This document shows, piece after piece, positions 1-64,000 of a stretch of DNA of 64,000 nt. The position numbers and the translations under genes were made by a program. Positions within the stretch are counted from its first letter, which is position 1. Each line of letters starts with the position of its first letter. Below the pieces are notes generated by a model. The model was not told where the DNA came from. It saw only the letters and a list, made by a program, of their open reading frames with translations, and did no database searches. The stretch lies in sequence record LC788708.1; one strand, 5' to 3'. Origin of the DNA: Escherichia coli phage AZ21.

Positions 1-15
1 ATTGGAGGTACACAT

Positions 16-273
16 ATGGGACTCTTTAGAAAGAAAGTTTATTTAACAGAAGAGCAAGAACACAAACTTCTTACTCTATCAGAATACTATCATTTACCAT
101 ATGATTATTTTGTAGATAGAGCAATAGAGGAATTCTTAGATAGAGAATTAGAGGCTATAAAACCTAAGCCTCCTGAGCCGTCTTTAGCATCAAAGGGTCA
201 CCAAAGAGAATCCCCAAGAGTTCCGCCAATGCCCCCAATTCCACCAAAAACTAGAGTTGTAACAGAGTTGTAA
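16..273 (+). CDS. hypothetical protein, Pro-rich C-terminus
   Basis: Complete ORF 85 aa directly upstream of RNase H gene; no recognisable motif. Confidence 0.4.
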   Translation: MGLFRKKVYLTEEQEHKLLTLSEYYHLPYDYFVDRAIEEFLDRELEAIKPKPPEPSLASKGHQRESPRVPPMPPIPPKTRVVTEL

Positions 274-289
274 TAGAAGGTAAAAAATA

Positions 290-769
290 ATGTCGGTTTT
301 CCACATTTACACAGATGGTGCTTGTAAGTCTAACCCAGGTCCAGGTGCTTGGGGTTTTATTGTCTATAATGATAACGACGATCGTTTAGGTTCTAAATCT
401 GGTTATAATCCTAAAACTACAAATAATGAGATGGAACTCACAGCTATTGTAGAAGCTCTACGTTGGTCTGTTAAAAAAGATAATAGACCAATTGCTATCT
501 ATACTGACTCTGCTTATTGCAAAAATGGCATGGAAAGCTGGATGTTTTCTTGGCAAAGGAAAGGCTGGAAGAAAGCAGATGGTGAAGTTCCTCTTAATCT
601 AGAACTTTGGCAGGAAGCATTTAAATTAACACAGCAGTATATCAACTTTCATAATACTAATCCTACCTTTATTAAGGTTAAAGGACATTCTGGTATTAGT
701 GGTAATGAAGCTGTAGACGCCTTATGTAATACAGTTATTACTGAAGCTGAAATGGCTGAGATGTTATAA
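290..769 (+). CDS. rnh: ribonuclease H (RNase HI-like)
   Basis: 159 aa; YTDGACKSNPGPGAWG, MELTAIVEAL, YTDSAY, KGHSGISGNEAVDAL match RNase HI catalytic DEDD/His layout; RBS AAGGT before ATG. Confidence 0.8.
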   Translation: MSVFHIYTDGACKSNPGPGAWGFIVYNDNDDRLGSKSGYNPKTTNNEMELTAIVEALRWSVKKDNRPIAIYTDSAYCKNGMESWMFSWQRKGWKKADGEVPLNLELWQEAFKLTQQYINFHNTNPTFIKVKGHSGISGNEAVDALCNTVITEAEMAEML

Positions 770-786
770 ATAAATTAAAAATTTTC

Positions 787-815
787 TTGCTTAAAGCCCT
801 CTAATTTAGTATAAT
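787..815 (+). promoter_or_regulatory. T5-type early sigma70 promoter
   Basis: TTGCTT-17 bp-TATAAT with AT-rich upstream tract. Confidence 0.6.
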
Positions 816-842
816 ATTCGTATTGAAAGTGAGGAGGGATTT

Positions 843-1121
843 ATGCGAATTTATAACTCAAATTCATTAGGATTTAAACCATTGAGAAAACGTGCACAAT
901 CACCTCGTCAAATAAGAAAGGCTAATATTGGTGAGCCAGAGACACGCCTTCCACCTCCTCCAGAACAACGTTTAGTTTATCTGGACGAAGAATTAGCTGA
1001 ACGCGAAAGAAAAGCTCAAGAAGAGATTGAGCGTAAGAAAATGTGTACTGCTCCAGCGTATAATAAAGGGGCGTATCAATACGTCTCAGATGCCGAACAA
1101 GCTAAGATGGTTGGTAGATAA
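843..1121 (+). CDS. hypothetical protein
   Basis: 92 aa ORF 8 nt after GAGGAGGG RBS and T5-type promoter. Confidence 0.45.
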   Translation: MRIYNSNSLGFKPLRKRAQSPRQIRKANIGEPETRLPPPPEQRLVYLDEELAERERKAQEEIERKKMCTAPAYNKGAYQYVSDAEQAKMVGR

Positions 1122-1137
1122 TTTTTAAAAAATTCAT

Positions 1138-1166
1138 TTGCTAAACGCTTCAAATTCTCGTATAAT
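1138..1166 (+). promoter_or_regulatory. T5-type early sigma70 promoter
   Basis: TTGCTA-17-TATAAT then conserved TTCATAAATTGA leader. Confidence 0.65.
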
Positions 1167-1204
1167 ATACTTCATAAATTGATAAACAAAAAGGAAAACA
1201 AATA

Positions 1205-1720
1205 ATGGCTAAGCAGAAAAACGCAAAAACTCAAGCAGCTCCGGCAGTTAAAACTTTCCCGAAGACTGAGGCTAATCGCAAAGCTCGGCTGGAACGTCAC
1301 CTGCGTAAGCATCCTACAGATGCTCAGGCTGCGCAAGCACTGAATAATCCGGCTCCGATTCGTCAGAAGCCTAAAGCTAAAAATGCCACCCGTAAATCCT
1401 ACAAAATGGTTATGTATGTAGAAAATTACGGCCACAAATCTGTCCCAGTTTCCCTGAGCTTTAACGCTGGGGCTGAATTGTTCTCTCGTAATGGTATGTC
1501 TATGAAAGACTATGAGAAGGCAGTTAACCAGAAGCGTAAACCAACAGCAGATGTATTGCGCGATACTCGTGGACAGTTTGGTTCTGTTAAGCCAAGTATC
1601 TTTGGCGTAGAGTATAGTAAAGATAATGTTCGTGCTCTGTGTTACGGTGTAGGTATTAAGTTCACGGGTGATTCTGCTCGTAAATCTGCTAAACCAGCTC
1701 GCAAGCGTAAAGCGAAGTAA
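1205..1720 (+). CDS. hypothetical basic protein
   Basis: 171 aa, Lys/Arg-rich termini; promoter and RBS AAAGGAAAACAAATAATG; followed by GGGGCGAAAGCCCC hairpin. Confidence 0.5.
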   Translation: MAKQKNAKTQAAPAVKTFPKTEANRKARLERHLRKHPTDAQAAQALNNPAPIRQKPKAKNATRKSYKMVMYVENYGHKSVPVSLSFNAGAELFSRNGMSMKDYEKAVNQKRKPTADVLRDTRGQFGSVKPSIFGVEYSKDNVRALCYGVGIKFTGDSARKSAKPARKRKAK

Positions 1721-1784
1721 TAGATAAATAGGGGCGAAAGCCCCTACAATCGACTAATTCTCTAACTAATCAAGGATATTTTTT

Positions 1785-2000
1785 ATGTTCTCTAAGAAAC
1801 CACGTTCTGTTACTGAAATCGTTGCTTCCTTTACCACTATCACTGATGAGCTTCAAGCTCGTATTGAGGCTGATCAAAAAATCGCTGCTGATATTCAGAA
1901 ACAGCAGGAAGAACTCGCTTTAAAGTTGGCTGAAACCAACAAGAGTGAAAAATCTGCCCAAACTATTATGGAAAATATCCTTAAACTGCTGGGCAAGTGA
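1785..2000 (+). CDS. hypothetical protein (coiled-coil)
   Basis: 71 aa ORF between two GGGGCGAAAGCCCC hairpins. Confidence 0.45.
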   Translation: MFSKKPRSVTEIVASFTTITDELQARIEADQKIAADIQKQQEELALKLAETNKSEKSAQTIMENILKLLGK

Positions 2001-2009
2001 TTTAAATCA

Positions 2010-2034
2010 GGGGGGGGCGAAAGCCCCTCTTATT
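2010..2034 (+). terminator. hairpin terminator
   Basis: GGGGGGGCGAAAGCCCCTC stem-loop then TTATTT; same GGGGCGAAAGCCCC hairpin at 1731-1744. Confidence 0.5.
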
Positions 2035-2044
2035 TGGAGAAACT

Positions 2045-2281
2045 ATGCGTAATTTTGTAGCAAAGAATGATTTTAACCGTGCTAGCACTCATAAGTCCGC
2101 TAGAGATTATACACGACTTTCTAGTCATGAGGTAATGGATACCTGTTATGAAGAGCTGGAAGGTAGCTGGAATGAGTGTCCCGACTTCTCTATGGAAGAG
2201 AACTGGGATGTCAGTGAGGATATGCTTCCTGGTTTTAAAGACCCCAAGAAGTGGGAGTCTATTAAAGAGACAGCTCTTTAA
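2045..2281 (+). CDS. hypothetical acidic protein
   Basis: 78 aa ORF, RBS GGAGAAACTATG. Confidence 0.4.
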   Translation: MRNFVAKNDFNRASTHKSARDYTRLSSHEVMDTCYEELEGSWNECPDFSMEENWDVSEDMLPGFKDPKKWESIKETAL

Positions 2282-2309
2282 TAGTTTTCTACACAATAAA
2301 GGATAAGTT

Positions 2310-3011
2310 ATGAAAGTAAAACCATTTGGTATGCTAGATATTGAATCTCTAGGAACTCCAGGAGATTGTGGTACTACCCATATCGCAATGCCTTCATTCG
2401 CTTTTGTGGCTATGCATGGAATTGATAAAGACCCTGATCTAGTATTTGTTACTTTAGATGTACAAGATCAACTTAATTCTGGTGCCAAAGTTACAGCATC
2501 TACTCTAGCATTCTGGATGGATCAGGCTAAACATAGCCCGTCTGCTATCCACATTATGGAAGCTATGAATGAGCGTAATCCAAAACTGGTTGCCTTCCAA
2601 AATGGTAAACATCATTGCACTAATAAACTTGGCTCTAACCATGCTGCCTTCTCTATGGCTCAAAATATTATGGAGTTGGCTCTAGGCGAAAATGCTTTGT
2701 ATTATGGCAATGGCCCAGAGTTTGATATGACTATCTACTCTGCAAACACTTTCCATGCTGGAACCAATGAAGAAATAGTTCCGTGGAAATTCTGGAACTT
2801 GGGTAATGTTAGATCTCTTCGTAATCTCTGGATGCAAACTGGCTATAGTTATAAAGCTCTAGAAACCGAAGGTATTAGCTGGGCAATAGCTAAAATGGAG
2901 AAGATGGACACCATTCGTTATGGGATCTATCCGGTTAAGCACGACCCAGCATTCGATGCCCTAGTTGAGAGCTATTGTGTTGCAGCTATGATCGAAAAAA
3001 TGAAAATTTGA
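2310..3011 (+). CDS. DEDDh-type 3'-5' exonuclease-like protein
   Basis: 233 aa; MLDIESLG (Exo I D-x-E), YGNGPEFDMTIY (Exo II), KHDPAFDALVESY (Exo III H-x4-D) by eye. Confidence 0.55.
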   Translation: MKVKPFGMLDIESLGTPGDCGTTHIAMPSFAFVAMHGIDKDPDLVFVTLDVQDQLNSGAKVTASTLAFWMDQAKHSPSAIHIMEAMNERNPKLVAFQNGKHHCTNKLGSNHAAFSMAQNIMELALGENALYYGNGPEFDMTIYSANTFHAGTNEEIVPWKFWNLGNVRSLRNLWMQTGYSYKALETEGISWAIAKMEKMDTIRYGIYPVKHDPAFDALVESYCVAAMIEKMKI

Positions 3012-3012
3012 T

Positions 3013-3041
3013 TTGCTTCCGGCTCCAAAATTCTGTATAAT
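3013..3041 (+). promoter_or_regulatory. T5-type early sigma70 promoter
   Basis: TTGCTT-17-TATAAT, leader ATATTCATAAATTTGAGA as in T5 PN25-class promoters. Confidence 0.65.
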
Positions 3042-3081
3042 ATATTCATAAATTTGAGAAAACAATAAAAGGAAAACAAAT

Positions 3082-3264
3082 ATGCCAGTATCTAAAAATG
3101 TTCGTAAAAATGGTAAGAAAGCTACTCGTAATCTGGGTATCCGTCGTATGGCTGAACGTCAATCAGGTATCCAGAAAATCTTTGATCTGCTAAATCGTGC
3201 TAATCCTAAAATTGATAACAGTAACGATACTGTTCTGCGCACCCTGCTGGCAATTGGTCTGTAA
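3082..3264 (+). CDS. hypothetical basic protein
   Basis: 60 aa ORF behind T5-type promoter and RBS AAAGGAAAACAAATATG. Confidence 0.4.
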   Translation: MPVSKNVRKNGKKATRNLGIRRMAERQSGIQKIFDLLNRANPKIDNSNDTVLRTLLAIGL

Positions 3265-3317
3265 TAGACCAAATTTAAACAAATTCAAATCTCAAACTTC
3301 ATATAAGGAAGCAAATA

Positions 3318-3956
3318 ATGACTACTCGTATCTCTAAAACTCGCGCTCTGGCAACTATCAAATCTCTGGAAGCTAAAATCCGTAAAGCTACTGAACAACA
3401 GCTTCTGATCGCTGTTGGTGAAGGTAAGGATAAAAACCAGGTTGTAGTTGGCGCTGCAATCGAAGTAGATGCCCTGTCTACTCGTATTAAAACTGATTTC
3501 CAATCTCTGCTGGATATGATGTCTCAGCGTGATCGTATTAAATCTGCTCTGATTAAGAGCAATGCAGAAACAATCGTTGAGATTGGTTCTCGTAAGATGA
3601 CTGTTGCGGAAGCAATTGAAGCTAAGCGTTCTATGGAGCTTAAAGCTCAGCTGCTGGCTAACATGCGTAAGCAGTTCCATGCCGCTACGATTAAGTTTAA
3701 TACGCAGAAAGCACAGTTTGATGCTAAATATGAGCGTTTGCAGGATAGCATGGCTACCCGCGATAAGAAAACTTCCGAAGATGAAGTTAAAATGCAGCTC
3801 AATCTGCTGGAACTCAAGAATACTCCATTCTTGATTGATCCGCTGGAACTGGAGAAGCTGATTAAGCAGCATGACGAGGAATACCAGGACTTTGCAACAA
3901 ATGTTGACTTTGTTCTATCCGAGTCTAACGCCTCTACCTTCATTGAAGTAGAGTAA
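3318..3956 (+). CDS. hypothetical protein (coiled-coil)
   Basis: 212 aa ORF, RBS AAGGAAGCAAATAATG. Confidence 0.5.
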   Translation: MTTRISKTRALATIKSLEAKIRKATEQQLLIAVGEGKDKNQVVVGAAIEVDALSTRIKTDFQSLLDMMSQRDRIKSALIKSNAETIVEIGSRKMTVAEAIEAKRSMELKAQLLANMRKQFHAATIKFNTQKAQFDAKYERLQDSMATRDKKTSEDEVKMQLNLLELKNTPFLIDPLELEKLIKQHDEEYQDFATNVDFVLSESNASTFIEVE

Positions 3957-4339
3957 TAATTTAAAAGCTAGTAAATCGGTAGACGAAAGCCCAAGCATCT
4001 TACCTCGCAGCAGCGGTTGAAATACGAGGTTAAATAAGACCGCTGACCATACTATAAAGTATAATCTATTGGAGATTATGTTTATTACACCAGCCTCTTA
4101 AGCTGACACGTAAGAACAAAGCGTCGTTGATATTACCGACACAACTTCAAAGATCAACATTTAAGTATGAAAGCTGAAAAGTTTAAAGAACTCAAACTTC
4201 TAAACTTCTAAAGCTAAAAGATGCAAAGTATTCGTTGATGATTCAAACCCTAGATCAAAGGTACATGGCTCATAAGATATGGCCTGTGGCGCCTCTAGGC
4301 TGTTTATCGGTTTACTAGTTTCACAATTTAAAAATGTAT

Positions 4340-4368
4340 TTGCTAATTTACTAAGTTATCTGTATAAT
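4340..4368 (+). promoter_or_regulatory. T5-type early sigma70 promoter
   Basis: TTGCTA-17-TATAAT. Confidence 0.65.
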
Positions 4369-4398
4369 ATATTTTTAAATTGATGAAACGAGGCTATT

Positions 4399-4716
4399 AT
4401 GACTTTTCATATTTTGATTGATGATGTGCGTAATCTTCACGGAATGGACATTATCATTCGAACCCCAGAAGCCGCTGTAGAGTTTCTGAATAAAACTGAT
4501 ACCACAGGCCACTTCGTTTATATGGATAATGACTTGGCTGTAGATGGTATGGAAGGTTATCAAATTCTTCGTTTACTCTTAGAATTTGGGCAGAGACCAA
4601 AGAAAGTGGTACTAGTAACCTCAAACCCAGTAGCTAAGCAAAATATGCGTAATGATTTGCTTGACTTAGGGTATAAAGAAAATCCCAATCGTGTTGAATA
4701 TGATTGGCAGGAGTAA
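4399..4716 (+). CDS. hypothetical protein, CheY-like receiver-domain pattern
   Basis: 105 aa; HILIDDV (acidic pair), FVYMDNDL (Asp), KVVLVTSN (Thr/Ser) spaced like receiver-domain strands; tentative. Confidence 0.4.
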   Translation: MTFHILIDDVRNLHGMDIIIRTPEAAVEFLNKTDTTGHFVYMDNDLAVDGMEGYQILRLLLEFGQRPKKVVLVTSNPVAKQNMRNDLLDLGYKENPNRVEYDWQE

Positions 4717-4721
4717 AAAGA

Positions 4722-5171
4722 ATGAAGGCAGCTTTGCTTTTAGTAGCTGCCCTTACCTTCAGCTTTAGTAGTCAGGCATCGCACGATGCAAAAGAAATAG
4801 ATTGCATTGCTAAAAATATCTATTTCGAGAGTCGCGGTGAGGGCATAAAGGGAATGACGGCGGTTGCACATGTTACTAAAAACCGTGTAAACTCCGGTAA
4901 ATTCCCAGATTCCTACTGTAAAGTAGTATATCAGTCTAACCAGTTCTCTTGGGTATCTAAGAGACCAAAAGTTGATAAAACTGATGAGGCTTGGCAAACC
5001 GCTAAGAATTTAGCTAGAGTGATATACTACGTTGATTTACCACAAGATCCTACGTATGGAGCACTATACTTCCATAGTGGTAAAGATAAACCTTACTGGA
5101 CAAAGAAGTTTAAGAAAACAACTAAGATTAAGGGACATACGTTTTATAAACCTGTTGTCACTAAAACTTAA
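4722..5171 (+). CDS. secreted SleB-like cell-wall hydrolase (Hydrolase_2-like)
   Basis: N-terminal signal peptide MKAALLLVAALTFSFSSQA; IAKNIYFESRGEG...AHVTKNRV...YCKVVYQSNQFSW motif; AGGAG RBS; start moved from TTG 4704 to ATG 4722. Confidence 0.6.
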   Translation: MKAALLLVAALTFSFSSQASHDAKEIDCIAKNIYFESRGEGIKGMTAVAHVTKNRVNSGKFPDSYCKVVYQSNQFSWVSKRPKVDKTDEAWQTAKNLARVIYYVDLPQDPTYGALYFHSGKDKPYWTKKFKKTTKIKGHTFYKPVVTKT

Positions 5172-5179
5172 AAATTTAC

Positions 5180-5208
5180 TTGCTTAGCTACTTAAATTTC
5201 TGTATAAT
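5180..5208 (+). promoter_or_regulatory. T5-type early sigma70 promoter
   Basis: TTGCTT-17-TATAAT, leader TTTCATAAATTAATGAGAGG. Confidence 0.65.
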
Positions 5209-5239
5209 ACTTTCATAAATTAATGAGAGGAAGCGAAAT

Positions 5240-5410
5240 ATGAAATCAGTTGTAATTATTGGTGTTAACACTCGCGGTATTCGTACTACGAAAACTGTTA
5301 AAACTTCTAACGTTGCTGAAATCACTACGAACCCTAAAAAGTTTGATTTCGCCAAAGTCTCAGCAGTTATGACAGAACAATCTTTTAACCAAGCATTGGG
5401 GATGAAATAA
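5240..5410 (+). CDS. small hypothetical protein (56 aa)
   Basis: Short ORF directly behind promoter and GAGAGGAAGCGAAATATG RBS; stop overlaps next start (TAATG). Confidence 0.3.
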   Translation: MKSVVIIGVNTRGIRTTKTVKTSNVAEITTNPKKFDFAKVSAVMTEQSFNQALGMK

Positions 5411-5844
5411 TGGGTGAAAATATTCTAATGACCCTTCGTGGACTGCTTAGTCTAGCACGTACCCACGGTGATAAGGAGAGGGCACTTAATCTTCAGACCA
5501 TGATTGGTGATCTGCAACGTATTGATAAAGACATTGTTACTCGAACCGAGTTCGTAGCCTATCTGAAAGCTCAGATTAAGGCTCTAGAAAATGCAAAACA
5601 ACGCGCTATTAAAGTTGGTACGGAAGTTCCTACTGATGTAGACTATGAGCAACTGCTTTATTCCATGCTGCAAGAGTATCAGCCAAGTCAACTGACTGAA
5701 GTTCAGATTCGTGAGTATTTTGCAGAACTGGTTAAATTAAACCCAGGTATTACCAAAGCTCTATTAATGAAAACTATTAAGGCAGAATTTCCTGGACGTT
5801 ATGACGGTAAAACAACTGCTTTGATTGCTAGTGAATTTTTCTAA
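5410..5844 (+). CDS. hypothetical protein
   Basis: 144 aa ORF translationally coupled to upstream small ORF. Confidence 0.5.
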   Translation: MGENILMTLRGLLSLARTHGDKERALNLQTMIGDLQRIDKDIVTRTEFVAYLKAQIKALENAKQRAIKVGTEVPTDVDYEQLLYSMLQEYQPSQLTEVQIREYFAELVKLNPGITKALLMKTIKAEFPGRYDGKTTALIASEFF

Positions 5845-5852
5845 AAATTCAC

Positions 5853-5881
5853 TTGCTAAATGCTTATAAATTCTATATAAT
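5853..5881 (+). promoter_or_regulatory. T5-type promoter driving tRNA island
   Basis: TTGCTA-17-TATAAT about 80 nt upstream of first tRNA-like element. Confidence 0.6.
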
Positions 5882-5958
5882 ATATTCATAAATTAGATGA
5901 TAATTAGGCATCTAATTTATAAATAGTGGGGTGTGGAAATCACTTATGTAGTAACACT

Positions 5959-6030
5959 GCCGTCCTAGTATAATTGGTATTATCAAGCCGTAACTGGTGG
6001 AAGATGTAGGTTCGAATCCTACGGTCGGTA
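5959..6030 (+). tRNA. tRNA-like element (anticodon arm not resolved)
   Basis: GTAGG-TTCGAAT-CCTAC T-arm and 7-bp acceptor pairing (one mismatch) 70 nt downstream of promoter; no clean anticodon stem found by eye. Confidence 0.35.
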
Positions 6031-6532
6031 AGAACTGGATAACTGATGCTTTTAACGTAAAAGCTTCCGAGGTTAGTTGCGCACTGCCTAAACCACGCGG
6101 TAGTTGGTTCCAGACTAACCAACCAGTCTGCTGAATAGTTTTATTACGATTTAACTATGTCCAGGCTAAAGAAGAACTTTAGAAGGTATTCTAGGATAGT
6201 GAAGTTCTTTCTCCACATCGGAGTAGTTTTTCAAGCTATCCACAAAGTGGGAAATGCTGACATGAGAGATGTCACTAATGGTGCACAATAGCACAGGTAA
6301 TTCGCGATAATTCCTGTTGAGTAGCAGCAAAAGGCGGGAAGTCATGACCCCAAGCCTAACCGAGTCCTCAATATACCGCAGGGCATAACCACTAAGTCAC
6401 CCTGACTTAAACTGGAAAATAATAGACGTTACTGTATTTTGTCTTGAAATACTTAATGAGTGAGACTTATGACTCTCCCGGTATCGTCTGTATTTTTAAG
6501 AGTTTTTACGAGAGTTCTTAAAAATACTTAAA

Positions 6533-6607
6533 CGGGGTGTAGTCTAAGGGAGAGGCAGGAGTCTTCTAAATTCCTTTATGCAGGTTCGAATCCTGTCACC
6601 TCGGCCA
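6533..6607 (+). tRNA. tRNA-Arg (anticodon UCU)
   Basis: Acceptor CGGGGTG/CACCTCG, D-stem GTCT/AGGC, anticodon stem GGAGT/ATTCC with loop CTTCTAA, T-arm GCAGG-TTCGAAT-CCTGT, encoded CCA. Confidence 0.75.
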
Positions 6608-6641
6608 ATTTTATTAACTGTAACTAAAACAAAGGAAACAT

Positions 6642-7589
6642 ATGTTTAATACTAAAAATATGAAAGAATTGACTTCTGAGCAGAAAGTAATTCGTACTAT
6701 TAAACGTTGGGGTATTGGTGCTGTAGTTGGTTTAGCAGGTTTAATCCTAGCTTTTAATTCGTATACCATTGTTTCTGATGGTACGGTTAAAACCCAAACA
6801 TTCCTGGGTAAAGTAGACCCTAATCCAGTATTACCTGGTTTCCATCTTGTAAACCCGTTTGCATCTTTCGATACTTTTAGTACGAAAGATATTTCTATGA
6901 AACTGGATAAACTTCAGGTTCCTAGCCAGGATAAGTTTAAGTCTACAGTTGACATTACCGTTATGTTGCAGTTTGATGGTGCTAAAGCTCCTATTAACCG
7001 TGTTAACGCAGGTACTCAGGATCAAGCTCTGAACAAGTACGTTGAAGAGAAGATGCTGTCTACGATTCGTGAGTTTGGTAAGTCTGTACCAAAAGCACAA
7101 GATCTGTTCGACGCTAAGATTCAGGCTCAACTGCAAACCGCTATTCAGCAAGAAGTAGAAGAGTATGCGCGTCCTTATGGCTACACCGTTAAGCAAGTAT
7201 TCCTTCAGGATATTACTCTGCCACCGGTAATCATGGAACAGGTACAAAACACCAAAGTTCGTGAAGAACAAGTTAACGCTGCAAAAGCTGAACTAGCTCG
7301 TGTTGAACAAGAAGCACAGCAGAAAGTTAAGCAAGCTGAGGCTGATCGTTCTGCTCGTGAAAATATGGCAGTAGCTAACGAACGTGACGCAGATGCTAAA
7401 CTGTATGCGGCTAAGAAAGAAGCTGAAGCTAACACCGCTCTGCAGCGTACCATCACTCCAGAGATGATTCGCTGGAAACAGCTGGAAGTTGATATGAAAC
7501 GCGCTGAAAAATATCAGGGTGGCGTTCCTCAGACTGTTGTAGGTACTGGTTATGATGGCCAGATGATTATGGATATGCGTAATAAGTAA
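6642..7589 (+). CDS. SPFH/band-7 (prohibitin/HflC-like) membrane protein
   Basis: 315 aa; N-terminal TM helix then TQTFLGKV...PGFHLVNPF...TVDITVM SPFH-like core and long Ala/Glu/Lys coiled coil; followed by strong terminator. Confidence 0.65.
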   Translation: MFNTKNMKELTSEQKVIRTIKRWGIGAVVGLAGLILAFNSYTIVSDGTVKTQTFLGKVDPNPVLPGFHLVNPFASFDTFSTKDISMKLDKLQVPSQDKFKSTVDITVMLQFDGAKAPINRVNAGTQDQALNKYVEEKMLSTIREFGKSVPKAQDLFDAKIQAQLQTAIQQEVEEYARPYGYTVKQVFLQDITLPPVIMEQVQNTKVREEQVNAAKAELARVEQEAQQKVKQAEADRSARENMAVANERDADAKLYAAKKEAEANTALQRTITPEMIRWKQLEVDMKRAEKYQGGVPQTVVGTGYDGQMIMDMRNK

Positions 7590-7612
7590 TAGTTACACGT
7601 AATCTTCGAAAC

Positions 7613-7647
7613 AAGCCCGCGTTTCCTCCGAGAGCGCGGGCTTTTCT
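7613..7647 (+). terminator. rho-independent terminator
   Basis: AAGCCCGCG-loop-CGCGGGCTT followed by TTTTCT. Confidence 0.75.
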
Positions 7648-7792
7648 GTATTTAAGGCAAAAGAAAAGCCCATAAGTTATTCAACTAAGGTCTTTAGTAC
7701 TTAATTCTTTAGAATCATATACTATTATTGCAGCAACAACGTGCTACCACTAAATGCCCTACGATTTTCCTCTAAAAAGTTAAAAAATTCGA

Positions 7793-7821
7793 TTGCTTGA
7801 ATGCTAAATTCTCTGTATAAT
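7793..7821 (+). promoter_or_regulatory. T5-type early sigma70 promoter
   Basis: TTGCTT-17-TATAAT, leader TTTATAAATTTGAGAGAGG. Confidence 0.65.
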
Positions 7822-7851
7822 ATATTTATAAATTTGAGAGAGGAATCAAAT

Positions 7852-8148
7852 ATGAAACGCATTGTACTTGCATTGACTCTAGTATCTACTTCTGTATTTG
7901 CTGCTCCACAACAGGAACTTTGTCAAGTTCAAGTTTGTAATAAGCTAGAACGATTTACTTTGGATATTTGGTCACACATTAAAGATAATATGGGTGAGCA
8001 ATGTTTTGATATTGTTCTGCCAAAAGAACAAGCTGTTCCTGGTGCTGTTCTCAGCTCAGAATCACGTTGGTGGCAAGGTTCTTCTATCAATCCAACTAAG
8101 AAGTCAGTGACACGTATCAAACAAGTGTATCAGTGCAGTGTTCAGTAA
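7852..8148 (+). CDS. small secreted protein
   Basis: Signal peptide MKRIVLALTLVSTSVFAAP; RBS GAGAGAGGAATCAAATATG; upstream in-frame extension overlaps promoter so start set at 7852. Confidence 0.5.
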   Translation: MKRIVLALTLVSTSVFAAPQQELCQVQVCNKLERFTLDIWSHIKDNMGEQCFDIVLPKEQAVPGAVLSSESRWWQGSSINPTKKSVTRIKQVYQCSVQ

Positions 8149-8156
8149 AATTTCAC

Positions 8157-8185
8157 TTGCTTAATGCCGAAATTTTCTATATAAT
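8157..8185 (+). promoter_or_regulatory. T5-type early sigma70 promoter
   Basis: TTGCTT-17-TATAAT. Confidence 0.65.
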
Positions 8186-8216
8186 ATATTCTATAAATTA
8201 TAGATAGGAGTCATAT

Positions 8217-8735
8217 ATGACTGTTGACGAGTTAAAACAACATCTTTTATCTAGGGGCTTTGATAGTGATAAGTATCACTGTTGGCTCTCTCCACATGGA
8301 TGGTTAACAGTTCCACTGTATGATTTCTCTGGCATGTTACGTGGATATCAAACATATAACCCTAGTGCAGCTAAAGGTCATGGAAAATGTCCTTCTGAAG
8401 CTAAATATTTTACGCATTCTTCTACTCAATGTCTATGGGGTTTAGAAACTCTTACAGGTAATGAAGACCTAGTATTAGTTGCAGAATCTGTATTTAAAGC
8501 TGTGGCACTACACAACGCGGGATATCCCGCACTAGCAATGCTAGGATCTTCCCCTAGCAAAGCACTGCTAAAGCAGCTAAAATTACAACCTTTTAAAGTA
8601 GTAGCCGTAGGCGATAATGATTCTGCTGGTGAGAAGTTTGCTAAAAAACTAAATGGGTTTACTTCCCTCATGGATTTAGATGAAATGAATACAGAAAACT
8701 TGAAAAATTTTCTTGCCATGAAGCTAAATTTCTAA
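8217..8735 (+). CDS. Toprim-domain (DnaG-like) protein
   Basis: 172 aa; VLVAESVFKAVALHNAGYPALAMLGS...VVAVGDNDSAGEKFAKKL resembles primase Toprim E...DxD motif; no zinc-ribbon or polymerase domain. Confidence 0.45.
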   Translation: MTVDELKQHLLSRGFDSDKYHCWLSPHGWLTVPLYDFSGMLRGYQTYNPSAAKGHGKCPSEAKYFTHSSTQCLWGLETLTGNEDLVLVAESVFKAVALHNAGYPALAMLGSSPSKALLKQLKLQPFKVVAVGDNDSAGEKFAKKLNGFTSLMDLDEMNTENLKNFLAMKLNF

Positions 8736-8741
8736 TATAAT
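8713..8741 (+). promoter_or_regulatory. promoter embedded in 3' end of Toprim gene, driving tRNA-Ser/Met
   Basis: TTGCCA-17-TATAAT then TTCATAAATTTGG immediately before tRNA-Ser. Confidence 0.55.
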
Positions 8742-8755
8742 ATATTCATAAATTT

Positions 8756-8849
8756 GGAAGATTAACCCTAAAGGTAAGGGAGCTGTTTGCTAAACAGCCA
8801 GTAGCTGTGGAGACACGGTGTGCCAGTTCGAATCTGGCATCTTCCTCCA
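8756..8849 (+). tRNA. tRNA-Ser (anticodon GCU), type II
   Basis: Acceptor GGAAGAT/ATCTTCC, anticodon stem GCTGT/ACAGC with loop TTGCTAA, long variable arm CTGTG-GAGA-CACGG, T-arm GCCAG-TTCGAAT-CTGGC, CCA. Confidence 0.75.
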
Positions 8850-8854
8850 AATTT

Positions 8855-8932
8855 GGTTCTCAAGCTCATTTGGTATGAGCCGTCGCCTCATAAGCGAAAG
8901 GTAGGCAGGTTCGAATCCTCCGGGAGCCACCA
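8855..8932 (+). tRNA. tRNA-Met/Ile-type (anticodon CAU)
   Basis: Acceptor GGTTCTC/GGGAGCC (G-U pairs), D-stem GCTC/GAGC, anticodon loop CTCATAA, T-loop TTCGAAT, CCA. Confidence 0.65.
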
Positions 8933-8951
8933 AATTAAATAAGGACAACTA

Positions 8952-9140
8952 ATGGAATTATTCATAGTTTCTATTAAATTTGCACAAGATAGAGAACATT
9001 CGGACGAGTTTAAACAAGGGTACAGACTAGTAAAGGCTACATCTGAACTACATGCTATGGACAAAGTAGTAGACTATATGTATAAAGTAGAAGACGTTTA
9101 CTACGTCAATGCTTTAGAAGCCTCAAAAGTAATTAACTAG
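8952..9140 (+). CDS. hypothetical protein
   Basis: 62 aa ORF immediately after tRNA pair, RBS AAGGACAACTAATG. Confidence 0.4.
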   Translation: MELFIVSIKFAQDREHSDEFKQGYRLVKATSELHAMDKVVDYMYKVEDVYYVNALEASKVIN

Positions 9141-9148
9141 GAGACTAT

Positions 9149-9334
9149 ATGTCCAAATTTCAAGAACTCAAGCAAGAGCTAGAAGAGTGTGCCTGCCCAA
9201 AATGCTTCGGAGTAGGTGAGTGGAACGATGCTGAACCCGGTGATACACGGTATAATACATACGTTTGTACATATTGTAATGGTTCTGGTATTAATCCTGA
9301 ATGTGGTATTTCTCTAGACATTGAGCGAGGTTAA
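9149..9334 (+). CDS. small zinc-finger protein (DnaJ-type CxxCxGxG repeats)
   Basis: 61 aa; CPKCFGVGE and CTYCNGSGI motifs; RBS AGGAGACTATATG. Confidence 0.45.
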   Translation: MSKFQELKQELEECACPKCFGVGEWNDAEPGDTRYNTYVCTYCNGSGINPECGISLDIERG

Positions 9335-9674
9335 GATGGATATTTTTACTACTCCGGCAATAAACCTTTTAGGTGTTGGCTTGTTCCAAGCTACGGTGTA
9401 TCGTACTGATGATTCTACTGATGTGGTAACGTTCATCGTACCTGAGTTCTTCCTAGAAAAGTTCTTTGAAGAGTTTGAGCAGTTCCGTGAAGAACACAAT
9501 GCTCATTCCGATATGGAAGATCTAGCAGCTATGTTCCCTGCGGTTTACGGCTATATCTTTGAAGGTAATGGCCTAGATCTTAATAAATCTGAACTCGTTG
9601 AACTTAACTGGGGCATCAATTTTGAAGTTGGCTCTCCATTCCCTCGATATTTCCAGGGTTTAGAGATTCGCTAA
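9321..9674 (+). CDS. hypothetical acidic protein
   Basis: 117 aa ORF overlapping stop of upstream gene. Confidence 0.45.
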   Translation: MSEVKMDIFTTPAINLLGVGLFQATVYRTDDSTDVVTFIVPEFFLEKFFEEFEQFREEHNAHSDMEDLAAMFPAVYGYIFEGNGLDLNKSELVELNWGINFEVGSPFPRYFQGLEIR

Positions 9675-9682
9675 GATTACAT

Positions 9683-9759
9683 GGGGGTGTAATCGAATTG
9701 GCATAGGTACTGGACTTAAAATTCAGGTTTTGTGGGTTCGAATCCCACCACCCCTACCA
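9683..9759 (+). tRNA. tRNA, anticodon read as UAA (Leu-type) on short-variable-arm scaffold
   Basis: Acceptor GGGGGTG/CACCCCT, anticodon stem CTGGA/TTCAG with loop CTTAAAA, T-arm GTGGG-TTCGAAT-CCCAC, CCA; isotype uncertain. Confidence 0.6.
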
Positions 9760-9774
9760 AATTAAGGAAATAAA

Positions 9775-9897
9775 ATGAAAGCTATTAAGAAAGCACTGCG
9801 TAAATTTATGTATTGTCGTTTTCATAGCATCAAGGCTTCAACTAATGGTACTACTTACGATCGCTATGATCCTAAGTTTGGCTTACATTCTAAATAA
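9775..9897 (+). CDS. small hypothetical protein (40 aa)
   Basis: Short ORF with RBS AAGGAAATAAAATG right after tRNA. Confidence 0.3.
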   Translation: MKAIKKALRKFMYCRFHSIKASTNGTTYDRYDPKFGLHSK

Positions 9898-9910
9898 CTG
9901 GAGAAAACAA

Positions 9911-10117
9911 ATGGCTAATCCTGAAATTACGGCACAACGCTTTATGCTGAAAGGAATTATTGCTGAAGCAGGCATGACAGAAGAAGTTGCAGATTTTCAA
10001 AAGCAATTCCTCAATATTCTCACTCAAGCCAAAGAGCTAGGAGAGAAAGAACATGGCGCGGCTATTATGGCAATCACATTGGTTGGGCTTGATCTGGCTG
10101 AAGAATCAGGAGTTTAA
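9911..10117 (+). CDS. hypothetical protein
   Basis: 68 aa from ATG with RBS GGAGAAAACAAATG; in-frame upstream extension lacks RBS. Confidence 0.4.
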   Translation: MANPEITAQRFMLKGIIAEAGMTEEVADFQKQFLNILTQAKELGEKEHGAAIMAITLVGLDLAEESGV

Positions 10118-10206
10118 CTCCTCCAAGCAGAAATTTTAAAAATGTACTTGCTTTTTGCTTAAGATTTCTGCTATAATAGTTATATAAGTTGATGAGAGGA
10201 ATCAGA

Positions 10207-10482
10207 ATGTTAAAACGTTTTGCAGCAACTGGTATTGAAAGCTCAGTATGTAAATCCTGGGGTGGTTGGGAAGGTGAGATCGAGTGGCTTCAGTTCTACA
10301 ATGTAGAACTTCTTCCAGAGATCAAAGCTCAATGTATTGAGGCTGGTATGGCTCCTGATGCTACGGCTGATGTTGAAATCAGCATGAATAAGCTAGAGGG
10401 TCGAGTAGTCACTGTTACTGATGAAGGTGAAGAGGTATTCGAACTTCCATTCACTTTGAAAGTCACTCCTTCATTTGATTAA
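10207..10482 (+). CDS. hypothetical protein
   Basis: 92 aa; promoter and RBS GAGAGGAATCAGAATG. Confidence 0.45.
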   Translation: MLKRFAATGIESSVCKSWGGWEGEIEWLQFYNVELLPEIKAQCIEAGMAPDATADVEISMNKLEGRVVTVTDEGEEVFELPFTLKVTPSFD

Positions 10483-10518
10483 CTGATACAGCACTGAGCA
10501 AGTTCTTTAAAATTTGAC

Positions 10519-10547
10519 TTGCTCAGTGCCTTAAAACTTGATATAAT
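10519..10547 (+). promoter_or_regulatory. promoter upstream of tRNA-Tyr
   Basis: TTGCTC-17-TATAAT. Confidence 0.55.
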
Positions 10548-10612
10548 ATTTATCTAATTTGGAAACATATTTAAAAGTGTTTAAATGAGAATTTTTGAAT
10601 ACTTCTAAATAT

Positions 10613-10700
10613 GGGCGTTTATTCCGTAAGTGGTAGCGGAGGGGATTGTAAATCCCTGGTCATTGCGACTCGAGTGGTTCGACTCCATTAACGCCCACCA
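10613..10700 (+). tRNA. tRNA-Tyr (anticodon GUA), type II
   Basis: Acceptor GGGCGTT/AACGCCC, anticodon stem GGGGA/TCCCT with loop TTGTAAA, long variable arm, T-loop TTCGACT, CCA. Confidence 0.7.
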
Positions 10701-10717
10701 AATTAAAGGTAAAGGAT

Positions 10718-10909
10718 ATGTATATTGATCGGATAATTCAAGAAGCTGCAAATAGGGGTATTATACAGTTGGGTTCACCCGCTGATATAAATAAAGATCT
10801 AATATTAGAAAGCCTCACATTTGGTACAGCTAACTTTGGTCGCGATAGTAATCGTCGATATAGCTTGAAGTTATCTGCACTATCTTTTATCAAGTATAAC
10901 AAATTATAG
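10718..10909 (+). CDS. hypothetical protein
   Basis: 63 aa ORF between two tRNAs, RBS AAAGGTAAAGGATATG. Confidence 0.3.
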   Translation: MYIDRIIQEAANRGIIQLGSPADINKDLILESLTFGTANFGRDSNRRYSLKLSALSFIKYNKL

Positions 10910-10983
10910 TTAGTTGGCAGAGTGGTTATGCACCTCCTTCATACGGAGCGACTACAGTGGTTCAACTCCACTACTAACTACCA
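10908..10983 (+). tRNA. tRNA-Met/Ile-type (anticodon CAU)
   Basis: Acceptor AGTTAGT/ACTAACT, anticodon stem CTCC/GGAG with loop TTCATAC, T-arm AGTGG-TTCAACT-CCACT, CCA. Confidence 0.65.
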
Positions 10984-11166
10984 AAGATAAGATCAGGCCT
11001 TTGTGCCAGATCTCTGTGTTTATTAAACTGAATGGGACTATCAATCCACAAGCCGGACTACGAGCGATTATCGGGTATTCACTTAATAAACAGCCTGCCT
11101 CCCAGTTTTTATCTTGCTTCTGGGTTAACAAAAAGCTGAGCCAAATTCTAACATCAGGGAGATCTA

Positions 11167-11535
11167 ATGAAAGCATATCAAAGTCTTAAGTCTGGCGTAA
11201 TTAACCTTGTTCATGATAACCAGATCATTCAGCTATATTCTAAAGATGGTGAACTTAAACAAAAGGTTCTAGTTGAAGATCTAGAGGGTATCACACCTCA
11301 TTTTGACCCTGAGGCCTTCCGCATTGTAGATGTAGAAGTGGTTCCTCAAGTCGAGGGTGGTCAGCACCTAAATGTCAATGTGTTAAGCCGTGATCAGCTT
11401 TTGGATGCACAGAAACATCCTGAAAAATATCCTCAGTTGACCATCCGTGTCTCTGGCTATGCTGTTCGATTTAACGCATTGACGCGTGAACAACAGAACG
11501 ACGTTATTAGTCGTACATTTACTCAGGCGATATAA
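11167..11535 (+). CDS. grcA: GrcA-like autonomous glycyl-radical cofactor protein
   Basis: 122 aa; C-terminus [12 protein letters not shown]...[36 protein letters not shown] closely matches the E. coli GrcA/PFL glycyl-radical domain incl. RVSGY glycine site. Confidence 0.8.
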
Positions 11536-11616
11536 TGGGGTTTGGATACGATTTCTCCCAACTACGCAAGGTAGTCGAGCAAACTCCATTTATCTCCCAA
11601 GTTTTAGGAGAAATGT

Positions 11617-11916
11617 GTGGATCGAGCATTAAGACGCCATCACCGGCAACGTGTGAAAAACAATCGCAAGAAGTATTGGACAGTCTTCCCACATGAAGAA
11701 AGCCCTAAGAGGTTAGGCATTATCACTACCACTCCTTGCATCTGTTCTTGTTGGATGTGTGGGAATCCTCGCAAATACTATAAGAATAGTAAAGCAGGCA
11801 TGAAAATTTCGGAGATTAAAAAGATGGATGCAATGATTATGGGCATCACCTTTACAGGTGGTATCTCTGATGAATTCGACGGTTTTGTAACTCAGGATAT
11901 TGTCGAAATTATCTAA
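11617..11916 (+). CDS. hypothetical Cys-rich basic protein
   Basis: 99 aa; TPCICSCWMCGNPRKYY cluster; followed by terminator. Confidence 0.45.
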   Translation: MDRALRRHHRQRVKNNRKKYWTVFPHEESPKRLGIITTTPCICSCWMCGNPRKYYKNSKAGMKISEIKKMDAMIMGITFTGGISDEFDGFVTQDIVEII

Positions 11917-11925
11917 TTAATAATA

Positions 11926-11962
11926 AACCCCAGCTATTGAATACGTAGTCTGGGGTTTTCTT
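11926..11962 (+). terminator. rho-independent terminator
   Basis: AACCCCAG-loop-CTGGGGTT followed by TTCTT. Confidence 0.65.
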
Positions 11963-11980
11963 GTATATAGGATTTTCGAA

Positions 11981-12166
11981 ATGAAAATTTTTAAAGTGAA
12001 CTATAGCGGCCTGTGGTTAGGTGGTACAGCTATTGTTGTTGCGGAAACTGCGGAAGAAGCAATCGAACTGGCTAGAAATCATAGAAGTTCTATAGAATTC
12101 GAGAATGTGACAGCAGAAGAACTCCCTAGCAGTGGGGTAGTATACAACGATAACGGAGACTACTAA
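11981..12166 (+). CDS. hypothetical protein
   Basis: 61 aa ORF after terminator. Confidence 0.4.
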   Translation: MKIFKVNYSGLWLGGTAIVVAETAEEAIELARNHRSSIEFENVTAEELPSSGVVYNDNGDY

Positions 12167-12225
12167 ATGTTATATTTTGAAGTTAGACCACATTAAGTTA
12201 CTTTAACAGACTTAATGGAGGTATT

Positions 12226-12579
12226 ATGAGCCGTACATATCGTAAACAATCGGGGAATCGTCACTGGCGTGATGCACATCGTTCTAAATTCAACTTTACT
12301 CTTGGGTACAATCGTCGTTTCTTTGCTTTGAAGGAGCCAGCAGTCCCGTATACTAGAGAAGAAGTTGAAAAGGAATTACAAGACGATATCATTAAATATG
12401 AGAAGAAGGATGGTTATAACTGGAATTCCATTAGTAAGAATGTTAAGTGGCACTCTAATAAAATGGTTCGTCAAGGGAATCGTCAAGAACTTCACCGCGT
12501 GATGAAAGATCCAGAAAATTACGACTATAATCGCGATCATGACATGCGTAAGCGTGGGTTATGGTGGTGCTATGACTAA
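12226..12579 (+). CDS. hypothetical protein
   Basis: 117 aa ORF, RBS GGAGGTATTATG. Confidence 0.5.
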   Translation: MSRTYRKQSGNRHWRDAHRSKFNFTLGYNRRFFALKEPAVPYTREEVEKELQDDIIKYEKKDGYNWNSISKNVKWHSNKMVRQGNRQELHRVMKDPENYDYNRDHDMRKRGLWWCYD

Positions 12580-12596
12580 ATTCTGAAATAATTCAT

Positions 12597-12625
12597 TTGC
12601 TAAACCTCTCTTTTCTTGCTATAAT
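12597..12625 (+). promoter_or_regulatory. T5-type early sigma70 promoter
   Basis: TTGCTA-17-TATAAT, leader TTTATAAATTGATGAGAGAGG. Confidence 0.65.
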
Positions 12626-12655
12626 ATGTTTATAAATTGATGAGAGAGGTTTGAA

Positions 12656-12937
12656 ATGAAAACTCGTCTAGACTGTGCTGTTCATGTTCTTGAGCATGAT
12701 GTTGCGGGAACCTGTATGTCCTACCATGAAGCAGGTCGTTTAATTAAAGAACGTGTGGCAGATGTGTGCGGATTGAAGATTACTGCTGAGGAAGCTGATG
12801 ATCTTTTAGGTCAAGCACTGGAGAAAACCGAAATGTTCCTCTGCGATTCTTGTTCTTGGTGGTGTGAAGCTCACGAACGTTCTTTCAACGATTATGATGT
12901 ATGTCGTGATTGTAGTGGGGAGGATGAAGATGAATAA
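12656..12937 (+). CDS. hypothetical Cys-rich protein
   Basis: 93 aa; CDSCSWWC and CRDCSGEDEDE C-terminus; promoter and RBS upstream. Confidence 0.5.
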   Translation: MKTRLDCAVHVLEHDVAGTCMSYHEAGRLIKERVADVCGLKITAEEADDLLGQALEKTEMFLCDSCSWWCEAHERSFNDYDVCRDCSGEDEDE

Positions 12938-13229
12938 GTTTATTATTGCACTGATGATCTCCGCAGTTAGTTTCGGTTCTCTGGCGTCTACCAAAGTTTC
13001 TATGAAAAATGGTAATGTTAAAGTCCAACAGAACGGTATTATTACCGAGTATGGTAAAGTTCGCGATGTTAAAGAACGTAATGGTAAAGTAGAAATCTAT
13101 ACTAATAAAAACTTCTCTACTCCAGCCGTTACTATTGGCAAACGTGGTGAAATAACCACTCAACGTACTAATAGTTCCAGCTCTTTTACTTGTCGTTATG
13201 ATTGCGACTTTGAAGGTGAAGATGAATAA
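12930..13229 (+). CDS. small secreted protein
   Basis: Signal peptide MNKFIIALMISAVSFGSLAS; start overlaps upstream stop; ends CDFEGEDE. Confidence 0.5.
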   Translation: MNKFIIALMISAVSFGSLASTKVSMKNGNVKVQQNGIITEYGKVRDVKERNGKVEIYTNKNFSTPAVTIGKRGEITTQRTNSSSSFTCRYDCDFEGEDE

Positions 13230-13617
13230 TTTAGACCCTAGAATTAAATTTGCAATTACAGAAATCCAAGATCAAATTGATGAGGACTTCACTGTTTGGT
13301 CAAGGTCTGGTAATGGGGAATATTGCCAGCTTTATAGCATGAAAATGGGTATCTCAATTGAGCTTAATATCAACTCTGAAGGCAGAGTAGAAGCCCAACC
13401 CATGTTCAGTGTTCCAGGCTTCTCTGGATTTGTTGCAGGTATAAAATTGTGTCTACCAAATAACCATCTTCATCGAATTATTTGTCAGCTAGAGACTATT
13501 AAGCATTTCTTGCCAGAAGATAACATTAATGACTACTACCACGAAGTTGTAGCAGCTCATATGATGAAAGAATCTAAACGTCGGAGAGAAGAACGTGAAA
13601 AGACTAAACATCAATAG
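13222..13617 (+). CDS. hypothetical protein
   Basis: 131 aa, start overlaps upstream stop in same GAAGATGAATAA junction. Confidence 0.45.
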   Translation: MNNLDPRIKFAITEIQDQIDEDFTVWSRSGNGEYCQLYSMKMGISIELNINSEGRVEAQPMFSVPGFSGFVAGIKLCLPNNHLHRIICQLETIKHFLPEDNINDYYHEVVAAHMMKESKRRREEREKTKHQ

Positions 13618-13891
13618 CACAGTGCAGATTCCAGCAACTAAGGATGTTTTAACATTCCTACGGAGTGAAAACGCTCAGTTTTGGCATGATCATGTTGTAA
13701 AGAACGGTAGTATTCCAGATGTAGTTGCCTTTGCCAAAAAACGTATTGAAGAATATAAAGATCCAGAGATTAAAGATGGGATGATCACTATACAATTGTG
13801 GGTAGCCATGAATACGTTTGGGCCTACTATGAGTCTAGGAGTTACTCCACTGTTTACTAATATTCTAATTAAGGAAAAGGATCTGAAATGA
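13595..13891 (+). CDS. hypothetical protein
   Basis: 98 aa ORF in overlapping operon arrangement. Confidence 0.45.
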   Translation: MKRLNINSTVQIPATKDVLTFLRSENAQFWHDHVVKNGSIPDVVAFAKKRIEEYKDPEIKDGMITIQLWVAMNTFGPTMSLGVTPLFTNILIKEKDLK

Positions 13892-14172
13892 TTATCTCTC
13901 CATTTGCTCTTTGGTTCGTCATTGGATCTATAGTAGCTATTTACAGCTTGGTTGATGATCTGTATATTTCTAAGAATAAAGATGTAATATTATACGTTAT
14001 ACATAAAACTCGACCGTTAGATCTGCCTCCTCTTGATGATAAAACATTACTCAGATGTGCTAGATCTATGATATTTGTTGTGGATATTCTTCTAGGCCCA
14101 ACATCTGTGTTTTTCTTTTATAGAAAGACTCGTAATATGAAAAAATTTAAAGCTGAAATGCAGAATACCTAA
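13888..14172 (+). CDS. hypothetical membrane protein
   Basis: 94 aa, two hydrophobic segments; ATGA overlap with upstream gene. Confidence 0.45.
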   Translation: MIISPFALWFVIGSIVAIYSLVDDLYISKNKDVILYVIHKTRPLDLPPLDDKTLLRCARSMIFVVDILLGPTSVFFFYRKTRNMKKFKAEMQNT

Positions 14173-14282
14173 AGAACTCGCGTAGGACCGAGTTGCGTCA
14201 CCTGCAACTGTTACGGATAAGGGAGTCGTGCCCCTTAGTGCGGTAAGTGGTGAGGTGGCTGCTAGCCATAACTGGAGATAAT

Positions 14283-14627
14283 ATGACTATATTACTAATT
14301 CTTGTTACAACTTGGTTTTTAATAGGTGCTGGATACGCAATAGCTATTATTAGACATTTGGACGAATACTCTGCTGAATGGTTTGTTAAATATCTACGTA
14401 TTGATGATCAAGAACAGAAGTTTAAAGATGAAAAGCAGAAAAAAGCAGTAAATAATATGACAGCCAAAGAATGCTTGTTCTACATGCGTATTGTAGGGTT
14501 CTTTGGACTATTAGTTGCTGGCCCAATTGGTTCTACCATTGCTCCCTATAAAGAAACAGTTGCTGACATCAAATTGTGGAGAAATGCAGGGGTACTACGC
14601 AAAGCTAGAGAAACTAATATTACATAA
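14283..14627 (+). CDS. hypothetical membrane protein
   Basis: MTILLILVTTWFLIGAGYAIAII TM helix; RBS GGAGATAATATG; start moved inward from track ORF. Confidence 0.45.
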   Translation: MTILLILVTTWFLIGAGYAIAIIRHLDEYSAEWFVKYLRIDDQEQKFKDEKQKKAVNNMTAKECLFYMRIVGFFGLLVAGPIGSTIAPYKETVADIKLWRNAGVLRKARETNIT

Positions 14628-14781
14628 GATTGATACTAAATCAACTTACTAGCAAAAGCAAATAATGACAAAGTCCAGCCTGCACTTTTGCGACTGGGCT
14701 ATTTTTATAATAAAATTTTAGTTGCTTAGATGCCCAAACTTTTGTATAATATGTTTATAGATTGAGGCAAGAGGATTAAAT

Positions 14782-15480
14782 ATGAGGATTATTTCTAAGT
14801 TCGCCGATGTGTATGATTTGCAGAACAGTTTGTTCGACCCAGATCGTGTTTGGGAACGTAAAACTGAAGAGTTGCTGGTTAAAGTAACCGATGATGCAGA
14901 AAAGAACATTGTGCATACTCGCCAGGTATTTCGTGATGGTTCGCTATCTTTCCGTGGTGATTTCGAATATTTTGTAAACCCACTATTTGTTGCAGGTGAA
15001 GTTTACTGGTTACACGAGCTGTACTGCTGGCATCCAGCATTTAGCTTCAAAACGTTTAATCTCGACACTATGTTCGATAAAATGGAAGAGATGGGATTAC
15101 ATGCTCGCTCTTACTTAATGGATAAGAGTCGTGGAGATGTTCGTGAAACAGTACGTGATTTGCTCTCTGAAGCAAAACCTAAAGCAGAACGTATCTTATC
15201 CGAACTGCGTGTACCGATTGCATATGTGAAAGGTATTAAGAAGAACGATAACGATGATGTTCGTAACTTCGTGATTCAGACTAACATTCGTTTCCATCAG
15301 TCAGGTATTCCGTGGCAGGAAATTGAAAGTAACTTATACCGTTTACACCAAGTTCTCGAACAGTATATCTTCGGTGTACTAGGAACTGGTGAGCCTGATA
15401 TGATTAAAGTATCAGATAAAGACAGGTTAGCAGCGCATGGATTTGATACAAAAACTTCTTTCAGGAATATGGCACGGTAA
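14782..15480 (+). CDS. hypothetical protein
   Basis: 232 aa ORF behind T5-type promoter, RBS AAGAGGATTAAATATG. Confidence 0.5.
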   Translation: MRIISKFADVYDLQNSLFDPDRVWERKTEELLVKVTDDAEKNIVHTRQVFRDGSLSFRGDFEYFVNPLFVAGEVYWLHELYCWHPAFSFKTFNLDTMFDKMEEMGLHARSYLMDKSRGDVRETVRDLLSEAKPKAERILSELRVPIAYVKGIKKNDNDDVRNFVIQTNIRFHQSGIPWQEIESNLYRLHQVLEQYIFGVLGTGEPDMIKVSDKDRLAAHGFDTKTSFRNMAR

Positions 15481-15886
15481 GTGGTATATCCTGGGAGCAG
15501 GTCTAGCGATAGGCATCGGGTTCGGTGCTTATCACTTAGTAGATAAAGTGGAGACTTTAGCAGGAGATCTTGCGGTAGCTACTAAAAAGATTTCTTCTCT
15601 AGAAACTTCCCTTAATAAGGTGAAAGCTGAAAGTGAACTTCGGGAGACTCGGATGAATCAGTATTTCACGATGAATAATACTTCTCAAGCAGATCTAGAC
15701 AAAAAGATTAAGCAGTTAGATAAAGCTCTTAGTCGACAAGATATTATAGCTGCAAAGCCTGGATTGGTAACATTAATTGCTAAAAAGCAGAGTAAAGAGT
15801 TCGAGGAAAGATTAGCGTGTTTAACTGGAAACTTGGAATACTGCTCGCAGCCGCAATCACAATCACAGGCTGTGCAGAAGAAATAA
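15437..15886 (+). CDS. membrane-anchored coiled-coil protein (i-spanin-like)
   Basis: 149 aa; N-terminal TM (YILGAGLAIGIGFGAY) then coiled coil; 3' end overlaps lipoprotein gene. Confidence 0.4.
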   Translation: MDLIQKLLSGIWHGKWYILGAGLAIGIGFGAYHLVDKVETLAGDLAVATKKISSLETSLNKVKAESELRETRMNQYFTMNNTSQADLDKKIKQLDKALSRQDIIAAKPGLVTLIAKKQSKEFEERLACLTGNLEYCSQPQSQSQAVQKK

Positions 15887-16170
15887 AACCAGAGCCATCT
15901 CATGAGTTAAAGCAAGCTCATGTAGACTGGCCTAAAGGACTTCAACCTTGTAGCTTTGACTTTAAGTTTGAAAAGAAATTAGCTACAAATGGAGAAGATG
16001 GCGTAGTAGTTGTTGTACCATACAAAGATTGGAATGCAAAAGCAAAATGTGAGGAAGCAGTTTACTCTTACATTTCACGACTGACTGGTATGGTTTGCTT
16101 CTATCGCCAAGATTTACAAGAAAAACGTTGCTTAGTTTACTATCCACCAATTAACAATAGGAAAGATTAA
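15817..16170 (+). CDS. lipoprotein (o-spanin-like)
   Basis: 117 aa; signal peptide with lipobox AITITGC; start embedded in upstream gene, Rz/Rz1-like layout. Confidence 0.4.
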   Translation: MFNWKLGILLAAAITITGCAEEIKPEPSHELKQAHVDWPKGLQPCSFDFKFEKKLATNGEDGVVVVVPYKDWNAKAKCEEAVYSYISRLTGMVCFYRQDLQEKRCLVYYPPINNRKD

Positions 16171-16922
16171 TGTCAGTATTAGTCGGTTTACATGGTGAAG
16201 CTGGTTCGGGAAAAGATACCGTTGCAAAATTAATTATCGATTGGTGTAATGACACGTATCCAACGTGTTTATCCCGTCGTTATAGTTTTGCTAAGCCCGT
16301 TTATGAACTTGCATCCGTAATCCTCGGTGTAACTCCGGAGTTTCTAGGAGAGCGCAGGGGAAAAGAGATTGACCAATGGTTTACTGTCACACAATCTCAA
16401 TTGGAGCGAGCCAGAGATGTGTGGTTTAAGTACGGTATCGATAAGTTTGAAGACTTCTCGTACATTTGGCCTATTTTTGAGGAAAAGTATCTTAATCCTC
16501 AACAACTTATCTCAGAGAATAAAGAAGACGGATTTTATAGTTTATTTATTTCTCCGAGAAAAATGTTACAGCTCGTAGGGACAGAGCTAGGAAGGCAGCT
16601 GGTGCATGAACGCATTTGGCTCATAATTCTGGAGCAATCCATCGCTAAAGACGACCCAGATGTCGCCGTAATAACAGATGTTAGATTCCCCAATGAAGGA
16701 GAGTTACTCAGAGAAACAAACCATTTAGATATGGATTCTTTGATAGTAAATGTAGTACCCGCTGAGCAGAAGTTCACTATTAAATCAGATCATCCATCTG
16801 AAAGTGGTATTCCTGCAAAATATATTACTCACGAATTAGTTAATAAATTCGATGGTATCAATAACCTTAAACTAGAAGTTTATAACTTCTGTGACTTAGA
16901 GCTAGAACCACTAGTTGGATAA
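16170..16922 (+). CDS. dnk: deoxynucleoside monophosphate kinase
   Basis: 250 aa; P-loop GLHGEAGSGKDT and VITDVRFPNEGE motif typical of phage dNMP kinases. Confidence 0.7.
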   Translation: MSVLVGLHGEAGSGKDTVAKLIIDWCNDTYPTCLSRRYSFAKPVYELASVILGVTPEFLGERRGKEIDQWFTVTQSQLERARDVWFKYGIDKFEDFSYIWPIFEEKYLNPQQLISENKEDGFYSLFISPRKMLQLVGTELGRQLVHERIWLIILEQSIAKDDPDVAVITDVRFPNEGELLRETNHLDMDSLIVNVVPAEQKFTIKSDHPSESGIPAKYITHELVNKFDGINNLKLEVYNFCDLELEPLVG

Positions 16923-16934
16923 TCAAGGATCGCT

Positions 16935-17534
16935 ATGACTAATAAAAAAGAAGAAAAGACTAACCTGTTTCACTCCATTCGCCAATCTAACGAGTATACC
17001 TTTTTCTTTGATGAAGAATTAGGCCCGCCTGATGAATACCGTGATTTATCAATGGTACTTATGCAGGCAAATGAGGACGACGAAATTAATCTGATGATTA
17101 ATGGCCCAGGTGGTTATGTTGATACTGCTGCACAGTTAGCTAACTTAATTGCTAATTGCCGTGGAACAGTTATAGGGCATCTGATTGGTCCTAGTGCTTC
17201 TGCTTACTGCACAATTTTCCTATCCTGTCATGGATGGGTAGTACATCCACATGCTACGTTAATGGGACACACGTTCTCTGGCGGATTCTGTGAGAAAGGT
17301 CAGGAAATCAAGAAAGCCTATGAATCTTACAACAAGTTTGTAGAAGATATGATGCTAGATGTCTACTATCCCTTTTTCTCAATAGATGAAATCGACGAGA
17401 TGGTAAAAGACAACAAAAATATCTATCTAGATAGCAAGGAAATCCATAAGCGTATTGAAATCTTGGCGAAATATCGATCTGAGCAATATAATAAAGCCCA
17501 GTTACCTCAATCCGAGGAGTACAACGAAGAGTAA
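16935..17534 (+). CDS. ClpP-like serine protease family protein
   Basis: 199 aa; INGPGGYVDTAAQLANLI...GPSASAYCTIF resembles ClpP nucleophile region; followed by strong terminator. Confidence 0.5.
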   Translation: MTNKKEEKTNLFHSIRQSNEYTFFFDEELGPPDEYRDLSMVLMQANEDDEINLMINGPGGYVDTAAQLANLIANCRGTVIGHLIGPSASAYCTIFLSCHGWVVHPHATLMGHTFSGGFCEKGQEIKKAYESYNKFVEDMMLDVYYPFFSIDEIDEMVKDNKNIYLDSKEIHKRIEILAKYRSEQYNKAQLPQSEEYNEE

Positions 17535-17544
17535 GTAATTTTAA

Positions 17545-17575
17545 GCCAGGGTTTAACGACCCTGGCTTTTCTTTT
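17545..17575 (+). terminator. rho-independent terminator
   Basis: AGCCAGGGT-loop-ACCCTGGCT followed by TTTTCTTTT. Confidence 0.75.
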
Positions 17576-17637
17576 ATCTAAAATTCTTCTTGACAACGAC
17601 AAAATTTTGTGCTCCAAAGAAAATCTTTAAAAACACA

Positions 17638-17666
17638 TTGTAATTTTCCTCCAAAATTAGTATAAT
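17638..17666 (+). promoter_or_regulatory. promoter for holin-endolysin operon
   Basis: TTGTAA-17-TATAAT followed by GAGGAGG RBS. Confidence 0.5.
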
Positions 17667-17690
17667 GGTACTGGTTAGAGGAGGTTACAA

Positions 17691-18347
17691 TTGGAAAAGT
17701 TCTTACAATTATTAACGGTACTGCTCCAAGAAGCGAAAGATCCAGCATCGCTTCTTAAACGTCTGCTAACTATCTTAGTTGCTGTCATTATTTTCTTATT
17801 TGTTAGTAATACTAGCGAGGTGATGTCATTCTTAAAGACTTTCTCCACGTCTGCGGTTCTACAGGATGTTCAAACTCAAAGGATAGATAACTTTCCTAAT
17901 GTAGCTAGAGAAAAGAGCATGGTACTCTTTTCTCAAACGGGTGCGGATGCTGTTTTTGTAGTCAAGTATAAACCCGATGCCATTAATGATTATTCTAACA
18001 TTATTGCATGGGAAAGCAATGCGCAATTAGATAGGGCTGACTTGGCCGATAAAGCAGTAAATAAAACGTCTGAGCTATACAGACGTCACTTAGAGGGCTT
18101 TAACTACGCATCGGATTTAAGTGTAAGAGTAAATAAATATACGGGGTTAAATATACCTGCGTTTAAGAACGTTACTTTTAATTACATATACACTTGTCCA
18201 TATTTCAATCTAAACAATATCTATGCTGGATATATTGGTATTGCTTGGAAAGATAATCCTGTAGATGCAGCCGATTCTGAGAGATTTAAGGAATATTTAA
18301 CAAAGCTCTGTTCTCCACAACAGAGATCTTTAGGTAGATCAATATGA
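17691..18347 (+). CDS. putative holin
   Basis: 218 aa, single N-terminal TM helix, immediately upstream of and overlapping endolysin; TTG start behind GAGGAGG RBS. Confidence 0.55.
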   Translation: MEKFLQLLTVLLQEAKDPASLLKRLLTILVAVIIFLFVSNTSEVMSFLKTFSTSAVLQDVQTQRIDNFPNVAREKSMVLFSQTGADAVFVVKYKPDAINDYSNIIAWESNAQLDRADLADKAVNKTSELYRRHLEGFNYASDLSVRVNKYTGLNIPAFKNVTFNYIYTCPYFNLNNIYAGYIGIAWKDNPVDAADSERFKEYLTKLCSPQQRSLGRSI

Positions 18348-18757
18348 GTTTTAAATTTGGTAAAAATAGCGAAAAACAATTAGCTACCGTTAAGCCAGAG
18401 CTACAAAAAGTAGCTCGTAGAGCGTTAGAATTATCCCCATATGATTTCACAATCGTACAGGGTATTCGTACAGTAGCACAAAGTGCCCAGAATATTGCTA
18501 ATGGTACTTCATTTTTAAAAGATCCTAGTAAAAGCAAGCATATTACTGGGGATGCGCTTGATTTTGCTCCATATATTAATGGCAAAATTGATTGGAATGA
18601 CTTAGAAGCATTTTGGGCGGTTAAAAAGGCTTTTGAACAAGCGGGTAAAGAACTAGGTATTAAACTTCGTTTTGGTGCTGATTGGAATAATTCTGGAGAC
18701 TATCACGATGAAATAAAACGTGGTACCTATGATGGCGGTCATGTCGAACTAGTTTAA
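18344..18757 (+). CDS. lys: endolysin, L-alanoyl-D-glutamate peptidase (T5 type)
   Basis: 137 aa; peptidase M15-like HITGDALDF...DGGHVE zinc-site pattern; length equals T5 endolysin; followed by terminator. Confidence 0.85.
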   Translation: MSFKFGKNSEKQLATVKPELQKVARRALELSPYDFTIVQGIRTVAQSAQNIANGTSFLKDPSKSKHITGDALDFAPYINGKIDWNDLEAFWAVKKAFEQAGKELGIKLRFGADWNNSGDYHDEIKRGTYDGGHVELV

Positions 18758-18768
18758 TTAATAATTGA

Positions 18769-18791
18769 GGCGGGAATATTCCCGCCTTTTT
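18769..18791 (+). terminator. rho-independent terminator
   Basis: GGCGGGA-ATATT-CCCGCC followed by TTTTT, after endolysin. Confidence 0.75.
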
Positions 18792-18834
18792 AGGCAAAGG
18801 GGGCTTTAATAATTTTTGAAGATAGGAGAAAGCC

Positions 18835-19251
18835 ATGTTTGCAGAACTATTCACTATGATGCTGCTAAGTATCTGGAAAATAAGTCTAGTAGTATTCGTT
18901 TTAATGATAGTCTTTACTATCCTTGCATTAACTACCCGAAATAGCTTATTAATAAAGGTTATTCACGGACTAGAGTATATAATTATGGGTTCATTCGGCG
19001 TTTGTAAATGCAATTGCCATAGAGATACGAAATATTGTTGGTTATGGATGGAACTAGAGAATCCTATATCCATAGCTTTGGCTGTTTCATTCGGCATGAT
19101 TCTTATGGCCCTTACTCTAGCATTAATACCTTTGATGTTAGCTGGGGGAGTTACAGCGTATTTCACCCTTTTCTCCCCGATACTTATGTACTCAATTTAC
19201 CCGATAACTATGTATCTAGTTAGGAAAAGATTTATCCATGCAGTAGATTAA
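18835..19251 (+). CDS. polytopic membrane protein
   Basis: 138 aa with about 4 hydrophobic helices; RBS AGGAGAAAGCCATG. Confidence 0.45.
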   Translation: MFAELFTMMLLSIWKISLVVFVLMIVFTILALTTRNSLLIKVIHGLEYIIMGSFGVCKCNCHRDTKYCWLWMELENPISIALAVSFGMILMALTLALIPLMLAGGVTAYFTLFSPILMYSIYPITMYLVRKRFIHAVD

Positions 19252-19264
19252 GATAAAAAAGTAG

Positions 19265-19293
19265 TTGACTTTTAGCCCTACTTATTATATAAT
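19265..19293 (+). promoter_or_regulatory. T5-type early sigma70 promoter
   Basis: TTGACT-17-TATAAT. Confidence 0.6.
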
Positions 19294-19328
19294 ATATACA
19301 TAAATTAGTTAAGAGAGGTATATATATT

Positions 19329-19757
19329 ATGTCTGATCGTTTCTATACTCAAATGGCGGAACATTTTCGTATACCACATTACGAGCTAAACATTGCACTC
19401 CGTGATCATGACTCTCCTGAGTACAAAAAGCTCGAAAAGAAAGCGGAAAAATCTATTGATACAAAGGTAGGTGCATCTATGTCTAAGGGCAAAAAGTTAA
19501 CTCGTCTTGATCTTAATAAAATTTTAACTGAACTTTTGGGTACTGATATTGAAGGTGCTAAATTACCGCTTCTTGTACTAGAGACTATGATTAAAAAGGT
19601 CAAAAATAAAGAATATAAGAAGGTAGAAGTCCCGGAAGGCAGATTAAAAGCTCCTTATCAGGAAGCATTAACCGAGTGTTTGGGTGTAAATCTTGATCTG
19701 AGCACCGCAACCGTAAAAACTATGAAAAACTTCTTAGAGGCCATTAATAAATTGTGA
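19329..19757 (+). CDS. hypothetical protein
   Basis: 142 aa ORF behind promoter, RBS AGAGAGG. Confidence 0.45.
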   Translation: MSDRFYTQMAEHFRIPHYELNIALRDHDSPEYKKLEKKAEKSIDTKVGASMSKGKKLTRLDLNKILTELLGTDIEGAKLPLLVLETMIKKVKNKEYKKVEVPEGRLKAPYQEALTECLGVNLDLSTATVKTMKNFLEAINKL

Positions 19758-20260
19758 TTACTAGGGAAAGATTATTAGAGGTACTAGAGTATCACGAAGA
19801 TGGTACTCTAACCTGGAAACCTAGACCAGAAGGTACAAGAGGTTGGAATACCAGCCTTAACAATATGCCTGCTGGGTCTATTAATGCTGATGGCTATCTA
19901 ATGCTCTCTATTGATAGAGAACGAATACTTGCGCATAGGGCAATCTTCTTTATGCACAAAGGCTATTTACCTGATATAGTAGATCATGATGATACCAATA
20001 CTCTAGATAATCGTATTGGTAACTTAAGAGAAGCTACAAAAGCTCAAAATGCTTTTAATAGGAAATCGGCTAATAAAAATAACCTATTGGGATTAAAAAA
20101 TATATCTCAAAGAGGGAAGTCTTTTAGAGTAAAAATCTCTAGGGCAGGAATCAATTATATGAAAACGTGCAGTTCTTTGGAAGAAGCAATTGCATGGAGA
20201 GATGAAAAACTAGAAGAACTCCACGGTGAGTTTGCCAGCAAAGGAAATAAAAATGTCTAA
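19754..20260 (+). CDS. HNH homing endonuclease with AP2-like DNA-binding domain
   Basis: 168 aa; LAHRAIFFMHKGYLPDIVDHDDTNTLDNRIGNLREAT HNH core plus LKNISQRGKSFRVKISRAGINYMKTCSSLEEAIAWRDEK AP2-type tail. Confidence 0.7.
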   Translation: MITRERLLEVLEYHEDGTLTWKPRPEGTRGWNTSLNNMPAGSINADGYLMLSIDRERILAHRAIFFMHKGYLPDIVDHDDTNTLDNRIGNLREATKAQNAFNRKSANKNNLLGLKNISQRGKSFRVKISRAGINYMKTCSSLEEAIAWRDEKLEELHGEFASKGNKNV

Positions 20261-20543
20261 ATTAGTCTATCTATTAAAAGGTTCCACCTGTAACCCGTGT
20301 AAACTTTTCGAGCCAGTATTTGATAAAGTAGTCAGTGACTATAATTTGGAAATCCATAAAGAGACTGATAATACAGAATTAATGCAGAAATTTGGTGTGC
20401 GCCAAGTTCCTGTAGTAGTTCTGGCGGATCGCTTACCTAATGGTCGAGTAGAAGCTAATCATATTCTGATTGGACGTCAGCTTCGTAAAGAAACTATGCA
20501 CGAAGCTATTAAAAATTTCCTGGATGATAATCCAGAGGACTAA
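20253..20543 (+). CDS. thioredoxin/glutaredoxin-like protein
   Basis: CNPC redox motif near N-terminus (GSTCNPCK); RBS AAAGGAAATAAAAATG; terminator downstream. Confidence 0.55.
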   Translation: MSKLVYLLKGSTCNPCKLFEPVFDKVVSDYNLEIHKETDNTELMQKFGVRQVPVVVLADRLPNGRVEANHILIGRQLRKETMHEAIKNFLDDNPED

Positions 20544-20549
20544 TAAACA

Positions 20550-20582
20550 AAGCCTGATTTTAGCTGATCAGGCTTTTATTTT
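20550..20582 (+). terminator. rho-independent terminator
   Basis: AAGCCTGAT-loop-ATCAGGCTT followed by TTATTTT. Confidence 0.7.
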
Positions 20583-20584
20583 AC

Positions 20585-20613
20585 TTGCTTTTTGCTAAAA
20601 ATTTTGGTATAAT
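20585..20613 (+). promoter_or_regulatory. T5-type early sigma70 promoter
   Basis: TTGCTT-17-TATAAT. Confidence 0.6.
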
Positions 20614-20640
20614 ACTTATATAAATTGATTGGAGGATTAA

Positions 20641-20886
20641 ATGTTAGCGGAACAAGCAAAACGTTTAGCTAGAATAAATAGAGCTGCACTCCTTAAGAGC
20701 AAGAAGAAAACGTATAAGTATGTTAAAAAGAGAATAGTTTCTTCTGTAGGGATTGGAAGTTCTTTTGTACAGTTTAATCGTGATGAAATTAGTTATGAAG
20801 TTATAAAAGCCCTCTATAAAGAGGGTTATACTCTCCAACTATCTAATGATTATGGCACAACTATTTTAACTGTTATTTGGGAATAA
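20641..20886 (+). CDS. hypothetical basic protein
   Basis: 81 aa ORF behind promoter, RBS GGAGGATTAAATG. Confidence 0.4.
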   Translation: MLAEQAKRLARINRAALLKSKKKTYKYVKKRIVSSVGIGSSFVQFNRDEISYEVIKALYKEGYTLQLSNDYGTTILTVIWE

Positions 20887-20888
20887 TT

Positions 20889-21752
20889 ATGAAAAAAGAA
20901 TTTAATGTACATAAAACTCTAGTAGTGCCTGATGATGCCAACTTGTTTTTCGTTGGTGATATTCATGGATGCAATGATTTGCTAGAAGATGCGTTGAAGT
21001 TAGCTGGGTATAATAGCAAAAAAGATTGCGTAGTATGTGTCGGAGACTTAATAGACCGAGGCACACAAAACCTACAAGTTTTAGCCAAATTCCTGTATAA
21101 TCCACGTTTTATCAGTGTACGTGGTAATCATGACCAATTTATGATTGTAGGAGATTGGGCTAATTGGATGTATAATGGTGGTATGTGGGCTATGAATGAA
21201 CTAGATGCAGACACCATTAAAAATATTGCCGAAGATATGGCTGAAAAAATGCCAGTATTCCTAACTGTTAGACATCGTGGTAAGAAGTTTGGTGTTGTTC
21301 ATGGTGGTGTACCTTTTACGTACAAAGAATGTGGTAATGAAGTAGAAACCCCAGTATGGGATAATCTTATTGCACAAATAGAAGCAGCTAAGGAAAACCC
21401 ACATGACCATCCTGAATACCATATTGAACCATATTTATGGGATCGAGATGTAATCCAAGAAATAGGCTTCTACTTGTCCAAAAATGGTGAGGAACACCCG
21501 TATTTCCAGCGTTATGCAGGATTTAAAGAAAAATACATGGTAGAAGTGCCAGAAGTTAAAGGTGTAGATTTCGTGTTTCACGGACATACTGGAGTTCCTT
21601 ACCCACTTCTTTATAAGAACCGTGTTTATCTTGATACTGGCGGTGTTTTCAACGGGCAGTTGACGGTTGCGCAAGTTAACGATGAAACTGGCAAAATCAC
21701 CACATTTACCACAGATAAAAATAATAGCTGCGGTGTACAGAGGATTCTTTAA
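20889..21752 (+). CDS. Ser/Thr protein phosphatase (calcineurin-like, lambda PPase type)
   Basis: FFVGDIHGC, VCVGDLIDRG, VRGNHD metallophosphatase motifs in canonical order. Confidence 0.8.
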   Translation: MKKEFNVHKTLVVPDDANLFFVGDIHGCNDLLEDALKLAGYNSKKDCVVCVGDLIDRGTQNLQVLAKFLYNPRFISVRGNHDQFMIVGDWANWMYNGGMWAMNELDADTIKNIAEDMAEKMPVFLTVRHRGKKFGVVHGGVPFTYKECGNEVETPVWDNLIAQIEAAKENPHDHPEYHIEPYLWDRDVIQEIGFYLSKNGEEHPYFQRYAGFKEKYMVEVPEVKGVDFVFHGHTGVPYPLLYKNRVYLDTGGVFNGQLTVAQVNDETGKITTFTTDKNNSCGVQRIL

Positions 21753-22273
21753 TGAAAGTTCGCTTTTGGAGTGATCTCCACTTGGGGCATGCAAATATTA
21801 CTAAATTCAGACCAATCTTCTCTACTATGGAAGAGCATGATGAATTTATTATGGATACTATTACATCTATGAAAGATAAGCGTACAGTATTCTATATTTT
21901 AGGAGACGCATTTGTATCTAGAAATGGTTTGGAGAAGTTCGAAAAACTCTTTGGCAATGTTAGAACTACGTTAGTTTTGGGAAACCACGACTTAGAACGA
22001 GAAGGATTATCTTTCAAAGACTTAATAGGGGTTGTAGATAATGTACAATCACTAGTTAAATATAAAAACTTCTGGCTTTCCCATGCTCCAGTGCACCCTG
22101 GGGAGCTGAGGGGTAAAAAGAACCTACATGGACATACTCACTTTGAGTTAATGGGAGACCCTCGTTATATTAACGTTTGTATCGAGTATGCAAAATCTCC
22201 AGTACGCCTGGAAGACATCATGAGTGGTAAGTACACTTCACATGATAAAACTAGCTGGATGTTAAATGTCTGA
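21752..22273 (+). CDS. calcineurin-like metallophosphoesterase
   Basis: 173 aa; WSDLHLGH, ILGDAF, LGNHD motifs; ATGA overlap with upstream phosphatase. Confidence 0.65.
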   Translation: MKVRFWSDLHLGHANITKFRPIFSTMEEHDEFIMDTITSMKDKRTVFYILGDAFVSRNGLEKFEKLFGNVRTTLVLGNHDLEREGLSFKDLIGVVDNVQSLVKYKNFWLSHAPVHPGELRGKKNLHGHTHFELMGDPRYINVCIEYAKSPVRLEDIMSGKYTSHDKTSWMLNV

Positions 22274-22381
22274 GTATATAGCTGAGGGTATTATTAAACG
22301 AATCATACAAGCGATAGCAATACTTATAATCATTTGTATTGCTATTGGTGCGGGATTAGGCATTTTAATTAAAAGTTTTAT

Positions 22382-22410
22382 TTGCTAAAATGCTTAAGTT
22401 TCTGTATAAT
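22382..22410 (+). promoter_or_regulatory. T5-type early sigma70 promoter
   Basis: TTGCTA-17-TATAAT. Confidence 0.65.
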
Positions 22411-22440
22411 TACTTTATAAATTGATGAGAAGGAATCAAA

Positions 22441-22869
22441 ATGAACAAAGTTGATAAAGCTCTAGTTTTCGCAGCAGCAGATAAGTTTGAACAAGTTAAG
22501 GCAACTTTCCGAACCTTGTTCCAGTCTTACGTTCAAGATAAGTCTAATCCTATCTCTGAACGTTTGATGGTCTGGGAATGCTACGCAACTGATGCCCTAT
22601 TAATGGCATATTACAGGGGTGAGGCAGACGAAGAGATCGAAGAACTTTTTACTGAAGATACTCCACGTTATCAGGCAGTTTATTTCCAAGACCTAGCTGA
22701 GCGCATCATTCCTGATGATCTTTGGAATAAATACTACGGTGATCCTGAAGATGAAGGAATGACTCCAGAAGCCTGTATTGAGCTGATCTGCAAAGATCAT
22801 CCTGAAATTGCAGAGAAATTTGAAAAAGTTTTTGCTTCTGAGTTCTCCGGCGTTGTTAACGATTGGTAA
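22441..22869 (+). CDS. hypothetical acidic protein
   Basis: 142 aa behind promoter, RBS GAGAAGGAATCAAAATG. Confidence 0.5.
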   Translation: MNKVDKALVFAAADKFEQVKATFRTLFQSYVQDKSNPISERLMVWECYATDALLMAYYRGEADEEIEELFTEDTPRYQAVYFQDLAERIIPDDLWNKYYGDPEDEGMTPEACIELICKDHPEIAEKFEKVFASEFSGVVNDW

Positions 22870-22886
22870 GTAATTAAAAAATTCAG

Positions 22887-22915
22887 TTGCTTTAAGCCTT
22901 AAAATTCTGTATAAT
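22887..22915 (+). promoter_or_regulatory. T5-type early sigma70 promoter
   Basis: TTGCTT-17-TATAAT, leader TTCATAAATTAATGAGAGAGG. Confidence 0.65.
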
Positions 22916-22947
22916 AAGTTCATAAATTAATGAGAGAGGAAATTCTA

Positions 22948-23226
22948 ATGAAAAACATGACTAAAGACTTCGACGCCTCTAACCTTACCAAGACTGAAAT
23001 GGCCAATGTATTAGCAATTCTCCTCGACATGCAAGGATTTGAGGGGCAACTGATGAAAATGTCTATTCCAGCGATGAAGAAGATGTACGATTCCCTTAAC
23101 AAGAACGCTATGGCCTTTAACTTAGCAAAACAAGAGGCGCGCTTTGCTAAGGAGCATCAAGCAGTGGCAGAACGCCGAGCAGCTAGCTTTGAGCGTGAAG
23201 TTAAGCAACTGAAAGGTAAGAAATAA
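22948..23226 (+). CDS. hypothetical protein
   Basis: 92 aa; promoter and RBS GAGAGAGGAAATTCTAATG. Confidence 0.45.
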   Translation: MKNMTKDFDASNLTKTEMANVLAILLDMQGFEGQLMKMSIPAMKKMYDSLNKNAMAFNLAKQEARFAKEHQAVAERRAASFEREVKQLKGKK

Positions 23227-23248
23227 GGACTAAGGGAGTATATAATTA

Positions 23249-23530
23249 ATGTTAATTGAAATTCTCATTGGATTGCTAGTGCTTATGACACTAGCAGCGA
23301 TTGGTGGGGTTATTGGTATTGTAAGCATACGAAAAAACATGGAGAGTATGCTTATTACTAATAGTGGACTTCACTGCCGCTTAATAGAACAAGAACAAGA
23401 TATTGAACTAGCACAAAGACGCTCGGATATTCTAAAAGAAAAATTAAACAATATTGAAGCAATAGCTGGGAATACAAAACTACCTAATAAAGTAATGCGT
23501 GCTCAGATAATTACGGAGATTAAAAAATGA
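23249..23530 (+). CDS. membrane protein
   Basis: 93 aa, N-terminal TM helix; RBS AAGGGAGTATATAATTAATG. Confidence 0.4.
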   Translation: MLIEILIGLLVLMTLAAIGGVIGIVSIRKNMESMLITNSGLHCRLIEQEQDIELAQRRSDILKEKLNNIEAIAGNTKLPNKVMRAQIITEIKK

Positions 23531-23772
23531 TGATGTTTATTCTAGCGTTTTATCTAATTGTGGTTGGTGTACTGGTTACTAAATATCACACATGGACGCC
23601 AAAGAATGTTGTTAAGGTAGCCTTATTTGTTATTCCAGTTCCACTTATTATCTTTTCTATGTTACTAGTGATGTTAGTTGGTAAAGTAACAAAAACCGAT
23701 ATTAAACGAATTGCGGATGAATTGCAACAGTCTTGTGATATGGTAGAGGATATTCTTAAAGATGAAGCTTAA
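23527..23772 (+). CDS. membrane protein
   Basis: 81 aa with two TM helices; ATGA overlap. Confidence 0.4.
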   Translation: MMMFILAFYLIVVGVLVTKYHTWTPKNVVKVALFVIPVPLIIFSMLLVMLVGKVTKTDIKRIADELQQSCDMVEDILKDEA

Positions 23773-24088
23773 TTTTAATGAATTAAATACCTTACATGAG
23801 ATATTACAGTTTGTGAATAACAATATTAGTATTCCGGACGATACACTAGAAGTTCTCAGGATAATTGAGAAAAAGGTAGGAATTGAAATTGAGGACTCTT
23901 GGAAACCACTTTCTGTATTAACACCACTTAATATGAAAGTGATAGTTAAAAATATCAATACTGGTGAAGAGTGTGAAATGATTCGTAAAGAACTAGCTGA
24001 TAGCTATTCACCAAAGTCTGTAGTAATGTACCATGATGATACTGCTAAGACTCTACAGACAGCTAATTACGTATGGCGTCTCCCATGA
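23762..24088 (+). CDS. hypothetical protein
   Basis: 108 aa ORF in overlapping array. Confidence 0.4.
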   Translation: MKLNFNELNTLHEILQFVNNNISIPDDTLEVLRIIEKKVGIEIEDSWKPLSVLTPLNMKVIVKNINTGEECEMIRKELADSYSPKSVVMYHDDTAKTLQTANYVWRLP

Positions 24089-24187
24089 TTGATTTAGTAC
24101 CAATTACTGCTGGGCTAATAGCACTATTAGTGCTTGCAGTTTTTATTATTGTGGAGCAGGCCAAAGTAATAAGGAGACTTAAAAACA

Positions 24188-24388
24188 ATGATAAAACGTC
24201 TTGTTTATCAGGCACCAAAGATTGTAACTGAGTATTTTGTATTACTGCCTCAGATTGTATTTCTAACAGCATTATTTAATATACTTTTTCGGCATCTAGG
24301 AATAACGGAAAATATCTTCTACACTTCTGAACTACTTCCTTTTATGTACGAAGGCATCATCGTGGCAATTAACGGAGTTCGTAAATGA
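24188..24388 (+). CDS. hypothetical small protein
   Basis: 66 aa ORF, RBS AAGGAGACTTAAAAACAATG. Confidence 0.3.
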   Translation: MIKRLVYQAPKIVTEYFVLLPQIVFLTALFNILFRHLGITENIFYTSELLPFMYEGIIVAINGVRK

Positions 24389-24846
24389 CAGCACTACAAC
24401 AACTACAGAATTACTGGTTTGATAACCAATTTAACGATCTCTTCATCCAGTTGTTTGTCGAAACGAACGGACGCTTCAACTACCGATTCTTTAATAAGTT
24501 TCACGAAACAAAATTCTCGCATACAGAAATTAATGCAGCGATCCAAGACCTAACTGGTTCTAAAGTAATTCAGTATCGTGAAGTAGACTTTACACCAGAT
24601 TGTTTTGGGTTTGAATTGTTTAAGAAAGCATATAAATTTGGTAAGTTTGAGGATGCTCGTCAATGGGTTCATGATTTCTGGTACAACACTGATATTGTTC
24701 CTAGTCGTGTGCTGATTCTTAACTGGATTGCTAAACAACATCCACCTAAAGCTCAATCGTCCTTCTTACCAACTGACACAGGAAACCTTTACCATGACAG
24801 AAAAGAAAAATCCATTGCTGGAGCAGATGAAGGAATGGGAGAGTAA
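24385..24846 (+). CDS. hypothetical protein
   Basis: 153 aa ORF, ATGA overlap with upstream ORF. Confidence 0.45.
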   Translation: MTALQQLQNYWFDNQFNDLFIQLFVETNGRFNYRFFNKFHETKFSHTEINAAIQDLTGSKVIQYREVDFTPDCFGFELFKKAYKFGKFEDARQWVHDFWYNTDIVPSRVLILNWIAKQHPPKAQSSFLPTDTGNLYHDRKEKSIAGADEGMGE

Positions 24847-25165
24847 TATTGAATCTGGTCTGGTAGACGGAGAAGATATTGTTAACTCTATGCTAGAAGT
24901 AACAATAGATAATATAAATCCTATTTTGGCCAGTGAAACCTCAGATCTTATAGGACTTTCTAGTACTTTCGATTCTTTGGCTAAATTAGCCTTAGATGAC
25001 AAAGAGATAACCAAAGAAGATCTCGCCTCAGCTATGAATATGGCTATTAACGCTTACATTGGCAAACGTACCGATGAACTCGACAAACAAATCAAAAAGC
25101 GTGATACAACACTAAATCTTATGGAAACGGCCACTATTTTAAGAAGTGGTAAACAACTTCATTAA
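24794..25165 (+). CDS. hypothetical acidic protein
   Basis: ORF overlapping upstream gene end; start uncertain (24794 or 24827); hairpin terminator downstream. Confidence 0.4.
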   Translation: MTEKKNPLLEQMKEWESNIESGLVDGEDIVNSMLEVTIDNINPILASETSDLIGLSSTFDSLAKLALDDKEITKEDLASAMNMAINAYIGKRTDELDKQIKKRDTTLNLMETATILRSGKQLH

Positions 25166-25171
25166 TTCTAG

Positions 25172-25201
25172 AGGCCGGGACTTGATTGTTCTGGCCTTTT
25201 G
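25172..25201 (+). terminator. hairpin terminator
   Basis: AGGCCGG-loop-CTGGCCT followed by TTTT. Confidence 0.5.
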
Positions 25202-25219
25202 TGTTTCAAGGAATATAAT

Positions 25220-25417
25220 ATGAAAGCACTAGATAATTACTTAAAGGCTAAATATAGTCCTATAGAAGATCAATCTGCTGTAACTTGTGAAATAAGTCGA
25301 AATAATACAGTACGATTAGCTCAAAAAGGCGGAGGAACATCTGCTAATATTATTTGGCTATCCGAAGAACAAGCAAAAGACTTGTACCATAAACTAGACA
25401 AGTTATTTAATAAGTAG
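25220..25417 (+). CDS. hypothetical protein
   Basis: 65 aa, RBS AAGGAATATAATATG. Confidence 0.4.
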   Translation: MKALDNYLKAKYSPIEDQSAVTCEISRNNTVRLAQKGGGTSANIIWLSEEQAKDLYHKLDKLFNK

Positions 25418-25418
25418 T

Positions 25419-25859
25419 ATGAGAGAAAAAGTAAATGAATTACTAATCGAGGAAGCTAACAACTTTCCAATAAATAGGTTTGTCAAATCTGATGGATCTA
25501 TTAATAGAACTAAGATTAAGCAGCTACATCCCGACTTTCAACAAGAAGCACTAAACCTTATATTTATCAAGAAAGCTGTTGCAGTTCATGGGGCTTTCTT
25601 TGGGTATGAGCGTGTAAATTACAAAACAATGCAACAGCAAGTCGAGATCTACTGTCCAGATCATGAAGGGTATTATTGGCAAACTGCTAGATCTCATTTA
25701 GAAGGGCATGGTTGTCGACTGTGTGCACACAAGGTTGTGCAGCGTGTCACGGATTATGGAACTTATACCGTACCAGCATGTTATCATAAATTTGTAGTTG
25801 ACGATAATCATATAGTTTGGTATAATAAGTTTTCAAAGTTAAGAATGGAGATAAAATAA
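25419..25859 (+). CDS. hypothetical protein, possible zinc-binding
   Basis: 146 aa; CPDHEGYYW...HGCRLCAHK Cys/His cluster. Confidence 0.45.
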   Translation: MREKVNELLIEEANNFPINRFVKSDGSINRTKIKQLHPDFQQEALNLIFIKKAVAVHGAFFGYERVNYKTMQQQVEIYCPDHEGYYWQTARSHLEGHGCRLCAHKVVQRVTDYGTYTVPACYHKFVVDDNHIVWYNKFSKLRMEIK

Positions 25860-26044
25860 TGGAAACTCTTTTTCTTTTAATGCTCGTAGGTTCTCTGTTA
25901 CTAATACTAGCACTTCTACTAATCTGCAATATTCTTAACAACAAGAATCTAGAGCTAAAGTGTGAGAACCAAATCCTTAATCGTGAACTTAAACAATATA
26001 ACATCGCAGCCCATAAACTGTTAGACAAACTGGAGAATAAATAA
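25859..26044 (+). CDS. small membrane protein
   Basis: 61 aa; TM helix LMLVGSLLLILALLLI; ATGG overlap. Confidence 0.4.
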   Translation: METLFLLMLVGSLLLILALLLICNILNNKNLELKCENQILNRELKQYNIAAHKLLDKLENK

Positions 26045-26649
26045 TGACTTTTAATACACAACAATCTATTCAAGTAGTGCCAGATCATGAACTGAACACA
26101 TGGGATTATAGCTTTAAAGATTTAACTGCTACTATACAATTTAAATCTATGAAGCTAACATTTGCACACACTGATCTTAGAGCCTGTAAAGATCTTGAGG
26201 ATAAGCTCGAAGATGCTCGTAAGATTTTTGGCAAGGCTCGCATCCCGGCTGATAATCTAATTAACGCATTAATCGATGTAGGATACAAACTCGTGAAGAC
26301 TGAGGTGAACCGCCCTAGTACTCCAGTGACTGTTAGAGATCCGTGGCAGCCAGGGACAATCTCAATGCTAAATAAATCATCGGATATACACAATGTTCCA
26401 TGCGGTGGTGTGGTAAGTAGTACGCAGTCATACAAGTTTGGTGAAGATTACGGCCCTTCTGTGCAGTTGAAACATACTCAAGAAGCTTTTGAATCTGATA
26501 TGCGAAGCGTAGCACCTGTGGATGCTGGAGTTTCTAGGAGTTCTGTTTGTACTATTCATTTTAATAATCCTAGTAAACATGGAAGTTTAGAGGATGCTAT
26601 CCTTGAAGCGTTGGGAGCTGCTATTAATGAAGATAAAAGAGGTAGTTAA
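26044..26649 (+). CDS. hypothetical protein
   Basis: 201 aa ORF in overlapping array. Confidence 0.5.
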   Translation: MTFNTQQSIQVVPDHELNTWDYSFKDLTATIQFKSMKLTFAHTDLRACKDLEDKLEDARKIFGKARIPADNLINALIDVGYKLVKTEVNRPSTPVTVRDPWQPGTISMLNKSSDIHNVPCGGVVSSTQSYKFGEDYGPSVQLKHTQEAFESDMRSVAPVDAGVSRSSVCTIHFNNPSKHGSLEDAILEALGAAINEDKRGS

Positions 26650-27539
26650 TGGGATTTTATAGTAATAGAAAACCAAAAGGTGTAACTGGTAAATTCGCAG
26701 TTGAAGAAAGACCTTTTCCACCGGTCGATGTAGAGAAACTACGTGAACTTCTAGAAATGCTAGAAGGTTGCCATGAACGTTGTTATTCTGAACTCTCTTT
26801 AAATGAGAAACGTGTTGTTGAGATGTTCTGTATTCGTTCAGCTAGAACAGCTAAAGGTACTTCTCCAAAAGATGAAGTAAAAGAGTACAGAGTTCTAGTG
26901 ATGCATGCTTGGGCACAACGTTTTGCAGTTCATTCGCTTCAGGAATGGTTTAATCTTCCAGCCTATAAAGATTTTCATGTTTACGAAGATGAGGTTATGA
27001 ATTATAATGAGTTGTATGGTTTGTCCTTCAAAAAGACAGGCTCACCGATGCATGATGCACTCAATTCATTCCCTGATCATTACCTTCCAGTTCGTGAATA
27101 TAGAGATCGTGAAGGAAATAAACCCTGCTTCACTATTTGGAATAAGTCTAAGACGATATCTGATCTAGATAATTATTGGTTTCGCACAAAAGAAGGATTC
27201 CTAGGAACAGAACCTTTACCTAAGGATCTCAAACCTATCCTTCCGCCTGCGAAACCTAAACATGAAGTAACGATTGCTATTAATAGAATAATTCTAGGAG
27301 CAGATGATCTTACTAAACAAATCGCCGCAGTTATCGCAGTTCTGTTTGACGGTACAAATTCTTCTGCACGTTATGAGAAGCTAACGGATAACAAATTGCA
27401 GATACCTAACGAGTTGTATGAGAGTTCGTGCAAGATCTATGATAACTTTAGTAAAGTAGATTACCCCGTGAGATCCATTAAAGAACTCATGGAGTATGCG
27501 GAGATGGGGATGAAAGGAAATCTCATGTTCGATGAATAA
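26649..27539 (+). CDS. hypothetical protein
   Basis: 296 aa ORF, last gene before the repeat-rich gap. Confidence 0.5.
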   Translation: MGFYSNRKPKGVTGKFAVEERPFPPVDVEKLRELLEMLEGCHERCYSELSLNEKRVVEMFCIRSARTAKGTSPKDEVKEYRVLVMHAWAQRFAVHSLQEWFNLPAYKDFHVYEDEVMNYNELYGLSFKKTGSPMHDALNSFPDHYLPVREYRDREGNKPCFTIWNKSKTISDLDNYWFRTKEGFLGTEPLPKDLKPILPPAKPKHEVTIAINRIILGADDLTKQIAAVIAVLFDGTNSSARYEKLTDNKLQIPNELYESSCKIYDNFSKVDYPVRSIKELMEYAEMGMKGNLMFDE

Positions 27540-27546
27540 ACTCTAC

Positions 27547-27575
27547 TTGACGTTATGATTTCTGCATGTTATAAT
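27547..27575 (+). promoter_or_regulatory. sigma70 promoter firing into the non-coding repeat region
   Basis: TTGACG-17-TATAAT with no ORF downstream for about 1.8 kb. Confidence 0.55.
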
Positions 27576-27903
27576 AACTCTATGAAATAACATAGAATAA
27601 AGAGATCCACCCGGATACGGATGGTGGATGGGAAACTTCTATTTCCCCCGTAGCTTGTCGGAGGGCTAGGGAAATCTTAAGAAGTTTTGTACCATCTCAC
27701 GCAATTCGTATCCCAGGGGTGGAGCATCTCTTCCAATCTTTGGGGATCTTATACTTAAATTAAAGGTAAAACTTTTGGTCACATAATTTACATTCAAGAT
27801 GATACACTGGTTGCCGCCATTCTTCCTAGGATGGCACAACACTTTCTTCTAGACTCCTAAGTTTCTAGGAATACTAACTCTAGAGTTTACACTAAACTTT
27901 GAA

Positions 27904-28641
27904 TCGGATTCGCACATGCTCTAGGGCAGTTTTTCATCTACTATAAATATCCTAGGCCGGTTTTCCTATACAGGGCGGTTATGGGGAGGGCGGTTATTTC
28001 TAGACAATAAAATTTACTCTTGTCAGTCCAGAAATTACTGTCGGATTTGCACATTGTGTTTCTAGAAATTTATGGTCGGATTTGCACAATTGCCTAAGTT
28101 TTTAGGAACATATAATCTCCTGAAAATGGCAGCATTATTTCGGGCCGAAGGCCCATGATTGCCTGAGTTTTTTTAGAGACACAGAAATTTTCACTTGTCA
28201 AGCTATTTTGCCCCATTTTGCTAATAAAATTTTACTTTATCTCCCCTAATCTCAAATTAACCCAAATCTTCTCAACTCTTCTCCAAAATCCCCGCAAATC
28301 AGGTGCTCCGCACCAAACATGCGCCCCTCCCGTAGTTCCCCCAAGTTTCTCTCGATCTCTCAACTTCTCCCCAAACTCATACAATCACACACCCTCCAAT
28401 CGAAGTCACAAAAATCTTGTCGGATTCGCACAAATAAACCCATGTCGGATTTGCACATATTCTAGTTAATTCCACAGGATTGATGCGCAGCATCGGATTG
28501 CTGGAGTTTTTGGGAGAATTCATTGTCGGATTCGCACACTATAAAAATTTTTCGGGTCGGATTTGCACACTACCAAAAATTGTCGGATTCGCACATACAC
28601 GCCCACGCGTAATCCATGGGGGCAAATGTCGGATTTGCACA
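27904..28641 (+). repeat. array of 9 direct copies of GTCGGAT(T/C)(T/C)GCACA
   Basis: Copies at about 27904, 28040, 28075, 28419, 28444, 28525, 28557, 28582, 28628, same orientation, irregular spacing, non-coding. Confidence 0.8.
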
Positions 28642-28647
28642 AAAGCG

Positions 28648-28663
28648 CAGGGCAATTGCCCTG
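28648..28663. repeat. perfect 16-bp palindrome CAGGGCAATTGCCCTG
   Basis: Exact reverse-complement symmetry. Confidence 0.8.
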
Positions 28664-28705
28664 CTTGCCTGAATGCGAATGATAATGAGAATCATTTGCA
28701 TTTAA

Positions 28706-28858
28706 AAAGCGGAATGAGAATGATAATAATTCGCATTTAAGAATGGAAGTGAGAATTATTCAGGAAGTGAAACGATTCTCATTTAAAAAGTGAAACGATT
28801 CTCATTTAGAAAGTGAAACGCGAATGATAATGATTCGTATTTAAGAATGGAAGTGAGA
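28706..28858 (+). repeat. two about 42-bp direct repeats flanking a 23-bp tandem repeat
   Basis: ATGATAAT.ATTCG.ATTTAAGAATGGAAGTGAGAA at about 28706 and 28817; GTGAAACGATTCTCATTTA(A/G)AAA x2.5 at 28767-28822. Confidence 0.75.
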
Positions 28859-28874
28859 AACACTATTATTTAAG

Positions 28875-28964
28875 TTATCCACAGACTTATCAACAGCACG
28901 ATTTGACTTGACAGAATCCTAGCCATTTTGAGGCGTTATCAACAGACTTATCAACAGCTTATCC
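28875..28964. promoter_or_regulatory. DnaA-box cluster
   Basis: TTATCCACA at 28875-28883 plus three TTATCAACA variants within 90 bp. Confidence 0.55.
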
Positions 28965-28984
28965 TACTGTATAAATATACAGTA
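28965..28984. promoter_or_regulatory. LexA (SOS) box, near-consensus
   Basis: TACTGTATAAATATACAGTA, i.e. CTGT-N8(AT-rich)-ACAG, one spacer difference from the E. coli consensus. Confidence 0.6.
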
Positions 28985-29177
28985 TTCCTATGCAGTGAAT
29001 AATTCTAATATACAGCTAAAACGCTCTCAAACGCATTCTAACGCGTTTAATTTTGGTGGGGATACTAAAACAAGGGCAAAATTGGAGGAGGCTTGAAAAT
29101 TAGTTAGCTCGCTAATGATCACACACGGCGACACGTAACACCCTAACCATTAGCAGGCTAACCATCGCGGGCGTGGT

Positions 29178-29200
29178 CAAATGAGAATGATTCTCATTTG
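29178..29200. repeat. perfect inverted repeat CAAATGAGAAT-G-ATTCTCATTTG
   Basis: 11-bp arms around a single central base. Confidence 0.8.
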
Positions 29201-29350
29201 TGGATTGGGGGCGCTTCCTGATAGTTGCGCCCCGTGATTATTATAGTAGGGGGCAACCGTTACGCTTTGCCCACTCCCGCCACTCATCTTGGTGCCTAGA
29301 CTTGCGACGGCGTACTAAAAACCGCTTGTACCAGTGATTAAACCATCGTT

Positions 29351-29554
29351 TCATAAATCCTCCTCCGGTAGTCGATGCGTGATCTTTTCCTCCTCCCCAT
29401 AGGAATCCACCAAATACTGATAATAACCATCGTGATCATAAATCACTTTATCATATTCCCCACGCTCGACCGCTTGCCGATTTTCCAACGTATCAGGCAC
29501 AAAGAAAGTATCAACGGTAACAGTAGTTTTAGTTACAACAATTTTATCACTCAT
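29351..29554 (-). CDS. hypothetical small acidic protein
   Basis: 67 aa; last gene of tightly packed minus-strand operon; start overlaps upstream tiny ORF. Confidence 0.45.
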   Translation of the reverse strand: MSDKIVVTKTTVTVDTFFVPDTLENRQAVERGEYDKVIYDHDGYYQYLVDSYGEEEKITHRLPEEDL

Positions 29555-29680
29555 AATGCCATCGCCCCTAGAATGAGAATGATTATCAATATCATTGTGA
29601 AGCCATTACCAAATCGTAAACGCTGGGAATGTTTCCCAGCGGTATTATTAGACTTATGGCTTTGTGTTTTTCGCCACCAG

Positions 29681-29881
29681 CTATTCACGGTAGACGCTCC
29701 ATCCGTCTAGCTTCCATTCTTCCCCCTTGCGAATATTGAAAAACCAATCATTAAAATTGTAACCATCTTCTGACATGATCACGCCGTTTTCTTTCATGTA
29801 CAAAAATTCATCACTAGTAAAATATTGATTACTAACTTTAAAACCTTGTTTCATTTTTTCTAGTGCTTCATCTTTAGTCAT
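29681..29881 (-). CDS. hypothetical small acidic protein
   Basis: 66 aa; ATGA-type overlap with upstream gene. Confidence 0.45.
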   Translation of the reverse strand: MTKDEALEKMKQGFKVSNQYFTSDEFLYMKENGVIMSEDGYNFNDWFFNIRKGEEWKLDGWSVYRE

Positions 29882-30222
29882 TGCGCCACCTTTCGAAACG
29901 CTGTTTCAATACTATCCGCAGTGGATTGAATATATGCGCCTTTGAGTATCAGCCGCTCGGTGCATATCTTGCGAAAAATATTAATAAAATCGTCCTCATT
30001 TTCTGCGATTAATGCCTCACCCATAACCTGAACGTCGCAAGATGCAAAGGTCAAAAATTGAAACGCTAGTTCACGGGCAACGACCGCATTGATTTTATAA
30101 TGCGCCTTGCCTTCATAGATATTAATAACGCCCTTATAAGCTGGCGAAAGCTGATTTAAGTAGTTTGCTAATAATGCCGGACGGCAATTAGCAACAAAAC
30201 GATTGCCCTCATAAATAACCAT
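29878..30222 (-). CDS. hypothetical protein
   Basis: 114 aa, minus-strand operon member. Confidence 0.5.
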   Translation of the reverse strand: MVIYEGNRFVANCRPALLANYLNQLSPAYKGVINIYEGKAHYKINAVVARELAFQFLTFASCDVQVMGEALIAENEDDFINIFRKICTERLILKGAYIQSTADSIETAFRKVAQ

Positions 30223-30349
30223 TTGATAGTCTCCCGATTAGATAGCCAGATAATAACATAAAGATCCCCAATAAAAGAGGATCATTCTTAAATAAGGTGG
30301 CGGTAAAACCGCCAACCATTGCAAGGAGAATAACAATAATGCTTTTCAT
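30209..30349 (-). CDS. small membrane protein (46 aa)
   Basis: MKSIIVILLAMVGGFTATLF hydrophobic ORF; ATG overlaps stop of upstream gene (ATGA) and its stop overlaps next start. Confidence 0.3.
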   Translation of the reverse strand: MKSIIVILLAMVGGFTATLFKNDPLLLGIFMLLSGYLIGRLSNGYL

Positions 30350-30558
30350 AGTACCCCACGAAACGCAGCGTAAAAGGTGGCAAAGTGTTTAACTGTTTCA
30401 GCAATCACGTTGCCGCGCTTATCAAATTTCTTTTCTGTAACACGAAAGGCATTTTTATTACGTGCTACATATTCGATTTTACAATCTTCCCGCTCGAACG
30501 TGTTAACATCCACCAGCTTAAAGCCTTTCGAACGTGCAAGAGAAACGTTGCGGATCAT
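30346..30558 (-). CDS. hypothetical basic protein
   Basis: 70 aa ORF in minus operon. Confidence 0.45.
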   Translation of the reverse strand: MIRNVSLARSKGFKLVDVNTFEREDCKIEYVARNKNAFRVTEKKFDKRGNVIAETVKHFATFYAAFRGVL

Positions 30559-30560
30559 TT

Positions 30561-30743
30561 TTATTCCCCTTTACTAGTCATGCAGCCCAGCAGATAAGAA
30601 AATACAGCGATGCCAGCACCAATAGTAACCATTGGTTTTATATTTACTAAACCGCAATAGGAATCCTGAATACCATAAGCGGTGGCGAAAAGAGTCAAAA
30701 TAGCGCCCAAGATACCCGCTAAAATAGCTCGAAAAATAACCAT
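30561..30743 (-). CDS. small membrane protein
   Basis: 60 aa with two hydrophobic helices; preceded by GGGGCG-loop-CGCCCC hairpin. Confidence 0.45.
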   Translation of the reverse strand: MVIFRAILAGILGAILTLFATAYGIQDSYCGLVNIKPMVTIGAGIAVFSYLLGCMTSKGE

Positions 30744-30792
30744 TTGTAATACTCCTCTAGTTAGTGGGGCGAAAGTAACGCCCCGTTATTAA

Positions 30793-31023
30793 TTACATTA
30801 AAATAATTTTTGCCGCTTGTTTTTTGGTACAGTGTTCCGCTTTCAGGGTGTCCAGCAAAAAGCCCGCCGTTTGCTGATCGATTTTATCGGCATTATATAG
30901 TTCTTGGATGGTGTTATAAGTTTTAGCAATGCCGTATTCTTGTACCATTTCTTGAATAATCCAGCGATTTGATACCCAGCCTTTACCAGTGAAAAGAGCG
31001 TCAGAAGAAGAGTAAGCAACCAT
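30793..31023 (-). CDS. hypothetical protein
   Basis: 76 aa from ATG with RBS GGAGGCTTAAAATG (minus strand); longer track ORF lacks RBS. Confidence 0.45.
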   Translation of the reverse strand: MVAYSSSDALFTGKGWVSNRWIIQEMVQEYGIAKTYNTIQELYNADKIDQQTAGFLLDTLKAEHCTKKQAAKIILM

Positions 31024-31086
31024 TTTAAGCCTCCAAATTTTTGGGAAAATTTTCAACCGTCCTCAAACGGTGTAAAGGCATTATAA

Positions 31087-31115
31087 CAAAAAAGGCCGCC
31101 ATAAAAGGCGACCTT
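31087..31115 (-). terminator. rho-independent terminator (minus strand)
   Basis: AGGTCGCC-loop-GGCGGCCT hairpin followed by TTTTTT on minus strand, right after the stop of 31130-31624. Confidence 0.5.
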
Positions 31116-31129
31116 TACAAAACTTTACA

Positions 31130-31624
31130 TTAAACTACTTGTAAGGATTCAATATTGAAACATCGTTTCAGTTCGTCATGCAAAACGGCATATTCATCCC
31201 ATCGGGTACTATCAGGAATATAAACAAGCTGTTTTAATCGGTTTGCATATATTACCGCTTTGTTATCAATTATCTCGACGCCACCATATTTAATAATTAA
31301 TTTCATGACGGAATTAATAGGATCGCCGCCGTTTACATATGCGCCGGATTTACTTAATTGATAATGATAAAGGCTTGCATATACGTTTTCATTTTCATAC
31401 CATTCGCCAGTCTCTTCGTCTTCATAGCCATCGCTACCAAAACGAGAAGCATTATCAACAGCCATTTCATGAGCAAAAGCGTCCAGATCCGTACCAGCAG
31501 GAACAAAATATTCCTCGGTATTCCCTTCCCCGCAATAGCCAGTATGACAATCGACTAAAATGATCATATCATGTTTAGCCTTGCTCACTTCCCCTAGCGA
31601 GAAGCCGTATTTTTCTTCTAACAT
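31130..31624 (-). CDS. hypothetical acidic protein
   Basis: 164 aa from ATG with RBS GGAGAC; acidic run DGYEDEETGEWYENENVY. Confidence 0.5.
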   Translation of the reverse strand: MLEEKYGFSLGEVSKAKHDMIILVDCHTGYCGEGNTEEYFVPAGTDLDAFAHEMAVDNASRFGSDGYEDEETGEWYENENVYASLYHYQLSKSGAYVNGGDPINSVMKLIIKYGGVEIIDNKAVIYANRLKQLVYIPDSTRWDEYAVLHDELKRCFNIESLQVV

Positions 31625-31688
31625 AATTAGTCTCCTATTAATTAACAAGGAAATAGTAAAGCGGGGAAATAATCCCCGCTAGATATTA

Positions 31689-31922
31689 TTACTCGTTTTC
31701 GGTGTTAGTGGTAAAAGTAGAGATATCGATACCTTTTACCATTTCATCGATCATCTCAGCGATGTTAAAACTTTGCACCATTTCTAACATTGCCGCTTCC
31801 ATAGCCGCCCCTGCTACCGCTTTCGCTTTCTGATTAGTCGGGGCGTACTGGTCAACCGCTACACTCAGCAGGTTAGCGATCACTACACGACCAATCGGCG
31901 TATCAATATAGCCTTTGATCAT
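31689..31922 (-). CDS. hypothetical protein, possibly C-terminal part of a frameshifted gene
   Basis: 77 aa ORF overlapping end of 31903-32694 by 20 nt; reachable by +1 shift at an A7 run. Confidence 0.4.
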   Translation of the reverse strand: MIKGYIDTPIGRVVIANLLSVAVDQYAPTNQKAKAVAGAAMEAAMLEMVQSFNIAEMIDEMVKGIDISTFTTNTENE

Positions 31923-32694
31923 AAACGGTGCTTTTTTTAGCCGCTACTTTCGTGATTTGAGTTAGTGCAATTTTACCAGCTTCCAGTTTTGCAGCGTTTA
32001 CAACAGCGGATTTATTAGCGGCAACGATATTAGCGATCTTGGTCATGGTATTTTTTCCTTTGTTTTCAGTAGTTTGAGTATTAACGCTTTGAGTGTTAGA
32101 GCTTACAACCTGTTTTTCAATATTGTCAACTGGTTTTAGTGTAAATCCAGCATTTGCAACGTTTGATTCATTCCCATACTCTAAATAATCACTAGGGATC
32201 AACATGTTGCCACTAGCGCGTTCAAAACATAACACGCCAGTTGTAGAAATTACATTACTATCAGCACTTTTGTAATTAGCTGATAGTTCACGCCAAATGC
32301 TAGTTAATAACGATCCGACACTATCAGTCCTGATATTACTTACTTTTGTTGCTGTTACTTGCTCTTTTTCTTGCACGTTATATAATCGCGCAATGTAACC
32401 ACTATTAGATTCACTATAACCAACAATGATAAAATCAATATCTCTTCCACGTTGATTGCGGAAAATGTGATAATCACGGTTGAAAATTACTAGCGCCCTT
32501 TTCTGGTCTAGTAATTGTGTGAAATCTTCAACTGAATAATGAGTACCCTCATCGTCTAAAATTCTATCATGAATCTTTTCGATAATAGTAGCGGTATGCT
32601 GTACGCTTGCCGCGCTACTACCCTCTAACAGATTGCGCAAACTGCCTTTAATAATAGTGGCGTTTGCTGGTACTGCAATTCTTACAGTAGACAT
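31903..32694 (-). CDS. hypothetical protein (first gene of minus-strand operon)
   Basis: 263 aa ORF, Ser/Thr/Asn-rich middle, Ala/Lys-rich C-terminus; ends just after A7 homopolymer. Confidence 0.5.
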   Translation of the reverse strand: MSTVRIAVPANATIIKGSLRNLLEGSSAASVQHTATIIEKIHDRILDDEGTHYSVEDFTQLLDQKRALVIFNRDYHIFRNQRGRDIDFIIVGYSESNSGYIARLYNVQEKEQVTATKVSNIRTDSVGSLLTSIWRELSANYKSADSNVISTTGVLCFERASGNMLIPSDYLEYGNESNVANAGFTLKPVDNIEKQVVSSNTQSVNTQTTENKGKNTMTKIANIVAANKSAVVNAAKLEAGKIALTQITKVAAKKSTVYDQRLY

Positions 32695-32960
32695 TTTATT
32701 TTGTCTCCCTCGTTAATCGGTGAGTGAATGATAAGGGTAATTTTCTAGCATAGGCAAATATTATTTTACTTTTTTATTTTCCTTGCCTAGCGTCTAATTT
32801 TATGCTAACCGCGCAGCGGTGCAATAAAGAGCAAACCACGGCGAAGCCACCAGCCCGACGCATTGAGGCTTTACTTTAATATTACCTTACAGCGTTTAGC
32901 TCGTTAGAATGCGTTTTGGGCCACTTAAAATTGATTGCAGTTGTTAACACTACCTTTCTA

Positions 32961-32980
32961 CCCTGTATATTTATACAGTG
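32961..32980. promoter_or_regulatory. LexA (SOS) box
   Basis: CCCTGTATATTTATACAGTG with perfect CTGT-N8-ACAG core, about 270 bp upstream of the first minus-strand gene. Confidence 0.55.
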
Positions 32981-32988
32981 GAATAACC

Positions 32989-33397
32989 TGTGGATAAGTC
33001 TGTGCAAAAGTCCTTATATCACCGCCTATCGTGTCAAGTTATTTTGTGCTGTGGAAAACATTGTGGATAACTTAAATGATAGTGCTTCTCACTTAGGCTA
33101 ATGATTTCTTATAGTTATTATTTCTCATTAATTTATAAGTATATTATATATTATCAAATAGTTAGTTGGCTAATGAGATTTTCCGTGATTAATAGTCTGC
33201 TAATAATTCAGGTCGTTACAATCCACCAGCATGATTATCATTCTAGCAATTATTAGTCTGCTATCTTTCCGATACATACTAACAAATAAAAGTCAATTAA
33301 TTTATTTCATAAAATAAGTAGTTATCCACTGGAAAATAAAAGTCAAGTGGATAACTAGGAAAATTTCATTTTTGCTTTTGGGGATAAGTTATCAACA
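32989..33397. promoter_or_regulatory. DnaA-box cluster
   Basis: TGTGGATAA at 32989 and 33062, TTATCCAC at 33322, GTGGATAA at 33347, TTATCAACA at 33389. Confidence 0.55.
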
Positions 33398-33799
33398 AGG
33401 CTAGAATGCGCCTAAAACGCTCCAGAACGCGATGAAGTTTTTAGCCACCCCATCATAAGGGGATAGGCCGTTTATCGCTGCCACGAGCTTTTTAGATTTT
33501 GTCAAGTAGGGGAAAGCAAATATAAATGAAAAAATTACTTGCCTATTTGCTTTATTTTGTGGTATTCGCGCCCGTTTCTTTTAATTTTAGGCCGTCGCCG
33601 GACGTGGTGCGGTGAATTTTGTCTTTACGTTTCTTTACAAAAATAAGGTTGCGCCATTTTCGGGAATCCCCTATTATTTATCACGTAGGGCGGCAATGAC
33701 GAACTACACGGCGGGAAGTTTACCGCCACGCTCTTTAAAAATTGGGTACATCTTAAAGCCTATCGGCGGTAAACTTATTTATTATAAGGAATCGACGAT

Positions 33800-34012
33800 A
33801 TGAAACAAACTTTATTGATCACTGGCAAGCCTATTAAGGCACTAGATAGCAAAACAAAAAATTTGTTGACAGTAGCGCAAAGATCGGTAAAATACCGATT
33901 CACGCAGTACAAGAAAGACCGCCAGCAAGGTTTAGAAATGATCTGGCGAAACATTATGATTGACTTGAAAGAAAATCATAAAAAACTGCAAAAAAATTAT
34001 TTGACAACCTAG
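33800..34012 (+). CDS. hypothetical ORF (doubtful)
   Basis: 70 aa ORF but contains internal TTGACA-17-TAAAAT promoter-like sites; may be non-coding. Confidence 0.2.
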   Translation: MKQTLLITGKPIKALDSKTKNLLTVAQRSVKYRFTQYKKDRQQGLEMIWRNIMIDLKENHKKLQKNYLTT

Positions 34013-34233
34013 CCGATAGGTTTTAAGATGTACCCAGTTCGATAAGAGCGATAACTTGATAAAATTTGACGGTCGGTGCTTACCATAATGCGCCCCGCCC
34101 CCTAACGGGATATAGCGGCCTACGTGGAGTTCTTTAAATTGATTATAGCGGCGAGAGGATTGTTACTTATTACCTGCTAGTATTTTCTAGTAGGTAATAA
34201 GTAACAATCCATCAAATAACTGGAGTTTATATT

Positions 34234-34485
34234 ATGCAAAACGTTATTACCGCGCCTAAAATTGGTCAATCCGTCTTTATTCCTTTCGTTACTAAAACGG
34301 ATGAATTAACCGGAAAGGCCGAACGTATTAAAGGTGCGGCGCTTATGCCGTTCGATACAATCGACGCGGTATATGCTGAAAATGAACGCAGTAACAACGG
34401 CAAGCCCGTTTTTAGCGTTCGCGTTAAATCCGGCGATGTTGTAAAGGTTGTTCAACGCAACGAAAAATGGGAAGCTGTGTTGTAA
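34234..34485 (+). CDS. pre-early hypothetical protein
   Basis: 83 aa, RBS AACTGGAGTTTATATTATG; followed by perfect 9-bp hairpin. Confidence 0.5.
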   Translation: MQNVITAPKIGQSVFIPFVTKTDELTGKAERIKGAALMPFDTIDAVYAENERSNNGKPVFSVRVKSGDVVKVVQRNEKWEAVL

Positions 34486-34583
34486 TTTAGTGTTAACTTT
34501 ATATCCCCCTTATTTCAGGGGGATATAACGATTAACATTAAGTTAATCTAATCCCTTAAATTAAACTAATAGGAGTTTTTACC

Positions 34584-34991
34584 ATGACTAACGCAAAAAC
34601 CGCAAAATTCGCATGGAATGAAGAAAACACTCAGAAAGCTGTTACCATGTACCAGCAGTTAATCAACGAAAACGGTTTAGATTTTGCAAATAGCGACGGC
34701 CTGAAAGAGATTGCAAAAGCAGTAGGCGCGGCCTCCCCCGTATCCGTTCGGTCAAAATTGACCAGTGCAAAAGCCTATCAAAAAAGCGATAAGCCGCGTA
34801 AAGTTGGCGGCGGTAGCTCTGTGCGTAAAGCTCACTATGTGCGAGTAATTGCAAAACACGCTATCGATTCCGGTATTATCAAAGACGCCGATGATCTGGC
34901 AAGCCTTGAAAGTGCTAAACTGGAAACGCTGGACGCGGTGGCGCAACTGTTAGGCGTTGCCGATGAAGTAAAACAAGCCGTAGGTGAATAA
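34584..34991 (+). CDS. pre-early hypothetical protein
   Basis: 135 aa, RBS AGGAG; followed by GCCCCCT-loop-AGGGGGC hairpin. Confidence 0.5.
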   Translation: MTNAKTAKFAWNEENTQKAVTMYQQLINENGLDFANSDGLKEIAKAVGAASPVSVRSKLTSAKAYQKSDKPRKVGGGSSVRKAHYVRVIAKHAIDSGIIKDADDLASLESAKLETLDAVAQLLGVADEVKQAVGE

Positions 34992-35081
34992 TAGTTATAC
35001 CTTGCCCCCTTCTAGTGAGGGGGCACTAATATAACTGTTTAGCGATAGTTATTTTCTTCCCTTAAATCAGGAGTTTTAAAA

Positions 35082-35279
35082 ATGGTTTTCTTCCCTACTG
35101 AATCTTTGATTCTAGGCTTGTTTATTATGGCGGCCTCATTATTGTTCGCTTATTTTCAGAATGATTTAGATTCGTATTATTTTAAACGTAAATCTAAATT
35201 AGCAAAACGTTTGGGCTTGCTTTGTTTTATCGCTGCCGTTGCCTGTGGTGTTAGTTCGAGTCTAGTACCATTAAATTAA
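35082..35279 (+). CDS. small membrane protein
   Basis: 65 aa with two hydrophobic helices; RBS AGGAG. Confidence 0.4.
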   Translation: MVFFPTESLILGLFIMAASLLFAYFQNDLDSYYFKRKSKLAKRLGLLCFIAAVACGVSSSLVPLN

Positions 35280-35366
35280 TGTTGCAAATTATAACGCCTA
35301 TTATTCGAGGCGTTATATTTGGCAATATTGCCATTATTAACCTAATCCCTTTAATGGAGTTTTATT

Positions 35367-37037
35367 ATGATTATTTCCGCAGAAAAACAAACCGTTATCC
35401 TGAAAATGGCCGCTGATTTCAATTTCTACGGTAAACGCCTGCGCGCCACTAAACTGGAGGTCTGCGACGATATTTCAAAAGCGGTCTACGATACAACGAA
35501 ACACTCCACCGCTATCTGCGACTGGCTGGAAGCAAATAAACCAGCGAAACCAAAAGCGGCAAAAGTAGCAAAAGCCATTAAAAACGGTGAGCGCCCCGAA
35601 GCGGCTGGGATTGTTTCTAGTACCGTGGAGCAGTGGGAAGTAAAACAAGGTAAACGCTTTATTATTACATCGATTCAGAATAATACTTTCCCGCATAAAA
35701 ACTTTTTAGCCTCACTGGAGCAATTTGCTAAATATATCGGGGCTGATTTGCTCGTTTCTAAGTATATTTATAATAAAAACGGTTTTCAAAATGGGGAAGG
35801 TGCTGACGGAATCAAATATGATTCCGCGTTTGATAAATATATTTGCAGCAAAAACGTGTTTTTGAATAACCGCCGCTTTGCTTTCATGGCTGAAATTAAT
35901 GTTTTGCCTACCGCAGATTATCCGCTTTCTGGATTCGCAGAAACTGCAACGGCTTTAAATATTGAAGGTCTGGCAATTGGTCACGCTAAAATTACCGCTG
36001 AAAGCGTACCAGCTTTAAAAGGTGAAGTAGTGCGCCGTATGTACTCAACCGGAACGGCAACGCTCAAAAACTACATTCAGCAGAAAGCAGGACAAAAGGC
36101 CGAGGCGCTGCATAACTTCGGTGCGCTTATTGTTGAGTTCGACGAGGACGGGGAATTTTTTGTACGCCAGCTTGAAACGATGGACGAAAGCGGGGTATTT
36201 TATGATCTGAATGTGTGTGCTACTCCTGCCGGATGCTATGAAACATCGGGGCATGTTTTAGGCTTGCAGTATGGCGATATTCACGCCGAAAAATTAGATG
36301 AGGAGTGCGCCGCCGCGTCATGGGGGCATGGTGATACTTATGGGCTAGTAGATATTCTTAAACCAAAATATCAGTTTGTGCATGACGTGCATGATTTTAC
36401 ATCGCGCAATCATCATAACCGCGCATCGGGTGTATTCCTAGCAAAACAGTACGCCGCCGGACGTGATAAGGTTATTGATGATCTTATCGATACGGGGCGC
36501 GTGCTGGAATCAATGGAGCGTGATTTTTCTCAAACAATCATTGTTGAATCGAATCACGATTTGGCGTTATCCCGTTGGCTTGATGATCGTAATGCTAACA
36601 TCAAAGACGATCCAGCAAACGCAGAACTGTATCACCGCCTGAATGCTGCAATTTACGAGGCAATCGGTGAACATGACGAAACGTTCAACGTGCTAGATTA
36701 TGCGCTGCGCAAGGTTGCAGGTTGTGAGTTTAACGCCATTTTCCTGACCACTGACCAATCTTTCAAGATTGCAGGCATTGAATGCGGCGTACACGGTCAC
36801 AACGGCATTAATGGCAGTCGTGGCAATCCCAAACAATTTAAGAAATTGGGCAAGTTAAACACTGGTCATACTCATACGGCAAGCATTTACGGCGGGGTAT
36901 ATACCGCTGGCGTAGCTGGTAGTCTGGATATGGGTTACAACGTTGGCGCGTCAAGCTGGACGCAAACTCATTTAATTACCTATGCAAACGGTCAGCGCAC
37001 TTTGATTGACTTTAAGAACGGTAAATTTTTTGCGTAA
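35367..37037 (+). CDS. A1: A1-like pre-early protein, calcineurin-like metallophosphatase (Mre11/SbcD-type nuclease fold)
   Basis: 556 aa (size of the T5 A1 product as I recall it); GDIH, ESNHD, HGHNG, GHTHT metallophosphatase motifs in order; sits with dmp-like gene. Confidence 0.7.
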   Translation: MIISAEKQTVILKMAADFNFYGKRLRATKLEVCDDISKAVYDTTKHSTAICDWLEANKPAKPKAAKVAKAIKNGERPEAAGIVSSTVEQWEVKQGKRFIITSIQNNTFPHKNFLASLEQFAKYIGADLLVSKYIYNKNGFQNGEGADGIKYDSAFDKYICSKNVFLNNRRFAFMAEINVLPTADYPLSGFAETATALNIEGLAIGHAKITAESVPALKGEVVRRMYSTGTATLKNYIQQKAGQKAEALHNFGALIVEFDEDGEFFVRQLETMDESGVFYDLNVCATPAGCYETSGHVLGLQYGDIHAEKLDEECAAASWGHGDTYGLVDILKPKYQFVHDVHDFTSRNHHNRASGVFLAKQYAAGRDKVIDDLIDTGRVLESMERDFSQTIIVESNHDLALSRWLDDRNANIKDDPANAELYHRLNAAIYEAIGEHDETFNVLDYALRKVAGCEFNAIFLTTDQSFKIAGIECGVHGHNGINGSRGNPKQFKKLGKLNTGHTHTASIYGGVYTAGVAGSLDMGYNVGASSWTQTHLITYANGQRTLIDFKNGKFFA

Positions 37038-37093
37038 TTAAATTATTTCCCTAGCGGCTTGAAATACAGCCGCTATTACAGGAGCTAAATTAA

Positions 37094-37372
37094 ATGGCTA
37101 TTAAAATTAATCTTCCCAATATTAAAAACACCGCTGATATATGGTCGATTGATACTATATTGCGTGGCACTGTATACCGTAATTTAAAAGATAATAATTG
37201 TTATATTTATCAAAATGAATTAAACGGCCATATTTACATAATCGAGTCCGATGGTTTTTGTTCTTTTGAGACTGATTATGAAGCGCAAGATCATATACAG
37301 GCAAATGATATTCCTGACGTATGGAAAGAAACAAACCTTGCTTTTGTTGTAAGTCTTGAAGCTAACAAATAA
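37094..37372 (+). CDS. pre-early hypothetical protein
   Basis: 92 aa ORF downstream of A1-like gene, RBS AGGAGCTAAATTAAATG. Confidence 0.45.
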   Translation: MAIKINLPNIKNTADIWSIDTILRGTVYRNLKDNNCYIYQNELNGHIYIIESDGFCSFETDYEAQDHIQANDIPDVWKETNLAFVVSLEANK

Positions 37373-37410
37373 ATTAAATATCTTATTAAATTAATTGGAG
37401 TTTTACAAAT

Positions 37411-37803
37411 ATGAAAAAGCAAAATATTCCATTCGATCGCGCTCAGTCTTCTATTGTTCTGGTTTATTCTAATGGTGAGCGTTACCACGTCGAGGCGGGG
37501 CACGTTATTGATGAATTATTAGATTTCAATGACGCTTTACAGGTTACTACCTTTGCCTACACGCAAGGCCGCGCAAGTAGTTACATTAAGGCCGCAGGCG
37601 TTTATGTTGACACGGTGAAACAAGAAACGATTATCATCGACGCAGTAAAATCCGGTCTAGCCTTTGCAGTTGTCGCGCCTTGCCCCTCTTGTCTTGATGA
37701 TCAGCTAACGAGTGCGAAAGTATACACCTGCGCGGGCATTCGTTCCCATGTATCAGGAGAGGATATTAGTTTTATCGCTGATGCGTTGGCTTATGGTCTT
37801 TAA
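37411..37803 (+). CDS. pre-early hypothetical protein (possible A2 equivalent)
   Basis: 130 aa ORF downstream of A1-like gene; assignment by position only. Confidence 0.4.
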   Translation: MKKQNIPFDRAQSSIVLVYSNGERYHVEAGHVIDELLDFNDALQVTTFAYTQGRASSYIKAAGVYVDTVKQETIIIDAVKSGLAFAVVAPCPSCLDDQLTSAKVYTCAGIRSHVSGEDISFIADALAYGL

Positions 37804-37883
37804 TAGTTGATTTATTATTGCCCGCTGATAGATAGCGGGCAATGCTGGATAAACTACATCCCTTTAATGGAGAACGTAACAAA

Positions 37884-38618
37884 ATGAATCAAGTTAAAAC
37901 GAATATTTCCCGTAACTTCCCGCATATTTCCCGCGTCATGATCTGGGATCTTGATGGCACTATCGTTAATTCATTCCATCGTGTAGCGCCTTGCTTTGAT
38001 AGTGAGGGTAATCTAGATTTAAATAAGTATAAGAATGAGGCTTGCAAACATGATTTAATAATGCAGGATACTTTATTGCCTTTGGTGGAATATATGCGCC
38101 AATGCATGAATGACGCAAATACTTTAAACATTATTTGTACCGCTCGATTAATGAGCAAATCGGATTATTATTATTTGCGCAAACAAGGCTTGCGAGGGCG
38201 TGGGGATAGCAATATCCGCGTGTTTTCCCGCGACACGCTGCATAAATATTTTGAAGCTGATAAGGTTAGCGAGATATACCACAGTAAAGACGCAGTTTAT
38301 AAATCGTATTACTTTGAATTATTTAAACAGCTATATCCGAACGCTGATTTCACAATGATTGATGATCATAAAGGTGTATTATCAGCGGCGGCGTCATACG
38401 GATTTAAAACGCTAGACGCGCAAGCCGTTAACGATATTCTATCAATCGGCGTGGCATTGATAGGCGGAACCTTTATTGATGAATCTCTCGATGATGATAA
38501 TGATTATCAGTTCCTAGCCGATCGATTGAAATTATGTTGGGAAAGTATGACCGAAGAAGAACGCGCAGAATATAGTTGCAGCCCGCAACAATATATTGAG
38601 AAATTAAAAGTTGCGTAA
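37884..38618 (+). CDS. dmp: HAD-family 5'-deoxyribonucleotidase (dmp-like)
   Basis: VMIWDLDGTIVNS (HAD motif I DxDGT); RBS GGAGAACGTAACAAAATG; pre-early context. Confidence 0.65.
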   Translation: MNQVKTNISRNFPHISRVMIWDLDGTIVNSFHRVAPCFDSEGNLDLNKYKNEACKHDLIMQDTLLPLVEYMRQCMNDANTLNIICTARLMSKSDYYYLRKQGLRGRGDSNIRVFSRDTLHKYFEADKVSEIYHSKDAVYKSYYFELFKQLYPNADFTMIDDHKGVLSAAASYGFKTLDAQAVNDILSIGVALIGGTFIDESLDDDNDYQFLADRLKLCWESMTEEERAEYSCSPQQYIEKLKVA

Positions 38619-38782
38619 TAATTAAAGTTGAAATAGTTTCATCCTGCAATTAAAATGGTTGCGGGATGAAACAATTACCCTGCTAATAGTAACGGGGGTG
38701 GCGGTTAGCAGACTAAGTATTCTCCCCCAACCCACTGGACACACCTCCATGTGTAATCCTATGAAATTTGGCAAAAGTCAAA

Positions 38783-39028
38783 TTAGCGCATAGAAGGGTC
38801 ATCAAACCTGTGCTCTGGTCTGAACTCACGGAATCTCTTCCACGACGCCCGAGATCCATCAGACCACTCCCGCTCAAACTCCGCACGTTTCTCGTCAAAC
38901 TTCCGCTCCCTTTCCGCAATCTCTCGCGTCACCCCCGCGATATATTCCCGATGCTTGTTAATTGCCGCAGTTGTCCCGAAAACTCCCGCGAGTATCCCGA
39001 TAATAAAAGCAATTACAATACTAAACAT
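38783..39028 (-). CDS. small membrane protein
   Basis: 81 aa, N-terminal TM helix then charged tail. Confidence 0.4.
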   Translation of the reverse strand: MFSIVIAFIIGILAGVFGTTAAINKHREYIAGVTREIAERERKFDEKRAEFEREWSDGSRASWKRFREFRPEHRFDDPSMR

Positions 39029-39215
39029 CTAATTCCCTCTCAATTTGCAGAATACGGGTACTATCACAACGTTGCAGTAGTGCTAGCTTTTCTAGAGTAA
39101 CTTGTTGTTGTTTTACCTGAGCTTCTAGAGTTTTTAGGCGGAGATACACGATACGAGAGACAATGAGGATTACCCAGACTAATATTACCATTAGTGTAAT
39201 TGCCGCTTCCATCAT
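39021..39215 (-). CDS. small membrane protein
   Basis: 64 aa, TM helix then coiled coil. Confidence 0.4.
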   Translation of the reverse strand: MMEAAITLMVILVWVILIVSRIVYLRLKTLEAQVKQQQVTLEKLALLQRCDSTRILQIERELDV

Positions 39216-39318
39216 TTACGTTTCTCCAATAATAAGGTTTCAATTCTAGCTAAATGATTATCTAAAATACATTGTCCAATAATCACAATCCCTAGTAGTG
39301 CAATAATTACCCATTCCA

Positions 39319-39510
39319 TTAAATCCACCCCGCCATAGCTGCTAACCAAAAACCTACGAAGATTAGGAATAATACAAAACCAAATCCGTAAATATTAATC
39401 CACGCTTCATATACTTCTCCGCGTCTGTTCTTTCTTTTATTTGACATATCTTTCATGCTCCAATAAATGTGGTATCTGGAATATTTTACAGTTTGTGCAC
39501 AACCAACCAT
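39319..39510 (-). CDS. small membrane protein
   Basis: 63 aa, C-terminal TM helix. Confidence 0.4.
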   Translation of the reverse strand: MVGCAQTVKYSRYHIYWSMKDMSNKRKNRRGEVYEAWINIYGFGFVLFLIFVGFWLAAMAGWI

Positions 39511-39623
39511 GCTTGTGACTTCCTAGAAGGACTTCTCATTTTCTTGCATAGTGGTTTCTGCCAATATACCATCCAAAAAATAAAAAATTTAGTTTACTTG
39601 GATGTCGTTTTGCTTTATACTAA

Positions 39624-39890
39624 TTACAGGTAGTTAGATTGCTCTAGTTTAAATTTACAATCACCGTATTTAAGATCAAACTGACTGAGATCCCACCACC
39701 CAAACTTAGTACGGAGCTGTACTACTGGGAAGCGATCTCCCTTAATACGAACTTTTTGAACTTTGAGGCCATAATGTTCTTCTCCTGCACCTCCAAAAGA
39801 TTTTACAAATCCCGTACAAAATGGTTTGGGAGCAGGTGCACAACCAGATAACATAACTGCGGCAACTAGTGCAATCACAAACTTTTTCAT
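39624..39890 (-). CDS. llp: lipoprotein, Llp-like superinfection-exclusion (receptor-blocking) candidate
   Basis: 88 aa; signal peptide with lipobox LSGC; divergently placed immediately upstream of receptor-binding protein gene as in T5. Confidence 0.6.
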   Translation of the reverse strand: MKKFVIALVAAVMLSGCAPAPKPFCTGFVKSFGGAGEEHYGLKVQKVRIKGDRFPVVQLRTKFGWWDLSQFDLKYGDCKFKLEQSNYL

Positions 39891-39975
39891 ATTTATCTCT
39901 CCATTTCTAATTTATGAATCTATTATAGCAAAATAGAGGGATGAAAGCAAATACATTTTTATAATAGGAGATTAT

Positions 39976-41733
39976 ATGGGTTTTTTCGCTGGTAAGTATA
40001 GCGATGGTAAGACCGTACTATCTTTAAATACTGAATCTGGTGGTGACATTAATCGTCACTATAGTCCAAATGCCAATAGTATTTTTCATAGTGATATGCC
40101 ATTTGTCCTAGTTGATGGTACTTATGAGTCTGGGTTAGGTGATGCCGGTAATGGGTTTTTTGTATGTCAGATGCCCTCTGACATAATAAATATTAAATCT
40201 AACGATCCTGGTAGAGTTATACTAACTGCTATTGAAATTAATGGTACTCACAGAGCTTTTCTTAACGGTACTCAGAGTAAAGTAGGTCAAACTATAGCTG
40301 CCACTCAAGCAGATCCTTTTAGATCTTTTGCTAGTGTTTCCCAGACTAGTGGATTTGCATTTGGTAATAGCCTGGCATCTGGTACATATAACTATAATCC
40401 ATCTATAGGGCATGAAGAATCTATTTCTAGAAATGGTACTGGTGGAACCACCCTACATAGTACGTATCATGGTATAGTTAGGCCAGGTGCAGGAGCTCCA
40501 GTAGGGGTTACTGTTGCAGAAGCTTTTGCACAGTTGGGTTTTCCTACTAATAGTAGTACAGTACCTATAGATGGTAATAATCAATATTACTGGGACCCAG
40601 GATGGATGTCTCCTTTAGGATCAGCACACAGAGGGCACGATTGGTTTTATGTTTGTAACTCTAACATACGTGGGTATGGTGGGGTAAGACAAGGTCTTCC
40701 TGGTAGTGTAAATACTATGTATCATGATGGTGGCAACAGATTTGTTTGTAGGGGTTCTACAACTAATTTAGCTAATCAATCTAGTGATTCTACAATACTA
40801 CAAGATTGGTATAACATAACTCCTACTAAGGTTATTTGGTACGTCTTGAATTTAAGATATTCTGGCGGCAATATGAGTATCTCTGGTAATCCTTTTACTG
40901 GTTCAGATATTCTTATATCTCCTTCTAATTTCATAATTAAAGGGGTTAGTCTTCCCAATACTGGATACAAGTTTATTAACCAGAACGCTTTCGGTAACTT
41001 AGGTTATAGACCAGATATGGAATATATTGGAAATAATGCAGCGTACACTGGGGCCTTCGGAGATACTACTGCAAGGTGTGAACTTGTAGGTTCTAGTAAT
41101 GGGGGTTTATGGTCTCCTGTGGACTATGGAGGGGCTAAGTCTCAAATTAGTATTTACAAATTCGGAGCTGGTAAGCAATGGTACGTAAACTCTAATGATA
41201 ATACTATCGGTAATGAACACGGGGTTGTTTGGGGGCCTTCAGCAGTTCCACTACGACTTTTTAGCGGAAATGTTGGTAGTTCTTACATGGGGGATGATAT
41301 TACTCCCAGCTATCCAGGAACTGGAGATAGATACGTTGGTTTATCAACTATTGGGCTAGGTATACCGGGTGGCAATGCTACCGTAATTCTTACCACTGAA
41401 GTTATATCAGGTAATCTTAACTGCGCGGGTGTTCCCGCTAATACATGGAATAACGGTGTATTTCAGGTTCAAGGAAGAAGAGCATATAGTTATAGTAATG
41501 GGGATGCAATATTTCATCAGATTTTAACATTACCAGTAGGGTATTTAGTACCTTTTCATACTACATCTGCTTTTAGATACACACCTAACAATGCCCTAAG
41601 TAGAAATAGTTTTATATACACTGCTAAAAATCTGGGGAATGGAAATGTAGAGCTAGGGGTAGTTATGCACGTAAGTTTAGGTAGTGCAGTTTTCCTACCT
41701 AGATTAAGAGTAACAGTTCAACGCCTAACCTAA
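39976..41733 (+). CDS. oad: receptor-binding tail protein (pb5-like)
   Basis: 585 aa; position next to llp-like gene; N-terminus (MGFFAGK...IFHSDM) and C-terminus (VQRLT) resemble what I recall of T5 pb5, with a diverged central region. Confidence 0.6.
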
Positions 41734-41743
41734 AGGAGGATAT

Positions 41744-42226
41744 ATGGCAAATGATGTATTAGTTCCCGATCTCATGTCTCCCGAAGGCATGGATGTTATT
41801 GAAGCCTATTTACAGTGCGGTAGTGATGTTCCTGCCGCCGCTCGTAGTCTTGGAATGTCCGAGATTGCATTTCGTGATATAATGAATCGTGGGGAAGTTA
41901 AAAACTATCTCAACGATATCTTTATGGAAAGCGGCTTCCGTAATCGTGACCGCTTATTCGGAGTTCTTGATGAAGTTATCAAACGCAAGTTGGAAGAACT
42001 CGAAGAAACTGGCATGGGTTCTGACCAGGATATCATGGATATTCTCTGGAAGGCGCACAAGATGAAGATGGAAGAAATGAAAATGATGGTAGAACTGGAG
42101 AAAGTGAAGGCAGCAGCCCGTACTCCGGCTAACCAGACTAATATTCAGAATAATATTATTGCTGGAAGTGGTGACGAAAACTATATGAATCTTATTACCG
42201 CTCTAGCAGGAGGAGGTAAGAGATAA
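41744..42226 (+). CDS. terminase small subunit (putative)
   Basis: 160 aa, HTH-like [15 protein letters not shown], immediately upstream of and overlapping terminase large subunit. Confidence 0.5.
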
Positions 42227-43542
42227 TGAAAGTCTCTAGAGATTATATTAACACCACAGATGTTATTGACTTTGGTATTGACAAACGATTTTTTCGTCTG
42301 CCAGTCTCTAGCATTCTAGCTCAAGAGGGGATTACACCTAACGCCCCTCAGGTTGCAATTATTAATGCGTTAGAAGATCCTAGACACCGTTTCGTAACTG
42401 CGTGTGTATCACGTCGTGTAGGTAAGTCATTCATCGCATATACACTTGGGTTCCTAAAACTTCTGGAACCCAATGTGAAGGTGCTGGTAGTTGCACCTAA
42501 CTACTCACTGGCTAACATAGGTTGGTCACAGATTCGTGGTCTTATTAAGAAGTATGGATTACAGACTGAACGTGAGAACGCAAAAGATAAAGAGATTGAA
42601 CTAGCGAATGGTTCTCTCTTTAAGCTGGCTTCTGCGGCGCAGGCTGACTCCGCGGTTGGTCGTTCATATGACTTCATCATTTTTGACGAAGCAGCGATTT
42701 CCGACGTTGGTGGTGCAGCTTTCGATATTCAGTTACGTCCTACTCTAGATAAGCCAAACTCTAAAGCTCTGTTTATTTCCACACCTCGTGGTGGTAACTG
42801 GTTTAAAGAGTTCTATGAGAAAGGATTTAACGAAACTCTACCTAACTGGGTATCTATTCATGGTACATATCGTGATAACCCACGTGCTGATCTGAACGAT
42901 ATCGAAGAAGCGCGTCGTACTGTTAGTAAAAACTACTTCCGTCAAGAATATGAGGCTGACTTCTCTGTATTCGAAGGTCAGATCTTTGACACCTTCAATG
43001 CTATCGAACATGTTAAAGACCTCAAAGGTATGCGCCACTTCTTTAAAGATGATGAGGCTTTCGAAACATTACTTGGTATCGACGTTGGTTATCGTGACCC
43101 TACAGCAGTTCTTACTATCAAGTATCACTATGATACTGATGTTTATTACGTACTGGAAGAATATCAGCAAGCTGAAAAGACTACAGCTCAACACGCTGCT
43201 TATATCCAACACTGCATAGATCGTTATAATGTTGATCGTATATTTGTAGACTCCGCCGCTGCTCAGTTCCGTCAGGACTTAGCATATGAACATGAAATCG
43301 CTTCTGCTCCTGCTAAGAAATCTGTCCTAGATGGTCTGGCATGCCTACAAGCACTGTTCCAGCAAGGTAAGATCATCGTAGATGCTTCATGTACCTCATT
43401 GATCCACGCCCTAGCGAACTACAGGTGGGACTTCCAGGAGGGCGAAGAGAAATTATCACGTGAAAAACCACGTCATGATGCGAACTCTCACCTTTGTGAC
43501 GCACTGCGTTATGGAATTTACTCAATTTCCCGTGGGAAATAA
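42226..43542 (+). CDS. terL: terminase large subunit
   Basis: 438 aa; Walker A CVSRRVGKSF, Walker B YDFIIFDEAA, C-terminal nuclease-like acidic motifs. Confidence 0.85.
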   Translation: MKVSRDYINTTDVIDFGIDKRFFRLPVSSILAQEGITPNAPQVAIINALEDPRHRFVTACVSRRVGKSFIAYTLGFLKLLEPNVKVLVVAPNYSLANIGWSQIRGLIKKYGLQTERENAKDKEIELANGSLFKLASAAQADSAVGRSYDFIIFDEAAISDVGGAAFDIQLRPTLDKPNSKALFISTPRGGNWFKEFYEKGFNETLPNWVSIHGTYRDNPRADLNDIEEARRTVSKNYFRQEYEADFSVFEGQIFDTFNAIEHVKDLKGMRHFFKDDEAFETLLGIDVGYRDPTAVLTIKYHYDTDVYYVLEEYQQAEKTTAQHAAYIQHCIDRYNVDRIFVDSAAAQFRQDLAYEHEIASAPAKKSVLDGLACLQALFQQGKIIVDASCTSLIHALANYRWDFQEGEEKLSREKPRHDANSHLCDALRYGIYSISRGK

Positions 43543-43713
43543 ATAAGTATAGGATGGGATACTACTCAGTTGGTATCCCATTCCTGCATTTTAAAATCCC
43601 CTTTACAAATTCGACATGATTATGTATACTATATTCATTGATCGGGAGAACTTCTCCCCTAATAGAACGTAAACAAGAAAAATTAGTGCTCTATACGGAG
43701 TGTAGGAGATTCT

Positions 43714-44388
43714 ATGGGTCGACAAAAGCTAACAATAAAAGATATAAATACTAGATTAGCTGATCGTGGAATCCAAATTGTCGGTGAATATGTAAACCAA
43801 CGTACAAAAACAGTATTTAAGTGCCAAAGAGCACACGTTTGGGAAGCAACGCCACATTCTATACTCCATATTAAGAGGGGTTGCCCACACTGCGCACCTA
43901 ATACTATATTGCTAGATGAAGTTAATAACAGGATATCCAGTATAGGGTATACACTGTTAAATAACTATACTAATGCAAAAACAAAACTACATCTACGCTG
44001 TAATAATGGTCATGAATGCGATATTACCTTAGATGGGTTGACGCAAGGTAGAAGATGTCCTTATTGCTCCCTTAAATGGGATAATGGTGGATTTCTCTAT
44101 ATCATGTCCTCTTCTAGGGGTACTAAAGTAGGTATAGGTTTATACCCCGAGAAGCGATTGAACGAGGTTAAAAGAGAGTCTGGATTTTCAGATCTATACT
44201 TATTTACCACGTATCACTTACCTGATAGAGAAACTGCTCTAGATTTAGAAAAAGAAGTCCATAGAGAATATTATAATAAAAACTGTGGGTTTTCAAAATT
44301 TACAGGAAGCACAGAATTTTTTAATGTTGCTCCAGAGGATATAGTAGTCTTTCTAAGTAACTTTGGATTGGAGGAATATGGCCACTAA
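43714..44388 (+). CDS. GIY-YIG-like (T5orf172-type) nuclease with N-terminal zinc ribbons
   Basis: 224 aa; CPHC/CPYC zinc-ribbon pairs then GFLYIMSSSRGTKVGIG...R...E pattern resembling GIY-YIG. Confidence 0.5.
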   Translation: MGRQKLTIKDINTRLADRGIQIVGEYVNQRTKTVFKCQRAHVWEATPHSILHIKRGCPHCAPNTILLDEVNNRISSIGYTLLNNYTNAKTKLHLRCNNGHECDITLDGLTQGRRCPYCSLKWDNGGFLYIMSSSRGTKVGIGLYPEKRLNEVKRESGFSDLYLFTTYHLPDRETALDLEKEVHREYYNKNCGFSKFTGSTEFFNVAPEDIVVFLSNFGLEEYGH

Positions 44389-44815
44389 TACTAAGTACAA
44401 ACGTGATGCCATTTCCATAATGAGGGATGGTATAAAATCTAGGTATAGTAAGGATGGTTGCTGTGCTATATGCGGTAGTGATGAAGCCCTAGAACTTCAT
44501 CACTATCATACTATATCTCAACTAATTAAAAATTTTGCTAAAGAACTCCAGCTGGATTTCACTGATGAGAATATCGTCCTTTCAAATAGGGAAGCATTCT
44601 ATAAGAAATATGAGCATGAATTAGTTAGAGACGTAGTAACATTATGCCAGCATCATCACCAATTATTACATAAGGTTTACACAAAAGAACCTCCTTTATT
44701 TTCTGCTAATAAGCAAAAAGTGTGGGTTCAAAAGCAGAAAGACAAATTACAGAATCCTCAAGAAAAGACACAAGTCAAGACTGAAACAAAATCAGGATTC
44801 GCAAGGTTCTTATAA
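44378..44815 (+). CDS. HNH endonuclease
   Basis: CAICGSDEALELHHYH...N...LCQHHHQLLH HNH motif; RBS GGAGGAATATG. Confidence 0.7.
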   Translation: MATNTKYKRDAISIMRDGIKSRYSKDGCCAICGSDEALELHHYHTISQLIKNFAKELQLDFTDENIVLSNREAFYKKYEHELVRDVVTLCQHHHQLLHKVYTKEPPLFSANKQKVWVQKQKDKLQNPQEKTQVKTETKSGFARFL

Positions 44816-46032
44816 TGGGTTTTAAAAGCTGGATTACTGAAAAGCTAAATCCGGGTCAACGTATTATAAGAGACATGGAACCAGTTAGTCATCGCACTAA
44901 CCGTAAGCCTTTTACCACTGGACAAGCCTACAGTAAAATTGAGATTCTCAATAGAACTGCTAATATGGTTATAGATAGTGCGGCGGAGTGTTCTTATACT
45001 GTCGGAGATAAATATAATATTGTCACGTATGCCAATGGCATCAAGGCAAAGACTCTAGACACTCTCTTAAATGTACGACCTAATCCATTCATGGATATAA
45101 GCACATTCCGTAGACTTGTAGTCACTGACCTACTTTTTGAAGGTTGTGCATACATCTATTGGGATGGCACAGCACTTTACCATGTCCCTGCTGCACTAAT
45201 GCAAGTAGAGGCAGATGCCAATAAGTTTATCAAAAAATTTATATTTAATAACCAGATAGACTATCGCGTAGATGAGATTATCTTTATAAAGGATAACAGT
45301 TACGTGTGTGGCACAAATTCTCAAATTTCTGGACAATCTCGTGTTGCTACTGTTATTGATTCTCTTGAGAAGCGTTCTAAGATGCTTAACTTTAAAGAGA
45401 AGTTCCTAGATAACGGAACCGTGATTGGTCTTATTCTTGAGACGGATGAAATCCTGAACAAGAAATTGCGTGAGCGTAAACAAGAAGAATTACAACTAGA
45501 TTATAATCCTAGTACTGGTCAGTCCTCTGTCCTGATTCTAGATGGTGGTATGAAAGCTAAACCGTACTCCCAAATATCCTCTTTTAAAGATCTAGACTTT
45601 AAGGAAGACATTGAAGGATTTAATAAATCTATCTGTCTAGCCTTTGGTGTTCCGCAAGTGCTACTTGATGGTGGTAATAATGCGAACATTAGACCAAATA
45701 TCGAACTGTTCTATTATATGACTATCATCCCTATGCTGAACAAGCTGACTAGTTCTCTTACTTTCTTTTTTGGTTATAAGATTACTCCTAATACTAAGGA
45801 AGTAGCTGCATTAACACCAGATAAAGAATCTGAGGCTAAACATTTAACCTCATTGGTTAATAATGGTATTATAACTGGTAATGAAGCTCGCTTAGAGCTG
45901 AACCTTGAACCTTTAGATGATGAGCAGATGAATAAGATTCGTATTCCTGCTAACGTTGCTGGTTCTGCAACAGGTGTATCCGGTCAAGAAGGTGGTAGAC
46001 CTCAAGGTTCCACCGAGGGAGATAAAGAATGA
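44815..46032 (+). CDS. portal protein
   Basis: 405 aa, located between terminase/HNH and prohead protease; ATGG overlap with upstream gene. Confidence 0.65.
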   Translation: MGFKSWITEKLNPGQRIIRDMEPVSHRTNRKPFTTGQAYSKIEILNRTANMVIDSAAECSYTVGDKYNIVTYANGIKAKTLDTLLNVRPNPFMDISTFRRLVVTDLLFEGCAYIYWDGTALYHVPAALMQVEADANKFIKKFIFNNQIDYRVDEIIFIKDNSYVCGTNSQISGQSRVATVIDSLEKRSKMLNFKEKFLDNGTVIGLILETDEILNKKLRERKQEELQLDYNPSTGQSSVLILDGGMKAKPYSQISSFKDLDFKEDIEGFNKSICLAFGVPQVLLDGGNNANIRPNIELFYYMTIIPMLNKLTSSLTFFFGYKITPNTKEVAALTPDKESEAKHLTSLVNNGIITGNEARLELNLEPLDDEQMNKIRIPANVAGSATGVSGQEGGRPQGSTEGDKE

Positions 46033-46517
46033 TTGATTATAGTGGTCTAAAGACCATTTTTGGAGAAAAACTGCCAGAATCTCATATCTTCTTTGCTACG
46101 GTTGCTGCGCATAAATATGTTCCTAGCTATGCTTTTCTGCGTAGAGAACTAGGACTTTCATCTGCGCATACTAACCGTAAAGTATGGAAGAAATTTGTAG
46201 AGGCTTATGGTAAGGCTGGTCCAGTAGACGTTGTCCCTGGAGCCCCTACGTTGCAGGTAACTCCGGGTGAAAATTCAGTAACTTATATAATTACTGAGGG
46301 TACTAATACCGACTCACCAATCACCCAGTATAAAGTATACTATACTGATGGGGTTACTGCGAAAACCTATAACTCTGGATCTTCTAAAACAGGTACTATT
46401 CCTACCTTAGAAGCAAAAGAGTATACTTTCCAGGCAGTAGCTGTTAATGGGGCGGGAGAATCTCCTAAGTCTACAGCAGTAAAAGCTACCCCAACTGCAC
46501 CTGGTGTTGGAGGCTAA
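46029..46517 (+). CDS. capsid decoration protein with C-terminal Ig/FN3-like domain (pb10-like)
   Basis: 162 aa; C-terminal TPGENSVTYII...YKVYYTDG...YTFQAVAVNGAGES beta-sandwich pattern. Confidence 0.5.
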   Translation: MIDYSGLKTIFGEKLPESHIFFATVAAHKYVPSYAFLRRELGLSSAHTNRKVWKKFVEAYGKAGPVDVVPGAPTLQVTPGENSVTYIITEGTNTDSPITQYKVYYTDGVTAKTYNSGSSKTGTIPTLEAKEYTFQAVAVNGAGESPKSTAVKATPTAPGVGG

Positions 46518-46520
46518 TAA

Positions 46521-47153
46521 ATGACACAAGCTGCTATTGACTATAACAAGTTAAAATCAGCACCGGTTCATTTAGATGCTTATATTAAATCTATTGATAG
46601 CGAATCCAAAGAGGGTGTTGTAAAAATCCGTGGATTCGCTAATACAATTAGTAAAGATCGCGCTGGTGATGTAATTCCTGCTTCGGCATGGAAAACATCT
46701 AATGCACTTGCTAACTACATGAAAAACCCGATTATTCTTTTCGGACATGACCATCGTCGTCCAATCGGCAAGTGTATTGATCTTAACCCTACTGAAATGG
46801 GTCTCGAAATCGAATGCGAGATCTATGAAAGTTCTGATCCGGCTATCTTTTCACTAATTAAAAACGGTGTACTGAAAACTTTTAGTATCGGATTCCGCTG
46901 CCTAGATGCAGAGTGGGATGAAGCTACTGATATATTTATTATTAAAGATTTAGAACTATACGAAGTTTCGGTAGTTTCTGTACCTTGTAATCAGGACTCA
47001 ACATTCAACCTCGCTAAGAGTATGAATGGTCATGATTATACTGAATGGCGTAAATCTTTTACTGCAATAAGTTCTAAAGCTGTCCCAGCTCAAGAACGTA
47101 ATCTTTCTGAACTAGAAAAACTTGCGATAGCTTTAGGCTACGTTAAAGAATAA
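46521..47153 (+). CDS. prohead protease (HK97 family)
   Basis: 210 aa; ILFGHD His motif; directly upstream of major capsid gene. Confidence 0.7.
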   Translation: MTQAAIDYNKLKSAPVHLDAYIKSIDSESKEGVVKIRGFANTISKDRAGDVIPASAWKTSNALANYMKNPIILFGHDHRRPIGKCIDLNPTEMGLEIECEIYESSDPAIFSLIKNGVLKTFSIGFRCLDAEWDEATDIFIIKDLELYEVSVVSVPCNQDSTFNLAKSMNGHDYTEWRKSFTAISSKAVPAQERNLSELEKLAIALGYVKE

Positions 47154-47170
47154 CGGAGAATTATTTAAAA

Positions 47171-48547
47171 ATGACTATTGATATTAATAAGCTGAAAGAA
47201 GAACTTGGTCTGGGTGATCTGGCTAAATCTCTGGAAGGTCTGACCGCTGCTCAGAAAGCTGCTGAAGCTGAACGTATGCGTAAAGAGCAGGAAGAAAAAG
47301 AACTGGCTCGTATGAATGATCTGGTTTCTAAAGCAGTTGGCGAAGATCGTCAGAAGCTAGAAGAAGCTCTGGAACTGGTTAAATCCCTGGATGAAAAATC
47401 TAAGAAGAGCGCAGAACTGTTTGCACAGACTGTAGAAAAACAGCAGGAAACTATTGTTGGTCTTCAGGACGAAATCAAATCTCTGCTAGCAGCTCGTGAA
47501 GGTCGTTCCTTCGTCGGTGATAGCGTAGCTAAAGCACTGTATGGTACTCAAGAAAACTTTGAAGACGAAGTGGAGAAACTGGTTCTTCTGTCCTACGTGA
47601 TGGAAAAAGGTGTATTTGATACCGAACATGGCCAGAGACACCTGAAAGCTGTAAACCAGTCCTCTTTAGTAGAAGTTTCTAGTGAAAGCTATGAAACTAT
47701 TTTCTCCCAGCGTATTATTCGTGATCTGCAGAAAGAACTGGTAGTTGGTGCACTGTTCGAAGAATTGCCGATGTCCAGCAAATTGCTGACTATGCTGGTT
47801 GAACCAGAAGCTGGTAAAGCTACTTGGGTAGATGCTAGTGCATATGGTACTGATGCTACTACTGGTGACGAAGTTAAAGGTGCTCTGACTGAAATTCAGT
47901 TCAAAACCTATAAACTGGCTGCTAAGTCCTTCATTACTGATGAAACTGAAGAAGATGCAATCTTCTCCCTGCTACCGTTGCTGCGTAAGCGTCTGATTGA
48001 AGCACACGCTGTTTCTATCGAAGAAGCATTTATGACTGGTGACGGTACTGGTAAGCCTAAGGGTCTGCTGAAACTGGCTGAAGGCGATAAGGCTAAAGTT
48101 ATTACTGAAGCTAAAGCTGATGGTTCTGTTCTGGTAACTGCTAAAACTATCTCTAAACTGCGTCGTAAACTGGGCCGTCATGGTCTGAAACTGAGCAAAC
48201 TGGTACTGATCGTATCTATGGATGCTTATTACGATCTGCTGGAAGATGAAGAATGGCAGGATGTTGCCCAGGTTGGTAACGATGCTGTTAAACTGCAAGG
48301 TCAGGTTGGTCGTATTTACGGTCTGCCGGTTGTAGTTTCTGAGTTCTTCCCGGCTAAAGCTAACTCTGCAGAGTTCGCAGTTATTGTTTATAAAGATAAC
48401 TTCGTAATGCCGCGTCAGCGTGCTGTTACTGTTGAACGTGAGCGCCAAGCTGGTAAACAACGTGATGCGTACTACGTTACTCAGCGTGTTAACCTGCAAC
48501 GTTACTTCGAAAACGGCGTTGTATCCGGTACTTACGCTGCATCTTAA
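47171..48547 (+). CDS. major capsid protein precursor with N-terminal scaffolding domain
   Basis: 458 aa; about 150-aa N-terminal coiled-coil domain; synteny after protease; strong terminator downstream. Confidence 0.8.
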   Translation: MTIDINKLKEELGLGDLAKSLEGLTAAQKAAEAERMRKEQEEKELARMNDLVSKAVGEDRQKLEEALELVKSLDEKSKKSAELFAQTVEKQQETIVGLQDEIKSLLAAREGRSFVGDSVAKALYGTQENFEDEVEKLVLLSYVMEKGVFDTEHGQRHLKAVNQSSLVEVSSESYETIFSQRIIRDLQKELVVGALFEELPMSSKLLTMLVEPEAGKATWVDASAYGTDATTGDEVKGALTEIQFKTYKLAAKSFITDETEEDAIFSLLPLLRKRLIEAHAVSIEEAFMTGDGTGKPKGLLKLAEGDKAKVITEAKADGSVLVTAKTISKLRRKLGRHGLKLSKLVLIVSMDAYYDLLEDEEWQDVAQVGNDAVKLQGQVGRIYGLPVVVSEFFPAKANSAEFAVIVYKDNFVMPRQRAVTVERERQAGKQRDAYYVTQRVNLQRYFENGVVSGTYAAS

Positions 48548-48567
48548 TACAGGCTTTTCAGCCGATA

Positions 48568-48594
48568 AGGAGAGCTTCGGCTCTCCTTTTTTAT
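48568..48594 (+). terminator. rho-independent terminator after major capsid gene
   Basis: AAGGAGAGC-TTCG-GCTCTCCTT followed by TTTTTT. Confidence 0.75.
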
Positions 48595-48606
48595 TGGGAA
48601 AAATAA

Positions 48607-49119
48607 ATGCAAATCATCACAGCCGAAGATTATAGATTATATGGTGGTTTAAAACGACCTGAATTAGAATCTGGTGTAGAAATGATGATTACTGCTGCCA
48701 ATGCGCTGATTACGAGCCTTCTAGGCATGGATGATGCTGATGCGGTAGACCAGTTAATCAATACAAAACCTACACGTAGGAAATATTTTCTGAGCTCACC
48801 ATCTGCTACCTCCGTAACTAAAGTGACGATTAACGATAATGAGATTGACCCAGAGCAGTATAAGCTATACTCTGATGGTATTATCCTTCTCAAATTTAAT
48901 CCTCCAGAAGGTTATATGGATGTAGCATATACACAAGGTGGATTCAATCCAATACCTGAAGATCTCAAACTTGCAGCATGTATGTTAGTAGATCATTGGC
49001 ACAAACAAGATTACCGCCAAGCTAAAACAATTGGTGGTGAAACAGTAACCTTCAATAGCACTAAGTCTGGTATCCCAGAGCATATTCGTACTATTATTGA
49101 AGTGTATAGGAGAGTATAA
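48607..49119 (+). CDS. head-tail connector/head completion protein (putative)
   Basis: 170 aa ORF right after capsid gene terminator. Confidence 0.45.
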   Translation: MQIITAEDYRLYGGLKRPELESGVEMMITAANALITSLLGMDDADAVDQLINTKPTRRKYFLSSPSATSVTKVTINDNEIDPEQYKLYSDGIILLKFNPPEGYMDVAYTQGGFNPIPEDLKLAACMLVDHWHKQDYRQAKTIGGETVTFNSTKSGIPEHIRTIIEVYRRV

Positions 49120-49886
49120 TGTCTCTTTCCGATCTAGCTAAACAAATTATTAAAGAGCAGCTAGATACTGCAGGACGATCTGAAAATAATAAGAATACTG
49201 TTGTGTATTCTGTTGAGACAGGGTTAAAAGATCCTACCAGAGATGGTACTGTTGCTCAAGTATCTTTTAAGTTTTCAAAACCCGTATCACAAGATCTTCT
49301 TGATGTTAGAACAGCCTCTATACTAAAAGCAGTATCCTCTAGTTTAGATCTTTCGGGGGATTTAGGTGCTCTAGAGAACTTAATACAAGCAACCGCGGGT
49401 AAAAAATCCTCTGTAGGTAAAAAACGTTCTACAGGCAGAGTACAGGTAAACTTTGGGGATCCTAGAGACGTAGAGGATGGATACTCAGGTGCAATAACAG
49501 GTGCTTCCGGACGTTTTGTATCAAATAGCAATATGAAGGTTATATTAGAGATAGTTGCTAAAGAGTACTTAATAAAGGATATGAAAAAGACAGGAGCGCC
49601 ATTAAAATTTAGAACTGGCAGGTTTGCAAATTCTCTGAAAATTAAGGATGTTATGCTTAGAGATGCAGAGACTAGTAAAGGTGCTCCTGAATTAAACGTG
49701 ACGTATAATTATATGGTACGTCCATATTCTGTATTTAATCCAGCAGTATCTACATATCGAAGATTATCTCTACGACCTTACCCAGGCGCTAGAAACCCCC
49801 AAAAACTTATTGGTGAGGCTATAGCAAAAGCTGCAAGAGACCTGATTCACTCTAGATATAAAATCAAGGTTAATCAAGGAACCTAA
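49119..49886 (+). CDS. head-tail joining protein (putative)
   Basis: 255 aa, ATGA overlap, structural module synteny. Confidence 0.45.
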   Translation: MSLSDLAKQIIKEQLDTAGRSENNKNTVVYSVETGLKDPTRDGTVAQVSFKFSKPVSQDLLDVRTASILKAVSSSLDLSGDLGALENLIQATAGKKSSVGKKRSTGRVQVNFGDPRDVEDGYSGAITGASGRFVSNSNMKVILEIVAKEYLIKDMKKTGAPLKFRTGRFANSLKIKDVMLRDAETSKGAPELNVTYNYMVRPYSVFNPAVSTYRRLSLRPYPGARNPQKLIGEAIAKAARDLIHSRYKIKVNQGT

Positions 49887-49889
49887 TAA

Positions 49890-50375
49890 ATGGATTATAG
49901 AACAAGTATTGCACAAGCTCTGGTTGACCGTATATCTAAACAGTTGGATGGTTCTCAACCTGACGAATATTTTAATAACCTATATGGAAACGTTTCTCGT
50001 CAAACTTATAAATTTGAGGAAATACGAGAGTTTCCTTATGTGGCAGTTCATATCGGAACTGAAACTGGGCAGTATCTTCCTTCGGGCCAACAGTGGATGT
50101 TTTTAGAACTTCCAATCCTGGTGTACGATAAAGAGAAAACAGACATTCAAGAGCAACTTGAAAAACTCGTAGCGGATATAAAAACCGTTATTGACACAGG
50201 TGGAAATTTAGAATATACTGTTAGTAAACCTAATGGATCGACCTTCCCATGTGAGGCAACTGATATGATCATTACATCAGTTAATACAGATGAGGGTCTA
50301 CTGGCCCCATATGGTTTAGCAGAAATAAATGTAACAGTGAGGTATCAGCCTCCACGTAGGTCACTTCGCAGATAA
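49890..50375 (+). CDS. tail terminator/completion protein (putative)
   Basis: 161 aa, immediately upstream of tail tube gene. Confidence 0.45.
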   Translation: MDYRTSIAQALVDRISKQLDGSQPDEYFNNLYGNVSRQTYKFEEIREFPYVAVHIGTETGQYLPSGQQWMFLELPILVYDKEKTDIQEQLEKLVADIKTVIDTGGNLEYTVSKPNGSTFPCEATDMIITSVNTDEGLLAPYGLAEINVTVRYQPPRRSLRR

Positions 50376-50401
50376 GTTACAGATTAGGAGAAAATAATTA
50401 A

Positions 50402-51796
50402 ATGTCTTTACAACTATTACGTAATACTCGAATCTTCGTGTCTACGGTTAAGACTGGTCATAATAAGACCAACACGCAAGAGATTCTAGTTCAGGATGAT
50501 ATTTCTTGGGGTCAGGACAGTAACTCAACAGATATTACTGTTAATGAAGCTGGTCCGCGTCCAACTCGTGGTTCTAAACGTTTTAACGACTCTTTAAACG
50601 CGGCTGAGTGGAGTTTCTCTACTTACATCCTGCCCTATATCAATAAAGATGATCAGAAGCAAATCGTTCCTGACTATATGTTATGGCATGCACTTTCTAG
50701 TGGTAAAGCTATTAACTTAGAAGGTAATACAGGGGCACACAATAACGAGGCTAACTTCATGGTTAACTTCAAAGATAACTCCTATCATGAGTTAGCAATG
50801 TTACATATTTATATTCTGACTGATAAAGCATGGAGTTATATCGATTCCTGTCAGATTAATCAGGCAGAAGTTAACGTTGATATCGAAGATATTGGCCGTG
50901 TAACTTGGTCCGGTAATGGTAATCAGCTTATTCCTCTGGATGAGCAACCATTTGACCCAGATGAGTTAGGTATTGATGATGAAACTTATATGACTATCCA
51001 GGGTTCTTATATTAAGAACAAACTAACGATCTTGAAGATCAAGGATATGGATACCAATAAGTCTTATGACATACCTATTACTGGTGGTACTTTCACCATT
51101 AATAATAACATCACGTATCTAACCCCGAATATTATGTCCCGTGTAAATATTCCGATCGGTTCATTTACTGGCGCATTTGAACTAACTGGTTCATTAACTG
51201 CTTATCTGAATGATAAATCTCTTGGTTCTATGGAGCTGTATAAAGATCTTATCAAAACTCTGAAGGTAGTTAACCGCTTCGAAATTGCTCTAGTACTTGG
51301 TGGTGAATACGATGAAGAACGTCCTGCGGCTATTTTGGTAGCTAAACAAGCACACGTTAATATTCCTACTATTGAAACTGATGATGTACTTGGTACTTCA
51401 GTAGAGTTTAAAGCTATTCCATCTGATCTGGATGCTGGTGATGAAGGTTACTTAGGCTTCTCTAGTAAATATACCAAAACAACTATTAATAACTTGATTG
51501 TTAATGGTGATGGTGCTACTAATGCTGTAACCGCAATTACTGTTAAATCTGCTGGTGATGTTACTACAGTAAATAACTCGGCTACTCTTCAAATGAGTGT
51601 TGAAATTACTCCTTCTTCCGCAAAGAATAAAGAAGTTACTTGGGCTATCACTGCTGGTGATGCAGCTACTATCAATGCAGCAGGACTATTAACAGCCCAT
51701 GCTAGTAAAACAGGTGCGGTAACTGTTGAAGCTACAGCTAAGGATGGTTCTGGAGTTAAAGGTACTAAACAGATTACTGTAACAGCAGGTGGTTAA
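50402..51796 (+). CDS. major tail tube protein with C-terminal Ig-like (Big_2) domain (pb6-like)
   Basis: 464 aa; C-terminal ITVKSAGDVTTV...VTVEATAKDGSGVKGTKQITVTAGG Ig-like pattern. Confidence 0.75.
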   Translation: MSLQLLRNTRIFVSTVKTGHNKTNTQEILVQDDISWGQDSNSTDITVNEAGPRPTRGSKRFNDSLNAAEWSFSTYILPYINKDDQKQIVPDYMLWHALSSGKAINLEGNTGAHNNEANFMVNFKDNSYHELAMLHIYILTDKAWSYIDSCQINQAEVNVDIEDIGRVTWSGNGNQLIPLDEQPFDPDELGIDDETYMTIQGSYIKNKLTILKIKDMDTNKSYDIPITGGTFTINNNITYLTPNIMSRVNIPIGSFTGAFELTGSLTAYLNDKSLGSMELYKDLIKTLKVVNRFEIALVLGGEYDEERPAAILVAKQAHVNIPTIETDDVLGTSVEFKAIPSDLDAGDEGYLGFSSKYTKTTINNLIVNGDGATNAVTAITVKSAGDVTTVNNSATLQMSVEITPSSAKNKEVTWAITAGDAATINAAGLLTAHASKTGAVTVEATAKDGSGVKGTKQITVTAGG

Positions 51797-51800
51797 TTAA

Positions 51801-52700
51801 ATGTACTACTCTCTAATGAGAGAGTCAAAAGTTATAGTTGAGTATGATGGTAGGGCATTTCATTTTGATGCCCTATCAAACTATGATATACAGACTTCCT
51901 ACGAGGAATTCAAGACTCTTCGTAGGACTGTTCATCGTAGAACTAACTATGCAGACTCTATTATAAATGCTCAAACTCCCTCTTCTATCTCTCTAGCCGT
52001 AAATTTCAGTAATACTCTTACGGAGGCTAACTTCTTTGAATGGTTAGGTTTTGATAGAAAAGGTAATACTTTCTTACTCCCACTATATAGTAGTAATATT
52101 GAACCTATTATGTTCAATATCTATATAGTAAACAAAGATAGTAACTGTGTATATTTTGAAAACTGTTATGTATCTACGGTAGATTTTTCTTTAGATAAGA
52201 ACATACCAATTCTTAATGTTGGTATTGAGTCTGGGAAATTCTCAGAAGTATCTACCTATAGAGAAGCAGCTTCTATTATACAGGGTGAAGTAATGTCTTA
52301 CAGCCCAGTAATAGCTTCTACTAATGGCAGCATCTTACCAGGTCTTATTTCTGCCTCTTTATCTTTCCAACAGCAGTGTTCCTGGAGAGAGGATAAGAGT
52401 GTTTTTGATATAAATAAAATTTATAATAATAAAAGAGCCTATGTAACTGAAATGAATGCTTCGGCAACCATTTCTCTATACTACTTAAAACGTTTTGCAG
52501 GAGATATGGTTTATAATATAGAACCGGAGATAGATATACCTTTAACAATAAGAAATAATAATATTTCTATAGATTTTCCTTCAGCACGTATTACAAAACG
52601 CCTAGATTTCTCAGATGTGTATAGAGTTGAGTGGGATATTATACCTACTGCTTCTTCAGACCCAGTGAGAATAGATTTCTTTGGAGAAATTAAAAAATGA
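51801..52700 (+). CDS. tail protein (p140-like)
   Basis: 299 aa, between tube gene and chaperone genes. Confidence 0.45.
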   Translation: MYYSLMRESKVIVEYDGRAFHFDALSNYDIQTSYEEFKTLRRTVHRRTNYADSIINAQTPSSISLAVNFSNTLTEANFFEWLGFDRKGNTFLLPLYSSNIEPIMFNIYIVNKDSNCVYFENCYVSTVDFSLDKNIPILNVGIESGKFSEVSTYREAASIIQGEVMSYSPVIASTNGSILPGLISASLSFQQQCSWREDKSVFDINKIYNNKRAYVTEMNASATISLYYLKRFAGDMVYNIEPEIDIPLTIRNNNISIDFPSARITKRLDFSDVYRVEWDIIPTASSDPVRIDFFGEIKK

Positions 52701-53101
52701 TTAATTTAAAAGATATTACTCTTGATACTCGTACTATTACTCTTTCCTACCCAGGTATGCCGAACTTTAAACTAGAACTTAACTATATGTCTCGTGCTAC
52801 CTCTAAACGTGTTATTTCTTCTGCTAAACGCGATGAATGGGTTAACGGTACTTTGGTTCAGGTACAGGATGATGATAAGTTCATTGAAGCCTTTGTTGAC
52901 GCAGCTATTAAAGGTTGGACTGGTTTGACTGTAGGTGACGTTGAAAAACTAATGCTGATTGAAACAGATGCTGATCCTGCTACTGAAGTTCCTTTTAGCC
53001 GCGATAATGCTGTAATGCTTATGCAGAACTCTGCTGCGTTTGATTCTTGGATCAACCAGACAGTGTTCCACTTAGACACTTTTCGTAGCCCAAAAGCGTA
53101 A
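52697..53101 (+). CDS. tail assembly chaperone (putative)
   Basis: 134 aa upstream of tape measure, ATGA overlap. Confidence 0.4.
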   Translation: MINLKDITLDTRTITLSYPGMPNFKLELNYMSRATSKRVISSAKRDEWVNGTLVQVQDDDKFIEAFVDAAIKGWTGLTVGDVEKLMLIETDADPATEVPFSRDNAVMLMQNSAAFDSWINQTVFHLDTFRSPKA

Positions 53102-53162
53102 AGAACTTCTGGATGCTGTTGCTGATTTTGCAGATAAATGTATTAAGAGCTCAGCATCTAAA

Positions 53163-53531
53163 ATGACCAAACAACAATATTTAATACTTTGCGAGTCAAT
53201 GGGTATAGAGCCTGATCCTAAGGCTATGCCCGTTGAACTTGAGGATTTTCCACCTATTGTATCTATTAGTATGAATATTTATAACAGTCTGATTGACTGT
53301 TTCATACCGGGTGACTTTCCTATTTTTATAGGTAAGGATAAAGCTGCATTAGGTGTTTTATTTGATATTTATGGGATTACTGATCCTATAGAAAAAGAAT
53401 TTGTTCTACACATTATCAATATATTTGATGCTAAAGCTGTAGACGCTGCACGTAAACATGCTGAGAAGCATAAACCGCAAAACGGGAGGATCCCTAACGT
53501 TAAGCCACATGCTAGATCTCGTGCACGGTAA
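53163..53531 (+). CDS. tail assembly chaperone (putative)
   Basis: 122 aa directly upstream of tape measure gene. Confidence 0.4.
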   Translation: MTKQQYLILCESMGIEPDPKAMPVELEDFPPIVSISMNIYNSLIDCFIPGDFPIFIGKDKAALGVLFDIYGITDPIEKEFVLHIINIFDAKAVDAARKHAEKHKPQNGRIPNVKPHARSRAR

Positions 53532-53565
53532 AAGTTTCCTCCAATGGGCGTTCCACGATGAGGCT

Positions 53566-53597
53566 TGGCTCTGGGTGATTTGCCCAGAGCCTTTTTT
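53566..53597 (+). terminator. rho-independent terminator before tape measure gene
   Basis: GGCTCTGGG-loop-CCCAGAGCC followed by TTTTTT. Confidence 0.75.
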
Positions 53598-53614
53598 ATT
53601 GGGAAAAATAAAAC

Positions 53615-56600
53615 ATGACTGATAAGCTAATACGAGAATTACTAATAGACGTTAAACAGAAGGGGGCAACTCGTACTGCAAAGTCTATTGAAAACGTATC
53701 TGATGCGTTGGAAAATGCTGCTGCTGCTTCCGAACTGACAAATGAGCAGTTAGGTAAAATGCCCAGAACTCTTTATTCCATTGAGAGGGCAGCAGACAGA
53801 GCAGCGAAAAGTCTTACTAAAATGCAAGCTAGTAGGGGTATGGCTGGTATCACTAAATCCATTGATGGTATTGGTGATAAGCTAGATTACCTGGCTATCC
53901 AACTTATTGAAGTAACAGATAAACTAGAAATTGGATTTGATGGAGTTTCTAGATCTGTTAAAACAATGGGTAATGATGTTGCAGCTGCAACAGAAAAAGT
54001 CCAGGATAGATTATATGATACTAATAGAGCATTAGGTGGTACAGCTAGAGGTTTTAACGACACTGCTGGTGCCGCTGGTAGAGCTTCTAGAGCTATTGGT
54101 AATACTTCTGGTTCAGCACGTGGTGCAACTCGTGATTTTGCGGCAATGGCTAAGATCGGTGGTAGTCTACCTATTATGTACGCAGCTCTTGCTTCCAACA
54201 TCTTCGTTTTGCAATCAGCATTTGAACAACTTAAACTAGGTGATCAGCTAAATCGTCTAGAAAAATTTGGTGTTATAGTAGGTACTCAGACAGGTACTCC
54301 TGTTCAGACCCTTGCTAGATCACTACAAGAAGCTGCTGGATATGCTATTTCTTTTGAGGAAGCAATGAGACAGGCATCTTCAGCATCTGCTTATGGATTT
54401 GATGCTGAACAGCTTAATAAATTTGGTTTAGTAGCTCGTCGTGCGGCTGCTGTTCTTGGCGTTGATATGACTGATGCACTTAACCGTGTAATTAAGGGCG
54501 TATCTAAACAAGAAATCGAACTTCTGGATGAACTTGGTGTCACCATCCGTCTTAATGACGCATACGCTGATTATGTTAAACAGTTAAATGCTGCAAACAC
54601 AGGTATAACATATAATGTTAATAGTCTTACCACTTTCCAGAAGCAACAAGCATACGCTAATGCGGTAATTGCTGAATCTACTAAGCGTTTCGGCTACCTA
54701 GATGAAGTACTACGTGCAACTCCATGGGAGCAGTTTGCTGCTAATGCAGATGCTGCACTAAGAAAAATACAACAAGCTGCTGCTAAGTATTTAGGGCCAG
54801 TAATTGATGCTATCAACACAGTATTTTATACGTCTCAGGCTTCTATATCTGCTGAGGCAGCTAGGGCTCAAGAAAAAACTAATAGACAGATAGACCCTAC
54901 CAACGTTGGTGCTGTTGCTTTAAGTTTAGCTGCTTCTGAAGAAGGCTATAATAAAGCTCTAGATATGTATAAGGAATCTCTTGATAAGCGTAATAAGCTA
55001 AAATCTGAGTTTGATAAACGAATGGAACAAGCAGATTTCTATACAAAATTAGCTATACGTCAAGTTGGTGAAGGTATTCCTATTGGTATTGCAGCAGCAG
55101 GTGCTTCGGAGGCCAATAAGCAATTTGTAGCAGAAACTGCAGCTATGGGTCTACAAGTAACTAGACTTGGTAAGGAAGTAGAGGATTCTACAGAGAATCT
55201 CAATGCTTGGAAATCAGCGTATCAAGCTGCTGGGGCTGCTGCTGCAAATGCTAGTCCAGAGTTTCAGAAGCAAATTAATCTCCAGAGAGATACTACTGAT
55301 CCTGATGCTGTATACGATTTTAACTCTACTGTATTAAAAGGACTAACTGAGCAGCAGAAAGCGTACAATCAGACTAAGAAAACTGCTAGTGACTTAGCTA
55401 ATGACTTTCAAAATATAGCTAGTAGCACAGATACTGCTGCTAAAACCAGTGCAACTTTTGAAGAGGTAATTAAAAACATATCGTCTCTATCCGCAGGAAC
55501 TGGTAAGAGTGCTGATGATTATGTTAAAAGCCTCAACTTAGGGTTTAACACTCTGTCTGAAATGAAAACTGCGTCTCAGGCCTTATCTGAGTACGTTAAA
55601 CTAACGGGTAATGAGACTAAGAACCAGTTAGCAGTTCAACAGAAGATAGCGGATGTATATAACCAAACTAAGGATAAAGAAAAAGCACAGGAAGCTGGTA
55701 GACGTTTAGAGTTGCAACAGTTAGAAGAGCAAGAAACTGCTTTACACCGTGTTCTTCAAACAAACCAGGGAAATAAAGCTGTTGAAAAAGAAATTGAAAA
55801 AATTCAGCTGGAGAAACTTAAACTTACTAATCAGGGTATGGAGGCTCAGAAGAAGGTTAAGGATTACACAGATAAAATTCTGGGTGTAGATCGTGAGATA
55901 GCCCTCTTAAATAACCGTACTATGACAGATACTCAGTATCGTCTAGCACAGTTAAATCTTGAATTGACCGTTGAAAAAGAGAAGTACGAATGGTACACAA
56001 AACAAGCTGATAAACAGAAAGAGGCAGAACAGTCTAGACGTGCTCAAGCTCAAATTGAACGTGAAATCTGGAAATTCCGCCAAGATCAGATTGCTTCAAT
56101 GGCTGCTGGTAGAGAGGAAGAACAGCAAAGACAATTTACTGCTAAACCATTAATGGGAAATGCGGAGCGCCTACAGGAACAGCTAAAATTATATGAAGAC
56201 TTAAAGCAGAAAACATTAGGTAATGCTGCGGCACAAGCGGAATATAATAAAAAGATAGCTGAAACTAGGGCACAACTAGCAGGTTTAAGGGCACAGAGAA
56301 ATGCGGAGATGCAAGCTTCTGTTGGATCTTCTTTAGGTGCTGTGTACACCCCTACAACTGGACTATCTGGAGAAGATAAAGATTTTGCTGATATGGGAAA
56401 TAGGATGGCTTCTTATGACCAGGCAATATCTAAACTATCCGAGCTAAACTCTGAAGCAACCGCTGTAGCTCAAAGCATGGGTAACCTAACCAATGCTATG
56501 ATTCAGTTCTCTATGGGGTCTTTAGACACGACTTCCACGATCGCAGTAGGTATGCAAGCTGTATCCTCTATGATTCAATATAGTACTAGTCAACAGGTTA

Positions 56601-57295
56601 GTGCAATTGATCAGGCTATCGCAGCAGAGCAGAAACGTGATGGTAAATCAGAAGCATCTAAAGCTAAGTTGAAGAAGTTGGAAGCTGAAAAGCTGAAGAT
56701 TCAACAAGACGCAGCTAAGAAGCAGATTATCATCCAAACTGCGGTAGCAGTAATGCAAGCGGCAACAGCTGTACCGTACCCGTTCTCTATTCCTTTGATG
56801 GTGGCGGCAGGTTTGGCAGGTGCCTTAGCTCTTGCTCAAGCATCTTCTGCATCTGGCATGTCTTCTATTGCAGATTCTGGGGCGGATACAACTAGTTATT
56901 TAACCTTAGGAGAACGTCAGAAGAATATAGATGTGTCCATGTCTGCTAATGCTGGTGAATTATCTTATATTCGTGGCGATAAAGGCATAGGTGGTGCTAA
57001 CTCTTTCGTTCCCCGTGCTGAGGGTGGTAATATGTACCCTGGGGTTAGCTATCAAATGGGTGAGCATGGTACAGAAGTAGTTACCCCTATGGTTCCTATG
57101 AAAGCTACACCTAATGATGAGCTAAAAATCTCATCTAACTCAACTTCAGGAAGACCTATCATCTTGAATATTAGTGCTATGGATGCTGCAAGTTTTAGAG
57201 AGTTTGCTTCTAGTAATAGTAGTGCTCTAAGAGACGCAGTAGAATTAGCTCTGAATGAGAACGGTGCTAGTCTGAAAACATTAGGAAATTCTTAA
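53615..57295 (+). CDS. tail tape measure protein (pb2-like)
   Basis: 1226 aa; Ala/Gln/Lys-rich coiled coils, hydrophobic segment IIIQTAVAVMQAATAVPYPFSIPLMVAAGLAGALALA near C-terminus. Confidence 0.85.
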   Translation: MTDKLIRELLIDVKQKGATRTAKSIENVSDALENAAAASELTNEQLGKMPRTLYSIERAADRAAKSLTKMQASRGMAGITKSIDGIGDKLDYLAIQLIEVTDKLEIGFDGVSRSVKTMGNDVAAATEKVQDRLYDTNRALGGTARGFNDTAGAAGRASRAIGNTSGSARGATRDFAAMAKIGGSLPIMYAALASNIFVLQSAFEQLKLGDQLNRLEKFGVIVGTQTGTPVQTLARSLQEAAGYAISFEEAMRQASSASAYGFDAEQLNKFGLVARRAAAVLGVDMTDALNRVIKGVSKQEIELLDELGVTIRLNDAYADYVKQLNAANTGITYNVNSLTTFQKQQAYANAVIAESTKRFGYLDEVLRATPWEQFAANADAALRKIQQAAAKYLGPVIDAINTVFYTSQASISAEAARAQEKTNRQIDPTNVGAVALSLAASEEGYNKALDMYKESLDKRNKLKSEFDKRMEQADFYTKLAIRQVGEGIPIGIAAAGASEANKQFVAETAAMGLQVTRLGKEVEDSTENLNAWKSAYQAAGAAAANASPEFQKQINLQRDTTDPDAVYDFNSTVLKGLTEQQKAYNQTKKTASDLANDFQNIASSTDTAAKTSATFEEVIKNISSLSAGTGKSADDYVKSLNLGFNTLSEMKTASQALSEYVKLTGNETKNQLAVQQKIADVYNQTKDKEKAQEAGRRLELQQLEEQETALHRVLQTNQGNKAVEKEIEKIQLEKLKLTNQGMEAQKKVKDYTDKILGVDREIALLNNRTMTDTQYRLAQLNLELTVEKEKYEWYTKQADKQKEAEQSRRAQAQIEREIWKFRQDQIASMAAGREEEQQRQFTAKPLMGNAERLQEQLKLYEDLKQKTLGNAAAQAEYNKKIAETRAQLAGLRAQRNAEMQASVGSSLGAVYTPTTGLSGEDKDFADMGNRMASYDQAISKLSELNSEATAVAQSMGNLTNAMIQFSMGSLDTTSTIAVGMQAVSSMIQYSTSQQVSAIDQAIAAEQKRDGKSEASKAKLKKLEAEKLKIQQDAAKKQIIIQTAVAVMQAATAVPYPFSIPLMVAAGLAGALALAQASSASGMSSIADSGADTTSYLTLGERQKNIDVSMSANAGELSYIRGDKGIGGANSFVPRAEGGNMYPGVSYQMGEHGTEVVTPMVPMKATPNDELKISSNSTSGRPIILNISAMDAASFREFASSNSSALRDAVELALNENGASLKTLGNS

Positions 57296-57302
57296 AACTG
57301 GA

Positions 57303-57326
57303 GGAGGACTTTGAGTCCTCCTTTTC
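57303..57326 (+). terminator. rho-independent terminator after tape measure gene
   Basis: GGAGGACT-TTG-AGTCCTCC followed by TTTTC. Confidence 0.7.
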
Positions 57327-57348
57327 TTTATGGAAAAATAAAAATTTC

Positions 57349-57377
57349 TTGATAAAATTTTCTAATACTATTATAAT
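57349..57377 (+). promoter_or_regulatory. sigma70-like promoter between tape measure and distal tail protein genes
   Basis: TTGATA-17-TATAAT right after a hairpin terminator. Confidence 0.45.
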
Positions 57378-57404
57378 ATTGTTATTAAAGAGGAGAAATT
57401 AACT

Positions 57405-58019
57405 ATGAGATTACCAGACCCATACACGAATCCAGAACTTTCAGGCTTAGGATTCGAAAGTGTTAACCTGATTGATAATGACCCAGTAATTCGTGATGAG
57501 TTACCAAATGGTAAAGTTAACGAAGTTAAGGTATCTGCTCAATACTGGGGTATAAATATTTCTTATCCAGAATTATTTCCAGATGAATATAGTGTTCTAG
57601 ATGCTTTTATTCTAGAATACAAAAGGACTGGTGGTTATATAGATGTTATATTACCCCAATACGAAGCTTTCAGAGTTAGAGGTAATACTAGTCTAGTAAA
57701 TATACCTGCTGGACAGAAGGGTTCTAATATAACTATGGATACAAAAGGACTTCTTACAGGTACTCCAAAACCTGGGGATCTATTTAAGCTGTCTAGCCAC
57801 CCAAAAGTATATAAAATAACATCATTTAACAAATCAGGTAATACATGGTCTATAAACTTATACCCTGATTTATTTATAACTACTACTGGAGCGGATAAGC
57901 CAGTATTCAATGGAATACTATTTAGAACAAAACTCATGAATGGTGATGCTTTCGGATCTACATTAAATAATAACGGAACATATTCCGGCATCTCATTAAA
58001 TTTACGGGAAAGTTTATGA
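57405..58019 (+). CDS. distal tail protein (pb9-like)
   Basis: 204 aa, first gene after tape measure. Confidence 0.65.
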   Translation: MRLPDPYTNPELSGLGFESVNLIDNDPVIRDELPNGKVNEVKVSAQYWGINISYPELFPDEYSVLDAFILEYKRTGGYIDVILPQYEAFRVRGNTSLVNIPAGQKGSNITMDTKGLLTGTPKPGDLFKLSSHPKVYKITSFNKSGNTWSINLYPDLFITTTGADKPVFNGILFRTKLMNGDAFGSTLNNNGTYSGISLNLRESL

Positions 58020-60865
58020 AGAAAATACTAGATAGTGCTAGAAACTACTTAAAAAATAATAGCAGAATAAAAACTGCTAGTCTAATTTCCCTAGAATTAC
58101 CCGGCTCTACTGGTACTAGTACTGCTTTTATTTACTTAACTGACTATTTTAGAGATGTACTATATAATGGTATTTTGTACCAGGCCGGTAAAGTTAAGTC
58201 TATTAGCACACATAAACAAAATAGAGATTTATCTATTGGCAGCCTATCTTTTACTATTACAGGTACAGCACAGGATGAAGTACTGAAATTAGTGCAGAAT
58301 GGTGTATCCTTTTTAGATAGACTAGTATCAATCCACCAAGCAATTATTACAGAGGATGGTTCTATTTTACCTGTAGACCCAGACACAAATGGGCCTTTAT
58401 TATACTTTAGAGGGAGAATTACTGGTGGAGGTATTAAGGACAATATTAGTACTTCTGGGGTTGGAACCTCTACAATTACTTGGAATTGTTCTAACCAATT
58501 CTATGATTTTGATAGGGTTAACGGTAGATTTACTGATGATGCTTCTCATAGAGGGCTTGAGGTTGTAGCAGGACAATTAGTTCCATCTAACGGGGCTAAA
58601 AGACTTGAGTACCAGGAAGATTATGGGTTCTTTCATGCCAATAAAAGTATCTCTATTCTAGCAAAATATCAGGTACAGGAAGAAAGATACAAGCTAAAGT
58701 CTAAGAAAAAACTATTTGGCCTATCTAGAAGCTATAGTCTTAAAAAGTACTATGAGACTGTTACTAAAGAAGTAGATATAGATTTTAACCTTGCTGCTAA
58801 GTATATACCAGTAGTTTATGGTGTACAGAAAATACCGGGAATACCTATTTTTGCGGATACGGAATTACACAATCCTAATATAGTTTATGTAGTATATGCT
58901 TTTGCTGAAGGAGAGATAGACGGTTTTCTTGACTTTTCCTTTGGTGATAATCCCATGATTTGTATGGATTCTAATGATAGCTCTGCTAGAACCTGCTTCG
59001 GTGTTAAAAAAGTAGCAGGAGACACCATGCAAAGAATAGCATCAGGAATATCTTCTAGTAGTCCTTCTGTGCACGGTCAGGAATACAAGTATAATGATGG
59101 TAATGGTGATATAAGGATTTGGACCTATCATGGAAAAGCTGATCAAACGGCTTCTGAAGTATTAGTAAATATAGCGAAGGAACGTGGGTTCTATCTCCAA
59201 AATATGAACGGTAATGGGCCTGAATACTGGGATGCTAGATATAAACTATTAGATACTGCATACGCGATAGTACGCTTTACTATTAATGAAAATAGAACTG
59301 AGATTCCAGAAGTTAGTGCTGAGATTCAGGGTAAGAAGATAAAAATCTATCATTCTGATGGTAGAGTAACTGCTAATAGCACTAGTTTAAATGGTATCTG
59401 GCAAACACTTGACTACTTAACTTCAGATAGGTATGGTGCAAACATTGGTATTGATCAGTTCCCTCTCCAACAATTGGTACAAGAAGCTGCTATCTTAGAT
59501 ATTATAGATGAATCTTACCAAGTATCCTGGCAGCCATACTGGAGATATGTTGGGTGGACTGATCCATTAGCAGAAAATAGACAAATAGTACAAATGAATA
59601 CTATTCTAGATACATCTGAATCAGTATTTAAAAATGTGCAAGGTTTACTAGAATCCTACGGCGGGGCTATTAACAACTTATCTGGTCAATATAGGATTAC
59701 TGTAGAAAAATATTCTAATACTCCATTAGAAATTAATTTTCTGGATACTTATGGTGATTTAGAGCTATCAGATACTACTGGTAGAAATAAATTCAACTCA
59801 GTTCAAGCATCCATCGTAGACCCAGCTCTTAGCTGGAAAACTAACTCTATTACCTTTTACAACTCTAAATATAAAGAGCAAGATAAAAATTTAGACAAAA
59901 AATTACAATTATCTTTTGCAAATATAACTAACTACTATACTGCCAGAAGTTTTGCAGACAGAGAACTTAAGAAATCTAGGTATTCTAGAACCCTCTCATT
60001 TTCTTTACCATATCAATTCATTGGTATTGAGCCTAACGATGCTATTACATTTACATACGACCGTTACGGATGGGATAAGAAGTACTTTTTAGTAGATGAA
60101 GTCGAAAACTCTAGGGAAGGAAAGATAAATGTTACTCTGCAGGAATATGGGGAAGATGTATTTATCAACTCTGATCAGGTAGATAATAGTGGTAATGATA
60201 TACCAGATATTAGTAACAACGTTCTCTCTCCTAGAGATTTTAAATATACTCCTACACCCGGTGGTTTAGTTGGTTCTATAGGAAAAAATGGTGAGTTATC
60301 TTGGCTTCCAAGCTTAACTAATAACGTAGTTTATTACTCTATCGTGCATTCCGGTCATGCTGAGCCTTATATTGTGCAGCAACTAGAAACAAATCCTAAT
60401 GAACGCATGATCCAAGAGATAATTGGAGAGCCAGCAGGTTTAGCAATATTTGAAATAAGGGCTGTGGATATAAACGGTAGAAGAAGTTCTCCAGTAACAT
60501 TATCTATAGAACTTAACTCTGCTAAAAACCTAAGCGTAGTATCTAATTTTAGGGTAACTAATACGGCTTCTGGGGATATAACTGAGTTTGTAGGCCCAGA
60601 TGTAAAACTAGCTTGGGATAGGATACCAGAAGAAGATATAATAGAAAGTATATTCTATACTCTAGAGATCTATGATTCTCAGAATAGAATGCTAAGAAGT
60701 GTACATATTGAAAATCAGTATACTTATGACTATTTATTAATATATAATAAGGCAGATTTTGCTCTCCATAACAGTGGTGCTCTAGGGATCAATAGAAAAC
60801 TATATTTTCGTATTAGAGCAGAAGGAGATGATGGAGAACAGTCTGTGGAGTGGGCATCCATTTAA
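58016..60865 (+). CDS. baseplate hub protein (pb3-like)
   Basis: 949 aa, second gene after tape measure, ATGA overlap. Confidence 0.7.
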   Translation: MKKILDSARNYLKNNSRIKTASLISLELPGSTGTSTAFIYLTDYFRDVLYNGILYQAGKVKSISTHKQNRDLSIGSLSFTITGTAQDEVLKLVQNGVSFLDRLVSIHQAIITEDGSILPVDPDTNGPLLYFRGRITGGGIKDNISTSGVGTSTITWNCSNQFYDFDRVNGRFTDDASHRGLEVVAGQLVPSNGAKRLEYQEDYGFFHANKSISILAKYQVQEERYKLKSKKKLFGLSRSYSLKKYYETVTKEVDIDFNLAAKYIPVVYGVQKIPGIPIFADTELHNPNIVYVVYAFAEGEIDGFLDFSFGDNPMICMDSNDSSARTCFGVKKVAGDTMQRIASGISSSSPSVHGQEYKYNDGNGDIRIWTYHGKADQTASEVLVNIAKERGFYLQNMNGNGPEYWDARYKLLDTAYAIVRFTINENRTEIPEVSAEIQGKKIKIYHSDGRVTANSTSLNGIWQTLDYLTSDRYGANIGIDQFPLQQLVQEAAILDIIDESYQVSWQPYWRYVGWTDPLAENRQIVQMNTILDTSESVFKNVQGLLESYGGAINNLSGQYRITVEKYSNTPLEINFLDTYGDLELSDTTGRNKFNSVQASIVDPALSWKTNSITFYNSKYKEQDKNLDKKLQLSFANITNYYTARSFADRELKKSRYSRTLSFSLPYQFIGIEPNDAITFTYDRYGWDKKYFLVDEVENSREGKINVTLQEYGEDVFINSDQVDNSGNDIPDISNNVLSPRDFKYTPTPGGLVGSIGKNGELSWLPSLTNNVVYYSIVHSGHAEPYIVQQLETNPNERMIQEIIGEPAGLAIFEIRAVDINGRRSSPVTLSIELNSAKNLSVVSNFRVTNTASGDITEFVGPDVKLAWDRIPEEDIIESIFYTLEIYDSQNRMLRSVHIENQYTYDYLLIYNKADFALHNSGALGINRKLYFRIRAEGDDGEQSVEWASI

Positions 60866-62922
60866 TGATTTCGAATAATGCACCAGCCAAAATGGTCTTA
60901 AATAGTATAATGACTGGATATACAATGGCGTATGTCCAGCACTCTATATATACTGACTATGATGTTATTGGTAGATCTTTTTGGTTAAAGATAGGAGAAA
61001 GTATAGATAGACGTGATTATACTGGTATAGATACTTTCTTTGTAATGATTAATAACCTGACCCCTTCAACCTCTTACGAGATTCAAGGGGCTTTCTACGA
61101 CTCTATTATTGATTCAGAGCTACTAGAGGCTAAAATTGGTATAAACTTATCCAATAAAACTACCTTTAATACTAAGAGAAAACCTACTATTACTGCCGCT
61201 AGATCAGAAGCTGATCCAGTAGATGTGGGTATAGGTGCCCCTATAGTAGTTATAGAGACTACAGGAGAAGCTAGTTATTGTACTATTGAGTTAAAAAGTA
61301 CTCAACCTTCAAATAGCCCGTGGGTAAAGTATTATATAGGCCCACTATCTCCGACTATTAGATTTGGTGGTGTTCCTATTGGGGATTATAAAGTACGTAT
61401 ATCAGGGCAAGTTACTATGCCTGATGGTGTAACTGTAGACTCCTCTGGATACTTTGAGTTTTCTAAAGTTCTTACTGTAGAGTATAACTTTGTACCTCCC
61501 ACTGCTCCTAGCAATATTACCTTCAAGGCTGCAAGAATTGCAGATGGTAAAGAACGTTATGATTTACGTGTGCAATGGGATTGGAATAGGGGGTCTGGAG
61601 CCAATGTTCGTGAATTTGTTGTTTCTTATATAGACTCCGCAGAATTTGCAAGAACTGGATGGACTAAGGCCCAAAAAATTAACGTAGGTGCTGCACAAGC
61701 GGCAACTATTATATCGTTTCCGTGGAAAATTGAGCATAAATTTAAAGTCTCCTCTATAGCGTGGGGGCCAGATGCTAAAGATGTAACAGATTCTGCAGTA
61801 CAGACTTTTATACTAAATGAGGATACTCCTCTTGATAATAGTTTTGTTAATGAAACTGGTATCGAAGTAAACTATGCGTATATTAAAGGTAAGATTAAAG
61901 ATGGCTCTACGTGGAAGCAAACATTTTTAATTGATGCCTCTACTGGTGCTATTAATATAGGTCTTCTGGATGCAGAAGGAAAAGCACCAATATCTTTCGA
62001 TCCTATTAAAAAGATAGTTAACGTTGATGGTAGTGTTATAACCAAAACTATCAATGCTGCTAATTTTGTAATGACTAATCTAACTGGCCAAGATAATCCG
62101 GCAATCTATACTCAAGGTAAAACTTGGGGAGATACAAAATCTGGTATCTGGATGGGAATGGATAACACTTCTGCTAAACCAAAGTTAGATATAGGTAATG
62201 CTACTCAATGGATACGTTATGATGGTGATACTCTTCGTATTTCTAGCGGGGTTGTTATTGGGACTCCTAATGGTGACGTAGATATTGGTACTGGGATGCA
62301 GGGTAAACAAACAGTATTTGTTTATAAACTTGGTAAAAGCTTGCCAGCAAAACCATTGGAGCAAGATTACCCACCTCCTGGTTGGTCTAAAACCCCACCT
62401 AATCGCACAGATATGACTCAAAATATCTATGCGACTACAGGTACACTTGATCCAGTAACTAATAAGCTACTTGCAGGTACTAGCTGGTCTGATGTAGTTC
62501 AATGGAGTGGTACTGAAGGTACTATCGGTGCAGATGGGCAAAGAGGTCCTGGCATGTATTCCTTGGGTATTCCAGGTCTTGGTGGTTGGGATGATGGGCA
62601 AGCTAACACCTTCTTCCAGAATAACTTTGGCTCTCCACCAGTTAGATATGATATATTGACTGAGTTTAATAGTAATGCTCCTCAATCTGCGTTTACTCGT
62701 CAATGGAATGGTTCCAGTTGGGTTAGCCCAGCAATGGTATTGCACGGCGATATGATAGTTAATGGCACAGTAACCGCTAGTAAGATTGTAGCAAATAATG
62801 CTTTCTTATCTCAGATCGGTGTTAACGTTATTTATGATAGTAACGCCGCATTATCTGATAATCCGGAAGCCTATTACAGAATGAAGATAGACCTGCAAAA
62901 CGGGTACATCCATATAAGGTAA
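60850..62922 (+). CDS. central tail fibre protein (pb4-like)
   Basis: About 690 aa; start may be ATG 60865 (TAATG overlap with pb3 stop). Confidence 0.65.
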   Translation: MGIHLMISNNAPAKMVLNSIMTGYTMAYVQHSIYTDYDVIGRSFWLKIGESIDRRDYTGIDTFFVMINNLTPSTSYEIQGAFYDSIIDSELLEAKIGINLSNKTTFNTKRKPTITAARSEADPVDVGIGAPIVVIETTGEASYCTIELKSTQPSNSPWVKYYIGPLSPTIRFGGVPIGDYKVRISGQVTMPDGVTVDSSGYFEFSKVLTVEYNFVPPTAPSNITFKAARIADGKERYDLRVQWDWNRGSGANVREFVVSYIDSAEFARTGWTKAQKINVGAAQAATIISFPWKIEHKFKVSSIAWGPDAKDVTDSAVQTFILNEDTPLDNSFVNETGIEVNYAYIKGKIKDGSTWKQTFLIDASTGAINIGLLDAEGKAPISFDPIKKIVNVDGSVITKTINAANFVMTNLTGQDNPAIYTQGKTWGDTKSGIWMGMDNTSAKPKLDIGNATQWIRYDGDTLRISSGVVIGTPNGDVDIGTGMQGKQTVFVYKLGKSLPAKPLEQDYPPPGWSKTPPNRTDMTQNIYATTGTLDPVTNKLLAGTSWSDVVQWSGTEGTIGADGQRGPGMYSLGIPGLGGWDDGQANTFFQNNFGSPPVRYDILTEFNSNAPQSAFTRQWNGSSWVSPAMVLHGDMIVNGTVTASKIVANNAFLSQIGVNVIYDSNAALSDNPEAYYRMKIDLQNGYIHIR

Positions 62923-62925
62923 ATA

Positions 62926-63348
62926 ATGAGTACTGAAAATAGAGTTATAGATTTAGTAATAGACGAAAATGTACCATATGGTTTAATGATGCAGTTCTTA
63001 GACGTTGATGATAGTACTTATCCACCTACAAATACCCCAGTTAACTTAACTGGATACTCTCTGAGAGGTACTGTAAAAAATAGTCTAGATGAGAATGCAG
63101 AGATATTAGCATCCTTTACTACTAAAATTATTGATGCTGCTCAAGGGGCTATAGCTATAAGTTTGCCAGTAGAATCTGTGGAAAATATAGGAGCTAAAGC
63201 ATCTAAAGATAGAGATAAATATAACCCCCGACAGCGATTCGCAGGATACTATGATATAATTATGACTAGAGATGTTATAGGATCTGCAATTAGCTCCTTT
63301 CGTATAATGGAGGGTAAAGTATTTATCAGTGATGGGGTAACTAAATAA
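62926..63348 (+). CDS. tail collar protein (p132-like)
   Basis: 140 aa, between pb4-like and L-shaped fibre genes. Confidence 0.5.
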
Positions 63349-64000
63349 TGGCAGTAACTACTAAAATTATTGTACAACAAATATTAAATATTGATGATAC
63401 TAAAGCTACTGCTAGTAAGTTTCCTAGATATACAGTAACTCTAGGTAATTCTATTAGCTCTATTACTGCAAGTGAATTAGTATCTTCTATTGAGGCAGCA
63501 GCTAAGTCTGCTGCAGCTGCAAAAGATTCTGAGATAGCTGCTAAGACTTCAGAACTTAATGCTAAGAACTCTGAACAGGAAGCTGCTATTTCTGCTGGAG
63601 CTTCTGAAGCCTCTGCCGCTCAGTCCGCTACATCTGCTACTCAATCTGCTGCATCAGCGGATAGATCTGCAAAATCAGCCGCAGCAGCTAAAGTATCTGA
63701 GACTAATGCAAAAGCTAGTGAAACTAAGGCTAAAACCTCAGAGACTAATGCAAAAGTATCAGAAACCAAGGCAAAGTCTAGTGAAACCAAAGCTAAAGCC
63801 TCCGAAACTAATGTTAAGACTAGCGAAACTAATGCATTAGCAAGTAAAAATGCTGCAGCAGCTTCACAAATAGCAGCAAAAACTTCTGAGACTAATGCTA
63901 AGACTTCTGAAACTAATGCTAAAGCTTCCAAATTAGCGGCAGCTACTTCGGCTACGAATGCTGCTACTAGCGAAACTAATGCATTAGCAAGTAAAAATGC
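63348..64000 (+). CDS. ltf: L-shaped tail fibre protein, N-terminal part (partial at window edge)
   Basis: Open frame from ATG (TAATG overlap) to window end; Ala/Ser-rich with SETNAK/SETKAK repeats. Confidence 0.65.
   Translation, partial: MAVTTKIIVQQILNIDDTKATASKFPRYTVTLGNSISSITASELVSSIEAAAKSAAAAKDSEIAAKTSELNAKNSEQEAAISAGASEASAAQSATSATQSAASADRSAKSAAAAKVSETNAKASETKAKTSETNAKVSETKAKSSETKAKASETNVKTSETNALASKNAAAASQIAAKTSETNAKTSETNAKASKLAAATSATNAATSETNALASKN

What the first reader, a model, noticed from the sequence alone, without database searches (positions are those of the whole stretch)
31903..31925. A7 homopolymer at the junction of two overlapping minus-strand ORFs
The 263-aa ORF (31903-32694) ends 20 nt into the 77-aa ORF (31689-31922). 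Skipping one base at the GCTAAAAAAAGC run puts the reading frame into the downstream ORF, which would give a roughly 335-aa fusion. This is either a homopolymer sequencing error, a pseudogene, or a programmed +1 frameshift producing two isoforms.
Basis: seen in the sequence. Interest (0 to 1): 0.45.

Follow-up and report, generated by a model that had tools for sequence, protein, structure and literature searches.

The report
Frameshift-split phage T5.011 pre-early gene
The two overlapping ORFs are the halves of one well-conserved T5-type phage gene (T5.011, a dispensable, host-toxic pre-early protein) broken by one extra A in a Lys-Lys A-run, an ordinary homopolymer frameshift (real mutation or base-calling error) and not a programmed recoding signal.

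Summary
On the minus strand a 263-aa ORF (31903-32694) and a 77-aa ORF (31689-31922) overlap by 20 nt. An A7 run (31932-31938) lies 9 nt upstream of the second ATG. The window is E. coli phage AZ23 (LC788707, Tequintavirus).

Both ORFs hit one family, Pfam DUF7566 / phrog_4263, as consecutive parts. This is the orthologue of T5 pre-early gene T5.011 (336 aa), which is toxic to E. coli and dispensable for the phage. Deleting one A restores a 334-aa ORF that is 96.7% identical to the intact IME178 protein.

Nearly all relatives carry A6 and a single ORF:
- 34 of the 38 loci whose run could be read, and about 97% of the GenBank records sampled.
- The A7 allele gave no hits in IMG/VR or JGI metagenome contigs.

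No frameshift stimulator is present, so programmed +1 frameshifting is not supported.

The same run is A5 in four unrelated genomes, and nearby short repeats are hit in three others. The gene is therefore broken repeatedly by slip-strand indels.

AZ23 is otherwise free of split genes, and its only other frame-altering homopolymer change is in hdi, which is also toxic. I therefore favour a real mutation (about 0.55) over a sequencing error (about 0.3). Only the reads can decide between them. Interest is low.

The parts
31689..32694 (-). Whole disrupted gene: orthologue of phage T5 pre-early gene T5.011 (DUF7566 / phrog_4263). It is 1006 nt here against 1005 nt in intact relatives.
   Evidence: Pfam PF24450 matches ORF1 at profile positions 1-257 and ORF2 at 260-336. 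phrog_4263 matches at 1-255 and 258-334. Synteny with T5.011 in the T5 first-step-transfer DNA. Deleting one A gives 334 aa with 323/334 identity to the IME178 protein P0004.
31903..32694 (-). ORF1, 263 aa. Residues 1-254 are native T5.011 sequence. The last 9 residues (STVYDQRLY) are out-of-frame tail.
   Evidence: Homologue alignments stop at about residue 255 (97% query coverage in every hit).
31689..31922 (-). ORF2, 77 aa. It equals family residues 258-334 and starts at a Met codon that is internal in intact relatives. No Shine-Dalgarno-like motif lies upstream.
   Evidence: The upstream text AAAAAAAGCACCGTTTATG has no GGAG-type motif (direct reading).
31932..31938 (-). A7 run (Lys-Lys codons plus one extra A), the site of the frameshift. 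It is A6 in relatives.
   Evidence: Alignment with PK7 and phiLLS shows a single-base gap in the run. Run lengths over the 38 readable loci are A6 x34, A5 x3, A7 x1, and a fourth independent A5 genome was read later. The A7 pattern gave 0 hits in IMG/VR and 0 in metagenome contigs.
31660..31680 (-). Intrinsic terminator hairpin plus T-run directly after the ORF2 stop. It ends the single-gene transcription unit.
   Evidence: The position matches the terminator annotated after T5.011 in T5.
32728..32789 (-). Promoter-like hexamer pairs upstream of ORF1. Probably the counterpart of the pre-early promoter annotated upstream of T5.011 (inferred).
   Evidence: Weak consensus matches, no more than the shuffles give. 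A promoter is annotated at the equivalent place in T5.

Best explanation
A conserved Lys-Lys A6 run (GCT AAA AAA GCA) in the AZ23 orthologue of T5 pre-early gene T5.011 carries one extra A. Translation therefore leaves the native frame after residue 254 and stops 9 codons later. The last 77 codons are left as a separate ORF that begins at what is normally an internal Met.

This is a non-programmed slip-strand indel. I think it is most likely a genuine allele of this phage, tolerated (possibly favoured) because T5.011 is dispensable for infection and toxic to the host.

Expected consequence (inferred): a truncated 263-aa product is made. The 77-aa piece is made at most weakly, by reinitiation. 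A few percent or less of full-length protein arises from spontaneous slippage on the A7 run.

Shown here: gene identity, the 1-nt insertion, its rarity, and the absence of recoding signals. Inferred: that the extra A is in the phage DNA rather than only in the assembly, and the expression consequences.

Confidence that it is a non-programmed 1-nt indel of either origin is about 0.9. Confidence that it is a real mutation is about 0.55, which is the figure given below.
For: One gene:
- Both ORFs match one Pfam family and one PHROG family end to end.
- 120 listed homologue clusters are almost all 328-340 aa.
- tblastn finds one uninterrupted piece in 44/46 and 54/55 sampled full-length GenBank records.

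Insertion: A7 against A6 in PK7, phiLLS, T5, IME178 and 29 of the 30 IMG/VR loci; the thirtieth has A5.

Tolerated:
- T5.011 is toxic in E. coli (PMC8201957).
- Genes hegG to 017 can be deleted from T5 (bioRxiv 10.64898/2026.04.02.716235).
- The T5 st0 record calls it an unessential gene in the del1 region.

Real rather than error:
- AZ23 has no other frame-split ORF against PK7 over about 57 kb, whereas IME178 has more than 10.
- The only window-specific A/T-run changes (3 of 56 runs of 6 or more) all lie in the dispensable FST region, at 28168, 31932 and 33990. The two coding ones hit T5.011 and hdi/T5.008, both reported as toxic.
- Independent frame-disrupting indels of the same gene occur in many other assemblies, including read-level Logan contigs and a JGI metagenome contig.
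- The identical 263-aa and 77-aa proteins carry second NCBI accessions, i.e. they are on a second contig.
Against: - No reads and no description of the sequencing platform were available.
- Both coding changes are A6->A7, the kind of call a homopolymer-prone platform makes.
- The A7 alleles of T5.011 and of hdi are each unique to AZ23 in the collections scanned, so no independent lineage confirms them.
- The second NCBI record comes from the same submitter batch and could share a systematic error.
- The argument from where the changes fall is post hoc and rests on 2-3 events.
Confidence: 0.55

Rival explanations
1. Sequencing or assembly artefact. The phage really has A6 and an intact 334-aa gene, and the extra A is a homopolymer over-call in the deposited consensus.
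For: - The difference from all relatives is exactly one base in the longest kind of homopolymer in the genome.
- A second A6->A7 (hdi, 33990-33996) and a T5->T7 (28168-28174) are also unique to this assembly.
- GenBank T5-like records do contain such errors in bulk, for example IME178.
- The C-terminal module that gets cut is the most conserved part of the protein, about 97-100% identical across clades. That argues the gene is normally under selection.
Against: - The assembly is otherwise clean: no other split ORFs against PK7, and every other comparable A/T run of six or more has the same length as in PK7, apart from one T6/T5 difference at 1779 that lacks a second relative.
- Random errors would be expected mostly in the roughly 75% of runs outside the FST region. 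All three lie inside it (14 of 56 runs).
- The same split proteins are on a second NCBI contig.
Confidence: 0.3
2. Functional split or contingency tract. The Lys-Lys A-run (with neighbouring short repeats) acts as a recurrent switch. It converts T5.011 into a truncated or two-piece form. In the A5 alleles the N-fragment and the 77-aa C-fragment would be co-expressed by stop-start coupling (ATGA), and the change would be selected because it modulates toxicity.
For: - At least four unrelated A5 alleles exist (MM-1, INF11, the UViG_2974642025/JGI contig, ERR13964106) plus A7 in AZ23. All leave the same 77-aa ORF.
- A4->A3 in T5 ATCC 11303-B5 and A4->A5 in SRR13759996, 48 nt upstream, do the same.
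- The A5 alleles end in an overlapping ATGA.
- The break falls at a helix-helix junction (residues 254-257) of the predicted helical C-terminal module.
- The AAA AAA codons are unchanged in all loci while flanking wobble positions vary.
Against: - About 97% of genomes keep the intact gene.
- A6 is short for a phase-variable tract.
- In AZ23 the stop lies 20 nt past the ATG with no SD, so coupling would be poor.
- Other disruptions occur elsewhere in the gene: a (TA)n expansion in ERR12257159 and a 298-aa form in vaffelhjerte. That fits plain decay of a dispensable gene.
- My sampling through the 77-aa protein cluster is biased towards breaks just upstream of M258.
Confidence: 0.09
3. Programmed +1 ribosomal frameshift, or programmed transcriptional slippage, at the A7 run. 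It would yield both a 263-aa and a 334-aa isoform.
For: tRNA-Lys can re-pair perfectly after a +1 slip on AAA AAA A, and the shifted frame reproduces the conserved family sequence exactly. A-runs do give low-level spontaneous slippage (general knowledge).
Against: - The need for a shift is not conserved: A6 and in-frame in 34 of 38 readable loci and in about 97% of sampled records, with 0 other A7 alleles.
- Variants in other genomes go the opposite way, A5.
- The 0-frame codon after the run is AGC, neither a stop nor a rare codon, and there is no SD-like sequence upstream.
- Local RNA folding is no better than shuffles, z = -0.39.
- Seven bases is below the run of about 9 typical of efficient RNA polymerase slippage (established knowledge of the mxiE, Thermus dnaX and IS-element cases).
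Confidence: 0.03

Closest known systems
Phage T5 gene T5.011 (YP_006839.1; '37 kD pre-early protein' T5p010 in AY692264; Pfam DUF7566, phrog_4263)
   Same: Same family by HMM: 285 and 146 bits against a cut-off of 27. Same place in the first-step-transfer / terminal-repeat DNA, between the hdi side and the T5.012-017 genes, and the same terminator. The C-terminal 120 aa are nearly identical.
   Different: In AZ23 the reading frame is broken after residue 254 by one extra A. The N-terminal domain is only about 58% identical to that of T5 itself.
Other frameshifted T5.011 alleles: T5 ATCC 11303-B5 AY587007 (ORF011 + ORF012), vB_EcoS_MM-1, Salmonella phage INF11, IMGVR_UViG_2974642025
   Same: Same gene split into an N-fragment of about 245-260 aa plus the same 77-aa ORF, by a 1-nt change in a short A-run within the same 60-nt stretch.
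   Different: Those are deletions: A6->A5, giving an ATGA stop-start overlap, or A4->A3. AZ23 is the only insertion (A7) seen, and its stop lies 20 nt downstream of the ATG.
Programmed +1 frameshift sites (E. coli prfB type) and transcriptional-slippage genes (Thermus dnaX, Shigella mxiE, IS elements)
   Same: A slippery run on which the P-site tRNA, or the nascent RNA, can re-pair one base along.
   Different: The shift is not conserved. There is no stop or rare codon in the A site, no upstream SD and no structured RNA, and the run is shorter than in efficient slippage sites.

Membership tests
DUF7566 / T5.011 pre-early protein family | Pfam PF24450 (or phrog_4263) match above the curated cut-off | tested here: met
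   ORF1 scores 285.4 bits and ORF2 146.1 bits against a cut-off of 27. They cover profile positions 1-257 and 260-336. phrog_4263 gives E = 3.5e-99 and 2e-50.
DUF7566 / T5.011 pre-early protein family | Location in the first-step-transfer (terminal-repeat) DNA, with A1, A2 and hdi on one side and T5.012-017 on the other | tested here: met
   The gene order in AZ23, PK7 and IME178 matches T5 NC_005859.
DUF7566 / T5.011 pre-early protein family | Single uninterrupted ORF of about 325-340 aa | tested here: not met
   Split into 263 + 77 aa by the A7 run. Intact in 34 of 38 readable loci and in 44/46 and 54/55 sampled records.
Programmed +1 ribosomal frameshifting | The frameshift requirement is conserved among orthologues | tested here: not met
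   Relatives have A6 and are in frame. The A7 pattern gave 0 hits in IMG/VR and in metagenome contigs.
Programmed +1 ribosomal frameshifting | A slippery P-site codon that can re-pair in the +1 frame | tested here: met
   On AAA AAA A, tRNA-Lys re-pairs with AAA after a +1 slip (direct reading).
Programmed +1 ribosomal frameshifting | A slow 0-frame A-site codon (stop or rare) and/or an upstream SD-like stimulator | tested here: not met
   The next codon is AGC. The upstream text CACGAAAGTAGCGGCT has no GGAGG-like motif.
Programmed +1 ribosomal frameshifting | A stimulatory RNA structure near the site | tested here: not met
   A 141-nt fold gives -31 kcal/mol against shuffles at -29.8 +/- 3.1, z = -0.39.
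Programmed transcriptional slippage | A long A/T run (typically 9 or more), conserved among orthologues | tested here: not met
   The run is 7 here and 6 in relatives. The length threshold comes from established knowledge, not from a test here.
Phase-variable (contingency) simple-sequence tract | Tract-length polymorphism that switches the frame on and off among related genomes | tested here: inconclusive
   A5, A6 and A7 all occur, in unrelated lineages. About 97% are A6, and no closely related on/off pairs were seen.
Phase-variable (contingency) simple-sequence tract | Tract-length heterogeneity within a population | not testable with these tools
   Needs the reads of AZ23 lysates.

The most novel reading that the evidence does not exclude
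The Lys-Lys A-run just upstream of Met258 (with the A4 run 48 nt before it) is a recurrent, selected switch. It detaches or removes the ultra-conserved 77-aa C-terminal piece of the toxic pre-early protein T5.011. In the A5 alleles this would give a translationally coupled two-piece protein. T5-like phages would thereby tune host toxicity through homopolymer length.
Probability: 0.08. Interest if true: 0.45.

Novelty: already known. Interest (0 to 1): 0.14.

Why it matters
Mainly for annotation. The two 'hypothetical proteins' AZ23E_1130 and AZ23E_1120 should be read as one frameshifted T5.011 orthologue, not as two genes or a recoding event.

A small biological point follows. T5.011 is a conserved but dispensable and host-toxic pre-early gene of unknown function. 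In public T5-like genomes, including one of the three T5 reference sequences, it is repeatedly found broken at the same short A-runs.

If these breaks are real, natural truncation alleles already exist that separate the N-terminal alpha/beta domain from the conserved C-terminal helical module. They could be used to map which part is toxic.

Tried and rejected
1. Counting A7 alleles in GenBank with a 41-nt megablast query. It failed even to find AZ23 itself, probably because the low-complexity filter removed the seed, so the 'no match' is invalid. The A6 control worked.
2. Exact look-up of the 263-aa and 77-aa proteins in the contig index. Nothing was on record, although the cluster table does hold them.
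3. Finding the AZ23 genome paper or sequencing platform. Searches for AZ23, the LC7887xx accessions and the likely source laboratory gave nothing usable.
4. LC788708, the presumed sibling record, is not in the collections.
5. The search for homologous proteins with the 77-aa ORF returned only 2 clusters, a limitation of the word index for short queries. The cluster listing was more informative.
6. Function of the protein. The AlphaFold2 model has a confident N-domain but a mean pLDDT of only 71, and Foldseek against the PDB gave no hit below E = 0.3. The widespread name 'DNA N-6-adenine methyltransferase' has no Pfam support.
7. A systematic homopolymer-error signature across the window was looked for and not found, apart from the three runs of 7.

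Full report
**What is there.** On the minus strand, the ORF listing gives a 263-aa ORF at 31903-32694 and a 77-aa ORF at 31689-31922. They overlap by 20 nt. The sequence reads ...GTA GCG GCT AAA AAA AGC ACC GTT TAT GAT CAA AGG CTA TAT TGA, with the second ORF starting at the ATG inside T-ATG-AT. The A7 run is at 31932-31938, 9 nt upstream of that ATG. It therefore sits just outside the coordinates given, which cover only the overlap. Removing one A yields a 334-aa ORF. The observation and its arithmetic are correct.

**Where it comes from.** The window is 100% identical to Escherichia coli phage AZ23, LC788707.1, a Tequintavirus from Tokyo sewage. In that record the two ORFs are annotated as separate hypothetical proteins, AZ23E_1130 and AZ23E_1120.

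**What the two ORFs are.**
- Both match a single Pfam family, DUF7566 (PF24450, 336 positions). ORF1 covers positions 1-257 (285 bits) and ORF2 covers 260-336 (146 bits), against a cut-off of 27.
- PHROG phrog_4263 gives the same picture, 1-255 and 258-334 of 334.
- In T5 (NC_005859) the orthologue is T5.011, a 336-aa pre-early gene in the left terminal repeat / first-step-transfer DNA. It has its own promoter and terminator.
- The terminator hairpin is present in the window at 31660-31680.
- The T5 st0 record describes the product as a '37 kD pre-early protein; unessential gene located in del1 region'.
- T5.011 is one of three pre-early genes toxic to E. coli on induction (PMC8201957).
- It lies in the hegG-017 block that can be deleted from T5 with only a modest fitness cost (bioRxiv 10.64898/2026.04.02.716235).

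**What relatives look like.**
- Aligned with PK7 and phiLLS, the only length difference at the junction is one base in the run: A7 in the window, A6 in both relatives. Their genes are single 334-aa CDSs.
- Of 30 IMG/VR loci encoding a relative, 29 have A6 and an uninterrupted ORF of 324-335 aa.
- Over all 38 fetched loci in which the run could be read, the lengths are A6 x34, A5 x3 and A7 x1, the window itself.
- The 120 best homologue clusters are 328-340 aa with four exceptions. Every alignment to ORF1 stops at about residue 255, where the out-of-frame tail STVYDQRLY begins.
- Two 'spread' tblastn samples of GenBank phages found one uninterrupted piece in 44/46 and 54/55 full-length records.
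- A degenerate A7 pattern has no match in IMG/VR or in JGI metagenome contigs. The loci show that the A6 form is present in IMG/VR.
- The repaired AZ23 protein is 323/334 identical to the intact IME178 protein.

**Is it programmed?** The features that define recoding sites were tested and mostly fail.
- The need to shift is not conserved.
- Variants elsewhere go the other way. The run is A5 in vB_EcoS_MM-1, Salmonella phage INF11, IMGVR_UViG_2974642025 (100% identical over 3.2 kb to a JGI metagenome contig) and a Logan contig from ERR13964106. These four differ from one another by about 10% or more in the flanks.
- The 0-frame codon after the run is AGC, neither a stop nor a rare codon, and no SD-like motif lies upstream.
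- The surrounding RNA folds no better than shuffles, z = -0.39.
- Seven A's is below the length at which RNA polymerase slips efficiently (established knowledge).
- The gene is pre-early, so it is translated before the phage's own tRNA genes enter the cell (inference from the two-step transfer described).
- Some spontaneous slippage on A7 will restore a little full-length protein. That is leakiness and not a mechanism.

**Real mutation or artefact?** No reads or platform information could be found, so this cannot be settled here. The indirect evidence leans towards a real allele.
- The assembly is clean. No window ORF is frame-split relative to PK7, and the only PK7 gene split in the window is T5.011. 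The related record IME178, by contrast, has more than ten split genes.
- Of the 56 A/T runs of six or more in the window, only three differ from both relatives, or from the only relative in which the run could be read. All three are the window's only runs of seven: 28168-28174 (non-coding), 31932-31938 (T5.011) and 33990-33996.
- The last of these lies in the hdi/T5.008 orthologue. It changes the C-terminus from ...KKLQKIV* to ...KKLQKNYLTT*.
- All three lie in the dispensable first-step-transfer region, which holds 14 of the 56 runs. The two coding hits are in two of the three genes first reported as toxic. Random base-calling errors should mostly fall elsewhere. Mutations filtered by selection would fall exactly there. 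This argument is post hoc and rests on few events.
- The same gene is frame-disrupted in many independent assemblies. Besides the A5 alleles these are A4->A3 in T5 ATCC 11303-B5, AY587007 (its ORF011 + ORF012), A4->A5 in a Logan contig from SRR13759996 and a (TA)n expansion in ERR12257159.
- The identical 263-aa and 77-aa proteins carry a second pair of NCBI accessions on a second contig. The presumed record, LC788708, is not in the collections.
- Against a real allele: both coding changes are A6->A7. Both A7 alleles are unique to AZ23 (with the A6 control). The segment that is cut is the most conserved part of the protein.
- My estimates are: real slip-strand mutation 0.55, artefact 0.30, functional split or contingency tract 0.09, programmed recoding 0.03.

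**The protein.** An AlphaFold2 model built on 30 homologues has mean pLDDT 71.
- It has a confident N-terminal alpha/beta domain (residues 1-189, pLDDT 75-95).
- A disordered Asn/Thr/Gln-rich linker follows (residues 190-236).
- The C-terminal part is helical and of moderate confidence.
- The frameshift falls at the helix break around residues 254-257 (K-A-P-F).
- Foldseek against the PDB finds nothing below E = 0.3.
- The C-terminal ~120 residues are about 97-100% identical even between clades whose N-domains are only about 48% identical. They are also the only part recognisable in Klebsiella, Serratia, Proteus and Pectobacterium T5-like phages. The split therefore cuts a conserved module and not a natural domain boundary, which makes loss or change of function likely (inference).

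**Verdict.** The two ORFs are an ordinary homopolymer frameshift in a known, dispensable phage gene, so they should be annotated as one disrupted T5.011 orthologue. The only mildly interesting residue is that this gene is broken again and again at the same short A-runs across T5-like genomes. That is compatible with plain decay of a toxic accessory gene. Less likely, it reflects a selected on/off or split-gene switch.

Noticed in passing
window 33990-33996 (+), in ORF 33800-34012: A second AZ23-specific A6->A7 lies in the orthologue of hdi/T5.008 (host division inhibitor, also toxic). The C-terminus ...KKLQKIV* of T5, PK7 and phiLLS becomes ...KKLQKNYLTT*. The A7 allele has 0 hits in IMG/VR against 15 for A6.
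   Followed up: partly
window 28168-28174: This is the third and last run of seven in the window (T7). It is non-coding and lies near the injection-stop-signal end of the terminal repeat. Relatives have T5. Overall only 3 A7/T7 runs occur in 64 kb, against 46 +/- 9.5 expected from shuffles, a strong avoidance of long A/T runs.
   Followed up: partly
L061 (T5 ATCC 11303-B5, AY587007) 6417-7426; L039; L042; L043; L032 and L063; L064; L062: T5.011 orthologues are frame-disrupted in many independent assemblies at short repeats. A6->A5 occurs in four unrelated genomes, where the stop overlaps the start as ATGA. There is also A4->A3 in one of the three T5 reference sequences, A4->A5, and a (TA)n expansion. 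Salmonella phage vaffelhjerte has a 298-aa form.
   Followed up: partly
Protein clusters (BEU76027.1/BEU76170.1 and BEU76026.1/BEU76169.1): The AZ23 263-aa and 77-aa proteins each have a second NCBI accession on a second contig. It is probably a sibling phage from the same submission (LC788708?), which is not in the searchable collections.
   Followed up: partly
DUF7566 alignment A2/A3 (window 31689-32694): The family is mosaic. The N-terminal domain is 48-96% identical between clades, but the last ~120 aa are nearly invariant. A minority of members carry an alternative C-terminal allele (…AAKALPSGMAGMFAKQYLDTPVGR…) that lacks the Lys-Lys A-run. Klebsiella, Serratia, Proteus and Pectobacterium phages share only the C-terminal module.
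   Followed up: partly
L037/L038 (Escherichia phage IME178, MZ398246): Relative to the window this record has more than ten frame-split genes (tail proteins, phosphatase, holin region, hdi), several at A/T runs. It looks like an error-rich assembly and should be treated with caution as a reference.
   Followed up: no
Annotations of orthologues (e.g. phiLLS lls_128, STG2, many UniRef names): The product name 'DNA N-6-adenine methyltransferase' is widely propagated for this family. No methyltransferase domain is detected by Pfam, and there is no structural match in the PDB. It is probably an annotation error.
   Followed up: partly
window 63929-64000 versus LC788707 coordinates: With the constant offset of 40147, the window would end at record position 104147, 72 nt beyond the 104075-bp record. 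The match is reported in two pieces, so the window seems to run across the record's end or to come from a differently permuted copy.
   Followed up: no

What the first reader, a model, noticed from the sequence alone, without database searches (positions are those of the whole stretch)
32961..32997. Second LexA box overlapping a candidate leftward promoter and an adjacent DnaA box
CTGTATATTTATACAG (32963-32978) is followed 10 bp later by TGTGGATAA. Read on the minus strand, TTATCC-16 bp-TATAAA overlaps both sites, giving a possible promoter for the minus-strand operon that could be repressed by LexA and modulated by DnaA. Together with the box at 28965 this brackets the operon.
Basis: inference. 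Interest (0 to 1): 0.7.

Follow-up and report, generated by a model that had tools for sequence, protein, structure and literature searches.

The report
LexA-type site in T5 inverted repeat
The flagged sequence is a real, consensus-quality binding site for the host SOS repressor LexA next to DnaA boxes. It sits in a long-known inverted repeat of a T5-like lytic phage's first-injected DNA, not on the neighbouring operon's promoter. Together with its stronger twin at the injection-stop region, it is conserved across the whole T5 phage family.

Summary
The window is a T5-like phage (100% identical to E. coli phage AZ23 over the 2.2 kb compared), in reverse orientation to the T5 map. The sequence is exactly as described.

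**What the site is**
- The box at 32963-32978 is the inner end of T5 'inverted repeat D'.
- Its partner at 28965-28984 is T5 'palindrome D', at the injection-stop (iss) region.

**Strength as LexA sites**
- The two score 21.2 and 24.9 bits on a LexA matrix. The next best in the window is 15.4; known E. coli sites score 12.7-23.1.
- About 0.002 sites this good are expected by chance in 64 kb.

**Conservation**
- The pair, always beside DnaA boxes, is present in every Demerecviridae genome examined (Escherichia, Salmonella, Pectobacterium, Klebsiella, Proteus, Vibrio, Aeromonas phages).
- CTGTAT-N4-ATACAG is kept while the centre varies.
- The same composite occurs in unrelated phage contigs with no A1/A2 gene in the DNA held.

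**Promoter reading not supported**
- TTATCC-16-TATAAA scores 2.6 bits, 27th in its 500 bp.
- The operon's experimentally validated promoter (P11/T5P4) lies about 210-245 bp downstream.

**Best reading:** a host LexA plus DnaA landing module of the first-step-transfer DNA, acting architecturally rather than as a promoter operator.

No paper I could search links LexA with T5. LexA binding is inferred from sequence only.

The parts
32961..32980 (.). LexA-type operator 20-mer CCCTGTATATTTATACAGTG (core 32963-32978). It is the inner end of inverted repeat D in 'Repeat Region 2' of T5.
   Evidence: Sequence. LexA matrix score 21.2 bits. Heterology-like index 4.4, the same range as the recA and lexA operators. 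Homologous to T5 AY587007 6135-6154. It is the least variable segment of arm B in 28 related phages.
32989..32997 (-). Consensus DnaA box TTATCCACA. It forms a pair, 3 bp apart, with 33001-33009 (TTTTGCACA on the minus strand).
   Evidence: The pairing of boxes 3 bp apart matches Davison's description (bioRxiv 10.1101/866236).
33050..33070 (-). Second DnaA-box pair of the arm: TTTTCCACA at 33050-33058 and TTATCCACA at 33062-33070, in the IRC part.
32963..33094 (.). Inverted-repeat arm B, equivalent to T5 IRC-spacer-IRD (6022-6152).
   Evidence: the repeat finder pairs I1 and I2; T5 annotation; blastn map.
28851..28982 (.). Inverted-repeat arm A, equivalent to T5 IRD'-spacer-IRC' (9332-9462) in the injection-stop region. 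It carries DnaA-type boxes at 28875, 28887, 28936 and 28948.
28965..28984 (.). Partner LexA-type operator TACTGTATAAATATACAGTA, equivalent to T5 'palindrome D' (9330-9349).
   Evidence: 24.9 bits, the best in the window and above all 29 reference sites. Index 0.8. Identical in T5.
32728..32757 (-). Sigma-70 promoter TTGCCT-18-TATCAT, equivalent to T5P4/P11. This is the actual promoter candidate for the minus-strand block, with an inferred start near 32721.
   Evidence: Top minus-strand score of 9.8 bits; also found. Annotated in T5 at 6331-6420. P11 was validated by primer extension (PMC7472727).
29351..32694 (-). Variable, dispensable pre-early gene block bracketed by the two arms. It includes a gene 011-like DUF7566 ORF and a T5.015-like Ung-dependent nickase.
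   Evidence: ORFs; Pfam and PHROG matches; AZ23 annotation.
32970..32997 (-). It is present in the sequence but weak.
   Evidence: 2.6 bits, rank 27 of 2330; not listed by the consensus scan.
28180..38741 (.). Approximate extent of the single collapsed copy of the T5-type terminal repeat (the first-step-transfer DNA), in reverse orientation to the T5 map.
   Evidence: blastn of T5 1-11500 against the window: T5 position 1 maps to 38741 and T5 9238-10579 maps to 29076-27742. The T5 left terminal repeat is 1-10139. The boundary near 28180 is interpolated.

Best explanation
The box is a genuine high-affinity operator-type site for the host LexA repressor. It is built into the inner end of one arm of the T5-family inverted repeat (IRC-spacer-IRD) in the terminal repeat, which is the first DNA to enter the cell.

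Its twin, T5 'palindrome D', sits at the inner end of the other arm at the injection-stop region. Each box lies about 8-10 bp from paired DnaA boxes.

**Proposed mechanism**
- When the first-step-transfer DNA enters an uninduced cell, LexA dimers and DnaA occupy these composite sites.
- This forms host nucleoprotein complexes at both borders of the accessory pre-early gene block.
- The complexes act architecturally: as part of the hold/injection-stop complex, or as boundary elements.
- They do not act as a classical operator on the block's promoter, which lies more than 200 bp away.

**Shown:** the site's identity, quality, position, and family-wide conservation.

**Inferred:** LexA occupancy and the architectural role.
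For: **Site quality**
- The two boxes score 21.2 and 24.9 bits. The window's next best is 15.4, and known E. coli sites range 12.7-23.1.
- The chance expectation is 0.0024 sites per 64 kb.
- In T5 itself (111.5 kb scanned) only the two homologous sites stand out, at 24.9 and 20.7 bits against a next best of 15.5.

**Conservation at both positions**
- Both sites are present in all 29 distinct Tequintavirus/Epseptimavirus-like loci and in the My1-like loci found through the A1 gene, a search that was blind to the motif.
- They are also present in Klebsiella, Proteus, Vibrio (D260, D308, Chester, VPG01, Brizo) and Aeromonas Demerecviridae, where A1 is only 32-42% identical.
- CTGTAT/ATACAG is kept while the central 4 nt varies (AAAT, ATTT, ATCC, GGAT, AAAC, ATAA). 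This is the LexA recognition pattern.
- The substitutions seen (CTGG, CTGTAC, CACAG) are those found in real LexA sites.

**Local context**
- The box is the least variable part of arm B.
- The juxtaposition with DnaA-type boxes is fixed across genera.
- A1-bearing contigs that lack DnaA-box clusters also lack the LexA box.

**Occurrence outside the family**
- The same LexA-box plus DnaA-box composite, scoring 20-24 bits, occurs in metagenomic phage contigs with no A1/A2 or other T5-like gene in the DNA held. One example is a 45-kb phage with a family-A DNA polymerase.
- This favours host factors over a T5-specific protein as the binder.

**Promoter position**
- The operon's promoter is elsewhere.
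Against: - No binding data exist. LexA occupancy is inferred from sequence only.
- My LexA matrix was built from 29 sites recalled from memory.
- The phage A2 protein is a DNA-binding dimer. Its putative recognition helix is conserved across the family, so it could be the true ligand.
- LexA has no known architectural role, and no known interaction with DnaA or the membrane.
- To my knowledge T5 plates on recA hosts, so LexA cleavage is not needed for infection.
- Site B has lost the critical C of CTGT in several phages (CCTTGTAT in L015, L018 and L019; CTATGTAT in Chester and Brizo). This particular copy is therefore dispensable in some lineages.
- In most Tequintavirus relatives, but not in T5, a rightward TTAACA-16-TATATT promoter-like site overlaps the box. 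A regulatory role cannot be excluded.
Confidence: 0.5

Rival explanations
1. The palindrome is the recognition site of a phage protein: the A2 DNA-binding dimer, or a target of the A1/A2 nuclease complex that releases the stalled DNA. Its likeness to the LexA consensus is then incidental or deliberate mimicry.
For: - A2 is essential for second-step transfer, is a DNA-binding dimer, and binds A1 (Davison preprint).
- A2 matches PHROG 1725 'DNA binding protein'.
- Its HTH-like segment (S51, R56, K58, L59) is invariant from E. coli to Vibrio and Aeromonas phages, in parallel with the palindrome.
- Davison proposes cleavage at a palindrome in this region.
Against: - An 18-20 of 20 match to the host LexA consensus across hosts is very unlikely by coincidence.
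- A2 shows no similarity to LexA or to any solved structure by sequence.
- The same composite occurs in contigs with no A2 or A1 homologue in 4-15 kb of held DNA.
- Many other conserved repeats in the region could be the A2 sites.
Confidence: 0.18
2. One reading: the box and the DnaA box overlap a leftward sigma-70 promoter (TTATCC-16-TATAAA) that drives the minus-strand operon, is repressed by LexA and is modulated by DnaA.
For: - The hexamers are there with 16-bp spacing.
- The arrangement TTATCC...TATAAA is identical in T5.
- LexA boxes often overlap -10 elements (general knowledge).
Against: - The candidate scores 2.6 bits, ranks 27th of 2330 in 500 bp, and lacks the conserved final T of the -10 hexamer.
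- A much better promoter, annotated in T5 and experimentally validated (P11/T5P4), lies directly upstream of the first gene.
- The mirror-image copy at 28967 would fire antisense into the 3' end of the operon.
- P11 transcripts are abundant in ordinary, non-SOS infection.
Confidence: 0.08
3. The box is the operator of a rightward promoter (TTAACA at 32944-32949, 16 nt, TATATT at 32966-32971). This promoter would read through the DnaA boxes toward the hdi/A2/A1 side and would be SOS-inducible.
For: It scores 9.1 bits and matches 10 of 12 consensus positions. The -35 TTAACA is present in most Tequintavirus arm-B sequences.
Against: - The -35 element is absent in T5, L004, L022 and L034 and in all distant genera.
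- Arm A has no equivalent.
- Strong promoters for the rightward genes already exist within the hdi-like ORF.
Confidence: 0.06
4. The palindromes have no protein-specific role. They are just the ends of an inverted repeat that serves recombination or inversion of the variable cassette, or that forms a DNA secondary structure hindering DNA passage.
For: - The boxes are exactly the inner termini of the 132-nt arms that flank a highly variable gene block.
- The centre of the palindrome flips between AAAT and ATTT among phages, as expected from exchange between inverted arms.
Against: - The hairpins are weak, at -4.0 and -4.6 kcal/mol with 8 AT-rich pairs.
- In distant genera the arms are no longer alignable, yet the CTGTAT-N4-ATACAG box and the DnaA boxes persist.
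- Extra boxes with different centres occur in My1-like and Vibrio phages.
Confidence: 0.08

Closest known systems
Bacteriophage T5 inverted repeat D / 'palindrome D' within IRC-spacer-IRD and IRD'-spacer-IRC' (GenBank AY587007 annotation; Heusterspreute et al. 1987; Davison, bioRxiv 10.1101/866236)
   Same: It is the same element. The window's 32963-33094 and 28851-28982 are homologous to T5 6022-6152 and 9332-9462. The box sequence is identical or nearly so, and the paired DnaA boxes 3 bp apart are the same.
   Different: The published descriptions I could read name repeats, palindromes and DnaA boxes but never LexA or SOS: 0 occurrences, and none. The conservation in Vibrio, Aeromonas and Proteus phages and in non-T5 contigs is shown here.
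E. coli SOS boxes (LexA operators of recA, lexA, sulA, umuDC, recN and others; consensus TACTGTATATATATACAGTA)
   Same: Same 16-bp CTGT-N8-ACAG palindrome with an AT-rich centre. Scores and heterology-like index fall within, or are better than, the range of verified operators.
   Different: No conserved promoter is overlapped. The site lies in a non-coding repeat of an obligately lytic phage. Binding has not been tested.
LexA operators exploited by mobile elements (colicin operons, CTXphi, coliphage 186 tum, GIL01 with gp7; from my own knowledge, with the GIL01 paper seen as a citation)
   Same: A mobile element carries a host-LexA site and so couples itself to the host SOS repressor.
   Different: In those systems LexA sits on a promoter and controls a lysis/lysogeny or toxin switch. 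Here the phage is virulent, the site is promoter-distal, it is paired with DnaA boxes, and it is duplicated as an inverted repeat.
uvrB control region, with a LexA box at P2 and a DnaA box at P3 (recalled from van den Berg et al. 1985; not checked here)
   Same: LexA and DnaA sites coexist within one short control region.
   Different: That region is chromosomal and promoter-associated, with single sites, no inverted-repeat partner and no role in DNA entry.
oriC-like DnaA-box clusters
   Same: Several consensus and near-consensus DnaA boxes in a fixed arrangement.
   Different: T5 replication origins are reported near the genome centre, and no LexA box is part of oriC. An origin-like function was not tested.

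Membership tests
LexA operator (gammaproteobacterial SOS box) | 16-bp palindrome CTGT-N8-ACAG with an AT-rich spacer | tested here: met
   CTGTATATTTATACAG at 32963-32978 is an exact match.
LexA operator (gammaproteobacterial SOS box) | Full 20-mer similarity within the range of experimentally verified operators | tested here: met
   It scores 21.2 bits against 12.7-23.1 for 29 reference sites, and its index of 4.4 matches the recA and lexA operators. The reference list was recalled from memory.
LexA operator (gammaproteobacterial SOS box) | Conservation of the recognition half-sites with a free central spacer among orthologous sites | tested here: met
   CTGTAT/ATACAG is kept and the centre varies across Escherichia, Klebsiella, Proteus, Vibrio and Aeromonas phages. 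The C of CTGT is lost at this particular copy in some lineages.
LexA operator (gammaproteobacterial SOS box) | Position overlapping or immediately downstream of a promoter, so that binding represses it | tested here: not met
   The proposed promoter is weak (2.6 bits). The validated P11/T5P4 promoter is about 210-245 bp away. Only a lineage-specific rightward candidate overlaps the box.
LexA operator (gammaproteobacterial SOS box) | Physical binding by LexA and SOS-dependent derepression | not testable with these tools
   This needs EMSA, footprinting, ChIP, and lexA(Def)/lexA(Ind-) hosts.
T5-type IRC-spacer-IRD / IRD'-spacer-IRC' repeat system of the first-step-transfer DNA | Two inverted arms of about 131 bp, one upstream of the A2/A1 side and one at the injection-stop region, flanking the variable pre-early block inside the terminal repeat | tested here: met
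   The arms are 28851-28982 and 32963-33094, 83% complementary. Homology to T5 6022-6152 and 9332-9462 is shown.
T5-type IRC-spacer-IRD / IRD'-spacer-IRC' repeat system of the first-step-transfer DNA | DnaA or DnaA* boxes in pairs 3 bp apart in each half-arm | tested here: met
   The pairs are 32989/33001 and 33050/33062 in arm B, and 28875/28887 and 28936/28948 in arm A.
DnaA box | 9-mer TT(A/T)TNCACA | tested here: met
   TTATCCACA on the minus strand at 32989-32997. Binding was not tested.
   The -35 matches 3 of 6. The -10 lacks the final T. It is not reported by the scan and ranks 27th of 2330.

The most novel reading that the evidence does not exclude
T5-family phages, and some unrelated lytic phages, build their first-entering non-coding DNA as a landing pad for abundant host DNA-binding proteins: LexA, DnaA and possibly Fur. 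The resulting host nucleoprotein complex would be a working part of the two-step injection stop/hold mechanism, or a sensor of host state that gates second-step transfer. LexA would then have a non-transcriptional, structural role in a virulent phage's genome entry.
Probability: 0.15. Interest if true: 0.85.

Novelty: new variant of a known kind. Interest (0 to 1): 0.6.

Why it matters
What stops T5 DNA after 8% has entered has been an open question since the 1960s. As of 2023-2026 the literature still says that experimental studies of the repeat region are lacking.

The region's most conserved palindrome turns out to be a consensus LexA operator, kept next to DnaA boxes from E. coli phages to Vibrio and Aeromonas phages. 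That turns a descriptive catalogue of repeats into a concrete hypothesis about a named host factor.

The hypothesis can be tested with standard strains (lexA(Def) sulA, lexA3(Ind-), dnaA(ts)), purified LexA, and point mutants.

If LexA does bind, it would be an unusual case of a strictly virulent phage retaining an SOS-repressor site away from any promoter.

If it does not, the conserved palindrome becomes a prime candidate for the unknown A2 or A1/A2 target.

Tried and rejected
1. **Promoter reading.** The consensus scan and a weight-matrix scan reject TTATCC-16-TATAAA as a good promoter and place the operon's promoter at 32757-32728.
2. **Plasmid origin.** Megablast of 31900-34100 against plasmids found no match.
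3. **A2 as a LexA homologue.**
   - BLASTP of A2 against E. coli LexA found nothing.
   - phmmer against PDB sequences found nothing.
   - Pfam gave only a sub-threshold EcoEI_R_C hit.
4. **Known RNA families in 27000-35000.** Only sub-threshold miRNA-type hits on palindromes.
5. **Cruciform or hairpin explanation.** The stems give only -4.0 and -4.6 kcal/mol.
6. **Host-specific LexA motifs in distant A1-bearing contigs.** I looked for alpha-proteobacterial GTTC-N7-GTTC and Gram-positive GAAC-N4-GTTC. None exceeded expectation, and these contigs also lack DnaA clusters, so the test was uninformative.
7. **Literature.**
   - Four searches pairing LexA with T5, T5-like or pre-early terms found nothing relevant (hits checked).
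   - Davison 2015, Gentz & Bujard 1985 and Wang 2005 could not be read, so an earlier mention of LexA cannot be excluded.
8. **P11 sequence.** The supplement of Klimuk et al. did not hold it.
9. **PD/E20 promoter.** A sequence I recalled as this promoter maps to 57348-57381, not to the pre-early region, so I did not use that recollection.

Full report
**Identity of the window**

The 2.2 kb around the finding is 100% identical to Escherichia coli phage AZ23 (LC788707; Demerecviridae, Tequintavirus). It is 80-94% identical to hundreds of T5-like phages, and nothing matches in plasmids. A blastn map against T5 (AY587007) shows the window runs in reverse orientation to the T5 map. T5 position 1 corresponds to window 38741, and T5 9238-10579 corresponds to 29076-27742. 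Window ~28180-38741 is therefore one collapsed copy of the T5-type terminal repeat, the first-step-transfer (FST) DNA that enters the cell first. A1 is 35367-37037 (+), A2 is 34584-34991 (+), and dmp is 37842-38618 (+).

**The observation**

- The bare pattern CTGT-N8-ACAG occurs 3 times against 0.84 expected, which is not impressive on its own.
- I built a LexA weight matrix from 29 E. coli operators, recalled from memory and symmetrised. On it the two boxes score 24.9 bits (28965-28984, TACTGTATAAATATACAGTA) and 21.2 bits (32961-32980, CCCTGTATATTTATACAGTG).
- The next best 20-mer in the window scores 15.4, and the reference operators themselves score 12.7-23.1.
- The exact score distribution gives 0.0024 expected sites of at least 21.2 bits and 1.4e-5 of at least 24.9 bits per 64 kb.
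- A heterology-type index places the 28965 site (0.8) ahead of every reference operator, and the 32961 site (4.4) level with the recA and lexA operators.
- In T5 itself (111.5 kb: left repeat plus the whole unique region) the two homologous sites (24.9 and 20.7 bits) are the only ones that stand out; the next scores 15.5.
- The three exact TTATCCACA matches in the window all lie in the two repeat arms.

**What the element is**

The two boxes are the inner ends of a 132-nt inverted repeat, 28851-28982 / 32963-33094, 83% complementary. These arms are the T5 elements annotated as inverted repeats C and D (6022-6060, 6112-6152) and D' and C' (9332-9372, 9424-9462). The 28965 box is annotated in T5 as 'palindrome D' (9330-9349).

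Davison's comparative preprint describes the system (bioRxiv 10.1101/866236):
- IRC-spacer-IRD lies in 'Repeat Region 2'.
- IRD'-spacer-IRC' lies in 'Repeat Region 3', the presumed injection stop signal (iss).
- There are eight DnaA or DnaA* boxes in pairs 3 bp apart.
- Region 2 may be a secondary stop or membrane-attachment site, because a minor FST band of ~5.8 kb was seen in 1979.

It is one of a pair (32989-32997 and 33001-33009), with a second pair at 33050-33070.

**Is the LexA identity known?**

- The Davison preprint contains no occurrence of 'LexA', 'SOS' or the sequence.
- Neither does the 2023 BF23 paper, the 2026 PNAS paper or the 2026 T5 pre-early gene preprint. All of them describe the region as repeats, palindromes and DnaA boxes whose function is untested.
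- Searches combining LexA with T5, T5-like, pre-early or terminal repeat found nothing relevant.
- The GenBank record calls it only 'palindrome D'.
- Older subscription papers (Heusterspreute 1987, Wang 2005, Davison 2015) could not be read, so priority cannot be excluded.

**Conservation**

I collected loci through the A1 protein, a search that is blind to the DNA motif.
- All 29 distinct Tequintavirus/Epseptimavirus-like genomes and the My1-like genomes (A1 65-67% identical) carry a strong box at both positions. The distal box lies 4.1-8.9 kb upstream of A1 and the proximal box 2.4-4.4 kb upstream. Each is next to DnaA-type boxes.
- The variants seen (CTGG, CTGTAC, ...CACAG) are the ones common among real LexA operators.
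- In 28 close relatives the box is the least variable part of arm B: 0.7-0.8 deviating sequences per column, against 2-3.5 in the flanks.
- The same pair is present in a Klebsiella Sugarlandvirus, a Proteus Novosibvirus (A1 42%), an Aeromonas phage (34%) and Vibrio phages D260 and D308 (34%).
- Vibrio phages Chester and Brizo keep a strong distal box, but their proximal box is degraded (12.1-12.3 bits). In VPG01 the best proximal candidate scores 14.7 bits.
- Examples: CACTGTATAAACATACAGTA, CCCTGTATATCCATACAGGG, CACTGTATGGATATACAGGG, TACTGTATATAATTACAGGG.
- At that distance the arms no longer align. What persists is CTGTAT-N4-ATACAG with a free centre, followed after about 6-20 nt by DnaA-type boxes.
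- A1-bearing metagenomic contigs that are not T5-like have neither the box nor DnaA clusters.

The copy in this finding is the weaker partner. It has non-consensus flanks. In several lineages it has lost the critical C of CTGT: CCTTGTAT in three Tequintaviruses, and CTATGTAT in Chester and Brizo. The iss-side copy is always strong.

**The promoter claim**

- TTATCC-16-TATAAA is in the sequence, but it matches only 3 of 6 in the -35 and lacks the final T of the -10.
- It is not returned by the consensus scan. A matrix scan gives it 2.6 bits, rank 27 of 2330 in 32650-33150.
- The top minus-strand candidate (9.8 bits) is TTGCCT-18-TATCAT at 32757-32728, preceded by an A-rich tract and about 27 nt from the ATG at 32694.
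- That candidate is the T5-annotated pre-early promoter T5P4 (T5 6331-6420).
- A promoter upstream of gene 011 (P11) has been validated by primer extension during ordinary infection (PMC7472727).
- The box is about 210-245 bp upstream of it.
- A rightward candidate, TTAACA-16-TATATT (32944-32971, 9.1 bits), does overlap the box. Its -35 is missing in T5 and in all distant genera.
- No annotated T5 promoter overlaps repeat D.
- So the box is not placed like a classical operator of the bracketed block.

**Who binds it?**

The main rival ligand is the phage A2 protein, an essential DNA-binding dimer that associates with A1.
- A2's HTH-like segment is conserved across the family, so it cannot be excluded.
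- It has no detectable similarity to LexA or to solved structures.

Two observations favour host factors.
- First, the palindrome equals the host LexA consensus at 18-20 of 20 positions in phages of three bacterial orders that share that LexA specificity.
- Second, an IMG/VR scan for the composite CTGTAT-N4-ATACAG-N(6-16)-TGTGGATAA returned the T5-like genomes plus 19 metagenomic loci.
  - Four are divergent Demerecviridae.
  - Ten show no A1, A2 or any T5/Chester/Aeromonas/Proteus-phage protein in the 1.5-15 kb held.
  - Three show only a weak terminase hit, and two a single weak hit to another T5 protein.
  - One group comes from contigs of about 23-46 kb. The one locus I annotated (L093) encodes a family-A DNA polymerase, a DnaB-type helicase and a primase.
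  - Their boxes score 16.5-24 bits (all but one at least 20) and are again flanked by tandem DnaA boxes.
  - Only part of each contig is held, so the absence of A2 is not proven.

A purely structural explanation is weak. The hairpins are worth only -4 to -4.6 kcal/mol. No Rfam family matches the region.

**Most likely mechanism**

I commit to the following, with these likelihoods:
- The box is a bona fide LexA-binding site (~0.75).
- It belongs with the adjacent DnaA boxes to a composite host-factor module present at both borders of the variable pre-early block (shown).
- Its role is architectural rather than promoter repression (~0.35-0.5). It would be part of the nucleoprotein complex that holds or organises the FST DNA at the main stop and possibly at the secondary one, or a boundary that keeps transcription out of the DnaA-box array.

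The near-perfect consensus of the iss-side site fits a need for constant occupancy rather than graded SOS induction. To my knowledge T5 grows on recA hosts, so LexA cleavage is not required for infection. How a cytoplasmic repressor would contribute to stopping DNA entry is not explained by anything I found.

**Comparison and novelty**

- Physically the element is already catalogued (T5 repeat D / palindrome D), and the DnaA boxes are known.
- Reading it as a LexA operator appears new in the literature I could search. So do the family-wide conservation and the occurrence of the same composite in other phage groups.
- It works like an SOS box in sequence terms, but it fails the positional criterion of a promoter operator.
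- I therefore file it as a new variant of a known kind (LexA operators on mobile elements) rather than a plain member.
- Interest is moderate to high. It gives the long-standing T5 injection-stop problem a named host factor that can be tested with existing strains and purified protein.

Noticed in passing
window 28680-29594; also 38495-38509: Fur-box-like 7-1-7 motifs (TGATAATNATTATCA, up to 3 mismatches) number 21 in the window against 9.6 expected; 0 of 100 shuffles reach 21. Nine lie in the iss repeats beside the LexA and DnaA boxes, for example TGAGAATGATTATCA at 29574 and the perfect palindrome AATGAGAATGATTCTCATT at 29180-29198. A perfect consensus sits at 38495-38509 inside the dmp ORF. 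The same AATGAGAATGATTCTCA element follows the LexA/DnaA composite in unrelated metagenomic phages (L105, L123).
   Followed up: partly
L093 10572-10609; also L087, L089, L092, L094, L101, L102, L105, L108, L115, L118, L123, L124, L126: The composite of a LexA-type box (16.5-24 bits) plus tandem DnaA boxes occurs in metagenomic phage contigs with no A1, A2 or dmp gene in the DNA held. L087, L089 and L118 show only a weak terminase hit, and L101 a single weak hit to another T5 protein. One example (L093) is a 45-kb phage with a family-A DNA polymerase, a helicase and a primase. There the module lies in a 1.2-kb non-coding region next to long TATATACTATAC-type repeats.
   Followed up: partly
L065 ~10969-10986; L063 ~3817-3834; L093 10502-10517: Sigma-54-type -24/-12 elements (TGGCAC-N5-TTGCT) lie 10-50 nt from the LexA-type box in Vibrio phages D308 and Chester and in the 45-kb metagenomic phage. 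No equivalent is seen at the homologous place in the window.
   Followed up: no
window ~27900-28641: There are at least eight copies of the direct repeat TGTCGGATT(T/C)GCACA, which is T5 'direct repeat D'. They straddle the inferred end of the terminal repeat near 28180. No host-factor motif was recognised in them.
   Followed up: no
window 29000-29050, 32890-32920 and 33394-33430: Short repeats of the GCGTTTTAG / GCGTTAGAATGCG type with roughly 10-nt spacing lie on the inner side of both LexA-type boxes (T5 inverted repeats B and B'). Recognisable counterparts are present in the Klebsiella, Vibrio and Aeromonas phages.
   Followed up: no
window 33306-33397: Further DnaA-like boxes occur in inverted pairs in 'Repeat Region 1': TTATCCACT at 33322 (+), 33346 (-), 33379 (-), and TTATCAACA at 33389 (+). 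They form a hairpin-capable element, which gave only a sub-threshold Rfam miRNA-type hit.
   Followed up: no
window 31903-32694 and 31689-31922 (minus strand): Two adjacent ORFs of 263 and 77 aa together cover one Pfam family: DUF7566 positions 1-257 and 260-336 of 336. The split is also present in T5 (ORF011/ORF012). This could be a split gene or a frameshift. Gene 011 is reported as toxic and hard to clone.
   Followed up: no
window 30346-30558 and 29681-29881 (minus strand): The 70-aa ORF matches the PHROG of the T5.015 Ung-dependent nickase (E = 4e-50). The 66-aa ORF has a weak, sub-threshold Tad2-like (Thoeris anti-defence) Pfam hit (E = 0.005).
   Followed up: no
window 33866-33893 and ~34000-34030 (plus strand): Two strong promoter-like sites, TTGACA-16-TAAAAT and TTGACA-17-TAAGAT, lie inside or at the end of the hdi-like ORF 33800-34012. 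This fits the reported PH22 and PD/E20 promoters that overlap hdi.
   Followed up: partly
window 34150-34217: A long near-perfect palindrome (ttgttacttattacctgctagta...tagtaggtaataagtaacaa) lies just upstream of the DUF7177 ORF at 34234-34485. It gave only spurious sub-threshold miRNA hits in Rfam.
   Followed up: no
window 44916-44935: A weak LexA-like 20-mer, CACTGGACAAGCCTACAGTA (15.4 bits), is conserved at the same relative position (+8.3 to +10.4 kb from the A1 start) in many relatives. It may reflect conservation of the surrounding sequence (its coding status was not checked) rather than a functional site.
   Followed up: no

What the first reader, a model, noticed from the sequence alone, without database searches (positions are those of the whole stretch)
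34501..38680. Perfect GC-rich hairpins without U-tracts after each pre-early gene
Perfect stems of 7-10 bp with no following T-run occur after successive pre-early genes: ATATCCCCC/GGGGGATAT (34501), GCCCCCT/AGGGGGC (35004), ATAACGCC/GGCGTTAT (35290), TAGCGGC/GCCGCTA (37048), TTGCCCGCT/AGCGGGCAA (37822) and GTTTCATCC/GGGATGAAAC (38650). They look like processing or stability elements, or pause sites, rather than intrinsic terminators.
Basis: seen in the sequence. Interest (0 to 1): 0.4.

Follow-up and report, generated by a model that had tools for sequence, protein, structure and literature searches.

The report
Conserved RNA hairpins between T5 pre-early genes
A T5-like phage carries strong, evolutionarily maintained RNA hairpins without U-tracts after six of the seven genes of its first-expressed operon; they most likely protect or define mRNA 3' ends rather than stop transcription, which is a familiar kind of element.

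Summary
The window is a T5-like phage, 100% identical here to E. coli phage AZ23. The region is the leftward pre-early (first-step-transfer) operon: T5.007, A2, T5.005, A1, T5.003, T5.002 and dmp. All six hairpins exist, though four coordinates are a few bases off. The perfect stems are 8-12 bp. The sixth is 17 bp with one G·U. Most sit inside longer 17-23 bp imperfect helices. They follow six of seven genes; none follows T5.003. They are far beyond chance, and relatives keep the pairing through compensatory changes or swap in unrelated stems at the same position. G·U pairs greatly outnumber A·C, so the structure acts in the sense RNA. Four lack any T-tract, H4 is intermediate and H3 is borderline. 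Canonical terminators follow early and late genes in the same window. My best reading (about 0.5) is 3'-end protection or processing on a polycistronic mRNA. RNase III cleavage is plausible for the long bipartite hairpins, including a newly noticed leader hairpin. Weak or factor-dependent attenuation is the main rival, because Pectobacterium relatives carry T-tracts at the same junctions. Three hairpins are already annotated in a T5 GenBank record, as palindromes A and B and a putative terminator. This is a new member of a known kind, of modest interest.

The parts
33866..33893 (+). Promoter-like site TTGACA-16-TAAAAT, corresponding to T5 pre-early promoter P-H22
   Evidence: Scan match of 11/12. 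The position corresponds to the P-H22 feature of AY543070 and AY692264. P-H22 was validated by primer extension in PMC7472727.
34001..34029 (+). Promoter-like site TTGACA-17-TAAGAT, corresponding to T5 promoter P-D/E20
   Evidence: Scan match of 10/12. It maps to the annotated P-D/E20 of AY692264.
34157..34210 (+). Leader hairpin L0: 24 bp with one G·U and loop TATTTT, 23 nt upstream of the first gene's ATG
   Evidence: Relatives keep it as a bipartite helix with compensatory changes. It was not part of the original finding.
34234..34485 (+). T5.007 homologue (83 aa)
34486..34542 (+). H1: 23-bp bipartite hairpin; the perfect 12-bp inner stem is 34499-34528
   Evidence: dG -28.8 kcal/mol for the whole spacer, z = -4.7. 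One pair occurs as CG, AU, GC and UA among relatives; 5 pairs show changes on both sides, with 0/500 shuffles as good.
34584..34991 (+). A2 (135 aa)
34992..35037 (+). H2: 17-bp hairpin with an internal loop; the perfect 8-bp stem is 35003-35025
   Evidence: z = -3.5. In T5 and many relatives it is replaced by the unrelated stem TAGTGGGGA/TCCCCACTA, with a TA to CG compensatory change. It equals 'palindrome B' of AY587007.
35082..35279 (+). T5.005 homologue (65 aa, two transmembrane segments)
35280..35327 (+). H3: 18-bp hairpin; the perfect 10-bp stem is 35290-35317 and is followed by TTTGG
   Evidence: z = -4.5. 9 of 18 pairs show changes on both sides, 98.8% of cells are paired, 0/500 shuffles as good. 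The T-tract score of 2.5 is borderline.
35367..37037 (+). A1 (556 aa)
37052..37075 (+). H4: perfect 8-bp hairpin with an 8-nt loop
   Evidence: z = -3.1. Relatives carry variant stems (GGCGGC, TCGGCGG) or unrelated ones (ATAAGCGGGG/CCCCGCTTAT, ATAAGCTGGAA/TTCCAGCTTAT) at the same place.
37094..37372 (+). T5.003 homologue (92 aa); the only gene not followed by a hairpin
37411..37803 (+). T5.002 homologue (130 aa)
37804..37856 (+). H5: 22-bp tripartite hairpin; the perfect 10-bp stem is 37817-37843
   Evidence: z = -4.6. GC/AT covariation occurs in the inner stem, and two other unrelated inner stems are found in relatives. It equals 'palindrome A' of AY587007.
37884..38618 (+). dmp (deoxynucleoside-5'-monophosphatase, 244 aa), the last gene of the operon
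38636..38672 (+). H6: 17-bp hairpin with one G·U, ending 69 nt before the position that corresponds to the T5 left genome end (38741)
   Evidence: A second, unrelated stem family in relatives has 7 pairs with changes on both sides. It equals the 'putative rho-independent terminator' 69-105 of AY587007.
34551..34560 (+). ATCCCTTAAA box upstream of the A2 Shine-Dalgarno sequence
35057..35066 (+). TTCCCTTAAA box (1 mismatch) upstream of the T5.005 Shine-Dalgarno sequence
35345..35354 (+). ATCCCTTTAA box directly upstream of the A1 Shine-Dalgarno sequence
37858..37867 (+). ATCCCTTTAA box directly upstream of the dmp Shine-Dalgarno sequence

Best explanation
The six elements are RNA stem-loops in the sense transcript of the leftward pre-early operon of a T5-like phage. 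Host RNA polymerase starts at the P-H22/P-D/E20 promoter cluster and reads through the whole operon. No consensus promoter lies in the spacers.

Each stable inner stem begins 8-18 nt after a stop codon, roughly at the downstream edge expected for a terminating ribosome. I infer that the hairpins act after transcription as barriers to 3'-to-5' exonucleases, and as boundaries of processed mRNA segments. Each upstream cistron, or the T5.003+T5.002 pair, would then persist as a hairpin-capped message.

For the last gene, transcription on injected first-step-transfer DNA must run off the DNA end about 70 nt past H6. There the hairpin can only serve 3'-end protection.

What is shown: the hairpins exist, they are non-random, pairing is conserved, the signal is strand-specific at the RNA level, and T-tracts are absent. 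What is inferred: the exonuclease-barrier and processing role, and which nuclease makes the primary cuts.
For: - Identity and operon layout.
- Promoter-like sites occur only upstream of the operon and none in the spacers. P-H22 is experimentally validated (PMC7472727).
- Non-randomness: P = 2e-8 for perfect stems placed after stops; z = -3.1 to -6.4. Five of six best hairpins are <= -19.8 kcal/mol, against 4.6% of coding windows reaching <= -19.
- Structure rather than sequence is conserved. One H1 pair has all four Watson-Crick pair types. H3 has 9 covarying pairs and H6b has 7. Unrelated stems occupy the same junctions in different phages.
- RNA-level and sense-strand signal: 168 G·U cells against 12 A·C cells. 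The sense fold is more stable than the antisense fold in 125 of 149 distinct hairpins.
- No T-tracts, whereas early and late genes of the same window have classical terminators.
- Inner stems start 8-18 nt after the stop codon in relatives.
- H6 lies 69 nt from the position of the T5 genome end, where no downstream gene exists.
Against: - No transcript 3'-end or half-life data for T5 pre-early mRNA could be found.
- In Pectobacterium phages My1 and DU_PP_V, hairpins at equivalent junctions do carry T-tracts and look like canonical terminators. A transcriptional role at these positions therefore has precedent in the family.
- H3 has a borderline T-tract.
- Lower stems begin at the stop codon, so terminating ribosomes would melt them. 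This is neutral for an exonuclease barrier but shows the full helices are not always formed.
- Sequences in the comparisons are related, so cell counts overstate the number of independent events.
Confidence: 0.5

Rival explanations
1. The long bipartite hairpins (L0, H1, H5, and perhaps H2, H3 and H6) are RNase III processing sites. They would cut the polycistronic pre-early transcript into gene-sized mRNAs, as in the T7 early operon, leaving a stabilising half-hairpin at each 3' end. This is a specific version of the best explanation, not exclusive of it.
For: - The helices are 22-24 bp with small internal loops or bulges (L0, H1, H5) or 17-18 bp (H2, H3, H6).
- In relatives the leader hairpin is a lower stem, an asymmetric internal loop and an upper stem.
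- The layout matches what I recall of T7: one promoter cluster, a site before the first gene, then sites between genes (own knowledge: Dunn and Studier).
- Median total helix length is 18-22 bp at four of the six junctions across relatives.
Against: - H4 is only 8 bp. At the A2 and A1 junctions the median helix in relatives is 8-9 bp, too short for RNase III. T5 itself has a 9-10 bp stem after A2.
- The outer stems are mostly invariant, so covariation there is weak.
- No RNase III data exist for T5.
Confidence: 0.2
2. The hairpins are weak or factor-dependent terminators or pause sites (attenuators). They would set a descending gradient of expression along the operon. Alternatively they become active once RNA polymerase is modified by pre-early proteins, contributing to the A1-dependent shut-off of pre-early transcription.
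For: - Equivalent junctions in Pectobacterium phages My1 and DU_PP_V carry hairpins with T-tracts and no room for a promoter before the next gene.
- H3 has TTTGG, with a T-tract score of 2.5.
- H6 is annotated as a putative rho-independent terminator in AY587007.
- gpA1 and an 11-kDa pre-early protein co-purify with RNA polymerase, and A1 is implicated in regulating pre-early transcription (PMC7472727).
- NusA/NusG-dependent termination at imperfect U-tracts is known in bacteria (own knowledge).
Against: - Four of the six hairpins have essentially no T's after the stem (scores 0.39-0.85), against 2.3-3.8 for canonical sites in the same genome. The consensus scan calls none of them.
- H6 has no downstream gene to attenuate, and on first-step-transfer DNA it sits 69 nt from the DNA end.
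- Essential genes (A1, and dmp far downstream) lie beyond several hairpins, so termination must be inefficient.
Confidence: 0.2
3. The hairpins mainly serve translation. They would isolate each ribosome-binding site from upstream RNA folding, or prevent re-initiation or scanning by terminating ribosomes, so that each cistron is translated independently.
For: - Every hairpin lies between a stop codon and the next Shine-Dalgarno sequence, and is followed by a conserved box and GGAG.
- The one junction without a hairpin has the shortest spacer, 38 nt.
- In some relatives a hairpin at the A1 junction sequesters the Shine-Dalgarno sequence of an inserted ORF.
Against: - H6 follows the last gene and has no downstream cistron.
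- The stems do not include the next Shine-Dalgarno sequence in the window phage.
- Stems of -20 kcal/mol or more are much stronger than insulation would need.
Confidence: 0.07
4. The inverted repeats act in DNA, as a protein operator or a cruciform for injection, replication or packaging, and the RNA fold is incidental.
For: - They lie in the terminal repeat, which is rich in functional DNA repeats (bioRxiv 10.1101/866236).
- H6 is close to the genome end.
Against: - The six stems share no common sequence, so a single DNA-binding protein is unlikely.
- G·U pairs, which would be C·A mismatches on the other strand and in DNA, are tolerated and even fixed, while A·C is rare: 168 against 12 cells. 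The sense fold is better in 125 of 149 hairpins.
- Their position tracks stop codons.
Confidence: 0.03

Closest known systems
RNase III processing sites of the phage T7 early operon (R0.3, R0.5, R1, R1.1, R1.3)
   Same: Both are early operons transcribed by host polymerase from a promoter cluster at the genome end. Both have a hairpin before the first gene and hairpins between cistrons. The helices are about 20 bp with internal loops and no U-tract, and the 3' half-hairpin would stabilise the upstream mRNA.
   Different: There is no sequence relationship. Two of the six junctions carry stems of only 8-10 bp, too short for RNase III. Cleavage has never been tested for T5.
Intercistronic 3' stabiliser stem-loops (for example REP elements in malEFG, or the puf and pap operon hairpins)
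   Same: These are stable stem-loops just downstream of a cistron, without terminator function, that block PNPase and RNase II and produce differential segment stability.
   Different: The hairpins are not a repeated sequence family: each junction has its own stem, and phages swap stems. They have no Rfam match. Function is untested.
Intrinsic (Rho-independent) terminators
   Same: Both have a G+C-rich stem-loop shortly after a stop codon. H6 is annotated as a putative terminator in AY587007, and Pectobacterium relatives have genuine-looking terminators at the same junctions.
   Different: H1, H2, H5 and H6 have no U-tract, H4 is intermediate and H3 is borderline. Loops are 6-9 nt (3 nt in the full H6 fold), and several helices are far longer than typical terminators.
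PeSL cassettes of T4-type phages (promoter-early plus stem-loop)
   Same: Both are conserved intergenic modules containing a stem-loop, flanking small variable early genes. Gene content between A1 and T5.002 varies between phages while the flanking spacers are conserved.
   Different: No sigma-70 promoter-like site accompanies the stem-loops here.

Membership tests
Intrinsic (Rho-independent) terminator | G+C-rich stem-loop of about 5-14 bp | tested here: met
   The perfect stems are 8-12 bp with 4-6 G-C pairs.
Intrinsic (Rho-independent) terminator | U-tract immediately 3' of the stem (at least 5 T in 8 nt) | tested here: not met
   None of the six is called by the terminator scan. T-tract scores are 0.39-0.85 for H1, H2, H5 and H6, 1.7 for H4 and 2.5 for H3 (borderline). 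Canonical-looking sites in the same window score 2.3-3.8.
Intrinsic (Rho-independent) terminator | RNA polymerase releases the transcript 7-9 nt after the stem | not testable with these tools
   This needs in vitro transcription or Term-seq. No such data were found in the literature searches.
RNase III site of the T7 early type | Irregular double-stranded helix of about two turns (around 20 bp or more), often with an internal loop | tested here: inconclusive
   L0 is 24 bp, H1 23 bp and H5 22 bp. H2, H3 and H6 are 17-18 bp. H4 is 8 bp. In relatives the median is 8-9 bp at the A2 and A1 junctions and 18-22 bp at the other four.
RNase III site of the T7 early type | Lies between cistrons of a polycistronic transcript made from upstream promoters | tested here: met
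   Promoter-like sites occur only at 33866-33893 and 34001-34029, with none in the spacers. Gene order is shown.
RNase III site of the T7 early type | Cleaved by host RNase III | not testable with these tools
   No report was found.
3' stabiliser stem-loop (exonuclease barrier) | Thermodynamically stable stem-loop in the sense RNA downstream of a cistron, maintained by selection | tested here: met
   z = -3.1 to -6.4. Covariation is shown. The sense strand is favoured.
3' stabiliser stem-loop (exonuclease barrier) | Upstream mRNA segment is stabilised and 3' ends map to the base of the stem | not testable with these tools
   This requires half-life and 3'-end measurements.
REP/BIME repeated extragenic palindromes | Shared consensus sequence repeated at many loci | tested here: not met
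   The six stems differ in sequence, and there is no Rfam match in 33500-39000.
PeSL (promoter-early stem-loop) cassette | Stem-loop followed by a sigma-70 early promoter in the same spacer | tested here: not met
   No promoter-like match lies in any of the spacers between 34486 and 37883.

The most novel reading that the evidence does not exclude
The U-less hairpins, the leader hairpin and the AAUCCCUU(U/A)AAU box before every Shine-Dalgarno sequence would together form a dedicated control module of the pre-early operon. A phage factor would read this module: for example RNA polymerase modified by gpA1 and the 11-kDa pre-early protein, or a pre-early RNA-binding or RNA-cleaving protein. That factor would switch the hairpins into terminators, or trigger mRNA cleavage, giving the long-unexplained A1-dependent shut-off of pre-early expression.
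Probability: 0.1. Interest if true: 0.65.

Novelty: new member of a known kind. Interest (0 to 1): 0.33.

Why it matters
How T5 times and then shuts off its pre-early genes is still unexplained. This analysis shows that the A1/A2/dmp operon carries a conserved set of RNA structures: a leader hairpin, six post-cistron hairpins and a shared box before each ribosome-binding site. Selection maintains them at the RNA level.

That gives concrete, mutable targets for testing whether mRNA processing, stability or conditional termination shapes pre-early expression. It also cautions annotators against labelling such hairpins as terminators. In kind, however, intercistronic stabiliser or processing hairpins in phage early operons are well known.

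Tried and rejected
- Rfam scan of 33500-39000 at a permissive E-value gave only chance-level microRNA and S15-leader hits, none at the six hairpins. The microRNA hits pointed to the leader palindrome.
- Internal promoters in the spacers: none by consensus scan. The 'putative promoter' 3353-3416 of AY692264, between T5.005 and A1, has no match of 9/12 or better in the window.
- A shared motif TTGAAATA (in the H4 loop and just upstream of H6) occurs at chance frequency, 7 observed against 6.7 expected. Dropped.
- A -10 kcal/mol cut-off for 'hairpin present' is not discriminating: 51% of coding windows pass it. The '149 of 156 relatives have a hairpin' figure is therefore not used as evidence. 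I rely on the -19 kcal/mol cut-off, perfect-stem placement and covariation instead.
- The d'Aubenton-Carafa d-score was computed from a formula recalled from memory with modern energies. It also scored most canonical sites negative, so only its T-tract term is used.
- Terminators for the opposite strand: there are no T-runs on the - strand after any stem (read from the sequence).
- Literature: Davison 2015 (PMC4743489) is not held. Davison's 2020 preprint discusses only the injection-stop repeats. No T5 transcript-end or RNase III data were found.
- AZ23 annotation for the whole window: the window differs from LC788707 by a 1.8-kb indel before position 7806, so only CDS coordinates from 7852 onward were used.

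Full report
**Identity of the region.** Window 34200-38700 is 100% identical to Escherichia coli phage AZ23 (LC788707.1), a Tequintavirus. It is 88% identical to phage T5 positions 42-4514 on the opposite strand.

It is the leftward pre-early operon of the terminal repeat, which is the first-step-transfer DNA. The genes are the T5.007 homologue (34234-34485), A2 (34584-34991), the T5.005 homologue (35082-35279), A1 (35367-37037), the T5.003 homologue (37094-37372), the T5.002 homologue (37411-37803) and dmp (37884-38618).

Two strong promoter-like sites lie upstream, at 33866-33893 and 34001-34029. They correspond to the annotated T5 promoters P-H22 and P-D/E20. P-H22 has been validated by primer extension (PMC7472727). 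No promoter-like site lies in any spacer between the genes. The T5 left genome end maps to window 38741.

**The observation.** All six inverted repeats exist. The sixth quoted pair is not an exact reverse complement.

The maximal perfect stems are 12, 8, 10, 8 and 10 bp: 34499-34528, 35003-35025, 35290-35317, 37052-37075 and 37817-37843. The sixth (38636-38672) is a 17-bp stem with one G·U. Four of them continue into longer imperfect helices that start 0-3 nt after the stop codon: H1 34486-34542 (23 bp), H2 34992-35037 (17 bp), H3 35280-35327 (18 bp) and H5 37804-37856 (22 bp).

Hairpins follow six of the seven genes. The 38-nt spacer after the T5.003 homologue has none (z = -0.9). The same is true in every relative, whatever gene occupies that slot.

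**Chance.**
- The window holds 27 perfect hairpins of at least 8 bp with at least 4 G-C pairs, against 1.9 in block shuffles. Five of them start within 25 nt after the seven stop codons, where 0.074 are expected (P = 2e-8).
- Spacer folding z-scores are -3.1 to -6.4.
- A control showed that a -10 kcal/mol cut-off is useless, because 51% of 75-nt coding windows pass it. Only 4.6% reach -19, whereas five of the six hairpins are at -19.8 or below.
- H4 alone is unremarkable by energy. Its support comes from its position and from comparison with relatives.

**Conservation.** I fetched 57 loci encoding A1 homologues and extracted the sequence after each homologous stop codon.

Pairing is maintained by compensatory change. 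In H1 one pair occurs as CG (6), AU (5), GC (5) and UA (3), and five pairs change on both sides, with 0/500 shuffles as good. H3 has nine covarying pairs and 98.8% of cells paired. The alternative H6 family has seven.

Different phages also carry unrelated stems at the same junction. After A2 the stem is TGCCCCCT/AGGGGGCA or TAGTGGGGA/TCCCCACTA. After A1 there are four families, after T5.002 three, and after dmp at least two.

G·U pairs are common and often fixed, whereas A·C is rare: 168 against 12 cells. The sense strand folds better than its complement in 125 of 149 distinct hairpins. These counts include related sequences and so overstate independent events, but the direction is clear. Selection acts on the structure of the + strand RNA, not on a DNA palindrome.

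**Terminators or not.** The consensus scan calls none of the six. T-tract scores are 0.39-0.85 for H1, H2, H5 and H6, 1.7 for H4 and 2.5 for H3, which is followed by TTTGG. Six canonical-looking A-stem-T hairpins after early and late genes of the same window score 2.3-3.8. The phage therefore uses classical terminators elsewhere but not here, with H3 borderline.

In the Pectobacterium T5-like phages My1 and DU_PP_V (about 65% A1 identity), the hairpins after A2 and after the gene preceding dmp are followed by T-tracts, as is the one after T5.005 in DU_PP_V. There is no room for a promoter before the next gene. The junctions are thus conserved sites of hairpin formation across the group. In some lineages they look like attenuating terminators.

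**Mechanism.** The reading that fits all six sites is a 3'-end protecting or segment-defining stem-loop on a polycistronic mRNA.
- The stable inner stems begin 8-18 nt after the stop codon, roughly where the downstream edge of a terminating ribosome is expected.
- The stems are far stronger than needed for incidental folding.
- The last and best-supported hairpin, H6, has no downstream gene. On injected DNA it lies 69 nt from the physical end, where polymerase must run off. Termination or attenuation makes little sense there, but protection from exonucleases does.

I put this at about 0.5.

A more specific version is RNase III processing, by analogy with the T7 early operon (my own knowledge of Dunn and Studier's work). 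It is attractive for the 22-24 bp bipartite helices. It is also attractive for a leader hairpin I noticed at 34157-34210, which in relatives has a lower stem, an asymmetric internal loop and an upper stem. It cannot apply to the 8-10 bp stems at the A1 and A2 junctions.

Weak or factor-dependent attenuation is the main rival. It is supported by the Pectobacterium T-tracts, by H3, and by reports that gpA1 co-purifies with RNA polymerase (PMC7472727). Translational insulation and DNA-level roles are less likely. H6 has no downstream cistron, the stems share no common sequence, and the G·U asymmetry argues against a DNA role.

**Prior knowledge.** The Hangzhou T5 record AY587007 already annotates three of these elements without function: 'putative rho-independent terminator' 69-105 (H6), 'palindrome A' 899-925 (H5) and 'palindrome B' 3697-3718 (H2). 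AY543070 and AY692264 annotate none. I found no paper that maps pre-early transcript ends, tests RNase III, or describes the pattern as a whole. Davison's 2015 review could not be read.

**Verdict.** They are not canonical terminators, with H3 borderline. The most likely function is mRNA 3'-end protection or processing. RNase III and attenuation remain open and are directly testable. This is a new, well-supported instance of a familiar kind of element in a classic phage, and it is of moderate interest.

Noticed in passing
window 34157-34210 (+): There is a 24-bp hairpin (one G·U, loop TATTTT) in the operon leader, 23 nt before the first ATG. In relatives it is a conserved bipartite helix (8-bp lower stem, asymmetric internal loop, 11-12 bp upper stem) with compensatory changes. 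Its form resembles a T7-type RNase III site. No T5 record that I inspected annotates it.
   Followed up: partly
window 34551-34560, 35057-35066, 35345-35354, 37858-37867 (+); degenerate copies before the other three genes: The box A-T-C-C-C-T-T-(T/A)-A-A sits 0-10 nt upstream of the GGAG Shine-Dalgarno sequence. All three exact matches in the 64-kb window lie in this operon on the sense strand. It is conserved in relatives, including Pectobacterium phages, where it directly follows the terminator-like hairpins. Its function is unknown, and it does not resemble a promoter.
   Followed up: partly
window 38628-38656 (+): A promoter-like site TTGAAA-17-TAAAAT (10/12) overlaps H6, with the -10 element in the hairpin loop. 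The loop sequence AATTAAAATGG is invariant in that hairpin family. In the right terminal repeat or in concatemers it would fire into the adjacent unique region.
   Followed up: no
window 38680-38711 (+): A second hairpin (CUGCUAAU...AUUAGCAG type) lies between H6 and the position corresponding to the T5 left genome end (38741).
   Followed up: no
window 29000-32700 (- strand): The divergent (rightward in T5) pre-early operon also has hairpins after most genes, of mixed kind. One is canonical with a T-tract (31091-31116, annotated as a terminator in T5). Two have partial T-tracts (31660-31680, 29621-29641). Two have none (30298-30314, and GGGGCGTTACTTTCGCCCC after the gene at 30793-31023).
   Followed up: partly
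L016 and L022, about 30-70 nt after the A1 stop codon: In some relatives a 169-aa ORF is inserted after A1. Its Shine-Dalgarno sequence is buried in a 14-bp hairpin (TCCTCCAATTAAT...ATTAATTGGAGGA), which suggests translational control of the inserted gene.
   Followed up: no
window 1-7855: The window is not identical to AZ23 throughout. It differs by a 1.8-kb indel before position 7806, so it comes from a near-identical but distinct genome or assembly.
   Followed up: partly
window 33800-34012 (+): The annotated 70-aa CDS (T5.008 homologue) is overlapped by the P-H22 promoter-like site and ends just before P-D/E20. Either the CDS call or its mode of expression is doubtful.
   Followed up: no
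window 10491-10529 (+): A perfect 13-bp hairpin without a T-tract follows a small early gene in the tRNA region, so U-less hairpins are not confined to the pre-early operon.
   Followed up: no
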